A stretch of DNA of 64,000 nt from Octopus sinensis (taxonomy: Eukaryota), in contig NC_043002.1 of NCBI RefSeq assembly GCF_006345805.1, positions 5,766,001 through 5,830,000 on the forward strand, given 5' to 3'. Shown piece after piece: positions 1 through 64,000 of this stretch (positions are counted from its first letter, which is position 1; the number at the start of each line of letters is the position of its first letter). The position numbers were made by a program, and so were the translations under genes. The notes under the pieces were generated by a model, which was not told the origin of the DNA, made no database searches, and saw only the letters and a list, made by a program, of their open reading frames with translations.

Positions 1-355
1 CAATCTGAGAGTGCAATGGGTGCTCTTTACGTGCCACAGGCACAGGGGCCAGTCAGGCGGTACTGGCAATGACCTCGCTCAAATCTTTTTACACATGCCA
101 CCAGCACAGGTGCCAGTAAGGCAATGTTGGTAACGATCACGTTCGAACGGTGTCTTTTATGTGCCACTGGCACAGAGGCCAGACAGCCACTCAGGCAATG
201 ATCACACTCGGATGGTGCTCTTTAAGGCGACGCTGGTAACGATCACACTTGAATGGTGCCTTTTAAGTGCCACTGGCACGGAAGCCGGTTAGCTGCTCTG
301 TCAATGATAACACTTGTATGGTGCTCTTTGCACCCCGCTACCACAGACGCCAGTC
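1..355 (-). mobile_element. RTE-related dispersed repeat, subrepeat region (partial)
   Basis: Divergent ~70-75 bp GTGCCAC/TGGCAC subrepeats, same family as 9310-9780 and 60635-61195. Confidence 0.7.
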
Positions 356-600
356 ATCGAATTTGATTTTGATTCTGATCTTTGATTTAAATATATATAT
401 ATATATATACTACAAAATTAGAGAATGGAGAAACATACTTAAATCAATAAAACATCAACTATCCGATGATACCCAATCAATACTTTAATACACCATTACA
501 TATGAGTAAAGGCATTATACAAAATGAGATATACAGTAATAGTAAAAAGATAAAGAGATATAAGTAAAAAATTTCAAATATAATATGCAATTAAATCAAA

Positions 601-710
601 ACTGACAGCTGTTTCGGCAGTGAGGGCAGTCATACCTCATTTAACCTCTAAGCCATAAAGGCAGGTATAAATGAGGCATTAACAAGGATGCCCCACGGCC
701 TCTTCAGAGA
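601..710 (-). ncRNA. Minimal type I hammerhead ribozyme motif (Penelope-like element type)
   Basis: Minus strand reads CU-CUGAAGA-[GGCCGUGGGGCA...UGCCCUCACUGCC long stem II with inner CCUCAUUUA/UAAAUGAGG stem]-GAAAC-AG-CU-GUC-AG. Catalytic core intact, stem III palindromic (ACAGCUGU), stem I only 2 clear bp. Confidence 0.7.
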
Positions 711-1046
711 ATTAAATTAAATTTGTTATAATTGTGAAAAATATTATATAACCATATACATATAAATATAAAAATATAAAAATGTAAAATATAAAAACTT
801 ATATATCATAATGCTACACTTATATAATATAATACTCATTGGTACAATAAAGGAAGGTAAACAGAACAAAATAAAACAAAATATATATCAGTGTATATAT
901 TAATATTAATAAGTACCGATATTATACATATTTGGCTAATAGTTTTTTTAAAAAAACTAACACATAGGGAGATGAAAAATAATAATTAAAACCATGGTTC
1001 AGTTCATAAAATTCTAAAGCTATGAAAGTTAATAAAAATTACTATT

Positions 1047-1049
1047 AAT

Positions 1050-1107
<58 letters not shown>
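1047..1107. repeat. (TAA)n microsatellite
   Basis: Direct read. Confidence 0.95.
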
Positions 1108-1969
1108 GATACAGTTAAGTTTGCACCAAGTCCATCCTTTCAAGATCGAAATAACTGATCACTGATCACTAGGTAAAGAAAATTTAGATTAATTCGATTG
1201 GCTATTGGTTTGAAATTTAAATCACAAAAGAAAATTATATATATATATATAAACACACACACAGATAGATGATAGGAAATGGAATGAATGAAATTCTTTA
1301 TTTAAAATCACTATAATTGTTTCAATATATTTCTACACCTGTAGTACATTGGTGAAGTACTCTGTAATCATTATCATGCATCTAAGGTGTAAAATACACC
1401 TCCTCAAATGATAGTTTAAATATGTCCTTTATTAGATCCTACTGTCATTTCCACTATATGATGACATCAGGTAGCCAATAACTGAAGATGAGCTCTGCAT
1501 AGCATTCTACAGGGTTTTAACCTTAATCTTATTTAACTATATGAGTGTGTGTGTGTGTGTACACACACACACACACACATGTATAGAGAAAGGGAGAGAG
1601 ACGGGGAGAGCAGAATGGTATATACATACATATTCTCTAACATACAACCTTCTTAGATTGTAGAAAGGTGGAGAGAAGAGTAGCTTGCTTTAATCTATGT
1701 ATACACTTCACTCTTAAGTCTTTGAGATATATCACAAATTGTGGGGCAGGGGCACCTCACCTTCAACAATTTAGATCTGCTGATCAGAATCAAAATTAGT
1801 ACTCCAAGAAAATTTTCTTATAGCATCAAACATTGCTTAAAAACTACAAATTACATTGTATTCATCTTCAAACCCTGTCTAAAAGAAAAGCATAAACCTG
1901 ATTTTAAGAACAGGCCCAAAACCCTTAGACTTAGGCAGAATAGCATATAGGTCCAAGCACATCTGCATA

Positions 1970-2175
1970 ATCATCATCATCGTTTAACGTCCGTTTTCCA
2001 TGCTAGCATGGGCTGGACAGTTCGACCAGGGTCTGGGAAGCCAGGAGGCTGCACCAGGCTCTAGTCTGATTTGGCAGAGTTTCTACAGCTTGATGCCCTT
2101 CCTAATGCCAACCACTCCGCGAGTGTAGTGGGTGCTTTTTACATGCTACTGGCACAGGTGCCAGGGGAGGCTGGC
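1970..2175 (-). mobile_element. RTE-related dispersed repeat, 3' core with (GAT)n tail
   Basis: catcatcatcgtttaacgtccgttttccatgctagc...ctacagcttgatgcccttcctaatgcc core shared with many copies. Confidence 0.8.
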
Positions 2176-2611
2176 AATAATATAAAAAGTGTCAAGTGGG
2201 GAGGAACAACTGCCTTTTTTCTCAAAAATCAACATTCTTTTACTGAACACAAACACATGCAAGTCACTTGATTTGACTTGCAGTAAATCTGACATTTAGC
2301 AGAAAGTGTAATGTTGTTATGACATATATGCTTTATGTAGTTATAAACATCTATCATTTAAGCTACCATGGTTGAAGTAATAACTTGCATTATTCATGAA
2401 TGCCTATAACTATCAAGGATTAAAACAGAAGTTTATATTAAATGCTTTCTGTGTACACATGCCCCAGCACTACACATAATACAAATGTTCATTTTTGTAC
2501 TGATTCCATTTGCCATGTCCCAGAGTACTACAGAAGCTATATAGATGGGTTCGTTGATTGGTTTCAGTCACTGAACTGCAGCCATGTTGGGATTTTTTGT
2601 TTAGTTGATCA

Positions 2612-2972
2612 CAGGAGTGGCTGTGTGGTAAGTAGCTTGCTTACCAACCACATGATTCTGGGTTCAGTCCCACTGCGTGGCACCTTGGGCAAGGGTCTTC
2701 TACTATAGCCTCAGGCCGACCAAAGCCTTATGAGTGGATATATGTATATATATATGTGTGTGTGTATGTTTGTGTGTCTGTGTTTGTCCTCCTAGCATTG
2801 CTTGACAACCGATGCTGGTGTGTTTACGTCCCCAGGACTTAGCGGTTCGGCAAAAGAGGCCGCTAGAATAAGTACTAGGCTTACAAAGAATAAGTCCTGG
2901 GGTCGATTTGCTCGACTGAAGGTGGTGCTCCAGCATGGCTGCAGTCTAATGACTGAAACAAGTAAAAGAGTA
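2612..2972 (+). mobile_element. tRNA-derived SINE family A (internal microsatellite)
   Basis: A-box-like TGGCTGTGTGG, B-box-like GGTTCAGTCCC, gcaccttgggcaag core; near-identical copies at 6235, 48628, 53006. Confidence 0.85.
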
Positions 2973-3924
2973 TCCCTCCAACCACTACTTATTTTATTGA
3001 GCTATATTTGAGAAAACCTCAAAGACTTTTTGAGTCAACACCAGTTTTTCCTTAAACATGGAGGTGAACACATAAATCATAAAAACAGTAGGTTTCTGTA
3101 CAAGAGTCCATCTACCAAATTCCACTTGCATTTATTAATCAACTTAAGGCTGCAGAACACACTTGGTCAAGATACCCCACAGTTGAATTGAATACAGCTG
3201 CAAAGTGAACTTCTTAATGACACAACTTCACCTCTCTCTCTCTGTCTGTGCAACCAGATTCATGTCCAGCAGTATAAACTGGACCTTTCTTCCTTCACAA
3301 TTCCTTTTTAGCAGACAAATTTCCTTATGACCCTCTTATAGTGAACTAAACTTACTACCCAGCCTTGCCTGGTGAAGTATTCTCGGAACTGTTTGCCAGT
3401 TTGTAGAATGGGAATTCACAGTATTTATGCGTGTATATATATTTAACCTAACTTCTAGACTTAAAGTAATCAATTTACATGAGGAGAAACCATTTTTAAC
3501 AATTTTTATCTTGAAAATCACTTGTTACTTTTGTTTAAAAGTGAAAGAGAGGAGAAAGTGAAAGATGTAGGAACGTGTATATGAAATGGACTTGTGTGCA
3601 TGTGTGAGTGAGTGAGAGAGAGAGAGTGTGTGTGCCTCTTTCACATACATGAGAACATACATTCACTCACACACACATGCACACGTACATACAAAAAAGA
3701 TGTACGCATATGTATTGATGCCTGTACATGACAACACACCCCTTCACTCACTCTCTTTCACACACACACACACGTCCATTTCATATACATGTACATACAT
3801 CTTTCACTTTCTCCTCTCTTTCACTTTAAAACAAAAGTAAATAAGTAAAAAAGTTTTATGGAAATTAACGAGCTTTGGATGATGAAATCACAATCAGTTA
3901 AAAACGTTTCTAAATAGAATATTT

Positions 3925-4097
3925 CTAAAAAGCACCCACTACACTCTTAGAGTGGTTGGCATTAGGAAGGGTATCCAGCTGTAGAAACTCTGCCAAATCA
4001 AGATTGGAGCCTGGTGCAGCCAACTGGTTCGCCAGCCCTCAGTCAAAATCGTCCAACCCATGCTAGCATGGAAAGCGGACGTTAAACGATGATGATG
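3925..4097 (+). mobile_element. RTE-related dispersed repeat, 5'-truncated
   Basis: aaaaagcacccactacactc...ggaagggtatccagctgtag...ggacgttaaacgatgatgatg. Confidence 0.8.
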
Positions 4098-4450
4098 ATC
4101 ATCATCATCATCGTTTAGATTAAAATATTGTGTTCATCAAAAAGTCAACAGTTTTTTTCTTCTTCTTAGAGAGTGCAAAGATAATGTGTGTGTATATGTC
4201 ACAGATAGTGAACATGTGTTTGTGTTGACTGACATGCCATTATATATGTGTGTATTCTGTATGCGTGTTGATGTCACAGAAGTCATGTATTTTTTTTTTC
4301 AAGAAATAACAAAAATTTGTAATGCACTGCTGAAGGTAAGTATGAAAATAAATGTGTAAAAAAATTAAGATGAAATATACTATTTCTGAGATATTTTAGT
4401 CACAAAACATCCCTAGAATTTTAGTGTTATGAAGATTAGCTAATAAAAGA

Positions 4451-4853
4451 GGATTTTTCAGTCTGAACGGCAGTTTTTTCTAGCGGTGTCATATGAAATT
4501 GTTACCCATAATTATGACCCTAGTATTGATCTATTGCATTTCAATTTAGGGTTAGGGGTGGGGGGGTTTCTTTTTCTCTTCACAAATGTAAATAAACCCA
4601 ATCTGTTTCTTAAACGAGGGACATATTCAAACGGCACAGAATGTTTTCACCTCAATAGACGTCATTGATTGGTTGAAATTGCAGAAATTGAAGAAGAAAA
4701 AAACAACAAATATCTTACAAACTATAGAATTTTCTCAATAAAGCCAAGAGAAAAAGATGTTTTATAAACACATTCTACCAGTATACGAAGTTTAAAAGTG
4801 TTTAGTTACGTGGAAATTATTTTAAAAAACTGTCGGTCAAAGTGAAAAGATCC
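4451..4853 (+). mobile_element. hAT-type MITE
   Basis: TIRs ggat(c)ttttc...gaaaagatcc; 8-bp TSD ATAAAAGA on both sides; copies at 21216, 23032, 62900. Confidence 0.85.
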
Positions 4854-5689
4854 ATAAAAGAATATATGACCCACATGTCATTATATTAAATTAAAAATTA
4901 TTAATAATAAACTAAAAGAAATATAACAATGTAAATACACGAGAAGAAAAAAATCAGCAAAACAAAATTATACTAAAAGTGAAAATACACGAATATTTTC
5001 AAAGGGGTGTGCTTGTTTGTTTTGGCACAATACATTAAACCATGGTTTTGCTGTTTCTCAAAGAAGTTTTTAGATTAGTCTCATTAGTTGAGTGGTATTT
5101 TGTTGTTATTGCCATGAAAGCCGATAATGCAAAATCTCAAATATGTGGAAAGAAAGGGTGGGAGAGCTGCTATGACTAATTTAGATGATTTTCTGGAAAT
5201 TCTAAATTACACATTAAGATAAAAATTCTTAAGTTTGTTTTTGATGACCACATAAGAGCTTTACAAATTCTTTTTGGTCCTTCACAGGAAGCTGTTTTAT
5301 CTTTTCCATTAGATACAATGAATAAGATATGGATACAGTCTAATTTACAACTGTAAATAACTGAGATTATTGAAGCAAATTAGTTGCCAAAAACTACCTG
5401 TAAGGTGTATTTAAAATCTAAAAACAAGGGAGATAACTATAAGCTAAGTTGAATAAAACTGGAGTGGTCTTTAAGACTAAACTGATGAAAGCAACAGGCA
5501 TGTTTCAGTTTTATTAGACCTCCTCAGTGAAAGAGAGAGTAAGACTACGAATAAAAATAGAGTGACAAGAGTAACAGTGACTATGAAGATCACCAATATG
5601 GCTGACAGAAAATAGTATAGGGAAACTGTTACCACAATAACTATGCTAGGGTCTCATATATGTAATATAGTGAGTTTCTTCTTCTTACA

Positions 5690-5915
5690 GCATTCACCCG
5701 GGGCGGGTTGAGCTGGCTTCATTCATCCTCAATGCTGCATCTGTCACAAACGCCAACCAGACCTGGCGATTTGAGGCTAACGACCGCGTGATCTCCAACC
5801 ACTCCTTATTCCAGCGGCGAACGCTGTAGATATGGGGGCCTAGGTTGGGTTCCAGATCAGCCTTGACTCTCATCAGTGAGTTGAAAAACTTTAACCAATG
5901 GAAATTATCCAAGCA
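5690..5915 (-). mobile_element. RTE-clade LINE 3' fragment
   Basis: VKADLEPNLGP...RRWNKEWLEITRSLASNRQVW, nearly identical to the + strand copy at 47900-48100. Confidence 0.8.
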
Positions 5916-6234
5916 ATTTGTTGACAAAAACTCCCACCTAAGACTGGTTAACAATCTAAAAGCTAGAGAATAACATCAATATCATTATATTGAAATTTTT
6001 AGACAATTCAATTCCAATATACATTGTCTAAATCGTTTAAAAAGTTCAGTCAACAGATCTTATTGTAGTTAACTCTTGTTCGTTGTTTTAGTATTTTAAA
6101 ACACCCTCAGAGGGAGTTTTTGTCAAGTAATTGTTTGGATAATCTCAACTGAAATTTCTCCACTCTTTACATTACATATGCGGTCTTTCTATTAAGTATA
6201 CAGAAGGCTCACAGAAAATTTCCCCTAAGTCATT

Positions 6235-6420
6235 TTACTCTTACTCTTTTACTTGTTTCAGTCATTTGACTGTGGCCATGCTAGAGCACCGCCTTTAGTC
6301 GAGCAAATCGACCCCGGGACTTATTCTTTGTAAGCCTAGTACTTATTCTACCGGTCTCTTTGCCGAACCGCTAAGTTACGGGGACGTAAACACACCAGCA
6401 TCGAAGACACAGAAACATAT

Positions 6421-6460
<40 letters not shown>

Positions 6461-6625
6461 GCATATATACGACAGGCTTCTTTCAGTTTCTGTCTACCAA
6501 ATCCACTCACAAGGCTTTGGTCGGCCCGAGGCTATAGTAGAAGACACTTGCCCAAGGTGCCACGCAGTGGGACTGAACCCGGAACCATGTGGTTTGTAAG
6601 CAAGCTACTTACCACACAGCAACTC
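6235..6625 (-). mobile_element. SINE family A
   Basis: Reverse complement of the 2612 family. Confidence 0.85.
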
Positions 6626-6934
6626 CTATGCCTATTGTTGATAAAATAATATTAATCATCGACTAATTGAATTTTTTACCTCACTGTTTAATTATTTCTA
6701 ATTAGCCTTTTTAATCTCTCTGCATTAAATATATTAAAATTAACCTAACACATATTAGGTTTACACTTATATTAATAATGTACTAGCTGGACTTACATCT
6801 AACCATATACAACATAGAAGCAATCAAATAAAATGTCATGGCAGGATTATTGCAATTATGAACAAATAATTAAATTTATAAAAACTAAAGTAAGAAAAAA
6901 AAATAATGAAATTGGTAATCAAATTGGCACATGC

Positions 6935-7235
6935 CTTTCATTATCATTGTTTAACATCCGCTTTCCATGCTAGCATGGCTTGGACAATTTTGACTGGGGG
7001 CTGGCGAACCAGATGGCTGCACCAGGCTCCAATCTTGAATTGGCAGTGTTTCTACAGCTGGATGCCCTTCCTAACGCCAACCACTCCGAGAGTGTAGTGG
7101 GTGCTTTTTACGTGCCACTGGCACGGGGGTCAGTCAGGTGGTACTGGCAACGACCTCGCTCGAATCTTTTTTACATATGCCACCAGCACAGGTGCCATTG
7201 GTAACGATAATGCTCAAATGGTGCCCTTTTATGTG
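6935..7235 (-). mobile_element. RTE-related dispersed repeat
   Basis: Shared core plus subrepeats. Confidence 0.8.
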
Positions 7236-7489
7236 CAAAAATAATAAATAGAATGTTATGTTATAATTGAGGATGGATAAACATGATTCCTTAAAACCTT
7301 TGAAGGCAATGGCCGCAGTCCAATGATTGAAACCAGTAAAGAGTAATACACATATATCAAAGAAAATGTGTGTGTATGTGTCTGTGTGCAATGTCATAAT
7401 TTTAAATGTTTATATTATTAGTTTCAAAAATGATAGAATTTTTGATCTGCAAAAAGAATATTTAGAAACCTGGTGCTTCTGTTTCATTA

Positions 7490-7676
7490 GGTGTGGCTGT
7501 GTGGTAAGAAGCTTGCTGCCCAATCACACGATCCCAGGTTCAGTCCCACTGCATGACACCTCAGGCAAGTGCCTTCTACTATAGCCCCAGGTTGACCAAA
7601 GCCTTTCGAGTGGATTTGGTAGAAAGAAGCCTGTTTTGTATGTATGTATGTATGTATGTGTGTGTGTGTATGTATG

Positions 7677-7709
<33 letters not shown>

Positions 7710-7745
7710 ATCTTTGTCCCTCCACCACTGCTTGACAACTGGTGT
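7490..7745 (+). mobile_element. SINE family A, 3'-truncated
   Basis: gtggctgtgtggtaag...ggttcagtcccactg core and (TG)n. Confidence 0.8.
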
Positions 7746-8348
7746 TTTGATAAAGGAAATCAGAAAGGTTTGAAATGATTTCATTGGCATTTACTTGTAC
7801 CAAAAAGCACTTTTCAATAACAACACAGTGATCTCATAAGTGTCACTTGGTGAAAATAAACACAATTACCAAACTTTCATTCATAAGACCATTTATTATT
7901 CCGTTTTTTTTGTTGTTGTTGTTGTTTTGTATTTCAAATGCATATGCATATTGTACACCCAATTGCATACAACAGATTGTTTCATTTTCCTCCTAAAATC
8001 TTTTATTCACACCTCTCCTTTTTCCTACATAACCATGATTCTGTTGTTGTTTAGCCCCACCCCCCACCCCAGGTCACGTTTGTTTAAGAAGATCCATGAC
8101 CAATCCATCTTCTTCTCAGTAAAGTATATCTATGACTGCATAACAGAATATGTATGTCATTTTTCTAAGGTAGTATGTGACAGTGTGAGAGAAATTTGGC
8201 TGCTATTACTAACTGATTGACCAACCACAAAGAGGATCTATAATTGATCTAATACTGATGATTATACTTAATTAAATCTCAACTATTTAACCACAGACTT
8301 CAAACTTTTACAAGAAGTGTGTGATGGCTACTTTCTCTTATTTTTTAA

Positions 8349-8569
8349 CCCTTTCATTACCAACCCGGCTGAAACCGGTTCTGGCTCTGTAGTACAAATG
8401 TCTTGTTTTCATAAGTTCTGAATTAAAACCTTCCACCAAACCTTAGTCACAATTTATGTTCCTAAAGCTATCTGAATGATAACAAAGTTATTTTATTAAA
8501 TTATTTGTTATATTTAAAGTAACTGAAAGAAACAGAGAGCATCTCAAAATAAATACAGTAACAAAAGGG
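8349..8569. mobile_element. piggyBac-type MITE
   Basis: TTAA|CCCTTTCATTAC ... GTAACAAAAGGG|TTAA. Confidence 0.8.
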
Positions 8570-8994
8570 TTAAGAAGCGAAAAACACTCATGGCACATTT
8601 AACCGTTCCATTCAAACAGAAGCAAAATGAAATGACGTTATTCTAGAAACAATGAGCCTCTACTATAAATGTCAAGAAGTGAAACATGGTGGTAGTGTTC
8701 TAGATATTCTCCATAATAAGAACCAATACAAAATGCTCATATGCTAAAATGGGCAGCTGGGGTAATTAATTGCATTGAGAAATAATTAAATTAGACTAAT
8801 GCAGAAAGGATAGTGTGAAAATGGATCATGAAACACTGCTTATATGGTTGTATCGATGAGGGAGCCTCTATGTGGCTGCTTGAACAATTAGAAATAGCAA
8901 CCAGAGCTCCTTCAACTTGTACTGACAACTTTAAGGAAAAGGATATATTGGATTATGTTGTGTCTATGGGTATTGGATGTCTTTTGATTAATAG

Positions 8995-9102
8995 ATCTGC
9001 TCGACCAAAGGCGAGCTGGTGTAAATAGCTCTCTTGTAACTGGAGGGAAGGTTGGAGTACATGCAAGAGCATTATTTGTGAAAATCAAATTAGCATACCA
9101 AA
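8995..9102 (+). CDS. Candidate 108-nt phase-1 exon of an unidentified gene: (D)LLDQRRAGVNSSLVTGGKVGVHARALFVKIKLAYQ
   Basis: ttttgattaatAG acceptor, strong GTAAGT donor, one open frame; no recognised homology. Confidence 0.3.
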
Positions 9103-9309
9103 GTAAGTATCTAATCCTGAATAATAAATTACTGGCTAATTCATTAATTATAGTCTCATTAAATATAAAAATACAAAACAATATTGTTTTTGTTTTAATT
9201 TTCTTAAAGAGAAAGTCATCAACATTTCATGAAAAAAAAACATGAAATCTTCCAAAGGGATGAAAATGGTTGGAAATTAAATAAATATGTTGTGATAAAT
9301 ATCATTTGC

Positions 9310-9780
9310 TGCTTCCGTGCCAGTGGCACATAAAAGGGCACCATACGAGTGTGATTGTTACCAGCGTCGCTTTACTAGCACTTGTGCCCATGCTAGTAGG
9401 GTGCTAAGAGCACCATCCGAGCGTGATCGTTGCCAGAGTAGCCAACTGGCTCTGTGCTGGCGGCATGTAAAAGGGCACCATTCGAGCGTGATCGCTATCA
9501 ACGTCGCCTTACTGGCACCTGTGCTGGTGGCAAGTGTAAAAAGATTCAAACGAGGTCATTGCCAGTACCGCCTGACTGGCCCCATGCCGGTGGCACATAA
9601 AAAGCACCCACTACACTCTCGGAGTGGTTGGCGTTAGGAAGGGCATCCAACTGTAGAAACCCTGCCAGATCAAGACTGGAGCCTGGTGTAGCCATCTGGT
9701 TCGCCAGCCCTCAGTCAAAATCGTCCAACCAATGCTAGTATGGAAAGCGGACGTTAAACGAAGATGATGATGATGATGAC
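9310..9780 (+). mobile_element. RTE-related dispersed repeat with about 3-4 divergent subrepeats and (GAT)n tail
   Basis: Subrepeats homologous to the 74-bp satellite unit, followed by the ggcgttaggaagggcatcc core. Confidence 0.85.
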
Positions 9781-10146
9781 AATACCTATACTATCCTCTT
9801 TGTAATATTACTGTCAGTTGAACAATATATCATAAATGAAAGTTTAGAAACTAAGCCAATAGGTTTTGTTTTTTTATTTCCTTGTTATTATCCCTCAAAA
9901 TATAGGCTTCAAATTTTGTCACGAGGGCAGCAAGTTTGGGGAGAGGGAAAAAGTCGATTAACCCTGATACACGATTCCAATATTGTTTCAAATACTTCAC
10001 TGTTTTGAACAACCATCTCAACCGCCCACTGTTAGAAATAGTTAGACTCTTTACTAGTTTAGGCAACAACTAAACCAGGTTCTTTACACAGCATGATAAA
10101 TTGTGTGGTAGAGTTTGTAAACTGGGCAATAGAATTGCAATTTAAC

Positions 10147-10372
10147 CCTTTAGCATTTAAACCGGCCATATCCAGCCAAGTATTCTACCTATTCTATGTT
10201 CAAACTGGCCAGATCTGGTCTCTCACACCAACCCTACAATATCGTTTTAAAAATTAACAGCTACCTCATCAAAATTTTATAGCTACAAGATAATGCATGA
10301 TTAGTTCAAAACAATGTGGATAAAAAAAGCATTAATTTTGACAGAATTATGTGAATGCTAAAGACATTCCAA
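10147..10372. mobile_element. piggyBac-type MITE (second family)
   Basis: TTAA|CCCTTTAGCATT start, aatgctaaag end; high identity to 49555-49780. Confidence 0.75.
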
Positions 10373-10669
10373 AAACTTAGGTGAAGAATATCACAGAAAC
10401 CTATGTTTTTCCAATGCACACCCTAAAAAAATCCTAAAGACTCATCCAACCCACAAATTCCTCTCCAACTATCTCCACGCATTCAGAGCACTATACTCAA
10501 AGTCACACTACTCACAAGACAACTTTGCTGTGCTTGCTCAATGTGCTAAACATAGCAGCCAAATATCTTTCACATTACTCCCTATTTTCTTAACCATTTT
10601 GTTACCATATTTCTGTTGAAATACATTGCCTTTGTTTCAATTAACCTTGAAAATAACAAAGAATTAAAC

Positions 10670-12340
10670 AAAGAGTTACCCGACGTTGCCCATGTTACAT
10701 GCAATTGAAGAATTAGACTTTTCTGTTATATTTTCTGTACTGAACTGGAATACCTATGTTTTGAATTTCATCAAAATTGCAGATGAAAGTTATTTCCCTC
10801 TTTACACACCCTAAAAAATTGTAATCGTGCCAAATGTATCCCATACTACTGATTTTTATGTGCATATTCCAAAATTCCAGTCTTATAGAACCAGTTAAAA
10901 GGATTTTGCTCCTGAAAAATGGAGGTCTTAGAGCTCTAAAATGTGAAAGTTAAGGCCCCTATTGGGGGTGGGCGTATTAATGTCAACCAGAGAAGTTGAA
11001 TTGTTGAGAATCTTTTTAACTTGGGTCCTATATCTATTGTTTGAATTTCTTTGAAATAGGAAATATGTTCACTGGGTTTGTAAAAGAGAGCAAAGCTACA
11101 GGAAATCAAAAGACAAATGATCAGAATAAGCAGTCAGCTAACCTTCCCTAGTCGTTACCACTCCCAATGTAGGATTACTCATTATCCAGGTGACAGGCAC
11201 AGCCGTAAGATGCATTACGAATCTATAGCAATTGGAAGGGCGTGACCCAACTGAAATCAACATTAACAACTGTGTGACGTGACGGCTTAGGAGAAATTAA
11301 AGTGTCACATCTGTAGTTTGCAAATGACCACTATACTGATAATAACTGGACAGAATAAATTTACAATCTATAAATGTCTTTGAATAACCAGTCACTCATC
11401 TGGGAAGGCCTTGAAATCAATGTTACCATCTGGGGACTATGTGTGACCCAGTGATAATAAAAAGACTGAAAGGAGGTCTGCAATCAAATAACTTTACTCA
11501 ACACTTTGCAACTGAATCAGTGGAAGCAAAGATGCCTCATTTACTTGACAATTTATGCACCACATTGCAGAAATCACAATCTAAGTGTATGTAAAGCAAA
11601 CTCTTACACTGTTGTACCATTGAATTACAAATAATGCTCACCTTTTATGCTTGGGTGATGCTACAGCTTCCAAGAGTACAACTGTATTCGTCTTTGCTTA
11701 GATAAAATGACTAAATTGTGGGTGTTAAGTCCCCATGAAGGGGTTTTTCTAACTTGTAAGAAGATGAAATTTTATAAATATTACTTCATTTGTATCTAAT
11801 ATGTATGGTTAAAACTTCATCAACAGCAAAAATATATGAATTATCATGGGGATTATGGCCCTTATGCATAGAATATAATTTCCAAATTTCCTAAAGATCC
11901 ATTCAGTACTTTTGACCTAGTTTTGGATCATAAAAGAAATGATTAAAATTTGGGAGTTAATGCCCCTATTAGGGTGTCTTTGAATCCTCATGTGAAGTGG
12001 AAACTTTGAGAATACTTCTTGATGTGTCAATTACCCATGGTTGAAATTTCATCAACATCGAAAATTTATGAATTTTCATGGGTGTTCTGCCCCCTTTAAA
12101 CCATCTGAAATTCAAACCAAATATATTGCATTATACCCACCTTTATGCATTGAATCTAAGTTTCAAATATCATAAGGATCCATTCAGTAATTTTGGTCCA
12201 TGAAATTTTATGAAACACACAGCATTACCCTTCCTCCAAGGCTTGGATTTTGTGTTCCAAATTTCATTATGATCAGTGCAGCAGTTTTTTAATGTATAAG
12301 TAACACACGAACACATAAAGACATTGACTTTGATATAATA
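10670..12340 (+). mobile_element. Helentron/DINE-1-like non-autonomous element
   Basis: gttacccgacgttgccc start, recurrent (cc)aaatttcat / ttgaatttcat motifs, ending in aaatttcattatgatcagtgcagcagttt followed by microsatellite. Class assignment is inference. Confidence 0.45.
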
Positions 12341-12373
12341 TATATGAATGTGCACATATACATACGTACATAC

Positions 12374-12414
<41 letters not shown>

Positions 12415-13055
12415 TGTGTGTATATATATATATATTATATATATATATATATTATATATATATATATACACACACACACAAAGATGAATTGATAGATACA
12501 ACTGAGTGGGCAAACAAAAATATGAGACACAGCGTAGTGCTTTTTTTATGTTGATAAGCCTGGTACTTATTCTATTAGTTTCTTCTTGTGAAACCAGTAA
12601 GTTATGGGGCTGTAAATAAACGAACAGCTGTTGTGATGTTGTGAAGCAGTGATGAGAGCGAAACACAGAAACAAAGTCACACACATACACTTACATAAAT
12701 ATATACGATTGATTTCTTTCAGTTTCTGTCTACAAAATCCACATGCCAAGTCACCACACAGTGGAACTGAACCCAGGACCATGTGTTTTGGAACAAAGTT
12801 TGTTAACACACAGATACACCTGCACCTATGTATGTGTGTGTGTGAATGTGTGTATGGATGTATATATATATGCATGTATATATGTGTACATATTACATAT
12901 ACATCTATATCTATAGAAATACATGTATACATCTACCTCTATACATATACATGTATATATATACATGAATATATATACATCCATATATATACATGTGTGT
13001 ATATGCATATATATATATATACACATGTATATATATATACATCTATATCTATCTA

Positions 13056-13140
<85 letters not shown>

Positions 13141-13178
13141 TATCTATATATATATATATATACATCTATATCTATCTA

Positions 13179-13221
<43 letters not shown>

Positions 13222-13310
13222 TATATATATATATATATATATATACATCTATATATATATATAATATATATATATATACATCTATCTATATATATATATA
13301 TACACACATG
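12340..13310. repeat. (TA)n/(TG)n microsatellite tracts with a SINE A remnant (12565-12800, minus)
   Basis: Direct read. Confidence 0.9.
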
Positions 13311-14099
13311 TAAATTTAAAACTAAAATAAAAAGGGTGAAAAATTGAATATTTATTTGATTAATATCAATTTAAAACCAGTGGTGTAGCATATTGAAAAG
13401 TCTGAAGTTTCAGAAAAAATTATATTACATAACATATAAGAGGGTTGACCTGTAAGTGGACATCGATTATGCTAGAAGATCCACTATGGTCTTACCATTT
13501 CTTCGTTAGTGGTAAAACCATAGCGAATCTTCTTCTAGCAAAATGGATGTCCACTAACAAGTCATCCCTCTTATATAATAGTTTCACTTTATTAGTTTCA
13601 GTATTAAAGTGAAAGTATCAAAGTGAAAGCATCTGATATTACAATAGAGAGATGTTTTTGTTTCACTTTTAACACGTAATACCGAAATAGTGGAGAAGAT
13701 TTGATATTGCTGTGGGCTTGCCCTAGGCAAGAAGTTAAACATTTTTTTTGCCCATGACACTACAATTAGCAAACAAGCAGAGACAAAATGCGGTCAAGAG
13801 GACGCTTTAGTTAGGTCAAGAACGTGACAACTTCCCTAGTGCTGACGACATGACAAAATGCACTCAGTACAATCTAGAAAATAGTTAATGTAAGGATAGG
13901 TCATCTGCTTGTAAAAACCAAGCTAAAAATGAAACATAGAAGCAAAACATAATTCTCTGGTCCTTCTAGAAAGTTAATAACCCCAAATAAAGACCGACTC
14001 AGAACACGACAATCCATGCTATCATGGAAACTAGGTATAAAAGGGTGATAATGTTGCTTTCAACACTTTTAAGGTGGATGTAAGAATGATAGTTGGCAG

Positions 14100-14690
14100 A
14101 GAGTTCTTTGGGATGGAATACACTACAGTATATTTCTAGATCAGAGCAGATCTTTGTAGACAAAGATTAAAAAGTTTGTTAATGACTGAGACCAGCTCTA
14201 AAGTACAATGTTTGAAGGTAGTCGAACATTAAGGTTGGTGGACATTTTTCCTTTTTTTTTCATGGGACGAAATTGAGATCATGTTCTTTATGGGCCGTAC
14301 AACATGGTTAACATTGCCCTTGAACAGTTGCAAGTTGATGGTTACAGTAAAAGCATGGGCTAACTAAAGTGTTGGAGAAGTCATTGTTAATGGCTGTCTC
14401 CATCCATTGCCTTTGAGATGTTGAAATGAGTGAAATTCTCAGCATTAGCAGAGTCAGAAGGATTGTTCCTTGTGCAGTTGGAGATATACTGTAGCAAGTT
14501 TCCTAAGATCAAGAAATATTCTATAGAAAGAGAGAATGAACAATGTGATGAGGATAGGATAAAGCTTTGGGGTGTTCTATTTGAGAAAAATAGCAGAAGT
14601 GTCAAGGCTGGTGACCTAGTGGACCTGGTGGCTTTGAAGTAACCTGCTGTTTCTTTCGCACTTGGCACGTGTGCATGCATCTTGGTTTGA
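14100..14690 (-). pseudogene. Decayed LINE reverse-transcriptase fragment (CR1/Jockey-like)
   Basis: Frame pieces KATRSTRSPALTL and NPSDSANAENFTHFNISKAM resemble KATGPDGIP..VL and DPSDPANYRPISLTS.ISKVME; many stops. Confidence 0.55.
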
Positions 14691-14809
14691 AGTTACAGAG
14701 TTTTTTTTAGACAAGGAGGTACCGACCAGAAGTAAACATTGAAGTCAAGAGAACTTACAGTTTGTGCAATGTAAAACAAATAATAATAAATCAGTACTAT
14801 ACTCGTCTG

Positions 14810-15005
14810 GCATCTGTGCCGGTGGCACGTAAAAAGCACCCACTACACTCATGGAGTGGTTGGCGTTAGGAAGGGCATCCAGCTGTAGAAACATTGCCAG
14901 ATCAGATTGGGCCTGGTGCAGCCTTCTGGCTTCCCAGACCCCAGGTTGAACTGTCCAACCCATGCTAGCATGGAAAGCGGACGCTAAACGATGATGATGA
15001 TGATG
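14810..15005 (+). mobile_element. RTE-related dispersed repeat
   Basis: Shared core and (GAT)n tail. Confidence 0.85.
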
Positions 15006-15221
15006 ATATACAACACACATTATATGCTGGACACAATGAAAACAACCGTAAAAGTGTGAGAGACATATCTTCTCTAAAAAATGACATTAAAATATTATTA
15101 ATACACATTCAATACAATGGGATGTGCTTTGAGGGCAACATGGTAGCATTTTCTAAGTAGTTGGGGTTTCTTTGTGTATTTGAAATGTAAAATAAATGTT
15201 AGAATATTCGTTTGACTGATT

Positions 15222-15408
15222 GGCGAGCTGGCAGAACCGTTAGCACGCCGGGCGAAATGCGTAGCCGTATTTCGTCTGCCGTTACGTTCTGAGTTCAAAT
15301 TCTGCCGAGGTCGACTTTGCCTTTCATCCTTTCGGGGTCGATAAATTTATTTGTCTGTCCTTGTTTGTCCCCTCTATGATTAGCCCCTTGTGGGTAATAA
15401 AGAAACAT
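15222..15408 (+). mobile_element. tRNA-derived SINE family B (internal deletion)
   Basis: ggcgagctggcagaa...gagttcaaattc (B-box)...ccccttgtggg. Confidence 0.85.
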
Positions 15409-16228
15409 ATTTTGTAATTTTGTATTCTAACTGAACGAAGGCAGTGCAGATATATAAACAAGAAACACCTAATCTAGTTTTATTTATTAATTGCAGATCA
15501 GTCCTGACCGAGCAAATTTAAGCATCACAAGCGTTCCAGACAGGACTATTCTTCCACCACCACCACCAACAACAACAAAATTATCTGATGTCTCCTTCCT
15601 ACTTTTTTCTTCTTCCTTTTGTAACCAGTAGGGTGTGATTCGAAAGTGATTTAAACTGCTGTTTCTAGCAGACCTAGTAACACTGTATTAGGCTCTTTCC
15701 AGTTACTTCTACAATTTCGGTAATTAACACACAAAATAAACTATATACGAAAATTCTGCGTTATTCCATACAACACTTACTTAAAAAGCCCACAACACCC
15801 ACTACTGGGGGCGGATAAGAGGAGAGATTGGAAGAGATCGGGGCCACAGTGACGACATTAAAACACAATATCCGGAAACCAGCATCAAACGTTTATGGAT
15901 TGTAACGGATAAACAAACTAAATTCTCAAGATAATGGAGAAATCTAGTAAAATGAACAAAACAAAAGTGCAAAGAGCTACAAAAAAAATTAACCGATTTT
16001 CTTAATTAGAAGCAAGAAAAGTAGGGAAATGACTGATAACTTGTTAAATTTTCTTTTTTCACCCAAGGTCTTCGACGTTTTTGATTTATAGCAGTTGATT
16101 GTTAATTAGCCCCAAAGTCAATCCTAATCGAACAGTCTTGAGATTAAAGGCGGATTTAAATTATTTTTGGCAGATATTTCCAGCAGGAGCAGGTCGAGTG
16201 ATCGCGTAGAGGTTCCCTGTTTGGCTTA

Positions 16229-16467
16229 TTTATATTTATTTCTTTACTACCCACAAGGAGCTAAACACAGAGGGGGCAAACAAGGACAGACAAAGGGATT
16301 AAGTCGATTACATCGACCCCAGTGCATAACTGGTACTTAATTTATCGACCCCGAAAGGATGAAAGGCAAAGTCGACCTCGGCGGAATTTGAACTCGGAAC
16401 GTAACGACAGATGAAATACGGCTACGCATTTCGCCCGGCGCGCTAACGTTTCTGCCAGCTCGCCGCC
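16229..16467 (-). mobile_element. SINE family B, full length
   Basis: Reverse complement of the family B consensus. Confidence 0.9.
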
Positions 16468-16895
16468 TATTTGGCTTATTTATATTGTTGGTTTCGAGGA
16501 ACTAGTGTTGCCCTGACTGGGTCGGCGTGAACTTGTGTGGCTACTGACACAAACGGAACCTCAACTATAATCAACCTGCTACAAGAGATAACACCAAACA
16601 TTACTAAACTAACAGCCTACAGTCTAAAAAAAAAAGAAAATTGAGACTACATTAGACAGGCGATGTCTGATAAGAGAGAAAAGAAAAGAAACAGGATTGT
16701 CCCGACCGACTTCCTTTTTACCAAATGTTTGCTCAAAATAAACAATGCAGGGAGAAGAAGATAAACAACAAATGATTTTTCACTTCAGGTTCTCTCTGCC
16801 CCAACTTTAATTGTTATATTAGAGATATTATTCTGATATTTAGCTCAATCATCGATTCAACGAGAACTGAAAATTTAAGTGACAATAATCACAAA

Positions 16896-17151
16896 ATATT
16901 CTGTTGTGTCTGGGTAGAGTCATTTTCTTTTTGGGTGCCTTTATTATTTAACACACTCACCGGTAAAATTTCCACTTTTTTCTTATTTTTATTGTCCTAA
17001 AATTGTCATTGCATCTTGCAACCTTTCCAATAGTCTTGACGCAACGAAAATTTTAGGAAAATTTTAAGAAAAAGTGGAAAAATTTACCGGTGAGTGTGTT
17101 AAATAATAAGGCACAAAAAGAAAATAACTCTCCCCAGACACAACAGAATAT
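16896..17151. mobile_element. Palindromic MITE, about 100-bp TIRs (Tc1/mariner type)
   Basis: atattctgttgtgtctggg...cccagacacaacagaatat; second copy at 62426. Confidence 0.85.
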
Positions 17152-17604
17152 GCTTCAACACACCAACTCATATAAAGAATCCCGCAAACCAAATCAAAAA
17201 ACAAAATCACAAAATAATTTACCTAATAAATAACCAATCGCAGAGTAATTCATCGATAAAAGTGCAAATCGATGGTCAAGATCACCAACAATGCTTCTTA
17301 GGTCACAAATACATTTAGGAAAGACGTAAACATCACTTTTTTCCAGTGTTCATATTATTGGTGTGAGTGATATCAAAATATATTTATATACAAGAAATCG
17401 TTATGGAAGGACCTTGTTTATTTTGAAAGTAAAGAATTTTCTTTACAAAGAAAGCTAAAATAATCCGAATTTCACTTTCTCTTTTTAGTTAAAAAACAAA
17501 AAAACAACTTTGACAGAATTTTGCCGACGCAGAAAAACCTGAATTCAAAGAGAAGAATGGAAATCTCTAGATTCAGGTACCTTACACCCGTTTAGATATA
17601 TATA

Positions 17605-17721
17605 CAGGGTGTCCACAAAATCTGGGTACAGGGTACTTGAAAAAAATTATTATTTCTTATATTTAATTGTTTATGTTATGATTATATTTACCCCATCTAC
17701 CCAGATTTCGTGGACACCCTG
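17605..17721. mobile_element. Tc1/mariner-type mini-MITE
   Basis: TA|CAGGGTGTCCACAAAATCTGGGTA ... TACCCAGATTTCGTGGACACCCTG. Confidence 0.8.
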
Positions 17722-18009
17722 AATAAAACATAATTAATCCAGGCGGCAGTTTCTAATCTTTGCAATTAAAATACAATTTAACTATTTAACTACAAAGCGA
17801 CCTCGAAAAGAGAAAGGCATGAATGTCACCACTGCCTCGTTTTTCTCAGACCCAATAAATCCCCGAGCTCTTGAGTTGTGTTAAGGAACTGTTTTATTTA
17901 TTTCACTGACGGCCAAAACGTGTTTCTAAGACGCAAGATACGGAGAGAATACATAAACAGCATAAGATAATTACTGTTAACCTAATTACACATATTGGAC
18001 CTATGTACT

Positions 18010-18013
18010 GTTG

Positions 18014-18059
<46 letters not shown>

Positions 18060-18303
18060 CATATATATATATATTTACATATATATATATATATATATTT
18101 ACATATATATATTTACATATATATATATTTATATATATATGTATATATATATTTGTATATATATATATATATTTGTATATATATATATGTGTATATATAC
18201 ATATCTATATGTATATATATATATAGGTATACAAGTACCATATATATACATATATATATATATATATGGGTTAGCCATATTCAAATGGCAAATATGCGTC
18301 ACG

Positions 18304-18373
<70 letters not shown>

Positions 18374-18375
18374 GT
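18010..18375. repeat. (TA)n microsatellite
   Basis: Direct read. Confidence 0.95.
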
Positions 18376-19278
18376 AAAAGCAATTAAGATTCAAGTGAGT
18401 TCCAATGAATTCACATGAATTCGGTACTTAACTTAGATGCACCAGAAATCTATAAGGTATTAACCATAAAATAATGTGGGATGATTATAAACAAGAAAAA
18501 AGCAACAAGAATGGATTATATATATATATATATATATATACTAAGTAATTAAGGGTTCAGCAACCCTTAATTACTTAGTATTACTTAAACCTTTCTTGAA
18601 TGGGTCTTTTACATGCCGAACTCTACTTGGTGAAATTAATGATTATTTCTAAATTAATTAATTTCACCCTTTATTATTTGATAATTATACATATATATAT
18701 ATATATATATATATAGTCGAGATCTTGGAGAAATTAAGGAATCGTTTATAAAACACGGGTGTTTAATCAGTTTTTTTTAAATATATAAATAAAAGAGATT
18801 CAACATGATGTACTGGAAATAAATGAGAATAAATATGAATTTGATGGGAGATGTTTTGGTAAAAACCAACCGAAAATAAAATAAATCTGATTTGCAAATA
18901 GGGAAGGCCATATATGGATTTTAAGATTGATTTACACGGCTAAATAAATACAAACATAGGTAGATGTTGTTATTGGTGTTGAAAGGTTTCGTTAAGCTTC
19001 TTTGTGGATTAAGATTACGTATTAAAAAAAGCGTTTTCGAAAGAGAAAGGAGAAAATATTGGAAAAGAAAACATTGAGAGCTTCTTGGAAAGAAGCAGCG
19101 TTATGAGAGAGATTGACAGCAAAGGACGATAAAATGGGATTTATGTGTTGTTTAATGTGACAATCACTGCAGATTTAGAAATAAAAATGTCGTTAAATGT
19201 AAAAAAAGTCGATCGGGAAATACCTGGACGAGTATATAAAGGTGTAAAAGGATAAAATATGAAGGCGAAGCACATTAC

Positions 19279-19296
19279 CTCATTGTCGGACGCCAT
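19279..19296 (-). CDS. Candidate first coding exon of an unidentified gene (MASDNE)
   Basis: CAAGATGGCG (YY1 motif overlapping ATG, good Kozak) then GAG|GTAATG donor, in locally CpG-rich DNA. Confidence 0.55.
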
Positions 19297-19349
19297 CTTG
19301 CGACATATCGTCAATGTCATTTACCCACAATGCATCAGGCACGTTGCGA

Positions 19350-20130
19350 TTTTTGAAAGCAGGATTTTTTTACTTTGGGGAGCAGACAGCTTTTGAAATG
19401 CTTCTTACTTAAAACGTTGCTGGGGTTTAATAAGAACTTTGTCAACCCCGAAATAAGAGATCTGTGATCAGAGACGTTCCAGCCGTTACCATCCCGTCTT
19501 TAATATTCACTTTTATTAAAAATAACCATAAATGTTGAAATTTTGGGGGGAAGGGTATCTTTTTTTCTTCAGAAAATATTGCTGGTGTTTAATTAAAAAT
19601 TTTTGTCAACCCCCAAATAAGAGATCTATGATGAAAGACGTTCCAACCGTCACCATCTCGTCTTTAATATTCATTTTTATACTCATTCAAAAATTAAAAA
19701 TAACCATAAATGGCGAAATTTTGAAAGCAAAATTTACTTTCAGAAGTAAAATTTACTTTGAGAAGCAGACAACTTTCAAATGTTTTTTTACTTAAAACAT
19801 TGCTGGTGTTTAATAAAAACTTTGTCAACCCCGAAATAATAGATCTATGATCAGAGACGTTCCAGCCGTAAACATCCCGTCTTTATATTCATGCAAAAAT
19901 TAAATATAACCATAAATTTTGAAAGCAAAATTTACTTTCAGAAGCAGACAACTTTCAAAAGCTTTTACTTAAAACATTGCTGGTGTTTAAAAACTTTTGT
20001 CAACCCCGAAATAACAGATCTATAATGAAAGACGTTCCAGCCATCACCATCCCGTCTTTAATATTCACTTTTATACTCATGCAAAAATTAAAAATAACCA
20101 TAAATGTTGAAAACTTTCAGTTCTCTTCTC
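19350..20130. repeat. Tandem array of 4 x ~170-215 bp units
   Basis: ttgctgg(t)gtttaa...tttgtcaacccc(g)aaataa...gacgttcca...accatc recurs near 19417, 19580, 19799, 19977. Confidence 0.9.
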
Positions 20131-20260
20131 TGGAAATCTTGAAATATGAGACATTTGGAAAGAAAAAGTAATTGGTATTCATTTTTTTTATTTTACTGGC
20201 TTTACTCAGGGCGCCACTTAGAGGTAGATATCAGGTATAATTACCGGGGAATGGGTACCA

Positions 20261-20291
<31 letters not shown>

Positions 20292-20319
20292 ACACACGCA
20301 CACACATACATAAACCCTC

Positions 20320-20346
20320 GTGTATGTATGTATGTATGTATGTATG

Positions 20347-20380
<34 letters not shown>

Positions 20381-20750
20381 TGTATGTATGTATGTATGTA
20401 TGTATATATGTATGCATGTATGTACGTACGTATGCATGTATGTGTGTATGTATATATGTATGCATGCATGTACGTACGTACGTATATATGTGTGTGTGTG
20501 TATGTATGTATGTATGTATGTGCGTGTGTATGTATGTATGTGTGTGTATGTATGTATGTATGTGCGTGTGTATGTATGTATGTGTGTGTGTATGTATGTA
20601 TGTATGCATGTATGAATGTATGTATGTATGCATGTATGTATGTTTGTATGAATGTATGTATGTATCTATGTATGTATGTATGTATGCATGTATGTATGTA
20701 TATGTGTGTGTATGTATGTGTGTGTGTCTATGTATGTATGTATGTGCGTG
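20320..20750. repeat. (GTAT)n/(GT)n microsatellite
   Basis: Direct read. Confidence 0.95.
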
Positions 20751-21215
20751 AGAATGCAGGTGAACAGTTTGACAGTAACTTAGAAATTTCACTTTCATAG
20801 ACTTCGACAGACTGACTCGGAGCCAACAAAGGCAAAACTTCAAAGTTACTATCAATCTTTTCTTTGTAAAAATAAATGTACTCTACTTAGATGTATTGAT
20901 CGATCCTTCATTTAATGTTTGATGTTTATATAAAAATGCATAACAGCCATGCTTGAAACTCTTAACCCTCCATCACTTTTGTAATTATCTTCTGATTAAG
21001 AACATATACTCGTGTACAGAAAACTATTTTTCTTTTCGTTCTATTTTTCGTACATACTTATGCACTTATACTCAAGTACATACATACGTACGTATGCACG
21101 TGTGTACGTATGATATTTTTACCTTTATTACCACTGCTGCCAACTTGATCGTCCAATGTCACGAGCTGCTTTCTTTTCAATTTCCATACCAACTTAACTC
21201 CAGTAAAGACATGAA

Positions 21216-21501
21216 GGACCTTTTCGCTTTGACCGGTAGATTTTTAAAATAATTTCTTTGTAACTAAACGCTTTTAAACTTCGTATACTGGTAGAATGTG
21301 TTTATAAAACATCTTTTTCAGATCTTTTCGCTTTGACCGGCAGAGTTTTAAAGAACAGATAGCTTAAAAACTACAGAATTTTCTCAAGAAAACCAAGAGA
21401 AAAAGATGTTTTATGTAACACACTACCAGTATACGAAGTTTAAAAGTATTTAGTTACAAAGAAATTATTTTTAAAATCTGCCGGCCAAAGCGAAAAGATC
21501 C
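21216..21501. mobile_element. Rearranged fold-back hAT-type MITE with three TIRs
   Basis: 8-bp TSD GACATGAA on both sides; ~100-bp inverted arms; extra TIR at about 21320. Confidence 0.85.
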
Positions 21502-21696
21502 GACATGAATATCGCAGTGTCATACATGAGTGTAAATGCAATGATTTATACTAACAGGAAATATTAACATTTTCCCCTGCGTTGATCGCGCATTTATTTT
21601 AGGCGAATAGCTTAAGTCAAGGCATTAATGCTATGGCTTCTTTTCTTGAAATGGACTGTACTTTTCTTTGGATAGTACATTTAATCTGTCGCCCAG

Positions 21697-21884
21697 TTAA
21701 ACGGTATAGCTTGAATTTGTTTTTCTCCTGGCTAAGCCAGAGGAGAGACAGCGTCTAAAACCCATTTCAGAGTCTTCATGACTGCTGGCTGGGAAAGGAG
21801 ATCTGTCCCGAATACTTCGAACAGAGTGGATTCGGCTTTTGAGTACCAAGTTCCATGTAGGCTTAGCTGAGGCACAAAGAAAGT
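21697..21884 (-). CDS. Candidate terminal coding exon of an unidentified gene: (D)FLCASAKPTWNLVLKSRIHSVRS...RRKTNSSYTV*
   Basis: Pyrimidine-rich acceptor tctgtttctgttttgtttaatAG, open frame to TAA, AATAAA at 21593-21598 (minus). Confidence 0.55.
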
Positions 21885-23031
21885 CTATTAAACAAAACAG
21901 AAACAGACTCTCCAATGGGCTTCCGTACAGTGCTTACATACCAAATTGCAATCACAATGCAATCGTTGACTCAAGGCCATGGTCTAAGGCATTTGCCCAA
22001 GTAGCGATGTAGAAGGATCGATTTCGAAGCCGTGTAGCAGCAAGGCAAAGTTATTGACCCCAAAGCCATGCCTGCGACTGGTTGGATACATTCAACTGAG
22101 TGTACTCCACTGCGAGCCCTCAGAATATGTCTCAGGGCTGATGATAAGTCGGGAGCTTGAAACGTTGGCTTCCAGCTGTAGTACCCCATCAGCTACGCCC
22201 TCTTTCGCCTTCTCCCCTCAGTTTGTGATACCCTTGCGAAGGTCATTGCTGCTACTCTTCTTCCTCTCATCTAATTCCAAATGAAAATAGAAAAAAAAGA
22301 TGCTTTGTGTATCTAGACTACTTTATCCGATGTATCGTTCTCTTTTTAAGATGAATGGGTGAGGCATCGGAGAGACTTGGCTGCTGTTTCTAGAAATCCT
22401 AGTAACAACGCTGAAGTTCCCTCGTTTGCTTGATCTGTGGACAGATGTTGTGGTGTTGGTGGTGGTTTAACCTCTCGGCAACCCAAATCTAAGGCATTGG
22501 CAATTTAAGCACACTCAAGAAGCGGTCACAAAGTGTATTGCAAACGGCGGCCTCAAGCTCTCATTAAGCCGATCGCGGGCGAAAATCTCGGCGTTAATAG
22601 CAAATATTCAATCAATATCATCGAAAACTGAAGTGGAGAAATGTTCAGTGCAAGTGGCGGCTGAGCATAAGTAGTCGTTCCTGCGAATTGAAGGAAAGAT
22701 TGCACTAATGAGGTAAACAGCGCCAAAGATAAAGTAGTAATCTCTTGGAAAATCGATTTAACGACTGTTCATTTTGCTCACGTCACTAATATCTTTGGGG
22801 ACCAATAAACATCACAGCATCGAACAGTTTTCTCCTAAATAAAGAGATGTAGTTTGAAGGTGGGTGCATTGAAACTTCTTGTTTCACAGAGTTCACAGGA
22901 ACCAAGGGAAATAACTTCCACTGGCAAATGAGAAATGTTAAAACTTCTGTTCTGTGTCGTGAATGCGATTAATCTTGCATTGATACGAAGCGAGTGAACT
23001 CGATTTCAGCGTTGAGTGGTAACCATCATTG

Positions 23032-23428
23032 GGATCTTTTCGGTTTGACCGGCAGGTTTTTAAAATTATTTCCACGTAACTAAACACTTTTAAACTTCGT
23101 ATACTGGTAGAATGTGTTTAGAAAACGTTTTTCTCTTGGCTTTCTTGAGAAAATTCTATAGTTTGTAAGCTATTTGTTGATTTTTTTCTTCAATTTCAAC
23201 CAATCAATGACGTCTATTGAGGTGAAAACATTCTGTGCCGTATAAATATGTCCCTCGTTTAAGAAACAGATTAGGTTTATTTACATTTCTGAAGAAAAAA
23301 AGATACCCTTTCCCCCACCCCTAACCCTAAAACAGATTGAAATGCAATAGATCGATACCAGGGTCATAATTATGGGTGACAATTTCATGACACCGCTAGA
23401 AAAACTGCCGTTCAAACCGAAAAGATCC
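23032..23428 (-). mobile_element. hAT-type MITE
   Basis: TIRs ggatcttttcggttt; 8-bp TSD CATCATTG. Confidence 0.9.
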
Positions 23429-23649
23429 CATCATTGTGTCAAGAGGAACGGAAAAAGTCAATATTTGCGATATTTGAGCTTATTACTTAATGACATGGGT
23501 TATATCCGTCGCTCTGCCGATTCTAAACTTCCAACACCCTTTATGGACAACTGGCCGAAATCCAAAAGCGTAGCTCGAACTGAAAAGCACGGGGAATTGG
23601 TGTTAACGTTGCAGCGTAATTTACTTTTGATTAGATAATACATGTGCCA

Positions 23650-23681
<32 letters not shown>

Positions 23682-23984
23682 ACTAATCAGATATGGATAT
23701 TTGACCTTTAATGTGATATTAAGGTTGTGAAATAGTCATTAATAAATAACGTTTGGTGGATTGCGTGTTATTTTTCATAACGACTGTATTGATATTGTAT
23801 TCTTTATCATGCATCTTTATTAACCTGGAACATTTGCTTATACATATATACAAGTGTATAAGAGCAGCATTCGAAAGACATCGAATGGAATAAGCACAGG
23901 TTTTCACAACAGAATATGCTAAATAGTAATACGAATACAGTTCCTAATTTTTGGTTTCAAATTTTGGCACAAGGCCAGCAAACT

Positions 23985-24165
23985 TGGGGAAAGCGTAAGT
24001 GGATTACATCAACTCCAGTACTCGACTGGGACTTATTTTGTCGACATCGAAAGCATAAAAGGCAAAGTCGACCTCGGTGGAATTTGAACTCAGAACGTTA
24101 AGACGGATGAAATGCCACTAAGCATTTTACCCGGCGTGCCAATGATTCTGCCAACTCGTCGCCTT
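23985..24165 (-). mobile_element. SINE family B (diverged)
   Basis: aaggcaaagtcgacctcggtggaatttgaactcagaacg. Confidence 0.75.
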
Positions 24166-24299
24166 ATACAGTTCATGATTATTGAAAACAAATGAATTTG
24201 ATTGAATGAGAATGCCTTATCACAAAACTGACTGGCATAGCTTCGAGCAGCACCTCGGGTAAGTAAACATAGAAGAGGGTGAGAGGCGACATCACTGCG

Positions 24300-25330
24300 T
24301 TTAATCTAGATGGTTCTACTTGAGGTTCAGTTGGCCAACTTTTTATAACGCCAATCGATCAGGAAATTTGTCGGGAAGAGTCCAGCTCATTTGGTTGCAC
24401 CAGTTGATCAGACTGGCCGAGTTATGTTCGCGTAGGTGTTTATGTCTCATTTAGAAAATTATGCTGTGGTTCTAAGCTAGAATTCTGAGCCAGGTGGTTT
24501 CGAATTTTAGTAGAAGCTTTATTACAAACCCATAACTGGGATGGAACTAGCACTTACACTTGTAGCGTAGCTAGGTGATATCCTCACTGTTTGAGAACTA
24601 TATTAGAAATGATCTCGTGTTAGATAGCAACCATCTTTGAGTATTTTGACCCTGTTGTGTCCACTACCCTGATTGGTTGACATTGGCGCAGTTTGTCTCT
24701 TGATTTATTTCGCACCAGTGTGTAAGCCAACCAATCACGGCCTTCGGATACGGTCCCATGACACAGTCTTTTTGGGGTTTGACTGGAGTCCACCTCAGGT
24801 TAATAAAAGGCGCCAGCAAATCACTACTTTTCGTCTTGGGTTCTAGTCCTCAGGACTAACCTCTGACCACAGAGCGACTCAGCCAGTTCCAGCGACAGAC
24901 AAACAAATCAGCCAGCCATGTTCCTGTTCCAGCCAACGACGACGCTAACATACACTAGCAAGGCAGGACATTTCCACCACCAACGCCTTCATCTCGACGA
25001 CACCTTTCTCTGCCGTCGCCATCACCATTGTTGTCCTTCAACTTCATTTCATCTCCAGCAACACCAATACGTACACCGCACTCGCTGTTGTGATTTTGAC
25101 CAAGGTGCACAGCACTACCTGCAAGAATTCCTGTATCAAGGGACCTGGCACAGCATTGAAGCCCCAACCACTACGCGACATGTGTTCAACTGGCATTCTG
25201 CCTTGTGACCCCAATATCCTGTTACAGAACTATTGCTATTGTGTAACCTTACTATGAACTGGTAAATTCATCTCTATCTTGTCTAAAAATATCCTGAGAG
25301 ACTCATTCTATGCTCTGTATTGTATTCTGA
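24300..25330 (+). mobile_element. LTR-like sequence of uncertain class
   Basis: More GC-rich than flanks, with ATTGG/CCAAT boxes (about 24672, 24731) and TATA-like AATAAAAGG (about 24802); TG..CA ends and TSD not established. Confidence 0.3.
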
Positions 25331-25480
25331 GCTGAATTCCAAAAGTGGCAGGAATGCTGGGACCGGTGTATTGCTGCGCAAAGTGACTATTTCGAAGTGG
25401 ATGATGTTAAAACTTAGCTAAATAAGTTATTTTTTTATTGAATATAACTAGTCTGAGAACCTTTTGATACCGCCTCATAT
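25330..25480 (+). mobile_element. mariner 3' relic
   Basis: FQKWQECWDRCIAAQSDYFE resembles the mariner C-terminus, followed by TIR-like gaaccttttgataccgcctcata. Confidence 0.6.
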
Positions 25481-25699
25481 GTATATGTGCGTGCGCGTGT
25501 ATATATGCATGTTTATTTATTTGATGCACAGGGGTTTAAACAGCTGACTTGCAGTTTCTTGGTTGACTGCACAGGTTAGCAGATTTTGAGGTTATAAGTA
25601 ATATTACGTAATACTTGCATTCAAACATGTCGTTGTCTACAATCCTCCACATTGTTTGCGCCAATAAAATTTTACTCATAAGGATGTGGGTGCTTTTTT

Positions 25700-25875
25700 T
25701 TACGTGCCACCTGCACAGGTGACACGTAAAAAGCACCCACTACACTCGCGGAGTGGTTGGCGTTAGGAAGGGCATCCAGCTGTAGAAACACTGCCAGATC
25801 AGACTGGAGCCTGGTGCAGCCCCTGGCTTCCCAGACCCCGGAAAACGGACGTTAAGCGATGATGATGATGATGAT
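25700..25875 (+). mobile_element. RTE-related dispersed repeat with inverted 5' junction
   Basis: Shared core and (GAT)n tail; inverted copy of its start at 25686-25706. Confidence 0.8.
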
Positions 25876-26085
25876 ATGGTTAAACTGACATTATAGTAGC
25901 AGACACTTGCCCAAAGTACCATGAATTCCCGGTCACAGGACCAAAGGGGTCTTTGCATGGTCATTCGACTTGCTCAAAAGAGCAATCAGTTATCCTCAGA
26001 TTAGAACTACCGTTGTATATAAGAACAAGACAATTCCTTCTAAAAGGCTGTAGTGGACCTGACTAAAATATCTTTGGTCTTAAGT

Positions 26086-27765
26086 GCAGGTGTGGTTGTG
26101 TGGTAAGAATGTCGCTTCTCAAACACATGGTTCTGGATTCAGTCCCACTGCGGGGTCTCTTGGTCTCTTACTTTTGATCCGGCTCGACACAAATCTTGTA
26201 AAGGGATTTGCTTGGTGGAAACTGAAAAAAGCCTGTCGTGTATGTATGTATGTATGCATGCATGTATGTTTGTATGAATGTATGTTTGTATGTATGTGTG
26301 TTATGTATGTATGTTTGTATGTATGTATGTGTGTATGAATGTATGAAAAATGTATGTATGTATGAGTATATGTATGTTTGTATGTATGTATGTATGCATG
26401 CATGTATGTATATTTCTATGTATGTGTGTATGTATGTATGCTTGTATGTATAGTTGTATGTATGTATGTATGTTTGTATCTGTGTATGTATGTATGTTTG
26501 TATGTATGAATGTATGTATGTATGAATGTATGTTGAATGTATGTATGTATGAATGTATGTATGAATGTATGTATGTATATTTGTATGTATGAATGTATGT
26601 ATGTTTGAATGTATGAATGTATGTTTGTATGTATGTACGTATGAATGTGTTTGTATGTATGTATGTATGTATGTATGTATGTATGAATGTATGTATGTAT
26701 GAATGTATGTATGTTTGAATGTATGTATGTATATTTGTATGTATGAATGTATGTTTGTATGTATGTATGTTTGTATGTATGTACGTATGAATGTGTTTGT
26801 ATGTATGTGTGTATGTGTCTATGTATGTATTGCTTGGTGGAAACTGAGAAATGTATGTTTGTATGTATGTATGTATGTGTTTATGTATGTATGTATGTAT
26901 GTTTGTATCTGTGTATGTATGTATGTTTGTATGTATGAATGTATGTATGTATGAATGTATGTTTGAATGTATGTATGTATGAATGTATGTATGAATGTAT
27001 GTATGTATATTTGTATGTATGAATGTATGTATGTTGAATGTATGAATGTATGTTTGTATGTATGTATGTATGTATGAATGTATGTTGTATGTATGTATGT
27101 ATGTATGTATGTATGTATGTATGAATGTATGTATGTATGAATGTATGTATGTTTGAATGTATGTATGTATGAATGTATGTATGAATGTATGTATGTTGTA
27201 TGTATGTATGTTTGTATGTATGTACGTATGAATGTGTTTGTATGTATGTGTGTATGTGTCTATGTATGTATTGCTTGGTGGAAACTGAGAAATGTATGTT
27301 TGTATGTATGTATGTGTTTATGTATGTATGTATGTTTGTATGTATGCATGTGTGTATGAATGTATGTATGAGTATATGTATGTATGTATGTATGCATGCA
27401 TGTATGTATATTTGAATGATTGTATGTGTGTATGTATGTATGTATGCTTGTATGTATGTATGTATGTATAGTTGTATGTATGTATATTTGTATGTATGTA
27501 TGTGTGTATGTATGTATATATGCTTGTATGTATGTATGTATAGTTGTATGTATTTACGTATGAATGTGTTTGTATGTATGTATGCGTGTGTGTGTGTGTC
27601 TTTATGTTTGTGTTTATTCTCCACCACCGCTTGACAACCAGTGCTGGTTTGTTTGTGTTTCCAAGCTTATAAGCAAAATATTGGGGTTGATTTGTTCGAC
27701 TAAACACTCCAAGGCGGTGCTCCAGCATGGCAGCAGGCTGATGACCGAAACAAGTAAAAGATAAG
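26086..27765 (+). mobile_element. SINE family A inflated by ~1.4 kb of (TATG)n-type repeat
   Basis: SINE head 26086-26230, SINE tail 27595-27765, microsatellite between. Confidence 0.85.
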
Positions 27766-28439
27766 AGGTAGGTCAGCTCGATCGTGGTTTTTACCAGTTA
27801 GTGTAGCGAGCCAATTTTAATTAACGAAAATTACACCTGTAATGAGTAGAAAAATAAAGACATTATCTAAATTATTGATTCTGGAATTTCGGAATTTAAA
27901 TTTATAACGAATATAATGGATAAGTACCAGTTACGCACTGGGGTCGATATAATCGACTTAATCCGTTTTTCTGTCCTTGTTTGTCCTCTCTGTGTTTAGC
28001 CCCTTGTGGGTAGTAAAGAAATAGGTATGATATCTCCGAAAAATTGCTTATTTCTTCAAAAACAATATTATAGTTGTTGAATAAGAGTGAGTGATAGTAT
28101 TACCAATATATGGACAGTGTTAATGCCATCCATACAACTTAAATTCTTCGGATAGTCAACTCCTTTCATGCATTTATTAGCTAAACTGTTTCGGGTAGTC
28201 CAGATTCCGATCGTTAAGTACGATTTATTTAAACAAATAACGAATCACTTTAGAAAGAGCAGTTACATCGACCTTAAATCACAGTGAACCGTCTTAAAAG
28301 AAGGAAGGACATATGATGTAAGATGTCCTAGATATACTGTGTCTGAAAAAATATAAGAAACAGTCGTGTCTGAAAAGTTTTGGGTCACAGGTTTGTACTG
28401 TCAGATCGAGAGCAAAACAACAAGCTTAGTTGGCTAAAG

Positions 28440-28742
28440 GGTACTACTAGCGAACAGTGGTCCCGGTGCGCGCACACGTGAAGTCGCGCATCCGCGCTAG
28501 CTAGTCGTAAGTAGTCGATCCTACAACGACTACCTAGCAAAGTAAATAAAACACAAAATAAATAATTTTTTTTACACAAAGTAAATAATTTTTGTTAAAC
28601 AAAGTAAATAAAACACAAAAACACAAAGTAAATAATTTTTTAAACAAAGTAAATAAAACATAAAAACACAAAGTTAGGATCGACTAGTCACGCCTAGCTG
28701 GTGCGGATGCGCGCACCGGGACCACTGTTCTCAAGTAGTACC
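28440..28742. mobile_element. CpG-rich MITE with ~80-bp TIRs and internal A-rich subrepeats
   Basis: GGTACTACT..GAACAGTGGTCCCGGTGCGCGCA...GTCGATCCTA / TAGGATCGAC...TGCGCGCACCGGGACCACTGTTC..AGTAGTACC; flanks GGCTAAAG vs GGCTAGGT (partial 8-bp TSD). Confidence 0.8.
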
Positions 28743-28917
28743 GGCTAGGTAAAGTACCACTCGATTAAATGGGAATCAAACCATGTTATAACTTCACCCC
28801 GAAGCGACAGACGTCCTTGTGGAAAAGCATGAACACCACTCCATCCCATTCCCGTAGAACCCGAACCATTCTTCTCCTAGCAGAAAACTCCAAAGCAACG
28901 CAGTCTCCAGTCTCGGT

Positions 28918-28985
28918 TAAGTTCCCGCGTGACATTTCCTCGCTTCTGATTGGCTAACACCAAATGTGTGGCAAGTTTGAAAACT
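28918..28985 (+). promoter_or_regulatory. Candidate cell-cycle promoter of MELK (E2F + CCAAT + CHR)
   Basis: TTCCCGCG 28922-28929, ATTGG 28949-28953, TTTGAA 28976-28981 within 60 bp; MELK is an E2F/DREAM target in mammals. Confidence 0.55.
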
Positions 28986-29214
28986 TAAACATTATTTGTC
29001 TCTTTCATCATAAACTTACTGGACACTAATTTACCTGTGTGTACATAGACTACCCACCACTCCAGGTAAACCACTACCTATTTCTAATGCTGCTTCACTT
29101 ACTACAACACTGTCTGGTTTATAAATGAAACTCACTCCTTGTTTTGCATACTTTTGTTGTCTCTTTTACATCTTAACAAACATTTTTCAATCCATCTCTC
29201 TTAATTGCCAACAG
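28985..29214 (+). other. MELK: Candidate non-coding first exon of MELK
   Basis: Follows the promoter motifs; donors CAG|GTAAAC (about 29065) and CAG|GTACTT (29214/15). The first coding exon has its own acceptor at 45585, so an upstream UTR exon is required. Confidence 0.4.
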
Positions 29215-31431
29215 GTACTTCATAGAACATTCGTTATGTAACATACATATATATATCTACAATGTAATATTGTTATATCATTATTAATTAACTCTCCCTG
29301 TTTTAATTGTGAAACCGAATGCATGTTATTTACGATGCTAGGAAAAATATTTTTTCTACATATGTGTTCTTTTTTCATTCCATCCTTTGCATTAGATTTT
29401 ATAATAATGAAATTATTGTATACAGCGCTCAGGTGCATTTTATAATCCCCGATTTTTCTTCTTACATTAAGCAAGACAAGTCGTTATACATTTTACAGCT
29501 TTAAGCTTGTAAATGATAAAATTAAAGATTTATAAAAGTGGATGAATATCTGTCTAATATAATTTTTATTTTATTTCTTTCCTTTACAAAAATTCAGAAC
29601 GGCCTACCTCTCTATTGATCATTTTCACATCACGTTTCATCTGAATAAAAGCAGTCTTTATTTTATGTTCTACTTTGAAATAATATCATTTAATGTAAAG
29701 AAGATAAATATTTGATCAGTGAGTTTAGTGTGGGAATATTTGTCAGTAACGTTGACTTGGCGGCTACGTTGTTTAAAACTAGTTTTCTGTTAGTCTTTAT
29801 TATATTCGACCCCAATCAAATTACCCACCCAAATGTGCGCTCTCAAAACCTATTTTTTAATTCTGAGAGAATTTGTTTTTTTTCGCTTTCTCTACTTTCC
29901 TCTCTTTTTCTCTGTTTCCAAGCAGTGACTGACCTTTAAAATATACATATTCCTTTTCAAACAATATATCTTTCTATCCAAATAGCCTGAATAGTGAATT
30001 ATCACATACTTGCTATCTTGTAACTAACGGTTGTTGGGTATGAATAGTCAACAACAGCTGTACCGCCTTAAAAATTCAAAACTCCAATAGAAATAGTAAC
30101 TTGTGTAAATCCACCTTTTTTTTTGTATGCCCGTTTATAATTATATTTTTAAAACCGTTTTCCACGAAACTTCAAGGAAATGTATCTCGAAATTCTAAAA
30201 CTAAACTGAATACATTGCAGATTGCCTTGGTGCCAAGTTGGGGAGGTATTCTTGATTTACAATTAAACAAATTTACTTAATGCTACTTTACCATTAAAAA
30301 GGAATAATCATTTGACGGACTTTCGGAATAACTATCACTACATCACGGAGAAGGTAAAAAAAGATTAAATAAAGGGGCAAAAATATAGAAAACTGTAATT
30401 TTTGGAAAGTATTCTTTTAGAATCGTAATTTTCGTTGTGTGAAACAGGAATATTGACAAAGAAAAATAACACCCAACTTTTTCCCTTCCTGATGAGGTAG
30501 TGATATCGATTTCGAAGGTCCGCCCATCATTCAACTCCAGTCACCTATAAAGGTTTTTATTTTTTTCGTGTGATTTGAACTTAAAGCATACACGAACGAA
30601 ATCAAATACTGCGGCAATGCTTGATATTTCTATTTTCGTTTGAAGATCGAATTCCGAAGAATCGAATTATGCTCTTCGACGTCCAGTATCGATGCATTTA
30701 ATTTCTACCGTATGATGACCAATAGCAATGAGTGCAGGCCCATTGCTATTGGTCATGATACAGTGTTGTTAGCAAGAATGGAAATGACTTATAGCCGGCA
30801 TGCAGAGCCGTCTTAGGATTATCGACCCTTCACTCAGATAAAAACAATGTACTGGGACCTCTTACATATACGACCCCATCATAAATAAGCATTGGGCCCC
30901 ATGACACGTAGGTGTTTCCAGGTAACTGTCCAGTGTACCCATTCGTTATGACAGCACTGTCCACATGCTCCTCGGACTAGTAATAGGCCAAAACAATTCG
31001 ACGACTATGTTTTCAGCTGCACAATCAAATTTGAAAATTCCTGTATCAAGCCAAAATAATATCCTCAACTGCTAATTGTATATCTCTCCCAAGACCGCGA
31101 AACAGTTTCGATTCTATTAAAACACACACAAAGAAATGAGCTTTACGCAGTCTCAAATCAATGTTTGGTCGCCTTTAGATCCCACCAGTTCTAGACAAGA
31201 CTTAAAAGTATTTTTTCGAATCAAATAACACAGAAAAACAGCATAGATAATAATATTTAAGCATTATTGAATTCTTTCCTTGATTCAATTAGAAATTAAA
31301 ACAGGATCATGATATTTTATAGTACCAAATGCCCCTCAGACAATCTCACTGGGGTCTTTAAAAATCCACTGGAAATAGTGACCAAATGTCACCCTTCTTT
31401 CATAAAAACAAGACTTATTGGATATATATAT

Positions 31432-31659
31432 TTTTTATTGCCCACAAGGGGCTAAACATAGAGGGAACAAACAAGGACAGACAAAGGGATTAAGTCGATT
31501 ACATCGACCCCAGTTTGTAACTGGTCCTTAATTTATCGACCCCGAAAGGATGAAAGGCAAAGTCAACCTCAGCGGAATTTGAACTTAGAACGTAACGGCA
31601 GACGAAATACCGCTAAGTATTTCGCCCAGCGTGCTAATATTTCTGCCAGTTCGCCGCCT
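31432..31659 (-). mobile_element. SINE family B
   Basis: Reverse complement of the consensus. Confidence 0.9.
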
Positions 31660-32581
31660 TATTGGATATATTGTCTAGAATGCCTATACTCATAGGGTTG
31701 CTTGACCTAGGCCAACTTATGAGAAGGGTGAATCCTCTGCAAAATCACAAAGAGATAAATGGTTGTAGTGTTGTCCTGAAAACATGCAGCTTGAGGGTCA
31801 ATCTGGCAGTCCAAATATTGGTAATCATGTGGTCAATGACTGAAGAGACTTTTTACATTTATTCATTCGTTTTGTCTCACTACATTTACTACTGAGTGAA
31901 TTATACCGTTAAACGATGATGATGATAAAATGTCAGTGCTACCTGATATGCAAACCACAGCCATTTTGTGTTGCTGATGGTTAGTGCTACTGCTTTGCTT
32001 TTAGCTCTAAACCTGGAGAAAGAGGTAGTGACCATGGCCTTTGCAGTATCTCTGAGACCTGTCAGATTGATGCTGTTAGTTTTTCACTTTTACAAGTTAA
32101 CAACTACAGAAAACAAAAAAACATAAAGAAGGAAAGAATTCCAGCAGGAGCAAGTATTGAACATAGTCATTAGGACGAGGGTCTCATAAAGCACATTTAT
32201 TGGCCAAAGATTGGAGCATTTTATATGCTGATCACTTGAGTGGCCTTTCTCTAGTTGTTCCCTTGGATGTCTATGTGTACAGCAGCTGCAAGCACCATCC
32301 CAGATAAGGGGCAGGACTTCATTGTGGTTCTCACCTCACTTTTGTAGATCATCAGTCATTGTTGGAACTTGAAGTATTTTCTACTTCTGTTTGCTCAAAT
32401 TTTATTCAAAGATTATTATTGAGTCTTTTAAGTTTTTCGTGATAGTCCAAGACATCCTGAGATTTCATTGTTCTGGTTTTACTTTTTTTTTTCTAACTCA
32501 GAAAATATTTGTTCTTTTGACTGAACACAAAAAATCAGAGATCTACATTTTTGAGAGTGGCAAGGGAAATTTACGACGTTA

Positions 32582-33580
32582 TGTTAGTTAAGTTAAGTTT
32601 AGTTAATTTTTTGGCTCAAAAAGCAAAAAGCAAGGCCATGTAGGGGGACATGGAGTTATGTACAGGGTGGTGTTCATGCAAAGAGTTCAGGCCATTTCTG
32701 GTCAAGAGAGACTTTGAACCGAGCGGTCGTCGGCATCTTCACTATCTCGTCCGGCAGCTTATTCCACAGATCTGCAACCCAGACAGAGAAAGCCCCTCTC
32801 CTTCGATTGAGATGAAATCGTCGCAGATAGAGCTTTTCGGAGTGACCCCGCAGCCGATGCTCTGGAGCAGGAGTGAAGAACAGCTCTTTCGAGAGGTTAC
32901 ACGTTCCGCTTATGATGTTGTGAGCAAGAATGAGATCACCACGGCGTCATCGTTTTTCTAGAGAATAAAGGTCGAGCGTCTTCAGCCTTTCTTCATAAGA
33001 CAAATGCTTGAGACCAAGAACCATGCGGGTAGCCAGCTTCTGGACTCTTTCGAGATGGTGTATGTCTTTGAGGAGATAAGGAGAAGAGGCTTGAATCCCG
33101 TACTCCAATATGGGTTTCACCAGCGTGACATAGAGTGGTAGGAATATGGCTGCTGTGAGCATTCCGAATGACTGTCGAATCAAAAACAGAACTCTGCGTG
33201 CTTTGTTGGCAGCATGGACGCACTGGGCCGAAGGCGAAAAGGAAGAATCCACCAAGATACCCAGGTCCTTTACCTGGTCGGTCCTCTCCAGTAGCAGACG
33301 ACCTGGCTTGAAATCAAGTTGAGTTGCAGGAGAAGAGCCAACAAGCAGATGACAGCACTTTGAAACGTTCAGACACAGGTTCCATTCGTTAGACCATCTC
33401 CAAACTTGGTGGAGGCATCGGCGAAGATCATCTATATCACCGCAAGGAGCAACCAATTTGACATCATCGGCAAATAGTAGGGTGTGTTGCATGAGGTCGT
33501 CGGGCAAGTCATTTATGAAAACTAAGAACAATAAGGGCCCAAGCACTGAACCTTGAGGCACGCCACTGCTAGGATATACT
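32582..33580 (-). mobile_element. CR1-clade LINE, 5'-truncated, young
   Basis: GVPQGSVLGPLLF, FADD, KDLG, LERVQKLAT motifs; one in-frame TGA (32947-32949), frame then continues RRGDLI...WNKLP to stop at 32674; (TAAC/TTAAC)n tail. Confidence 0.95.
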
Positions 33581-34939
33581 CTTTTTTTTTTTTGCATTTC
33601 CAAATATAAAGAAGTGAAACGATTTTAAGCAGGGATCAAGTCTTTGAGCTGAATTTATCAAAGTGCTTCATTCTTTTGTGGTTATCGTGAAGTAGAATGA
33701 GGTGGGGGTAGGGTTCTTTAGTAAATCCAATCTATTCTAGTATATTCTTCTTTCTACTTTGTGCCAGATGGCACAATAAGCTTCCAGTCTCTATCCCTCT
33801 CTCTCGTCCTATTGCACCTGGTCCCATGTTCCCCATCTACTGACCTGCCTCTCTAGTTTAACAGTTCTTCTCCCTTGTGTTCTTGAATCCTCCATGTTTC
33901 CTTCATCCTTCAAGAGTCCATGTATTGTTGGGTTGAGATGTAGTGTAATTGACCCCAAAGCTTAGCTTTCACTCAAGTGCATCATGTTTCTTTCTCTTTC
34001 TAGTTAGGAACCACTGCTTCTCTACCATGTTGTGGATTCTTCTGAATGTTTGAAGTTTCTGTAATAAGAAGTTTCCTTCAGGATCAGGTGATTAGCTCAA
34101 TGCCCAACCTTCAAGATCTGAAGGCAGGATGTGTGTTCTGAGGGTTTCCTCCCTTTGGATAATTGCAATGCTGCCCATGCTCAAGAGCTCTATTTGCCTG
34201 GGAGTCAAAATCAGGGTTTCCTTCTAGGGGATTTTTTGGCTCCCTGTGAAGTGTGTTAGGGTACATAAGAAGTCAGAGGTACATAACGGTAGAATTAGTG
34301 GGAGATGAACCAAGGTTATTGTAGGGATGGTTGCTATTGGCAAAATGAGAGAGGTATATAGGGGAAAGGCAAGGTGGACAGGGCATTCAGTGGCAAATAA
34401 AGTGGTAAGGTATGGTATTGAGAATGCATGAGAAAAAGGAAGTGGTTTCAGGAAGGGTGAGTGATAAGGTGAATGAAATATGTGCAGTCCTCCTACTCTA
34501 ATAGTGACAGCAGCTGAGTGAATAGAACCATAGTTAGAGGAGTGATGGAGGGGTGGGTGTTAGGAAGATGAGTTGTTGGGGTGATGTAGCCGACTGTATT
34601 ATCATTAGTAATATTTTCATAGATATAACAGAATATCTTAAAATATTCTTTTGCCATTTAGAATTCTTCTGAAGTAGCATTTATGTGCTTAAATAATGTG
34701 TCTGTAGAAGAGCAATAAAACCTATCCAAAGCATGTCTGGTGTTGATGAGATCTGTGCTTAGACCATTGCAGAAGAGCTGGGGTGGCTATTAGATACACT
34801 AAATCAGTGTAGGCAAGTCTATTTTAAAAGGGATGCAGTCTAAAATGTGTAGATGTTTGTACAGTTGACTTTGTCCAAATATAATAGCTAAATATATCAG
34901 GGTGTGTGGAATGTAATTGCATTTTACCAGAAAGGATAT

Positions 34940-35790
34940 AAAAACAAATGCAAACTGTGTTTATTTGAATAGTTCTAATCAAGAATGTAATCACCATTGT
35001 TTTTGTCAACTGCCGCCCAATGGGAAAGTAACCTTTTATGTCCAAATGTCTGAATGGCCATTTTCAACTTCCTCTCTGATCTTTTGCCTCTTATATCATG
35101 TTTTAGTGATCGGAACAAATGGAAATCCATAGGGGCCAAGTCAGATGCGTATGAAGGATGTGAAAGAACTTTCCTTTCTAACAATCTTATTTTTTCTTGG
35201 GTTTGTTTTGAAGAATGTTGCCATCCATTGTCATGTTGAAGAATGACACCTTTTCTGATTACTAAAGCTGGCTTTTGACATAATTTTTCATTTACACAAT
35301 CAAGTTGTTGATAATAGACATCTGCATTGATGGTTCTTCTATGTTCCAGTGGCTGTAATGGATGATACCTCTCATGTTCCATCAAACACAAAGCAAGGAT
35401 TTTTGTGGATGGTGTTCTAGTTTTGGCGTTGGCACTAGCCTTTCATTACATAATAACCATTGTCATTTTCATTTTCTGTTATGATGCAAAAATCCATTTT
35501 TCATCACCTGTAACAATACTCAGCAGAAAGGATAGGTTGTTATCAGTGGTTAGAAGACTGCTGTAGATGGTGGAATGTTGTGTTCAGTTCTCAAGCAGAA
35601 GCTCATGTGGATCCCAATGGTAGTTAAATTGACTCAAGATGTTGATAACAATTTCCAGTTCTCATGTGGCAGACTTGAACCTTATTTGAAGATAATACAA
35701 AACAAAATAAAACAAAACTTTCCTCTCATCCATTTTACATCTTCACAATTTAAAATTAAACTTAACAATTCTAGAACCTCTGCTCTTACT
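34940..35790 (-). mobile_element. Decayed mariner transposase
   Basis: VILQHDN...HPSYASDLAPMDFHLFRSL match mariner HDNARPH / HPPYSPDLAPSDF motifs. Confidence 0.85.
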
Positions 35791-36161
35791 TAAGTCCTTC
35801 ACTCCCTATAGAACACAGATCATTGAGTGGCTTTTCTCTATTGTTTTTACATCCTCAAAGTAAGGATTTCTTCTCCTGGACCTTGTTGGTTTTGAATTTT
35901 CACTGATGCTTTTGTGACTTTACTTTTTCTTTAGGTAGGGGTGTTGGTGCTATGCAATTTCATCTTACTTCTGGGATGAGGTGGTCCATATTAGCCTATC
36001 TTCTGTCCTTTGCCAGTTCATCATGAGAAACCCTACCATCAGCTTGAACTCTGCTGGCCTAGCTCTGAGGGTCACTGCAGCCCACAAGCCATCTCACCAT
36101 AACAAAGACTGGGCCTTACTTGTTACTGTTTGCAGGAAATCTAATATAATTTTTTATGATT

Positions 36162-39100
36162 AGCACCCTACGAGCGTGATCATTGACAGAGCGGCTAACC
36201 GGCTTCCGTGCCAGTGGCACTTAAAGGGCACCATTCAAGCATGATCATTACCAGCGTTGCCAGAGCAGCCAACTGGCTTCCGTGCCAGTGGCACTTAAAG
36301 GGCACCATTCAAGCATGATCATTACCAGCGTTGCCAGAGCAGCCAACTGGCTTCCGTGCCAGTGGCACTTAAAGGGCACCATTCAAGCATAATCATTACC
36401 AGCGTTGCCAGAGCAGCCAACTGGCTTCCGTGCCAGTGGCACTTAAAGGGCACCATTCAAGCATGATCATTACCAGCGTTGCCAGAGCAGCCAACTGGCT
36501 TCCGTGCCAGTGGCACTTAAAGGGCACCATTCAAGCATGATCATTACCAGCGTTGCCAGAGCAGCCAACTGGCTTCCGTGCCAGTGGAACGTAATAGGGC
36601 ACCATTCAAGCATGATCATTACCAGCGTTGCCAGAGCAGCCAACTGGCTTCCGTGCCAGTGGCACTTAAAGGGCACCATTCAAGCATGATCATTACCAGC
36701 GTTGCCAGAGCAGCCAACTGGCTTCCGTGCCAGTGGCACTTAAAGGGCACCATTCAAGCATGATCATTACCAGCGTTGCCAGAGCAGCCAACTGGCTTCC
36801 GTGCCAGTGGTACTTAAAGGGCACCATTCAAGCATGATCATTACCAGCGTTGCCAGAGCAGCCAACTGGCTTCCGTGCCAGTGGAACGTAATAGGGCACC
36901 ATTCAAGCATGATCATACCAGCGTTGCCAGAGCAGCCAACTGGCTTCCGTGCCAGTGGCACTTAAAGGGCACCATTCAAGCATATCATTACCAGCGTTGC
37001 CAGAGCAGCCAACTGGCTTCCGTGCCAGTGGCACTTAAAGGGCACCATTCAAGCATGATCATTACCAGCGTTGCCAGAGCAGCCAACTGGTTTCCGTGCC
37101 AGTGGCACTTAAAGGGCACCATTCAAGCATGATCATTACATTACCAGCGTTGCCAGAGCAGCCAACTGGCTTCCGTGCCAGTGGAACGTAATAGGGCACC
37201 ATTCAAGCATGATCATTACCAGCGTTGCCAGAGCAGCCAACTGGCTTCTGTGCCAGTGGCACTTAAAGGGCACCATTCAAGCATGATCATTACCAGCGTT
37301 GCCAGAGCAGCCAACTGGCTTCCGTGCCAGTGGCACTTAAAGGGCACCATTCAAGCATGATCATTACCAGCGTTGCCAGAGCAGCCAACTGGCTTCCGTG
37401 CCAGTGGAACGTAATAGGGCACCATTCAAGCATGATCATTACCAGCGTTGCCAGAGCAGCCAACTGGCTTCCGTGCCAGTGGCACTTAAAGGGCACCATT
37501 CAAGCATGATCATTACCAGCGTTGCCAGAGCAGCCAACTGGCTTCCGTGCCAGTGGCACTTAAGGGCACCATTCAAGCATGATCATTACCAGCGTTGCCA
37601 GAGCAGCCAACTGGCTTCCGTGCCAGTGGCACTTAAAGGGCACCATTCAAGCATGATCATTACCAGCGTTGCCAGAGCAGCCAACTGGCTTCCGTGCCAG
37701 TGGCACTTAAAGGGCACCATTCAAGCATGATCATTACCAGCGTTGCCAGAGCAGCCACTGGCTTCCGTGCCAGTGGCATGTAATAGGGCACCATTCAAGC
37801 ATGATCATTACCAGCGTTGCCAGAGCAGCCAACTGGCTTCCGTGCCAGTGGCACTTAAAGGGCACCATTCAAGCATGATCATTACCAGCGTTGCCAGAGC
37901 AGCCAACTGGCTTCCGTGCCAGTGGCACTTAAAGGCACCATTCAAGCATGATCATTACCAGCGTTGCCAGAGCAGCCAACTGGCTTCCGTGCCAGTGGTA
38001 CTTAAAGGGCACCATTCAAGCATGATCATTACCAGCGTTGCCAGAGCAGCAGCCAACTGGCTGGCTTCCGTGCCAGTGGCACTTAAAGGGCACCATTCAA
38101 GCATGATCATTACCAGTTGCCAGAGCAGCCAACTGGCTTCCGTGCCAGTGGCACTTAAAGGGCACCATTCAAGCATGATCATTACCAGCGCGTTGCCAGA
38201 GCAGCCAACTGGCTTCCGTGCCAGTGGTACTTAAAGGGCACCATTCAAGCATGATCATTACCAGCGTTGCCAGAGCAGCCACTGGCTTCCGTGCCAGTGG
38301 CACTTAAAGGGCACCATTCAAGCATGATCATTACCAGCGTTGCCAGAGCAGCCAACTGGCTCCGTGCCAGTGGCACTTAAAGGGCACCATTCAAGCATGA
38401 TCATTACCAGCGTTGCCAGAGCAGCCAACTGGCTTCCGTGCCAGTGGCACTTAAAGGCACCATTCAAGCATGATCATTACCAGCGTTGCCAGAGCAGCCA
38501 ACTGGCTTCCGTGCCAGTGGCACTTAAAGGGCACCATTCAAGCATGATCATTACCAGCGTTGCCAGAGCAGCCAACTGGCTTCCGTGCCAGTGGCACTTA
38601 AAGGGCACCATTCAAGCATGATCATTACCAGCGTTGCCAGAGCAGCCAACTGGCTTCCGTGCCAGTGGCACTTAAAGGGCACCATTCAAGCATGATCATT
38701 ACCAGCGTTGCCAGAGCAGCCAACTGGCTTCCGTGCCAGTGGCACTTAAAGGGCACCATTCAAGCATGATCATTACCAGCGTTGCCAGAGCAGCCAACTG
38801 GCTTCCGTGCCAGTGGCACTTAAAGGGCACCATTCAAGCATGATCATTACCAGCGTTGCCAGAGCAGCCAACTGGCTTCCGTGCCAGTGGCACGTAATAG
38901 GGCACCATTCAAGCATGATCATTACCAGCGTTGCCAGAGCAGCCAACTGGCTTCCGTGCCAGTGGAACTTAAAGGGCACCATTCAAGCATGATCATTACC
39001 AGCGTTGCCAGAGCAGCCAACTGGCTTCCGTGCCAGTGGAACTTAAAGGGCACCATTCAAGCATGATCATTACCAGCGTTGCCAGAGCAGCCAACTGGCT

Positions 39101-42100
39101 TCCGTGCCAGTGGCACTTAAAGGGCACCATTCAAGCATGATCATTACCAGCGTTGCCAGAGCAGCCAACTGGCTTCCGTGCCAGTGGTACTTAAAGGGCA
39201 CCATTCAAGCATGATCATTACCAGCGTTGCCAGAGCAGCCAACTGGCTTCCGTGCCAGTGGCACTTAAAGGGCACCATTCAAGCATGATCATTACCAGCG
39301 TTGCCAGAGCAGCCAACTGGCTTCCGTGCCAGTGGCACTTAAAGGGCACCATTCAAGCATGATCATTACCAGCGTTGCCAGAGCAGCCAACTGGCTTCCG
39401 TGCCAGTGGCACTTAAAGGGCACCATTCAAGCATGATCATTACCAGCGTTGCCAGAGCAGCCAACTGGCTTCCGTGCCAGTGGTACTTAAAGGGCACCAT
39501 TCAAGCATGATCATTACCAGCGTTGCCAGAGCAGCCAACTGGCTTCCGTGCCAGTGGCACTTAAAGGGCACCATTCAAGCATGATCATTACCAGCGTTGC
39601 CAGAGCAGCCAACTGGCTTCCGTGCCAGTGTACTTAAAGGGCACCATTCAAGCATGATCATTACCAGCGTTGCCAGAGCAGCCAACTGGCTTCCGTGCCA
39701 GTGGCACTTAAAGGGCACCATTCAAGCATGATCATTACCAGCGTTGCCAGAGCAGCCAACTGGCTTCCGTGCCAGTGGCACTTAAAGGGCACCATTCAAG
39801 CATGATCATTACCAGCGTTGCCAGAGCAGCCAACTGGCTTCCGTGCCAGTGGCACTTAAAGGGCACCATTCAAGCATGATCATTACCAGCGTTGCCAGAG
39901 CAGCCAACTGGCTTCCGTGCCAGTGGCACTTAAAGGGCACCATTCAAGCATGATCATTACCAGCGTTGCCAGAGCAGCCAACTGGCTTCCGTGCCAGTGG
40001 CACTTAAAGGGCACCATTCAAGCATGATCATTACCAGCGTTGCCAGAGCAGCCAACTGGCTTCCGTGCCAGTGGCACTTAAAGGGCACCATTCAAGCATG
40101 ATCATTACCAGCGTTGCCAGAGCAGCCAACTGGCTTCCGTGCCAGTGGCACTTAAAGGGCACCATTCAAGCATGATCATTACCAGCGTTGCCAGAGCAGC
40201 CAACTGGCTTCCGTGCCAGTGGCACTTAAAGGGCACCATTCAAGCATGATCATTACCAGCGTTGCCAGAGCAGCCAACTGGCTTCCGTGCCAGTGGCACT
40301 TAAAGGGCACCATTCAAGCATGATCATTACCAGCGTTGCCAGAGCAGCCAACTGGCTTCCGTGCCAGTGGCACTTAAAGGGCACCATTCAAGCATGATCA
40401 TTACCAGCGTTGCCAGAGCAGCCAACTGGCTTCCGTGCCAGTGGCACTTAAAGGGCACCATTCAAGCATGATCATTACCAGCGTTGCCAGAGCAGCCAAC
40501 TGGCTTCCGTGCCAGTGGCACTTAAAGGGCACCATTCAAGCATGATCATTACCAGCGTTGCCAGAGCAGCCAACTGGCTTCCGTGCCAGTGGACTTAAAG
40601 GGCACCATTCAAGCATGATCATTACCAGCGTTGCCAGAGCAGCCAACTGGCTTCCGTGCCAGTGGCACTTAAAGGGCACCATTCAAGCATGATCATTACC
40701 AGCGTTGCCAGAGCAGCCAACTGGCTTCCGTGCCAGTGGCACTTAAAGGGCACCATTCAAGCATGATCATTACCAGCGTTGCCAGAGCAGCCAACTGGCT
40801 TCCGTGCCAGTGGAATAAAGGGCACCATTCAAGCATGATCATTACCAGCGTTGCCAGAGCAGCCAACTGGCTTCCGTGCCAGTGGCACTTAAAGGGCACC
40901 ATTCAAGCATGATCATTACCAGCGTTGCCAGAGCAGCCAACTGGCTTCCGTGCCAGTGGCACTTAAAGGGCACCATTCAAGCATGATCATTACCAGCGTT
41001 GCCAGAGCAGCCAACTGGCTTCCGTGCCAGTGGCACTTAAAGGGCACCATTCAAGCATGATCATTACCAGCGTTGCCAGAGCAGCCAACTGGCTTCCGTG
41101 CCAGTGGCACTTAAAGGGCACCATTCAAGCATGATCATTACCAGCGTTGCCAGAGCAGCCAACTGGCTTCCGTGCCAGTGGCACTTAAAGGGCACCATTC
41201 AAGCATGATCATTACCAGCGTTGCCAGAGCAGCCAACTGGCTTCCGTGCCAGTGGCACTTAAAGGGCACCATTCAAGCATGATCATTACCAGCGTTGCCA
41301 GAGCAGCCAACTGGCTTCCGTGCCAGTGGCACTTAAAGGGCACCATTCAAGCATGATCATTACCAGCGTTGCCAGAGCAGCCAACTGGCTTCCGTGCCAG
41401 TGGCACTTAAAGGGCACCATTCAAGCATGATCATTACCAGCGTTGCCAGAGCAGCCAACTGGCTTCCGTGCCAGTGGCACTTAAAGGGCACCATTCAAGC
41501 ATGATCATTACCAGCGTTGCCAGAGCAGCCAACTGGCTTCCGTGCCAGTGGACACTTAAAGGGCACCATTCAAGCATGATCATTACCAGCGTTGCCAGAG
41601 CAGCCAACTGGCTTCCGTGCCAGTGGCACTTAAAGGGCACCATTCAAGCATGATCATTACCAGCGTTGCCAGAGCAGCCAACTGGCTTCCGTGCCAGTGG
41701 CACTTAAAGGGCACCATTCAAGCATGATCATTACCAGCGTTGCCAGAGCAGCCAACTGGCTTCCGTGCCAGTGGCACTTAAAGGGCACCATTCAAGCATG
41801 ATCATTACCAGCGTTGCCAGAGCAGCCAACTGGCTTCCGTGCCAGTGCACTTAAAGGGCACCATTCAAGCATGATCATTACCAGCGTTGCCAGAGCAGCC
41901 AACTGGCTTCCGTGCCAGTGGCACTTAAAGGGCACCATTCAAGCATGATCATTACCAGCGTTGCCAGAGCAGCCAACTGGCTTCCGTGCCAGTGGCACTT
42001 AAAGGGCACCATTCAAGCATGATCATTACCAGCGTTGCCAGAGCAGCCAACTGGCTTCCGTGCCAGTGGCACTTAAAGGGCACCATTCAAGCATGATCAT

Positions 42101-45100
42101 TACCAGCGTTGCCAGAGCAGCCAACTGGCTTCCGTGCCAGTGGCACTTAAAGGGCACCATTCAAGCATGATCATTACCAGCGTTGCCAGAGCAGCCAACT
42201 GGCTTCCGTGCCAGTGACACTTAAAGGGCACCATTCAAGCATGATCATTACCAGCGTTGCCAGAGCAGCCAACTGGCTTCCGTGCCAGTGGCACTTAAAG
42301 GGCACCATTCAAGCATGATCATTACCAGCGTTGCCAGAGCAGCCAACTGGCTTCCGTGCCAGTGGCACTTAAAGGGCACCATTCAAGCATGATCATTACC
42401 AGCGTTGCCAGAGCAGCCAACTGGCTTCCGTGCCAGTGGCACTTAAAGGGCACCATTCAAGCATGATCATTACCAGCGTTGCCAGAGCAGCCAACTGGCT
42501 TCCGTGCCAGTGGCACTTAAAGGGCACCATTCAAGCATGATCATTACCAGCGTTGCCAGAGCAGCCAACTGGCTTCCGTGCCAGTGGCACTTAAAGGGCC
42601 ATTCAAGCATGATCATTACCAGCGTTGCCAGAGCAGCCAACTGGCTTCCGTGCCAGTGGCACTTAAAGGGCACCATTCAAGCATGATCATTACCAGCGTT
42701 GCCAGAGCAGCCAACTGGCTTCCGTGCCAGTGGGACTTAAGGGCACCATTCAAGCATGATCATTACCAGCGTTGCCAGAGCAGCCAACTGGCTTCCGTGC
42801 CAGTGGCACTTAAAGGGCACCATTCAAGCATGATCATTACCAGCGTTGCCAGAGCAGCCAACTGGCTTCCGTGCCAGTGGCACGTAATAGGGCACCATTC
42901 AAGCATGATCATTACCAGCGTTGCCAGAGCAGCCAACTGGCTTCCGTGCCAGTGGCACTTAAAGGGCACCATTCAAGCATGATCATTACCAGCGTTGCCA
43001 GAGCAGCCAACTGGCTTCCGTGCCAGTGGCACGTAATAGGGCACCATTCAAGCATGATCATTACCAGCGTTGCCAGAGCAGCCAACTGGCTTCCGTGCCA
43101 GTGGCACTTAAAGGGCACCATTCAAGCATGATCATTACCAGCGTTGCCAGAGCAGCCAACTGGCTTCCGTGCCAGTGGCACTTAAAGGGCACCATTCAAG
43201 CATGATCATTACCAGCGTTGCCAGAGCAGCCAACTGGCTTCCGTGCCAGTGGCACTTAAAGGGCACCATTCAAGCATGATCATTACCAGCGTTGCCAGAG
43301 CAGCACTGGCTTCCGTGCCAGTGGCACTTAAAGGGCACCATTCAAGCATGATCATTACCAGCGTTGCCAGAGCAGCCAACTGGCTTCCGTGCCAGTGGCA
43401 CTTAAAGGGCACCATTCAAGCATGATCATTACCAGCGTTGCCAGAGCAGCCAACTGGCTTCCGTGCCAGTGGCACTTAAAGGGCACCATTCAAGCATGAT
43501 CATTACCAGCGTTGCCAGAGCAGCCAACTGGCTTCCGTGCCAGTGGCACTTAAAGGGCACCATTCAAGCATGATCATTACCAGCGTTGCCAGAGCAGCCA
43601 ACTGGCTTCCGTGCCAGTGGCACTTAAAGGGCACCATTCAAGCATGATCATTACCAGCGTTGCCAGAGCAGCCAACTGGCTTCCGTGCCAGTGGCACTTA
43701 AAGGGCACCATTCAAGCATGATCATTACCAGCGTTGCCAGAGCAGCCAACTGGCTTCCGTGCCAGTGGCACTTAAAGGGCACCATTCAAGCATGATCATT
43801 ACCAGCGTTGCCAGAGCAGCCAACTGGCTTCCGTGCCAGTGGCACTTAAAGGGCACCATTCAAGCATGATCATTACCAGCGTTGCCAGAGCAGCCAACTG
43901 GCTTCCGTGCCAGTGGCACTTAAAGGGCACCATTCAAGCATGATCATTACCAGCGTTGCCAGAGCAGCCAACTGGCTTCCGTGCCAGTGGCACTTAAAGG
44001 GCACCATTCAAGCATGATCATTACCAGCGTTGCCAGAGCAGCCAACTGGCTTCCGTGCCAGTGGCACTTAAAGGGCCATTCAAGCATGATCATTACCAGC
44101 GTTGCCAGAGCAGCCAACTGGCTTCCGTGCCAGTGGCACTTAAAGGGCACCATTCAAGCATGATCATTACCAGCGTTGCCAGAGCAGCCAACTGGCTTCC
44201 GTGCCAGTGGCACTTAAAGGGCACCATTCAAGCATGATCATTACCAGCGTTGCCAGAGCAGCCAACTGGCTTCCGTGCCAGTGGACACTTAAAGGGCACC
44301 ATTCAAGCATGATCATTACCAGCGTTGCCAGAGCAGCCAACTGGCTTCCGTGCCAGTGGCACTTAAAGGGCACCATTCAAGCATGATCATTACCAGCGTT
44401 GCCAGAGCAAAGCTGGCCGTGCCAGTGGCACTAAAGGGCACCATTCAAGCATGATCACATACCGCGTGCCAGAGCAGCCAACTGGCTTCCGTGCCAGTGG
44501 CACGTAATAGGGCACCATTCAAGCATGATCATTACCAGCGTTGCCAGAGCAGCCAACTGGCTTCCGTGCCAGTGGCACTTAAAGGGCACCATTCAAGCAT
44601 GATCATTACCAGCGTTGCCAGAGCAGCCAACTGGCTTCCGTGCCAGTGGCACTTAAAGGGCACCATTCAAGCATGATCATTACCAGCGTTGCCAGAGCAG
44701 CCAACTGGCTTCCGTGCCAGTGGCACTTAAAGGGCACCATTCAAGCATGATCATTACCAGCGTTGCCAGAGCAGCCAACTGGCTTCCGTGCCAGTGGCAC
44801 TTAAAGGGCACCATTCAAGCATGATCATTACCAGCGTTGCCAGAGCAGCCAACTGGCTTCCGTGCCAGTGGCACGTAATAGGGCACCATTCAAGCATGAT
44901 CATTACCAGCGTTGCCAGAGCAGCCAACTGGCTTCCGTGCCAGTGGCACTTAAAGGGCACCATTCAAGCATGATCATTACCAGCGTTGCCAGAGCAGCCA
45001 ACTGGCTTCCGTGCCAGTGGCACTTAAAGGGCACCATTCAAGCATGATCATTACCAGCGTTGCCAGAGCAGCCAACTGGCTTCCGTGCCAGTGGCACTTA

Positions 45101-45397
45101 AAGGGCACCATTCAAGCATGAGCGTTACCAAAGTCGCCTTACTGGCACTTGTGCTGGTGGCACGTGTAAAAGGATTCGAGCGAGGTCGTTGCCAGTACTG
45201 CCTGTCTGGCCCCCGTGCCGGTGACACATAAAAAGCACACACTACACTCTCAGTGGTTGGCATTAGGAAGGGCATCCAGCTGTAGAAACTCTGCCAAATC
45301 AAGATTGGAGCCTGGTGCAGCCATCTGGTTTGCCAGACCTCAGTCAAAATCGTCCAACCCATGCTAGCATGGAAAGCAGACGTTAAATGATGATGAT
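36162..45397 (+). mobile_element. RTE-related dispersed repeat copy hosting the satellite
   Basis: Array runs directly into family subrepeats (45120-45235), the core ggcattaggaagggcatccagctgtag and a (GAT)n tail at 45388-45397. Confidence 0.85.
36203..45120 (+). repeat. 74-bp satellite, about 120 near-identical copies
   Basis: Unit TTACCAGCGTTGCCAGAGCAGCCAACTGGCTTCCGTGCCAGTGGCACTTAAAGGGCACCATTCAAGCATGATCA. Confidence 0.98.
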
Positions 45398-45594
45398 CTT
45401 ATTTAGATGATGGGGTGGTAAAAAACAATCCTGCAGAGGCTTAACAGCTATTCATGACACTCCTTTGATAAAATAAGTACCAACATTTTACGGAGGTGAT
45501 TTCATTGACTAAACTCCATTCCCCCTTCAAATTTGTGATGTTGTCCCAACATGAAATCTTAATTGTTTTATGTTTTCCTTTTCAGTGACTTACA

Positions 45595-45652
45595 ATGTCA
45601 CGCTATCAAGAACTTGATGGATTATTCCTGCTGAAGGATACTATTGGCTCTG
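45595..45652 (+). CDS. MELK: MELK coding exon 1 (MSRYQELDGLFLLKDTIGS-G)
   Basis: Acceptor ttttcAG at 45585, ATG 45595, donor GTAAGG; aligns to human [20 protein letters not shown]. Confidence 0.9.
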
Positions 45653-45844
45653 GTAAGGATCAATCATTATTTTTTCAAAACTGTTCCTTCATTTGTTTTA
45701 TGCCTGATTTTTCGTGCTTTCATGAATCGGACAAATACATTATTGTTTAAGCAGTATGTGTGTGTGTTTAAAAAGACAAAAAAGGAATGCATGGAATTTG
45801 ATTTCGTTGGTGAGCAATTGGTTTTCAAGCTGGATGTTTTTACC

Positions 45845-46052
45845 ACTCTATTATTATTATTATTATTATTATTATTTTATTATTAGAATTATTATTATAT
45901 TATTTTATTATTAGAATTATTATTATTATTATTTTATTATTAGAATTATTATTATTTTATTATTAGAATTATTATTATTATTATTTTATTATTAGAATTA
46001 TTATTATTATCATTATTATTATTATTATTATTATTATCATTATTATTATTCC
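45845..46052. repeat. (TTA)n microsatellite with ttttattattagaat subunits
   Basis: Direct read. Confidence 0.95.
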
Positions 46053-46159
46053 ACTGTATATTATCTGATAGATGGAAATTACAAGAAGCCCAGTGTGTGT
46101 GTGTGTATGTCATCATCATCATCATCATCATGCAGTGTTTTAAACACAGCTGTCTACAT

Positions 46160-46880
46160 TTTACAGTATGTATTGGATGCTTCTAATGTGACCCTGGTAT
46201 GAGTGATTTTTATGTAGGCCAGTCCTCTTCAGCTGGGGGAGTGGAATTAAACACTTCTGCTGTGGAGGACAGATCTTCTCGAGGACAGCAAGGTGCCAGA
46301 TATCTCTGTCCTTTGTCATTCCCTCCATAAGGTTCAGTGTCATCCTTCAGTCCCATGTCTTCCTAGGCCTCCCTCTTCCACATCTTCCATCCACTTTCAG
46401 TGATTGGTACTCCTGTGTGGAGCTGCTGACATCCATCAGCATCACATGGCCAAACCAGCACAGTCTTCTCTCTTGCACATTGCATCTAATTCCTCTTTTG
46501 CCTAACTTTTCTCTCAACATGTTAGCACTCTGTTGAACATGCATAATTACAATAATTACATTGCACATCGAATGAAGCATACTGGCCTCATCCCCATGTA
46601 GCCTTTGCATGTCCTCTGCATTCAGGGCTAATGTCTCACTACTGTGTAGCATTGCTCTTTGTATACATGCACCATACAATCTTCCCTTCTCTTGAAGAGA
46701 GACATCTTTGGTTGCCAACAGAGGTAAAAGCTCTCCGAATTTTCTCCATCCCATTCTTTTTTTTAGTTATTACAGTTTCCATACATCCCCCCCCACCACT
46801 AATTTGGTCCTCTATGTGACAGAAATTATCCACTACCTCTAATGAGCTTCTGGGGCATTTGAGAAAATCCATTTCCTGAG
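46160..46880 (-). mobile_element. RTE-clade LINE 3' region, decayed
   Basis: WRKF.ELLPLL...KGRLY.AC...LHSSET...RRLCWFGHV...GRGRPRKTW. Confidence 0.85.
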
Positions 46881-46964
46881 TATCTGTAATTTTTTAAGGC
46901 TCCTGTGTATCATCCACATATGAACACTACTTTCTCCGACAATCTTCCTATTATTCCACTATAC

Positions 46965-47198
46965 CCATTTCTTTACTACCCACAAGGGGCTAAGCACAGA
47001 GGGGGCAAACAAGGACAGACAAACGGATTAAGTCGATTATTTCGACCCCAGTGCGTAACTGGTACTTATTTAATCGACCCTGAAAGGATGAAAGACAAAG
47101 CCGACCTCGGCGGAATTTGAACTCAGAACGTAACGGCAGACGAAATACAGCTACACAATTCGCCTGGCGTGCTAACGTTTCTGCCAGCTTGCCGCCTT
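46965..47198 (-). mobile_element. SINE family B
   Basis: Consensus match. Confidence 0.9.
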
Positions 47199-47589
47199 TT
47201 GTTCCACTATACCTCTTGTGTCCATAGCTTGCACTGAGTACACCATATGGAATGCCTGCCTACACCTTTCTTAAAAATTGAGCAGGGCCATTTACCTGAA
47301 GGAGGTAGGGTCTTATTTGTTTTCTTGCTTACTAAGTCCATAGTCTTTACTAAGTTACCCTTCAGGCCCTTAAATTCCAGGTTTTGCTTCTACACCTGGA
47401 ATTTCTTTCCTAGTTCTGATATAGAATCTGCTATGAGGGCAAAATTATCAGCATACAGTAGTTTTCAGGGGCTGCCAACCTATAATGACTCTGTTATGGC
47501 CTGGAGGACAGTGATGAAAAGGAGGGGACTGAGGGCTGAGCCTTGATGAACACCTACCTGCACATGCACCCAGTGCTTCCAGAAGCCAG

Positions 47590-48115
47590 TTTTGCTGGGG
47601 TGTGCAGGTCTTCCGAAGAACTATACATTGCCAGTCATCCCAGTTCCTTGTCATCTCCGGAGGGTGGAAGATATTAAGCGACTAGAATCCTTCGATCACC
47701 TCTGTCTACGCCGCATCACTTTGCCTCCAACAATTCGGTGCGACACCAGTACAGAATCACCTCCCTCCGACAAGTCATCCTAACAAGACGTGTGCGTTGG
47801 CTGGGTCATGCCCTCCGTCGTCAGCCAGGAGAATTCATCTACGAAGCAATTGCCCCAGCTCCCCTTCAGGGTTGGCGAAAGCGATGTGGTGGACAACGAA
47901 AAGCCTGGCTGATGACAGTCAAAGCTGATCTGGAACCCAACCTAGGCCTCCCCACCCATATCTATGTTGTTCGCCGCTGGAATAAGGAGTGGTTGGAGAT
48001 CACACAGTCAGTAGCCTCAAATCGCCAGGTCTGGTCGGCGTTTGTGAGAGATGCAGCATTGAGGACGAATGAAGCCAGCTCAACCCACCCCGGGTGAATG
48101 CTGTCTCAAGTCAGT
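47590..48115 (+). mobile_element. RTE-clade LINE 3' fragment
   Basis: RLESFDHLCLRRI; RRVRWLGHALRR...GWRKRCGGQRKAW; same family as 5690-5915. Confidence 0.85.
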
Positions 48116-48627
48116 CATCTCCTGTGAGAATCTTAGGGTCTTCACTCCAGTTTTTTGCACTTCATCCCATGTCTTCCTGGATCTCTCTTGTCCACAGTCT
48201 TCGGCACCACATGTCCATACTAGCGCATTCTTTCCTGTACATTACGTCAGATTTCTCTTATGCCCAGTTTTTCTCTGAGCACACTTATACTACATCATTC
48301 ATGCATGCTTACATTGCATGTCTAATGTAACATTGCTTCATTTCTTCCCAGTTTTCATAAGTACTCAGCTTTCAAGGCCCATGTCTTACTACCCTGCAGC
48401 ATTGCAGTTGTATCACAGTCTCCCGTTTACTTTGTAGGAAAAGAATTTGTTGCCAACAGTGACAGTAGCTCCCCGAACTTTCTGAAACCCATTCTTACTT
48501 TGGTTATTATACTTTCAGAGCAACCACCTCCCTTACTGATTACCCCTCTTATGTAGCAAAAGCTATCAACTACATATCGTGAGCCATCCAAGCATTCCAA
48601 CGGAGTCTATTTCCAATGTATTCATAG

Positions 48628-49002
48628 GCACAGGAGTGGCTGTGTGGTAAGTAGCTTGCTCACCAACCACATAGTTCAGGGTTCAGTCCCACTGCGTAGC
48701 ACCTTGGGCAAGTGCTTTCTACTATAGCCTTCGGCTGACCAAAGCCTTGTGAGTGGATTTAGTAGACGGAAACTGAAAGAAGCCCATCGTATATATGTGC
48801 ATGTATATATATATATATGTGTTTGTGTGTCTGTGTTTGTCCCCCCAGCATCGCTTGACAACCAATGCTGGTGTGTTTACGTCCCCGTAACTTAGTGGTT
48901 CAGCAAAAGAGACCGATAGAATAAGTACTAGGGATTGATTTGCCTGACTAAAGGTGGTGCTCCAGCATGGCCACAGTCAAATGACTGAAACAAGTAAAAG
49001 AG
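48628..49002 (+). mobile_element. SINE family A
   Basis: Consensus match. Confidence 0.9.
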
Positions 49003-49554
49003 TATGTCCTACTCCAGTGCATCCATCACATATGAAGCTTATGTCCTCTGCTAGTCTACTTTGGATTCCACTCCATCTCTTCTGTGTTCACAGCTTACAC
49101 TGTGCTCCCCTCCCACTTCTTCTTGAAGGACCATAAACAGGATTTGAATAGGCAGTTATCCATGTAAATGCAATCCTTGTATCTACTGTTATCTGCCTTT
49201 TTTTAAACACACACACACATTTTTGGCTACATTTCTTTTGTGATCTACTTCTTGAAAATTTTGTGCTACTTTATCAGAAATAGATCTGACAACCCTGGAT
49301 CAGACCCTTTAATAGCTGTGCCAAAATTGGTATAAAGTTTTTCATTGTCCGGAGAATACAGGATTCAATATATTGGGTTATTTTCATTTTTTGGTGAGCA
49401 AGTGCTGTGTGCTGTTTTTCTTGGTTTGGGTGTCCATTCTTACTATTAAACCATCACCTCTGGGAACAAAATTGGTGCTTAAATAAACTGAGGCAAGCAT
49501 AATGATAATATACTTTATCTTTTATTACTTTTAATCATTGGACTGTGATCTTCT

Positions 49555-49780
49555 GAGCTCTTAGCATTTAAACCGGCCATATCCGGCCAAAAGTATTCTG
49601 CCTGTTTTATGTTCAAACTGGCCAGATCTGGTCTCTCACACCAACCTTACAATATCGTTTTAAAAATTAACAGCTACCTCATCAAAATCTCATAGCTACA
49701 AGATAATGCATGATTAATTCAAAACAATGTGGATAAAAAAGGATTAATTTTGGCAGAATAATGCGAACACTAAAGGGTTA
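49555..49780. mobile_element. piggyBac-type MITE (family of 10147)
   Basis: Ends AAAGGG|TTAA; body matches 10150-10370. Confidence 0.8.
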
Positions 49781-49941
49781 ATGCAGCATTTTGTCTGGTA
49801 CTTATTTTATTGATTTAAGGATGGGAAAAGGAAGTCAGCATAAAAAAGGGACATTTTCATTCACTTTATTTTTTTGGACATCCCCCCCTACTCTCTCTCT
49901 TTCTCTCTCTCACACACACATACACACACATATTAAACAAG

Positions 49942-50580
49942 CAGGCATGATTGTGTGGTAAGAAGCTTGCTTCCCAATCACATGGTTCTGGGTTCAGTCT
50001 CACTGTATGGCACCTTGAGCAAATGTCTTCTATAGCCTTATGAGAGGATTTGGTTGATAGAAGCTGGCAGAATCGGTAGCACGCTGGACAAAATGCGTAA
50101 CCGTATTTCGTCTGCCACTACATTCTGAGTTCAAATTCCGCTGAGGTTGACTTTGCCTTTCATCCTTTCGGGGTCGATAAATTAAGTACCAGTTTCGCAC
50201 TGGGGTCGATATAATCGACTTAATCCGTTTGTCTGTCCTTCTTTGTCCCCTCTGTGTTTAGCCCCTTGTGGGTAGTAAATAAATATATATAAATGTGGGT
50301 GTTTGTGTGTGTACATGTATGTGGATGTGTTTGCGTGCGCATGTGTATGTGTGTACATGTGCGCATGTGTGTGTGTGCATGTGTGTGTGTGCATGTGTGT
50401 CTTTGTGTCTGTGTTTGCCCCCACCCCCACCACTTGACAACCAGTGTTGGTGTGTTTATGTCCCTGTAACTTAGCGGTTCAGCAAAAGAGACTGATAGAG
50501 TAAGGACCAGGTTTAAAAAGAAGTAAATTCTTCAAGGCGGTGCCCCAGCATGGGCACAGTCTAATGACTGAAATGTGTAA
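49942..50580 (+). mobile_element. SINE A interrupted by SINE B (50060-50283)
   Basis: A head 49942-50058, B body, then A microsatellite and tail. Confidence 0.8.
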
Positions 50581-50835
50581 AAGCCTTTGGTTGCCCTGAG
50601 GCTGTGGCTAAAGATATTTAAGGTTGTTCTACAGTAGGATTGACATCTGAAAACAAAGTGAATGCAAAGTAAACTTCATAACTGTACTCATGAATAAGAA
50701 AACTCAGATTGGATGCTTGACCACATAGGTAGGTATCTGAGGTGTGCAGTACCCTGATCTCACAGTCACAGTTTCTCATATGATGAGGTCATGGAGAGAA
50801 GGGGGAAGAATTGTATTCTTTAATTTGGATCATAA

Positions 50836-51006
<171 letters not shown>

Positions 51007-51544
51007 TAACATTCTCTGGTCATCTTCAGATGCTCTGTTCTTATCATCATCATCATTATCAGTTAACATTTATTTTCCATGCTGGCATGGTTGGACAGTT
51101 TTGACAAGATCTGATGAGTTGTAGGACTGCATTGAGCTCCTGTGTCAGCTTTGGCATGATTTCTGCAGTTGGAATCCCTTCCTAATACCAACCACTTTAC
51201 AGAGTGTGCTGGGTGCTTTTTTTTCTGTGACACTGGCTTTAATGAGGTCAACAAATAACTTGCAAGAAAAGACAAAACCCCCTCAATTGAGTGTGATTGC
51301 ATTTGAGAGAGAGAGTGGGGAATGGCTTTATGCCAGGTGTTGAGAGGCTAAAGTATGATGGAGGGCCAAGCGCAGATGTCTTGCAATAATAGTTAAGATA
51401 TCTGACTACTCCACATTATATAAGCATAAGTAGGAGTAGCTGGAAAGGAGATGAAGATGGTGGCATTGAGGGGCCAGAGTTAGGCAGTATTTGGAAGTGT
51501 TCAGAGCAGGCTCAAAAAAAAGTACATCAGTACTCCAGTGAGTA

Positions 51545-51895
51545 ATGTAGTTCATGTATTCATCATCATCCTCGTTTAACATCTGCCTTCATCATCATCA
51601 TCGTTTAACGTCCGTTTTCCATGCTAGCATGGGCTGGACGGTTCAACTGGGGTCTGGGAAGCCAGGAGGCTGCACCAGGCTCCAGTCTGTTTCTACAGCT
51701 GGATGCCCTTCCTAATGCCAACCACTCCGCGAGTGTAGTGGGTGCATTTTTACGTGCCACTGGCACAGGTGCCAGGCGAGGCTGGCAACGGCCACGATCA
51801 GTTGGTGCTTTTTATGTGCCACTGGCACGGAGGCCACTTGAGGCAGCACTGGCAACGGCCATGTTCGGATGGATCTTTTTACATGCCACTGGCCA
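51545..51895 (-). mobile_element. RTE-related dispersed repeat (antisense to MELK)
   Basis: Duplicated (CAT)n end plus core. Confidence 0.85.
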
Positions 51896-52532
51896 AAGCA
51901 TCATTGTAGTGGTGGGGATGGTCCTGTTAAAGGTCTCTCTATTGGCCAAGAGATTAGATAGTTATTTACTAATGCCTGGAACCAGGTTTCTAATTACAGC
52001 AGCAGATAGTTTGAGCTCTTGTGTATATATACTGTATCTTTGTTATGCTTCCTGTATGGGTAATACTTACTTGTACTGAGGTCAAGGTTATATCTAAGAT
52101 ATAATGTGTGTGTGAGTGGCAGGGTGTTAGTCTCTTTGGCTTGATGTTGTGCTGCAGTTGCAAATAAGTACCACTGTCATGCAAGTAGTGACCTTCATTT
52201 CCAATCTTTTGTGGTAACATGTCTGGTTATGGTGAAACGTTATCTTAGAAACAGGTGAAGGTTGGCCATTGGAAGGGCTTCTGGCTGTAGAAGATCCGCC
52301 TCCACAGATTCTGTCTGACCATGTAAGCTTGAAAAGGTGAATATTGAAACAATGATGATGATGCAGTTCTCATGTTGCAGATAATCCAACTATATATTGT
52401 CTGCTGTACTTTTAACGCTCTTTAGAGTGCAGTCTCTTCTGCTTTTTTGAACAACAAAATCCTTTGTTGAACAGTTTCTCTCCTTATATGGTAACAGAAT
52501 TCTCCGTCTGTTTTAATACCTATTAAAAGCTC

Positions 52533-52758
52533 AAACTACCCACAAGGGGCTAAACACAGAGAGGACAAATAAGGACAGACAAACGGATTAAGTCGATTAT
52601 ATTGACCCAAGTGCGTAACTGGTACTTATTTAATCGACCTCGAAAGGATGAAAGGCAAAGTTGGCCTCTGCGGAATTTGAACTCAGAACGTAGCGGCAGA
52701 TGATATACTGCTAAGCATTTCGCCCGGCGTGCTAATGGTTCTGCCAGCTTGCCGCCTT
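52533..52758 (-). mobile_element. SINE family B
   Basis: Consensus match. Confidence 0.85.
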
Positions 52759-53005
52759 TAATACCATAGCATTACCATTGGTGACCTGAACAAAGTCAAC
52801 TGTTACAAGCATTTGGGTCAGGTTTCCAGTGAGAGGTAACTCCATACACTATTTTGTATCACGACAAGAGTTTCCTTTCTCTCACCAGTCTTGGAAGTCC
52901 TGCAAAAGTCATATCCATTGTCTATCGTCTATATTAATTGTACTCAGTATTTTTGATATTATACCCACTGGAGATACAAAAAAAGTTAAACAGATTTAAA
53001 ATAGG

Positions 53006-53402
53006 CGTAGGAGTGGCTGTGTGGTAAGTAGCTTGTTTACCAACCACATGGTTCCGGGTTCAGTCCCACTTACCTTGGGTAAGTGTCTTCTACTATAGCT
53101 TCGGGTTGACCAAAGCCTTGTGAGTGGATTTGGTAGACGGAAACTGAAAGAAGCCTGTCGTATATATGTATATGTCTGTGTATATGTTTGTGTGTCTGTG
53201 TTTGTCCCCCCCAACATCGCTTGACAACCGATGCTGGTATGTTTACGTCCCCGTAACTTTGTGGTCCGGCAAAAGAGACCGATAGAATAAGTACTAGGCT
53301 TCCAAAGAATAAGTCCTGGGGTCGATTTGCTCGACTAAAGGCGGTGCTCCAGCATGGCTGCAGTCAAATGACTGAAACAAATAAAAGAGTAAAGAGTAAG
53401 AG
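53006..53402 (+). mobile_element. SINE family A
   Basis: Consensus match. Confidence 0.9.
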
Positions 53403-54032
53403 ATTAAATGAAAAATAATTACTAGATGCAATGGCCTATAAAACTTAAACCCCACTGTTTTAATGTTGAAATTTTAAAAGAAAAAATATAGATAACTATT
53501 GCTTATTTTTGTTTTAATCCTGTTTGTGTGTAACAAAACTATCATGTTTTCCAAAATCCTTTGGTTATGGATTTTGTAAAACCTTAACCTATACTTTTTG
53601 AAAATCCACAGGGCACTGTTTGAGAACACTGCCTAAATTATGGAAAAAGAAATTATATAGTTCTCATGTTAATTTTTGGCTTATCAAAAGACCAGCCCTA
53701 TTGACCCCTTTGGTACTTATTTTTGGTAGTTTGGAGAACTAAGGCAATATAGAATGAAGTGTTTGGTCCAGAATTTCCAACTATTGAAACACAGGACCAG
53801 TTCCTTATCCTCTTGATAATTTTAATTCTACTCATTGAAACAAGGAAGGTACTTCAAATATAGTTGTTCAATATGTTAGAAATTGCAACCAGACCTCCCT
53901 CAAATCAAACTGTACTGTTTTTTTCTTTTTAAAAAAAGGCACATTTTAAAAGCTCAAAAAAAAAAACAAACCTGTCATAGCTTTTAACCATTGGTCTATT
54001 TGGAGCTAAGCAACAAAAATCTCTATTTGTGA

Positions 54033-54233
<201 letters not shown>

Positions 54234-54759
54234 TGACTATTTATGTGTTTTGATTAATTTTCAGTATAACACATTTAAAATAACTAGAGATATTAAATTT
54301 CTAAATATCTCAGAGAGATATTTGAGTGGTGGTGGAGCAATAGAGCGGTTGTATGCTGTCAACTTAACGTGACAGTCCCATGAAGGGAATCACACCACCA
54401 CTATTTAGCCCTAGGAAGCATCGACGCTTCCTGTCGGCTTTGACACATTTCCTGTGTCCTTATATTTATGAAGGGGAGACAAGCACCCCCAACAGCTAGG
54501 GCTAGCACCTAGAGACATGAATGTTTCTGAATCTTGCTCATCATCAGTCTGCTGTAGCATGGCCCTGCTAGTTGAAGATGCTTGTAAAGCCTTCGCAAAT
54601 ATATATATTTTCAGTGAAGTTTATTCACTGATCACCAAAATTACAAATTTTAAATTTCAAAATATCTCAGAGAGATATGAGCAGTGGTGGAGCGATAAAG
54701 CGGTTGTATACAAAAGAATGAAATATATTATTGATTGTTTACCACAAAAATTTAGGTTG

Positions 54760-55400
54760 CATTATATAATATAATAATGAAATTCTTGTATACAGTACTC
54801 AGGTGCACCACAACTTGTCAGAAAGTGCATATAAAGTATATGCAGTAATGTACAAATGTCTGGAAAGTGAACAATGTATGAGTCAGATACATGCTTGTGT
54901 GTGTATGGAGGGGAGAAAATCAGGTGTAGTGTTGGCGAATCTCAGAAAGCATGGAAGTTTTGAAGGATGCAGTGCTCCGACAACTAACAACTGATGCCGG
55001 CAGTTTGTTCCATGCTTCAGCAACTCTTAGCGTGAAAAAATGTTTCCTGAAGTCATGGAAGGAGCTGTGCTGTTTTCTGACTTTGTAAACATGTCCACGG
55101 GTGTTAGACAGGTGGAGATTGAAAAGGTGCTCAGAGTTATTGTTTGTAAGATGGTTAATTATTTTATGGGTTTCTGCCAAGTCAGCTGCCAGACATCGGA
55201 GTTTCAATGTGTCCATGCCCAGGGAAGTAAGGCGTTCAGAATATGGCAAATGCCTGATGGAGGGTATTCTTTTGGTTGCACGTCGCTGAACAGTTTCTAG
55301 ACGATTGATATCCTGTGCAAGATAGGGGTTCCAGACCGGTGATGCAAATTCCAGGTGAGGTCTTACCATAGCTATATTAAGCTGCAGATAGATACCTGAG
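54760..55400 (-). mobile_element. CR1-clade LINE 3' fragment (second family)
   Basis: VRPHLEFASPVWNPY...LETVQRRATK...WNKLP; its 3' end sequence recurs at 29400-29445. Confidence 0.9.
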
Positions 55401-55489
55401 TAAAAATAATCAAGATTTTGGTACCTTTATTTGTTATTAATTCTGCTGGTGTTTACTAACATTCATAATAATACAATTATAAGTTCTGA

Positions 55490-55678
<189 letters not shown>

Positions 55679-56062
55679 TAGAATCCCAGGGATTCCAATT
55701 AATTTTCTTATTCCACTAACTGCATAGAAATGTAACTTGGAAATTTTGTGAAGAGTTTTTTATTAAAAACCTTTTGAGAAACCAGTGTTGGTGAAACCAT
55801 GAAATCCCAGTTGCTCTTTCTTTCACACCAAAACACAGAAGGACAGTCTGACTTCGGTCTCCATTACTCTCTGTGTGTAAAATGAAAGAGTAGTTTTATT
55901 TTTTGTGTGTACAGGTAGTCATTGAGACTCCCCTTTTTGCCTTTTGTACTCCTCAGACTTATGGAAATTCAAGGAGGACCAAAACTAAATAGACAAATTT
56001 TGAGGACTGCCTTTATGAGTGTGTGTAGTAATTTTATTACTTTTATCTGTTTTTTTATATAG

Positions 56063-56131
56063 GAAAACATTTTACTGGATGAACATCACAATGTTAAAAT
56101 CATTGACTTTGGACTTTGTGCTAAACCTAAG
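56063..56131 (+). CDS. MELK: MELK exon 5 (ENILLDEHHNVKIIDFGLCAKPK)
   Basis: AG/GTTAGT, 69 nt; DFGLCAKPK is MELK-diagnostic. Confidence 0.98.
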
Positions 56132-56259
56132 GTTAGTTCAATGGTATTTTTTCTTTTGTCATTAATGATTCGTAAAACATTTCCCCCTTGGGACACAGAA
56201 CTCTGCTTGCGAAGACCTGTCGAAGCAAGTGAAATCGAAATCGCTCAAAAATCAATGGA

Positions 56260-56592
56260 AATTGTAGTTGTGATACCAGTGCCGGTGGCACGTAAAAGAA
56301 CCATCCGAACATGGCTGTTGCCAGCGCCACCCCGACTGGCCTCCGTGCTGGTGGCACGTAAAAAGTACCAACTGATTGTGGCCGTTGCCAGCCTCGCCTG
56401 GCAACTGTGCCAGTGGCACGTAAAAAGCACCCACTACACTCACAGAGTGGTTGCGAAGGGCATCCAGCTGTAGAAACACTGCCAGATCAGACTGGAGCCT
56501 GGTGCAGCCTCCTGGCTTCCCAGACCTCGGTCGAACCGTCCAACCCATGCTAGCATGGAGAGCGGACGTTAAACGATGATGATGATGATGAT
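56260..56592 (+). mobile_element. RTE-related dispersed repeat
   Basis: Subrepeats, core, (GAT)n tail. Confidence 0.85.
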
Positions 56593-56941
56593 GCTTATAT
56601 ATAAAAAAAACAAATGTTAGTTTGTTTATATCCATGCAGCTATTCCAGTGTGTTTTTGCAAGTCACAACATAAACCCTATTTGCACTGATTCCTTCCTAG
56701 TCCCTAATTAGGTCAGTCATGGATAACTTGCAATCCTTTTTACCTTCTGCATGGTACACTTGATTCCATGATCATATCAGCACAGTTTCATTTTTTTTTT
56801 TATTATTCATTTTCATTTCCATAGGATAATGAGATATCATCATCATCATCATCAGTAGAAAGAAAATGGCAGCACCAGTTTAACAACTAAAAATTTTGAA
56901 ATTTTGTTTTATTTTTTAAAAAAAGTTTATTTAAAAATTAA

Positions 56942-57300
<359 letters not shown>

Positions 57301-57639
57301 AATAATAATAATAATAATGATGATGATAATAATAATACAAAACAAAACAAAAAAAAAAACTAATCCAGTTTCACTCGCAAGTTTTGAGTCACCCCAAAAC
57401 TATAGTAGAAGATATTTGCCCAAGGTGACAGCAGAGTTGGAACTATGTGATTGAAAATCAAACTTATTAACCACATGACCATTTCTACACTCTCTTTAAT
57501 CCTTTAGCATTCAGATTATTTTATCAAATTTAATGATTATTTATTCAAATCATTTTGAATTAATCCAGCATTATCTCATAGCTTTGAGATTTCAATGATG
57601 TAATAATATCTTTTTGGAATGACCTCCTGTATAGGTAGT

Positions 57640-57862
57640 GCATAAAAAACACCTTTTGAGTATAGTCGTTGCCAGAACTGCCTGACTGGCCCTCATGCCG
57701 GTGGTACTACACTCTCAGAGTGGTTGGCGTTAGGAAGGGCATCCAGCTGTAGAAACTTTGCCAGATCAGATTGGAGTCTGGTGCAGCCTTCTGGCTCACC
57801 AGTCCTCAATCAAACTGTCCAACCCATGCTAGCATGGAAAGCGGACGTTAAACGATGATTAT
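57640..57862 (+). mobile_element. RTE-related dispersed repeat (deleted)
   Basis: Core and tail. Confidence 0.8.
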
Positions 57863-58282
57863 TATTATTACTGTAATGTTCATAGTTTTCTATTAATGTA
57901 GTTAATATTAAAAAATACAGAAAAATTCATCAAGTGTGTCTGAAGTAATGAATTTAAACGATTGCTATTTTTTCTGTTCCTGTTTCACTTTCTGATCTGA
58001 TTGGCTTTTCCTCTTCATCTCTATAGGTTAAAGGTATTTATACACTTTCACACCATGAAGGAGATCATTCTTCATAGATAATGGGGCTCATAAGTACTTC
58101 CCTTTTTTATTATTAATCTTCTGAAAAGGGCAGTGGATTGGTAGTACCACTGTAGTGTATAGTGAAAAAGTCCCTTGTAGTATTTCTTTAGCTCTTTATG
58201 TTCAATCAAGATCTGATTTTCATCCCTCTAAGGTCAATAGAATATATTATCTGTCAAGTACTGGAGTCAATGGTCTTGACCA

Positions 58283-58522
58283 CCCTTCTTATTTCTTTAT
58301 TGCCCACAAGGGGCTACACACAGAGGAGACAAACAAGGACAGACAAACGGATAAAGTCGATTACATTGACCCCAGTGTGTAACTGGTACTTAATTTATTG
58401 ACCCCGAAAGGATGAAAGGCAAAGTCGACCTCGGTGGAATTTGAACTCAGAACGTAGCGGCAGATGAAATACCGCTAAGCGTTTTGCCCGGCGTGCTAAC
58501 GTTTCTGCCAGCTTGCCGCCTT
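58283..58522 (-). mobile_element. SINE family B
   Basis: Consensus match. Confidence 0.9.
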
Positions 58523-58524
58523 TG

Positions 58525-58652
58525 TTTTGGAGCAACGTGAAAATGAAGTGTTTTGCTCAAGAACACTGCGTCACCTGGTCCAGGAATCGAAACCACAATC
58601 TTACGATCATGATGCTGATACCCTAACCACTAAGCCACGTGCCTCCACATTG
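58525..58652 (-). mobile_element. tRNA-derived SINE family D, 5' part
   Basis: Reverse complement resembles 59110-59235. Confidence 0.7.
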
Positions 58653-59109
58653 ACTCTCCCCCTCTTACCAAATTTCAAACCTTGTGTTTACATTAGAACA
58701 ATTATTAATTTTTTGGAAGATATATGTTTGAGCAGATATCTCAATCTCTCGACTCTATGTATGACCTAAATCAACTTATGTTTCATGTAAAATCCACGGA
58801 AAAAGATCTATTAATAATATTATTGTCATTGAAGCTCTTGTTAAAAACTTTCATATTTTTTCTTGTTCTATATTTTGATTGCGTTTGGTCAGCTTTTATT
58901 TTTGTTAATATAATTAATATAAGTGTTTATTTTTTTTATTTATATCACTTCTTGAACTTTTCAAAACCTTGAGACATATTTATACAATATAGAAAGGTTA
59001 TACACAACTTTCACAGCTTGGGAAATTAATAAAAATTCAAGGTTTATGAAGAGTGACCTCCTTTGTGGTATGATTGTATGAATATCTGTTATGTATCTCG
59101 CAGGTGTGA

Positions 59110-59445
59110 AGGCGCGTGGCTCAGTGGTTAGAGTGTCGAGCTTACGATCATGAGATTGTGAGCTCGAATCTGGACCGGGCTGCATGTTGTGTTCTTGAGC
59201 AAGACCCTTTATTTCACATTGCTCCAGTTCACTCAGCAGTAGAAATGAGTTGCGATATCACAGGTGCCAAGCTGTATCGACCTTTTGCTTTTCCCTTGGA
59301 TAACACTGGTGGCGTGGAGAGGGGAGGCCGGTATGCATGGGCGACTGCTGGTCTTCCATAAACAACCTTGCCCGGACTTGTGCCTGTGAGGGTAACTCTC
59401 TAGGTGCAATCGCATGGTCTGTGTTATGACCGAAGGGAGTCTCAG
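59110..59445 (+). mobile_element. tRNA-derived SINE family D
   Basis: A-box GTGGCTCAGTGGTTAGAG, B-box-like GAGCTCGAATC, CORE-like ttgagcaag...ttgctccagttcactcagc. Confidence 0.75.
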
Positions 59446-59914
59446 AATCTCGCAGGTTAAATTGAATTAGTGACTTATCACCCCCAACAAATTTGTAGCT
59501 TTCTGTCTGAGAAATATTTTCATCTCATTCTCTCTCTATTGGATTAGGCTTGATGGCTCATTGATGAGCTCTTGAAAGAATTAACACGTGAAAAATAAAT
59601 GATTGCCAGTCTCTTAAATTAAGTCTCCTTTCTAATAATTTTGTATCTCCACCATCTCCACATTCTCAGTTTTACTCATGTTAATCTTGTTCATTGTTAT
59701 TCAACTTAGTTTGGCAAATAAAACTCTCTTAACATCATAAAAACCAAAGCAAAAACAAAAGATACACCTATTTAATCTAGGCACAAATATTCTGCATGCT
59801 CCAAACGATGTGGTTCAAAAAATAGATGCTACATTATAACTGAGCTATGATGTAGTAAGGAGAACCAAATATAAAAATTCTTGTCAATATCAAAATAAAT
59901 ATCAAATGGAAATT

Positions 59915-60250
59915 GTAGTTGTGATACCTGTGCCGGTGGCATGTAAAAAGTACCATCTGAACGTAGCTGATGCCAGCGCCGCCTTGACTGGCTTCTGTGC
60001 CGGTGGCACGTAAAAAGCACCAGCCGATCGTGGCCACTGCCAGCCTCCCCTGGCACCTGTGCTGGTGACACGTAAAAAGCACCCACTACACTCATGGAGT
60101 GGTTGGCGTTAGGAAGGGCATCCAGCTGTAGAAACACTGCTAGATCAGACTGGAGCCTGGTGCAGCCCCCTGGCTTCCCAGACCCCGATCGAACCGTTCA
60201 ACCCGTGCTAGCACGGAAAGCGAACGTTAAACAATGATGATGATGATGAA
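59915..60250 (+). mobile_element. RTE-related dispersed repeat
   Basis: Subrepeats, core, tail. Confidence 0.85.
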
Positions 60251-60432
60251 ATGCTAGCATGAGAAACTGTGTATCTCGACTTCCCTGCATCTCTCACTCA
60301 CTCTCTCTCTCTCTCTCAGTAAATCTCCTTATACATTAATAGTTTTTAGCTGTAACGAAGTTTGGTAATGTATTTCATTATCTTTTACATTTGATGTATG
60401 AATTATGATGTGTTTTTGTCTGCCTGGCTTGA

Positions 60433-61195
<763 letters not shown>

Positions 61196-61354
61196 TTTAC
61201 TAATTATGCTACACACGGATGCTTTGAAAGGTTCTAAGTGTGAAATGGTAGCAGCATATGACAAACGAATGCCTTTATGGAGACCTAATGAAAGCTAGCG
61301 AGACCAGGTAAAGATGGCTGTGACTGTCTGGTCACTGTGTGTGCCACCTTGAAC

Positions 61355-61502
61355 TGTCATCATCATCATCGTCGTCTAACATCCGTTTTCCATGCTAGCA
61401 TGGGTTGGACGATTTTGACTGAGGGCTGGTGAACCAGATGGTTGCACCACGCTCCAGTCTTGATCTGGCAGAGTTTCTACAGCTGGATGCCCTTCCTAAT
61501 GC
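61355..61502 (-). mobile_element. RTE-related dispersed repeat, 3' 145 bp
   Basis: Inverted relative to 61060-61195. Confidence 0.85.
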
Positions 61503-61754
61503 ATCTGTAAGCATCTAAATTATTCTTGTGGAGCTCACTCCATTGTAAGAAGAGGGAAATGCCATCACACTTACATCGACAACTTGATCACAGACACTGG
61601 CCTGGAATGTATCCAGGACATCATGGTTGTGATGTTGGTCCGAGAAGTGTGGCCAGTGGTCGTTTGTTGCTGTGGCTCAGGTTGGAACCTGGCCCTAATA
61701 ATAATAGAATAATAATATTGATTTTCAAATTTTGGTACAATACCGACAAGATCG

Positions 61755-61932
61755 TGAGATGGGGTAAGTGATTACATTGATCCCAATACTCAGCTGGTAC
61801 TTATTTTGTTGACCCTGAAAAAAATTGAAAGGCAAAGTCGACATCAGAGTTTAAACTCAGAACGTAAAGACCGATGAAACGTCGCTAAGCATTTTGCCCT
61901 GTGTGCTAATGATTCTGCCAGCTCTCCACCTC
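61755..61932 (-). mobile_element. SINE family B (diverged)
   Basis: aaggcaaagtcgacatc...aactcagaacg. Confidence 0.7.
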
Positions 61933-62154
61933 ATATAACAACAACAACAACAATAACAATAATAATAATTATGTACCTCAATGTACTCAGTTTAGTCTTG
62001 AAACTGTTCTAATTTCCTTTGCTAATTCCCTTCCAGAAAGCATGTACATTACACAATCCTATTTTCTCCATTGTTCTGTTTGAAGCATCTTGCTTCTATA
62101 TTCATTACCTTTCTCTCAATTAGTTGATAATGCATTACCTTTCTTCCACTTTAG

Positions 62155-62415
<261 letters not shown>

Positions 62416-62425
62416 TGAAGGAAGC

Positions 62426-62641
62426 ATATTCTGTTGTGTCTGGGGAGAGTCATTCTCTTTTTGTGCCTTATTATTTAACACACTCACCGGTAAAATTTCC
62501 ACTTTTTTTCTTATTTTTATTGTCCTAAAAAATTGTCCTATAAAAATAAAAAAAAAAATAAAAAGAGTGGAAATTTTACCGGTGAGTGTGTTAAATAATA
62601 AGGCACAAAAAGAAAATGACTCTCCCCAGACACAATAGAAT
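62426..62641. mobile_element. Palindromic MITE (family of 16896)
   Basis: ~75-bp near-perfect TIRs. Confidence 0.85.
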
Positions 62642-62899
62642 GTACATTTATATGTTATACATTTAGCTTGTGTAATTCTGTAGCTATCATCCCTACGTAT
62701 ACAATCATGCAGCTAAATACCAGCAACCACAACTACCTATTTCACCAGCTACACATAAATATAGCAATTTTAAATCATACTTGCTAAATTTTCTAAAATT
62801 GATTCATATTTGAGTCTACGCGTTGGCATCAGTTGTCTCAGATATTACAAGGGAGATAACTGCTTTGATACCAAAAGTTGGTCGACGTTACCTCTTGTA

Positions 62900-63313
62900 G
62901 GATCTTTTCGGTTTGAACGGCAGTTTTTTCTAGCGTTGTCATATGAAATTGCCACCCATAGTTATGACCCTAGTATCGATCTATTGCATTTGAATCTGTT
63001 TTAGGGTTAGGGGTGGGGGGAAGGGTATCTTTTTTTCTTCAGAAATGTAAATAAACCCAATCTGTTTCTTAAATGAGGGACATATTCATACGGCACAGAA
63101 TGTTTTCACCTTAATAGACGTCATTGATTGGTTGAAATTGCAGAAATTGAAGAAAAAAACAACAACAAATATCTTACAAATTATAGAATTTTCTCAATAA
63201 AGCCAAGAGAAAAAGATGTTTTATAAACACATTCTACCAGTATACGAAGTTTAAAAGTGTTTAGTTACGTGGAAATTATTTTTAAAAAACTGTTGGTCAA
63301 ACCGAAAACATCC
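62900..63313 (+). mobile_element. hAT-type MITE
   Basis: TIRs; flanking direct repeat CCTCTTGTA (9 bp, or 8 plus one extra C). Confidence 0.88.
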
Positions 63314-63689
63314 CCTCTTGTATGATATTGAATTAAATGTCTAATTTTAAAGTTTCATATTCAAATTAAAATTTTCCATCATAATTTTACAAATGAAACT
63401 TTTATTAACAAATACCTATTTAGATAGGAAAAAGACCCCCCCCCCCAGCTATGCTAATTTTCTGTGAAAAGTGATTTGTCTAAATTGTCTGATAATTCTT
63501 TGTTATTGTTCAAAATTGATTTAAACACTTGGAGAGCATCTTTTAATTAGAAAGATAGGCACAAAAGAGTCAAAGTGATAGGAAATTTACAATTTTCATT
63601 TAACGACGATGAAAATGTTGCTCACTGGTTGTGATATCTCACAATCATTGGGAAATTAGCAATATCAGTTAAAGCCAGCAAATAAATTA

Positions 63690-64000
63690 TATCATCATCA
63701 TCATCATCATCATTTAACGTCTGCTTTCCATGCTAGCATGGGTTGGACAATTTGACTGAGGTCTGGCGAACCAGACTCCAATCTGATCTGGCAGAGTTTC
63801 TACAGCTGGATGCCCTTCCTAACGCCAACCACTCCGAGAGTGTAGTGGGTGCTTTTACGTGCCACTGGCACGAGGGCCAGTTTGGTGGTACTGTCAATGG
63901 CCATGCCCAAATGGTGCTTTTTATGTGCCACCTGCACAGGAGCCAGTCCAGCAGTACTGGCGACGACCTCGCTTGAATGTTTCATGTGCCACCAGCCCAA
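63690..64000 (-). mobile_element. RTE-related dispersed repeat (runs off window)
   Basis: (CAT)n, core, subrepeats. Confidence 0.85.

What the first reader, a model, noticed from the sequence alone, without database searches (positions are those of the whole stretch)
36162..45397. Birth of a satellite: 8.9-kb, ~120 x 74-bp array expanded inside one copy of a dispersed retro-element next to the MELK start exon
Seen: other copies of the family (1-355, 9310, 56260, 59915, 60635) carry only a few divergent ~70-75-bp subrepeats before a conserved core and (GAT)n tail. Here one subrepeat is amplified about 120-fold with near identity, runs seamlessly into the normal core, and the tail ends about 190 bp before the MELK acceptor. 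Each unit has a perfect GTGCCA-G-TGGCAC hairpin and a TGATCA palindrome, which could promote slippage or rolling-circle amplification. Inference: this abundant family is a genome-wide seed for locus-specific satellites. If exon 1 is at 29 kb, the array is transcribed in every MELK pre-mRNA and could affect elongation, splicing, chromatin or small-RNA production.
Basis: partly seen in the sequence, partly recalled or inferred. Interest (0 to 1): 0.82.

Follow-up and report, generated by a model that had tools for sequence, protein, structure and literature searches.

The report
LINE-tail subrepeat blown up into array
One truncated copy of a very common octopus LINE retrotransposon, sitting just upstream of the MELK start-codon exon, has had a 74-bp piece of its own internal repeats amplified about 120-fold into a young 8.9-kb tandem array; this is a clean but ordinary example of a transposon-derived minisatellite.

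Summary
A 74-bp unit is repeated 121 times (36183-45130, 97% matches). The array lies inside one copy of a dispersed retro-element and runs without a break into that element's normal subrepeats, core and (GAT)n tail. The tail ends 188 bp before the acceptor of the MELK ATG exon.

The unit is a chimera of two neighbouring family subrepeats (B 5' part plus A2 3' part, joined in a GTYGCC microhomology). This junction occurs 120 times in the array and never in 58 other copies, so the unit formed at this locus. It carries three fixed CpG-to-CpA losses. The array differs from its own consensus by 0.47% in substitutions; the host core differs from its subfamily consensus by 3.9%. Amplification therefore came long after insertion.

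The ends of the array are more heterogeneous than its centre, which fits repeated unequal exchange or slippage. The hairpin is present in nearly all family subrepeats and folding is unremarkable.

The host family occurs in Octopus vulgaris and is best read as the 3' UTR of a LINE, not a SINE. Two more local arrays of the family turned up in 183 kb of O. vulgaris. An intronic position in MELK is plausible; any function is untested. This is a new member of a known kind.

The parts
36162..36227 (+). 5'-truncated start of the host retro-element. This is the unexpanded edge subrepeat 'A1' (GCACCCTACGAGCGTGATCATTGACAGAGCGGCTAACCGG...CACTTAAAGG).
   Evidence: Aligns to the first A-type subrepeat of canonical copies: c329 in the window, and L006 9955-10000 in O. 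vulgaris at 89%. It differs from the array units at 4 of 18 positions in the TTGACAGAGCGGCTAACCGG segment.
36228..45104 (+). The array proper: 120 units of 74 bp. Each is a hybrid of the B-type subrepeat 5' part (GCACCATTCAAGCATGATCATTACCAGC) and the A2-type 3' part (GTTGCCAGAGCAGCCAACTGGCTTCCGTGCCAGTGGCACTTAAAGG). TRF limits are 36183-45130.
   Evidence: period, copy number, diversity; chimeric origin; junction private to this locus; a 44-bp perfect direct repeat brackets the array at 36201 and 45078; zonation.
45105..45234 (+). Unexpanded terminal subrepeats B' (45105-45172) and C (45173-45234) of the host element.
   Evidence: Colinear with the same subrepeats of c9310, c60629, c7229 and c329.
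45235..45386 (+). Conserved 3'-terminal core of the element (GCACACACTACACTCTC...GGAAAGCAGACGTTAA).
   Evidence: BLAST to 14 other copies in the window at 72-94%. Alignment. It differs from the subfamily-I consensus by 3.9% substitutions plus a 2-bp deletion.
45387..45397 (+). Short (GAT)n tail; 3' end of the element.
   Evidence: All 59 sampled copies end here, at reference positions 1047-1061, in a (GAT)n run.
45586..45652 (+). MELK exon carrying the start codon (ATG at 45595; MSRYQELDGLFLLKDTIGSG). It follows a strong polypyrimidine/CAG acceptor and ends at a G|GTAAGG donor. The exon end is approximate to within 2 nt.
   Evidence: It is colinear with seven further kinase-domain exons and with the spliced transcript contig L001 of a relative.
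28680..29065 (+). Candidate MELK promoter and non-coding exon 1: a CpG-rich stretch, CCAAT box (GATTGG) and CHR (TTTGAA) at 28948-28981, and a donor CAG|GTAAAC with GT at 29066. Low confidence.
   Evidence: The pattern GATTGGY-N21-TTYRAA, taken from the relative's 5' UTR (L001), matches once in 64 kb on both strands, against 0.05 expected; 4 of 100 shuffles have a match. Sequence; CpG profile. Against: the UTR alignment is no better than chance, and other CpG-rich stretches exist.

Best explanation
This is a locus-specific, evolutionarily young, minisatellite-type tandem array. It grew out of the internal subrepeats of one 5'-truncated copy of an abundant octopod LINE (non-LTR retrotransposon).

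The LINE's 3' UTR of about 650 bp normally holds 1-5 diverged subrepeats of 62-74 bp, then a core of about 155 bp and a (GAT)n tail. The copy inserted in sense orientation 188 bp upstream of the MELK start-codon exon, most likely inside intron 1. It then aged, losing several CpGs.

An out-of-register exchange or slippage between the short direct repeats GTYGCC in subrepeats B and A2 fused them into a 74-bp hybrid unit. Because the neighbouring subrepeats are similar at the same register, repeated unequal sister-chromatid exchange and/or replication slippage then expanded and homogenised this unit to about 120 copies.

No function need be assumed. The array is most simply a neutral by-product that now makes up about half of the putative 16.5-kb first intron.

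Shown: the anatomy, the chimeric origin, that the junction is private to this locus, that the array is younger than the insertion, the zonation, and the LINE nature of the family. Inferred: the order of events, the exchange mechanism and neutrality.
For: 1. Array statistics: 121 x 74 bp, 97% matches; 78 units identical to the consensus.

2. The host aligns end to end with canonical copies once the array is collapsed.

3. The unit is the B-type 5' 28-34 bp plus the A2-type 3' 40-45 bp. ACCAGCG is diagnostic of the internal B subrepeat, and CAGCCAACTGG of A2.

4. The junction TTACCAGCGTTGCCAGAGCAGCC (up to 4 edits allowed) occurs 120 times in the array. It occurs 0 times in the rest of the window and 0 times in 183 kb of O. 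vulgaris, which together hold 58 other copies.

5. The unit differs from the family subrepeat consensus by three fixed CpG-to-CpA changes (CGAGCG to CAAGCA, ATCG to ATCA), present in essentially all units.

6. Array substitutions are 0.47% from the array's own consensus, and 24 of the 42 fall at two positions. The host core is 3.9% from its subfamily consensus.

7. Non-consensus units make up 19 of 30 in the 5' third, 4 of 30 in the centre and 6 of 15 in the last full block. A two-change variant (GTAATAGGG) and its nested derivative recur every 3-5 units in the 5' zone.

8. A 44-bp perfect direct repeat in 74-bp register brackets the array.

9. Ordinary copies have 1-5 subrepeats. Intermediate expansions exist elsewhere: L007 62 bp x 12.4, running into the core and tail, and L002 137 bp x 5.9.

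10. The family is a LINE 3' end. All 59 copies share one 3' end, while their 5' ends scatter over reference positions 1-926. Copies L006, L010, L007 and L004 continue colinearly across an ORF2 stop codon. L006 and L010 continue into an ORF2 C-terminus (...RLRWYGHVARM...GRGRPRKTWDEV...DR..W...) that is 86% identical between the two loci.

11. The literature describes the same route for other TEs (PMC6947457, PMC10702118, PMC7004042).
Against: - No reads, second assembly or orthologous locus could be examined, so the array length and its single-locus status rest on one assembly.
- Many differences between units are 1-2-bp indels (0.70%) that could be long-read consensus errors, which blurs the diversity estimate.
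- Homogenisation means diversity is not a clock, so 'young' is relative.
- The 44-bp bracketing repeat may be a result of homogenisation rather than its cause.
- Unequal exchange and slippage cannot be told apart from a saltatory mechanism by sequence alone.
- No full-length LINE with a reverse-transcriptase domain attached to this 3' UTR was recovered, so a SINE that shares the LINE tail is not fully excluded.
- Neutrality is assumed, not tested.
Confidence: 0.8

Rival explanations
1. Assembly artefact. The true array is much shorter, or of uncertain length, and the assembler inflated it or looped through it.
For: - Tandem arrays of near-identical units are error-prone in assembly.
- 0.70% of positions are small indels, typical of uncorrected long-read consensus.
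- Only one assembly was available.
Against: - There are 32 distinct unit sequences among the 121 units, and no run of units containing two or more variants is ever repeated, so there is no sign of looping.
- The longest run of pure consensus is 12 units (888 bp), short enough for ordinary long reads to anchor.
- The variants are structured, with nested derivatives and zonation.
- Both junctions with the element are clean and colinear.
Confidence: 0.08
2. Saltatory amplification. The roughly 120 copies arose in one or a few bursts, by rolling-circle replication of an excised circle followed by reintegration, or by break-induced re-replication, perhaps helped by the palindromes.
For: - Identity is very high (78 of 121 units identical) and the centre is almost pure consensus.
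- Palindromes are present in most units.
Against: - The array sits exactly in register inside its parent element with both parental flanks intact. Reintegration of a circle would have to hit that position precisely.
- Variation is zoned, and a complex two-change variant with a nested derivative is shared by 10 or more non-adjacent units. That indicates several rounds of exchange.
- The palindrome is equally present in unexpanded subrepeats.
- Single-stranded DNA folding is not exceptional, z = -1.15.
- Intermediate-size arrays of 12 and 6 copies exist at other loci, which suggests gradual growth.
Confidence: 0.1
3. The host element is a SINE, a pol III-transcribed non-autonomous element that shares the tail of a partner LINE, rather than a truncated LINE. 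The few copies attached to ORF2 sequence would then be the partner LINE itself.
For: - Most copies are short (140-570 bp) and lack coding sequence.
- SINEs are reported as 11.6% of the O. vulgaris genome, mostly 'unclassified' families (PMC13282606).
- The family occurs about once per 4-6 kb in the sampled sequence.
Against: - No tRNA, 5S or 7SL-like head was found by ARAGORN or by Rfam, at either the gathering or a permissive threshold.
- There is no common 5' end: starts scatter over reference positions 1-926.
- Four copies run colinearly over the ORF2 stop codon, and two run into ORF2.
Confidence: 0.15
4. The array is a selected functional element of MELK, for example an intronic enhancer or silencer, a transcription-factor sink, a heterochromatin or small-RNA source, or a brake on elongation.
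For: - It lies 188 bp from the start-codon exon, probably inside intron 1, in sense orientation.
- It holds 116 copies of CAACTG, a Myb-site/E-box-like hexamer, next to a gene with a CCAAT/CHR-type candidate promoter. This is only a motif count.
Against: - There is no evidence of constraint.
- The unit is a decayed TE fragment whose defining changes are CpG losses.
- Similar arrays of the family occur at unrelated loci.
- No expression, chromatin or comparative data were available.
Confidence: 0.05

Closest known systems
SINE-derived satellites (sSats) of squamate reptiles (Vassetzky et al. 2023, PMC10702118)
   Same: - Tandem arrays are built from an internal portion of a short retroposon.
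- A longer terminal unit continues to the element's own end.
- Many independent loci exist, with anything from a few up to about 1000 units.
- Longer arrays are more homogeneous.
- The proposed route is a first duplication followed by unequal recombination.
   Different: - Here the parent is the 3' UTR of a LINE in an octopod.
- The unit comes from pre-existing subrepeats (74 bp) rather than from unique SINE sequence.
- Only one locus with this unit is known.
- The position is intragenic, next to a start-codon exon, not subtelomeric (the chromosomal position here is unknown).
Satellites derived from tandem repeats inside LTR retrotransposons (Ogre and others) in Lathyrus sativus (Vondrak et al. 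2020, PMC7004042)
   Same: A dispersed retrotransposon carries a short array of subrepeats in its untranslated region, and this array occasionally expands in length at particular loci.
   Different: - That case involves plant LTR elements, and expansion occurs mainly in pericentromeric regions.
- Here the parent is a non-LTR element in an animal, the array is in a gene intron, and the unit is a new hybrid of two subrepeats.
Alu/B1/MaLR-derived minisatellites and the Haber-Louis model (reviewed in Paco et al. 2019, PMC6947457)
   Same: The first duplication occurs between very short direct repeats (5-10 bp) flanking the future unit. Here that is GTYGCC, 6 bp. [quoted passage not shown] The unit size is in the minisatellite range.
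   Different: The array is unusually long for a minisatellite (8.9 kb, 121 units), and its seed was already a degenerate tandem repeat.
VNTR region of hominid SVA retrotransposons (from my own knowledge, not checked here)
   Same: A composite non-LTR retroposon with an internal array of subrepeats of a few tens of bp. Copy number changes locally, and the array can sit in introns of genes.
   Different: The SVA VNTR varies by units to tens of units and also travels with retrotransposition. Here the expanded junction is absent from all other copies, so the expansion happened after insertion and is not mobile.
PcH-Sat satellite of the limpet Patella caerulea, proposed to derive from a Nin-SINE (PMC11121367; title and abstract only)
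   Same: A mollusc tandem repeat traced to a short retroposon.
   Different: PcH-Sat is an abundant genome-wide satellite whose TE origin is inferred from similarity. Here both the parent copy and its flanks are still in place.

Membership tests
TE-derived tandem array (minisatellite/satellite born inside a transposable element) | The units are homologous to an internal segment of a dispersed element. | tested here: met
   The unit aligns to A- and B-type subrepeats of five other copies. BLAST identity reaches 90% (window 226-304).
TE-derived tandem array (minisatellite/satellite born inside a transposable element) | The array is flanked, in colinear order, by the remaining parts of the same element copy. 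| tested here: met
   A1 lies on the 5' side. B', C, the core and the (GAT)n tail lie on the 3' side.
TE-derived tandem array (minisatellite/satellite born inside a transposable element) | Copy number is far above that of ordinary copies. | tested here: met
   121 units here, against 1-5 subrepeats in 58 other copies. One copy has 12.
Satellite DNA in the strict sense | The same unit is present in long arrays at many loci, or at high genomic abundance. | not testable with these tools
   No eukaryotic genome could be searched by DNA. The junction is absent from the rest of the window and from 183 kb of O. vulgaris. Pattern scans of metagenome, prokaryote-genome and viral collections found nothing. 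The array translation hit only an ordinary copy.
Minisatellite / VNTR | Unit of 10-100 bp in a head-to-tail array of 0.5 kb to tens of kb. | tested here: met
   74 bp x 121 = 8.9 kb.
Minisatellite / VNTR | Allele-length polymorphism in the population. | not testable with these tools
   Only a single haplotype sequence is available.
SINE | 5' head derived from tRNA, 5S or 7SL RNA, with an internal pol III promoter. | tested here: not met
   ARAGORN found 0 genes in the window. Rfam gave no hit on any copy at the gathering threshold or at a permissive threshold.
SINE | A defined common 5' end and no coding sequence. | tested here: not met
   5' ends scatter over reference positions 1-926. Copies L006 and L010 extend into ORF2, and L004 and L007 reach its stop codon.
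LINE (non-LTR retrotransposon), 3'-terminal fragment | A common 3' end with a simple-repeat or A-rich tail, and variable 5' truncation. | tested here: met
   All 59 copies end at reference positions 1047-1061 in a (GAT)n run. Their 5' starts are spread widely.
LINE (non-LTR retrotransposon), 3'-terminal fragment | Longer copies continue upstream into ORF2. | tested here: met
   L006 9515-9793 and L010 10827-10702 encode homologous ORF2 C-termini (86% aa identity), followed by a stop codon and the same 3' UTR. A related ORF2 C-terminus lies at window 46272-46754 (-) (53% aa identity).
LINE (non-LTR retrotransposon), 3'-terminal fragment | A reverse-transcriptase or endonuclease domain in a full-length member, which would also assign the clade. 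| tested here: inconclusive
   No full-length copy lies in the 247 kb sampled. Pfam finds nothing in the C-terminal fragments. The C-terminal motif resembles RTE-type and related clades only from memory.
LINE (non-LTR retrotransposon), 3'-terminal fragment | Target-site duplications. | tested here: inconclusive
   No convincing duplication of 6 bp or more flanks any of 15 copies. Some LINE clades make none, so this neither supports nor excludes membership.
MELK (maternal embryonic leucine zipper kinase) gene | Colinear exons encoding the MELK-type kinase domain, with best protein matches to MELK orthologues. | tested here: met
   Eight exons at 45-74% identity to human MELK. The top database hits are named MELK in many animals; the best is 88% identical, from a Logan transcript assembly.

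The most novel reading that the evidence does not exclude
Two readings remain open.

1. This LINE family, through the self-similar subrepeats in its 3' UTR, may systematically generate young locus-specific arrays across octopod genomes. In the sample, three arrays appeared among about 55 independent copies. Such arrays could feed a 'library' from which true satellites arise.

2. The MELK array, with 116 CAACTG motifs over half of the probable first intron of a cell-cycle kinase gene, may measurably alter MELK transcription, chromatin or small-RNA output in an allele-length-dependent way.
Probability: 0.07. Interest if true: 0.6.

Novelty: new member of a known kind. Interest (0 to 1): 0.3.

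Why it matters
This is an unusually legible snapshot of how a tandem array is born from a transposable element. The parent copy, both of its flanks, the exact hybrid junction, the microhomology, the mutations that predate amplification and the internal zonation can all still be read. Smaller sister arrays at 12 and 6 copies exist at other loci.

It also corrects the likely annotation of a very abundant octopus repeat, from SINE-like to LINE 3' UTR. It flags a family that may inflate tandem-repeat content and cause assembly trouble in cephalopod genomes.

For MELK itself, the practical consequence is a probable first intron that is half repeat. This is worth knowing for gene models and for any allele-length study. 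Nothing found here suggests a new kind of mechanism.

Tried and rejected
1. tRNA, 5S or 7SL head: ARAGORN and Rfam (gathering threshold on the whole window, permissive threshold on 55.5-64 kb) found nothing on the copies.

2. Target-site duplications: none convincing for 15 copies.

3. Strict higher-order repeat in the array: none. There is only a loose 3-5-unit recurrence of one variant in the 5' zone.

4. Hairpin-driven instability: folding a dimer as single-stranded DNA gives z = -1.15, and the palindrome is a feature of the whole family.

5. Locating exon 1 by aligning the relative's transcript: the coding exons align at 73-88%, but the 5' UTR aligns no better than shuffles or other parts of the window. 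Only the CCAAT-N22-CHR module is shared.

6. Finding the family or the array by DNA pattern in the metagenome, prokaryotic-genome and viral collections: 0 hits in four scans.

7. Literal sequence strings in the literature: 0 papers.

8. Finding the orthologous MELK locus: no Octopus MELK protein was returned; the best hit is 88% identical, from a 1.3-kb transcript contig. L005 has a kinase gene but is not orthologous.

9. Searching proteins with a translation of the array: the only hit (P0130) is an ordinary unexpanded copy at L006. That copy did, however, reveal the LINE ORF2 link.

10. My first working label, 'SINE', was dropped.

11. Assembler looping: no repeated order of variant units.

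12. Pfam on five TE-like ORFs: only 32947-33603 (-) hits RVT_1.
Full report
OBSERVATION

Tandem Repeats Finder reports one outstanding array in the window: 36183-45130, period 74, 121.0 copies, 97% matches, score 17177. The window has no N. My segmentation gives 121 units. Of these, 78 equal the consensus; 42 substitutions fall in 8954 aligned positions (0.47%), and there are 63 indel positions (0.70%). GC content rises to 0.53-0.54 across the array against 0.27-0.46 elsewhere.

The array's 3' side continues without a break into two ordinary subrepeats, a conserved core and a short (GAT)n run that ends at 45397. The next feature is a polypyrimidine/CAG acceptor with AG at 45584-45585. It is followed by TGACTTACA-ATG and an open frame MSRYQELDGLFLLKDTIGSG that ends at a GTAAGG donor. 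The tail ends 188 bp before this exon.

A protein search with the joined exons returns MELK orthologues from many animals. The best is 88% identical, from a Logan transcript contig, L001. The only small corrections are that the 13-nt palindrome is perfect in 101 of 121 units and TGATCA is present in 119, and that the window holds about 15 copies of the dispersed family rather than five.

WHAT THE UNIT IS

With the array collapsed, the host element aligns end to end with canonical copies at 9311-9777, 60629-61197, 7236-6938 (-) and 355-1 (-). The family's 5' part is a short run of diverged subrepeats, each with the pattern GCACCAT.CGAGCGTGATCGTT.CCAG...CTGGC...GTGCC.GTGGCAC.TAAAA. In the host's subfamily, two types (A and B) alternate in the order A1-B-A2-B'-C-core.

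The 74-bp unit is a hybrid. Its first 28-34 bp are of the internal-B type (CATTC..., ACCAGCG). Its last 40-45 bp are of the A2 type (AGAGCAGCCAACTGG...CACTTAAAGG). The joint lies in the hexamer GTYGCC, which both subrepeats contain but out of register by 9 bp. This is why the unit is 74 bp and not 65 bp.

The host now reads A1 (36163-36227), 120 hybrids (36228-45104), B', C, core and tail. The junction string TTACCAGCGTTGCCAGAGCAGCC, allowing 4 edits, occurs 120 times in the array. It never occurs in the rest of the window, nor in nine 20-kb loci of Octopus vulgaris that together hold 44 further copies. The unit was therefore made at this locus and is not a variant that travels with the element.

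RELATIVE TIMING

Compared with the family subrepeat consensus, the unit has CGAGCG changed to CAAGCA and ATCG changed to ATCA. These are three CpG-to-CpA changes, shared by essentially all units and so older than the amplification.

The host's own core differs from a consensus of five subfamily-I copies by 6 of 153 substitutions (3.9%) plus a 2-bp deletion. About half of these changes are at CpG sites, and this divergence is like that of the other copies (3.9-6.2%). The array differs from its own consensus by 0.47%, and 24 of the 42 substitutions sit at two positions as shared variants.

Published calibrations for octopus TEs are JC 0.065 = 18 My, 0.09 = 25 My and 0.2 = 56 My (PMC13282606, citing Albertin et al. 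2015). On that scale the insertion would be roughly 10 My old, and the last homogenisation of the array about 1 My or less. This is only an order-of-magnitude statement. The source species is unknown, homogenisation resets diversity, and some differences may be sequencing errors.

HOW IT GREW

Non-consensus units are 19 of 30 in the first third, 4 of 30 in the centre and 6 of 15 in the last full block. A complex variant (T to G plus an inserted T, giving GTAATAGGG) is found in at least ten non-adjacent units. In the 5' zone it recurs every 3-5 units and carries a nested C-to-A derivative that is found only there. There is no strict higher-order repeat.

Heterogeneous ends, a homogeneous centre and nested shared variants are what repeated unequal exchange or slippage produces. 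A single burst would give a star-like pattern of singleton variants. The array is bracketed by a 44-bp perfect direct repeat in 74-bp register, at 36201 and 45078. That is an ideal substrate for such exchange, although it may itself be a product of homogenisation.

The hairpin idea did not survive testing. GTGCC-N-GTGGCAC is in nearly every subrepeat of every copy. A 6-bp stem with a 1-nt loop cannot form. A dimer folded as single-stranded DNA is no more stable than shuffles (z = -1.15).

WHAT THE HOST FAMILY IS

I first took it for a SINE. No tRNA, 5S or 7SL-like head is detectable, and no target-site duplications are seen.

The antisense strand of copy 56279 is open throughout. Its translation hit nine 'hypothetical proteins', all from the Octopus vulgaris chromosome assembly GCA_951406725.2. 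This places the window in an octopod and gave access to nine independent 20-kb loci.

In L006 the element is preceded, in the same orientation, by a decayed ORF2 C-terminus (...RLRWYGHVARM...GRGRPRKTWDEVVKHD...DRHFWKYAVCEKTWKAK*). This is homologous to the LINE ORF at window 46272-46754 (-). L010 has the same arrangement, with 86% amino-acid identity. L004 and L007 start within a few codons of the same stop codon.

Using L006 9400-10460 as a reference, all 59 core-anchored copies in 247 kb end at reference positions 1047-1061, while their 5' ends scatter from 1 to 926. This is the truncation profile of a LINE whose 3' UTR of about 650 bp carries the subrepeats. I could not recover a full-length member or assign a clade. 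Pfam is silent on the C-terminal fragments. A SINE that shares this tail remains a minor possibility.

IS THE FAMILY A RECURRENT SEED?

Ordinary copies show 1-5 subrepeats. Two bystander arrays appeared in the 183 kb of O. vulgaris. At L007 16163-16933, a 62-bp subrepeat of a subfamily-II copy is amplified to 12.4 copies (94% matches) and runs straight into the core and tail. At L002 3682-4496, the last 137 bp of a copy (half the core plus the tail) is repeated 5.9 times at 97%.

Neither array is the copy through which its locus was retrieved. The MELK array is the extreme of a distribution.

POSITION RELATIVE TO MELK

The ATG exon has a strong acceptor, so at least one upstream exon is expected. 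The 5' UTR of the relative's transcript (L001) contains GATTGGT-N21-TTTAAA, a CCAAT box plus a CHR-like element. This arrangement is typical of G2/M genes (my knowledge, not checked here).

The derived pattern GATTGGY-N21-TTYRAA matches once in the window on either strand, at 28948-28981 (+), against 0.05 expected; 4 of 100 shuffles have a match. It follows a CpG-rich stretch and precedes a CAG|GTAAAC donor at 29066. The rest of the UTR does not align better than chance, and other CpG-rich stretches exist, so this is a candidate only.

If it is right, intron 1 is about 16.5 kb (29066-45585) and the array makes up 54% of it. The element is in sense orientation. The array has one AATAAA, no ATTAAA and no consensus donor, so by simple motif criteria it should be tolerated. 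Any effect on MELK is untested.

COMPARISON AND VERDICT

The route is well documented: a short direct repeat inside a TE, a first duplication, then growth by slippage or unequal crossing-over (review PMC6947457). The architecture, an array with a longer terminal unit that continues to the element's end, is that of the SINE-derived satellites of squamates (PMC10702118). The logic of short TE-internal arrays that occasionally expand is that of Lathyrus retrotransposon-derived satellites (PMC7004042). A mollusc satellite with a SINE origin has also been proposed (PMC11121367). The recent detailed repeat annotation of O. vulgaris does not mention satellites or such arrays (PMC13282606).

I therefore file this as a new member of a known kind. 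It is a large, young, LINE-3'-UTR-derived minisatellite-type array in the probable first intron of MELK. It is real as far as the sequence can show, is well explained by ordinary mechanisms, and is of moderate-to-low general interest.

The main uncertainties are the true length, the single-locus status, the position of exon 1 and the clade of the LINE. All can be resolved with reads, a genome-wide repeat scan and RNA data.

Noticed in passing
L007 16163-16933 (O. vulgaris OX597839.1), minus strand: A 62-bp subrepeat of a subfamily-II copy of the same LINE family is amplified to about 12 copies (94% matches) and runs directly into the core and (GAT)n tail. It is a smaller sibling of the MELK array.
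   Followed up: partly
L002 3682-4496 (O. vulgaris OX597840.1), minus strand; also L002 9951-10242: A tandem array of 137 bp x 5.9 (97% matches) made of the 3' half of the core plus the (GAT)n tail of a family copy. A second array, 156 bp x 1.9, lies nearby. This is a different part of the element amplified locally.
   Followed up: partly
window 46100-46754 (-), 48113-48492 (-), 47738-48097 (+): Fragments of a related LINE lie in MELK intron 2. The ORF2 C-terminus (...RRLCWFGHVMLMD...GRGRPRKTWD) is 53% identical to that of the host family. It has its own short 3' UTR and an (ATG/GAT)n tail at 46100-46125. It may belong to the same LINE group, with the same type of tail.
   Followed up: partly
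window 62427-62642: A long, nearly perfect hairpin matches several plant MIR precursor models on both strands, well below their gathering scores (best 62 bits against 160). It looks like a MITE or foldback element in a MELK intron, not a miRNA gene.
   Followed up: no
window 6241-6638, 52994-53393, 2612-2972, 48631-49004; many copies in L002, L004, L005: A second abundant dispersed repeat of about 400 bp, 83-89% identical between the window and O. vulgaris. A stretch seen at L002 4720-4860 resembles the CORE domain of MIR/OR-type SINEs. That resemblance is from memory only.
   Followed up: no
window 32947-33603 (-), 34975-35391 (-), 54920-55369 (-): Other TE remnants. One is a reverse-transcriptase fragment (Pfam RVT_1, E = 1e-14). 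One is an ORF with a mariner-like transposase C-terminal motif (from memory; no Pfam hit). One is a CR1/L2-like ORF2 C-terminus (from memory; no Pfam hit).
   Followed up: partly
window 26239-27584, 20321-20745, 12861-13302, 18014-18373, 45849-46050: Very long microsatellites: (TGTA)n of 1.35 kb and 0.4 kb, (TA)n of about 0.4 kb twice, and (TAT)n of 0.2 kb just downstream of the MELK ATG exon. The (TGTA)n causes a strong local GC-skew peak (0.56).
   Followed up: no
window 28948-28981 (+) and L001 about 131-170: A CCAAT box and a CHR-like element separated by 22 nt (the pattern's Y plus N21) in both the window and a distant relative's MELK 5' UTR, although the surrounding sequence has diverged beyond alignment. 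This may be a conserved cell-cycle promoter module.
   Followed up: partly
L008 9-1511, 8230-9953, 14980-17105; L007 10918-11926: Long arrays with 84-bp period (72% matches) lie inside annotated O. vulgaris 'genes' that have no Pfam hit on record. 84 bp equals 28 codons, the period of C2H2 zinc-finger arrays. L007 has arrays of 81, 171 and 342 bp inside an 842-aa model.
   Followed up: no
window 19369-20106: A 383-bp unit repeated 1.9 times (81%), with an internal 175-bp periodicity. It is unrelated to the LINE family.
   Followed up: no
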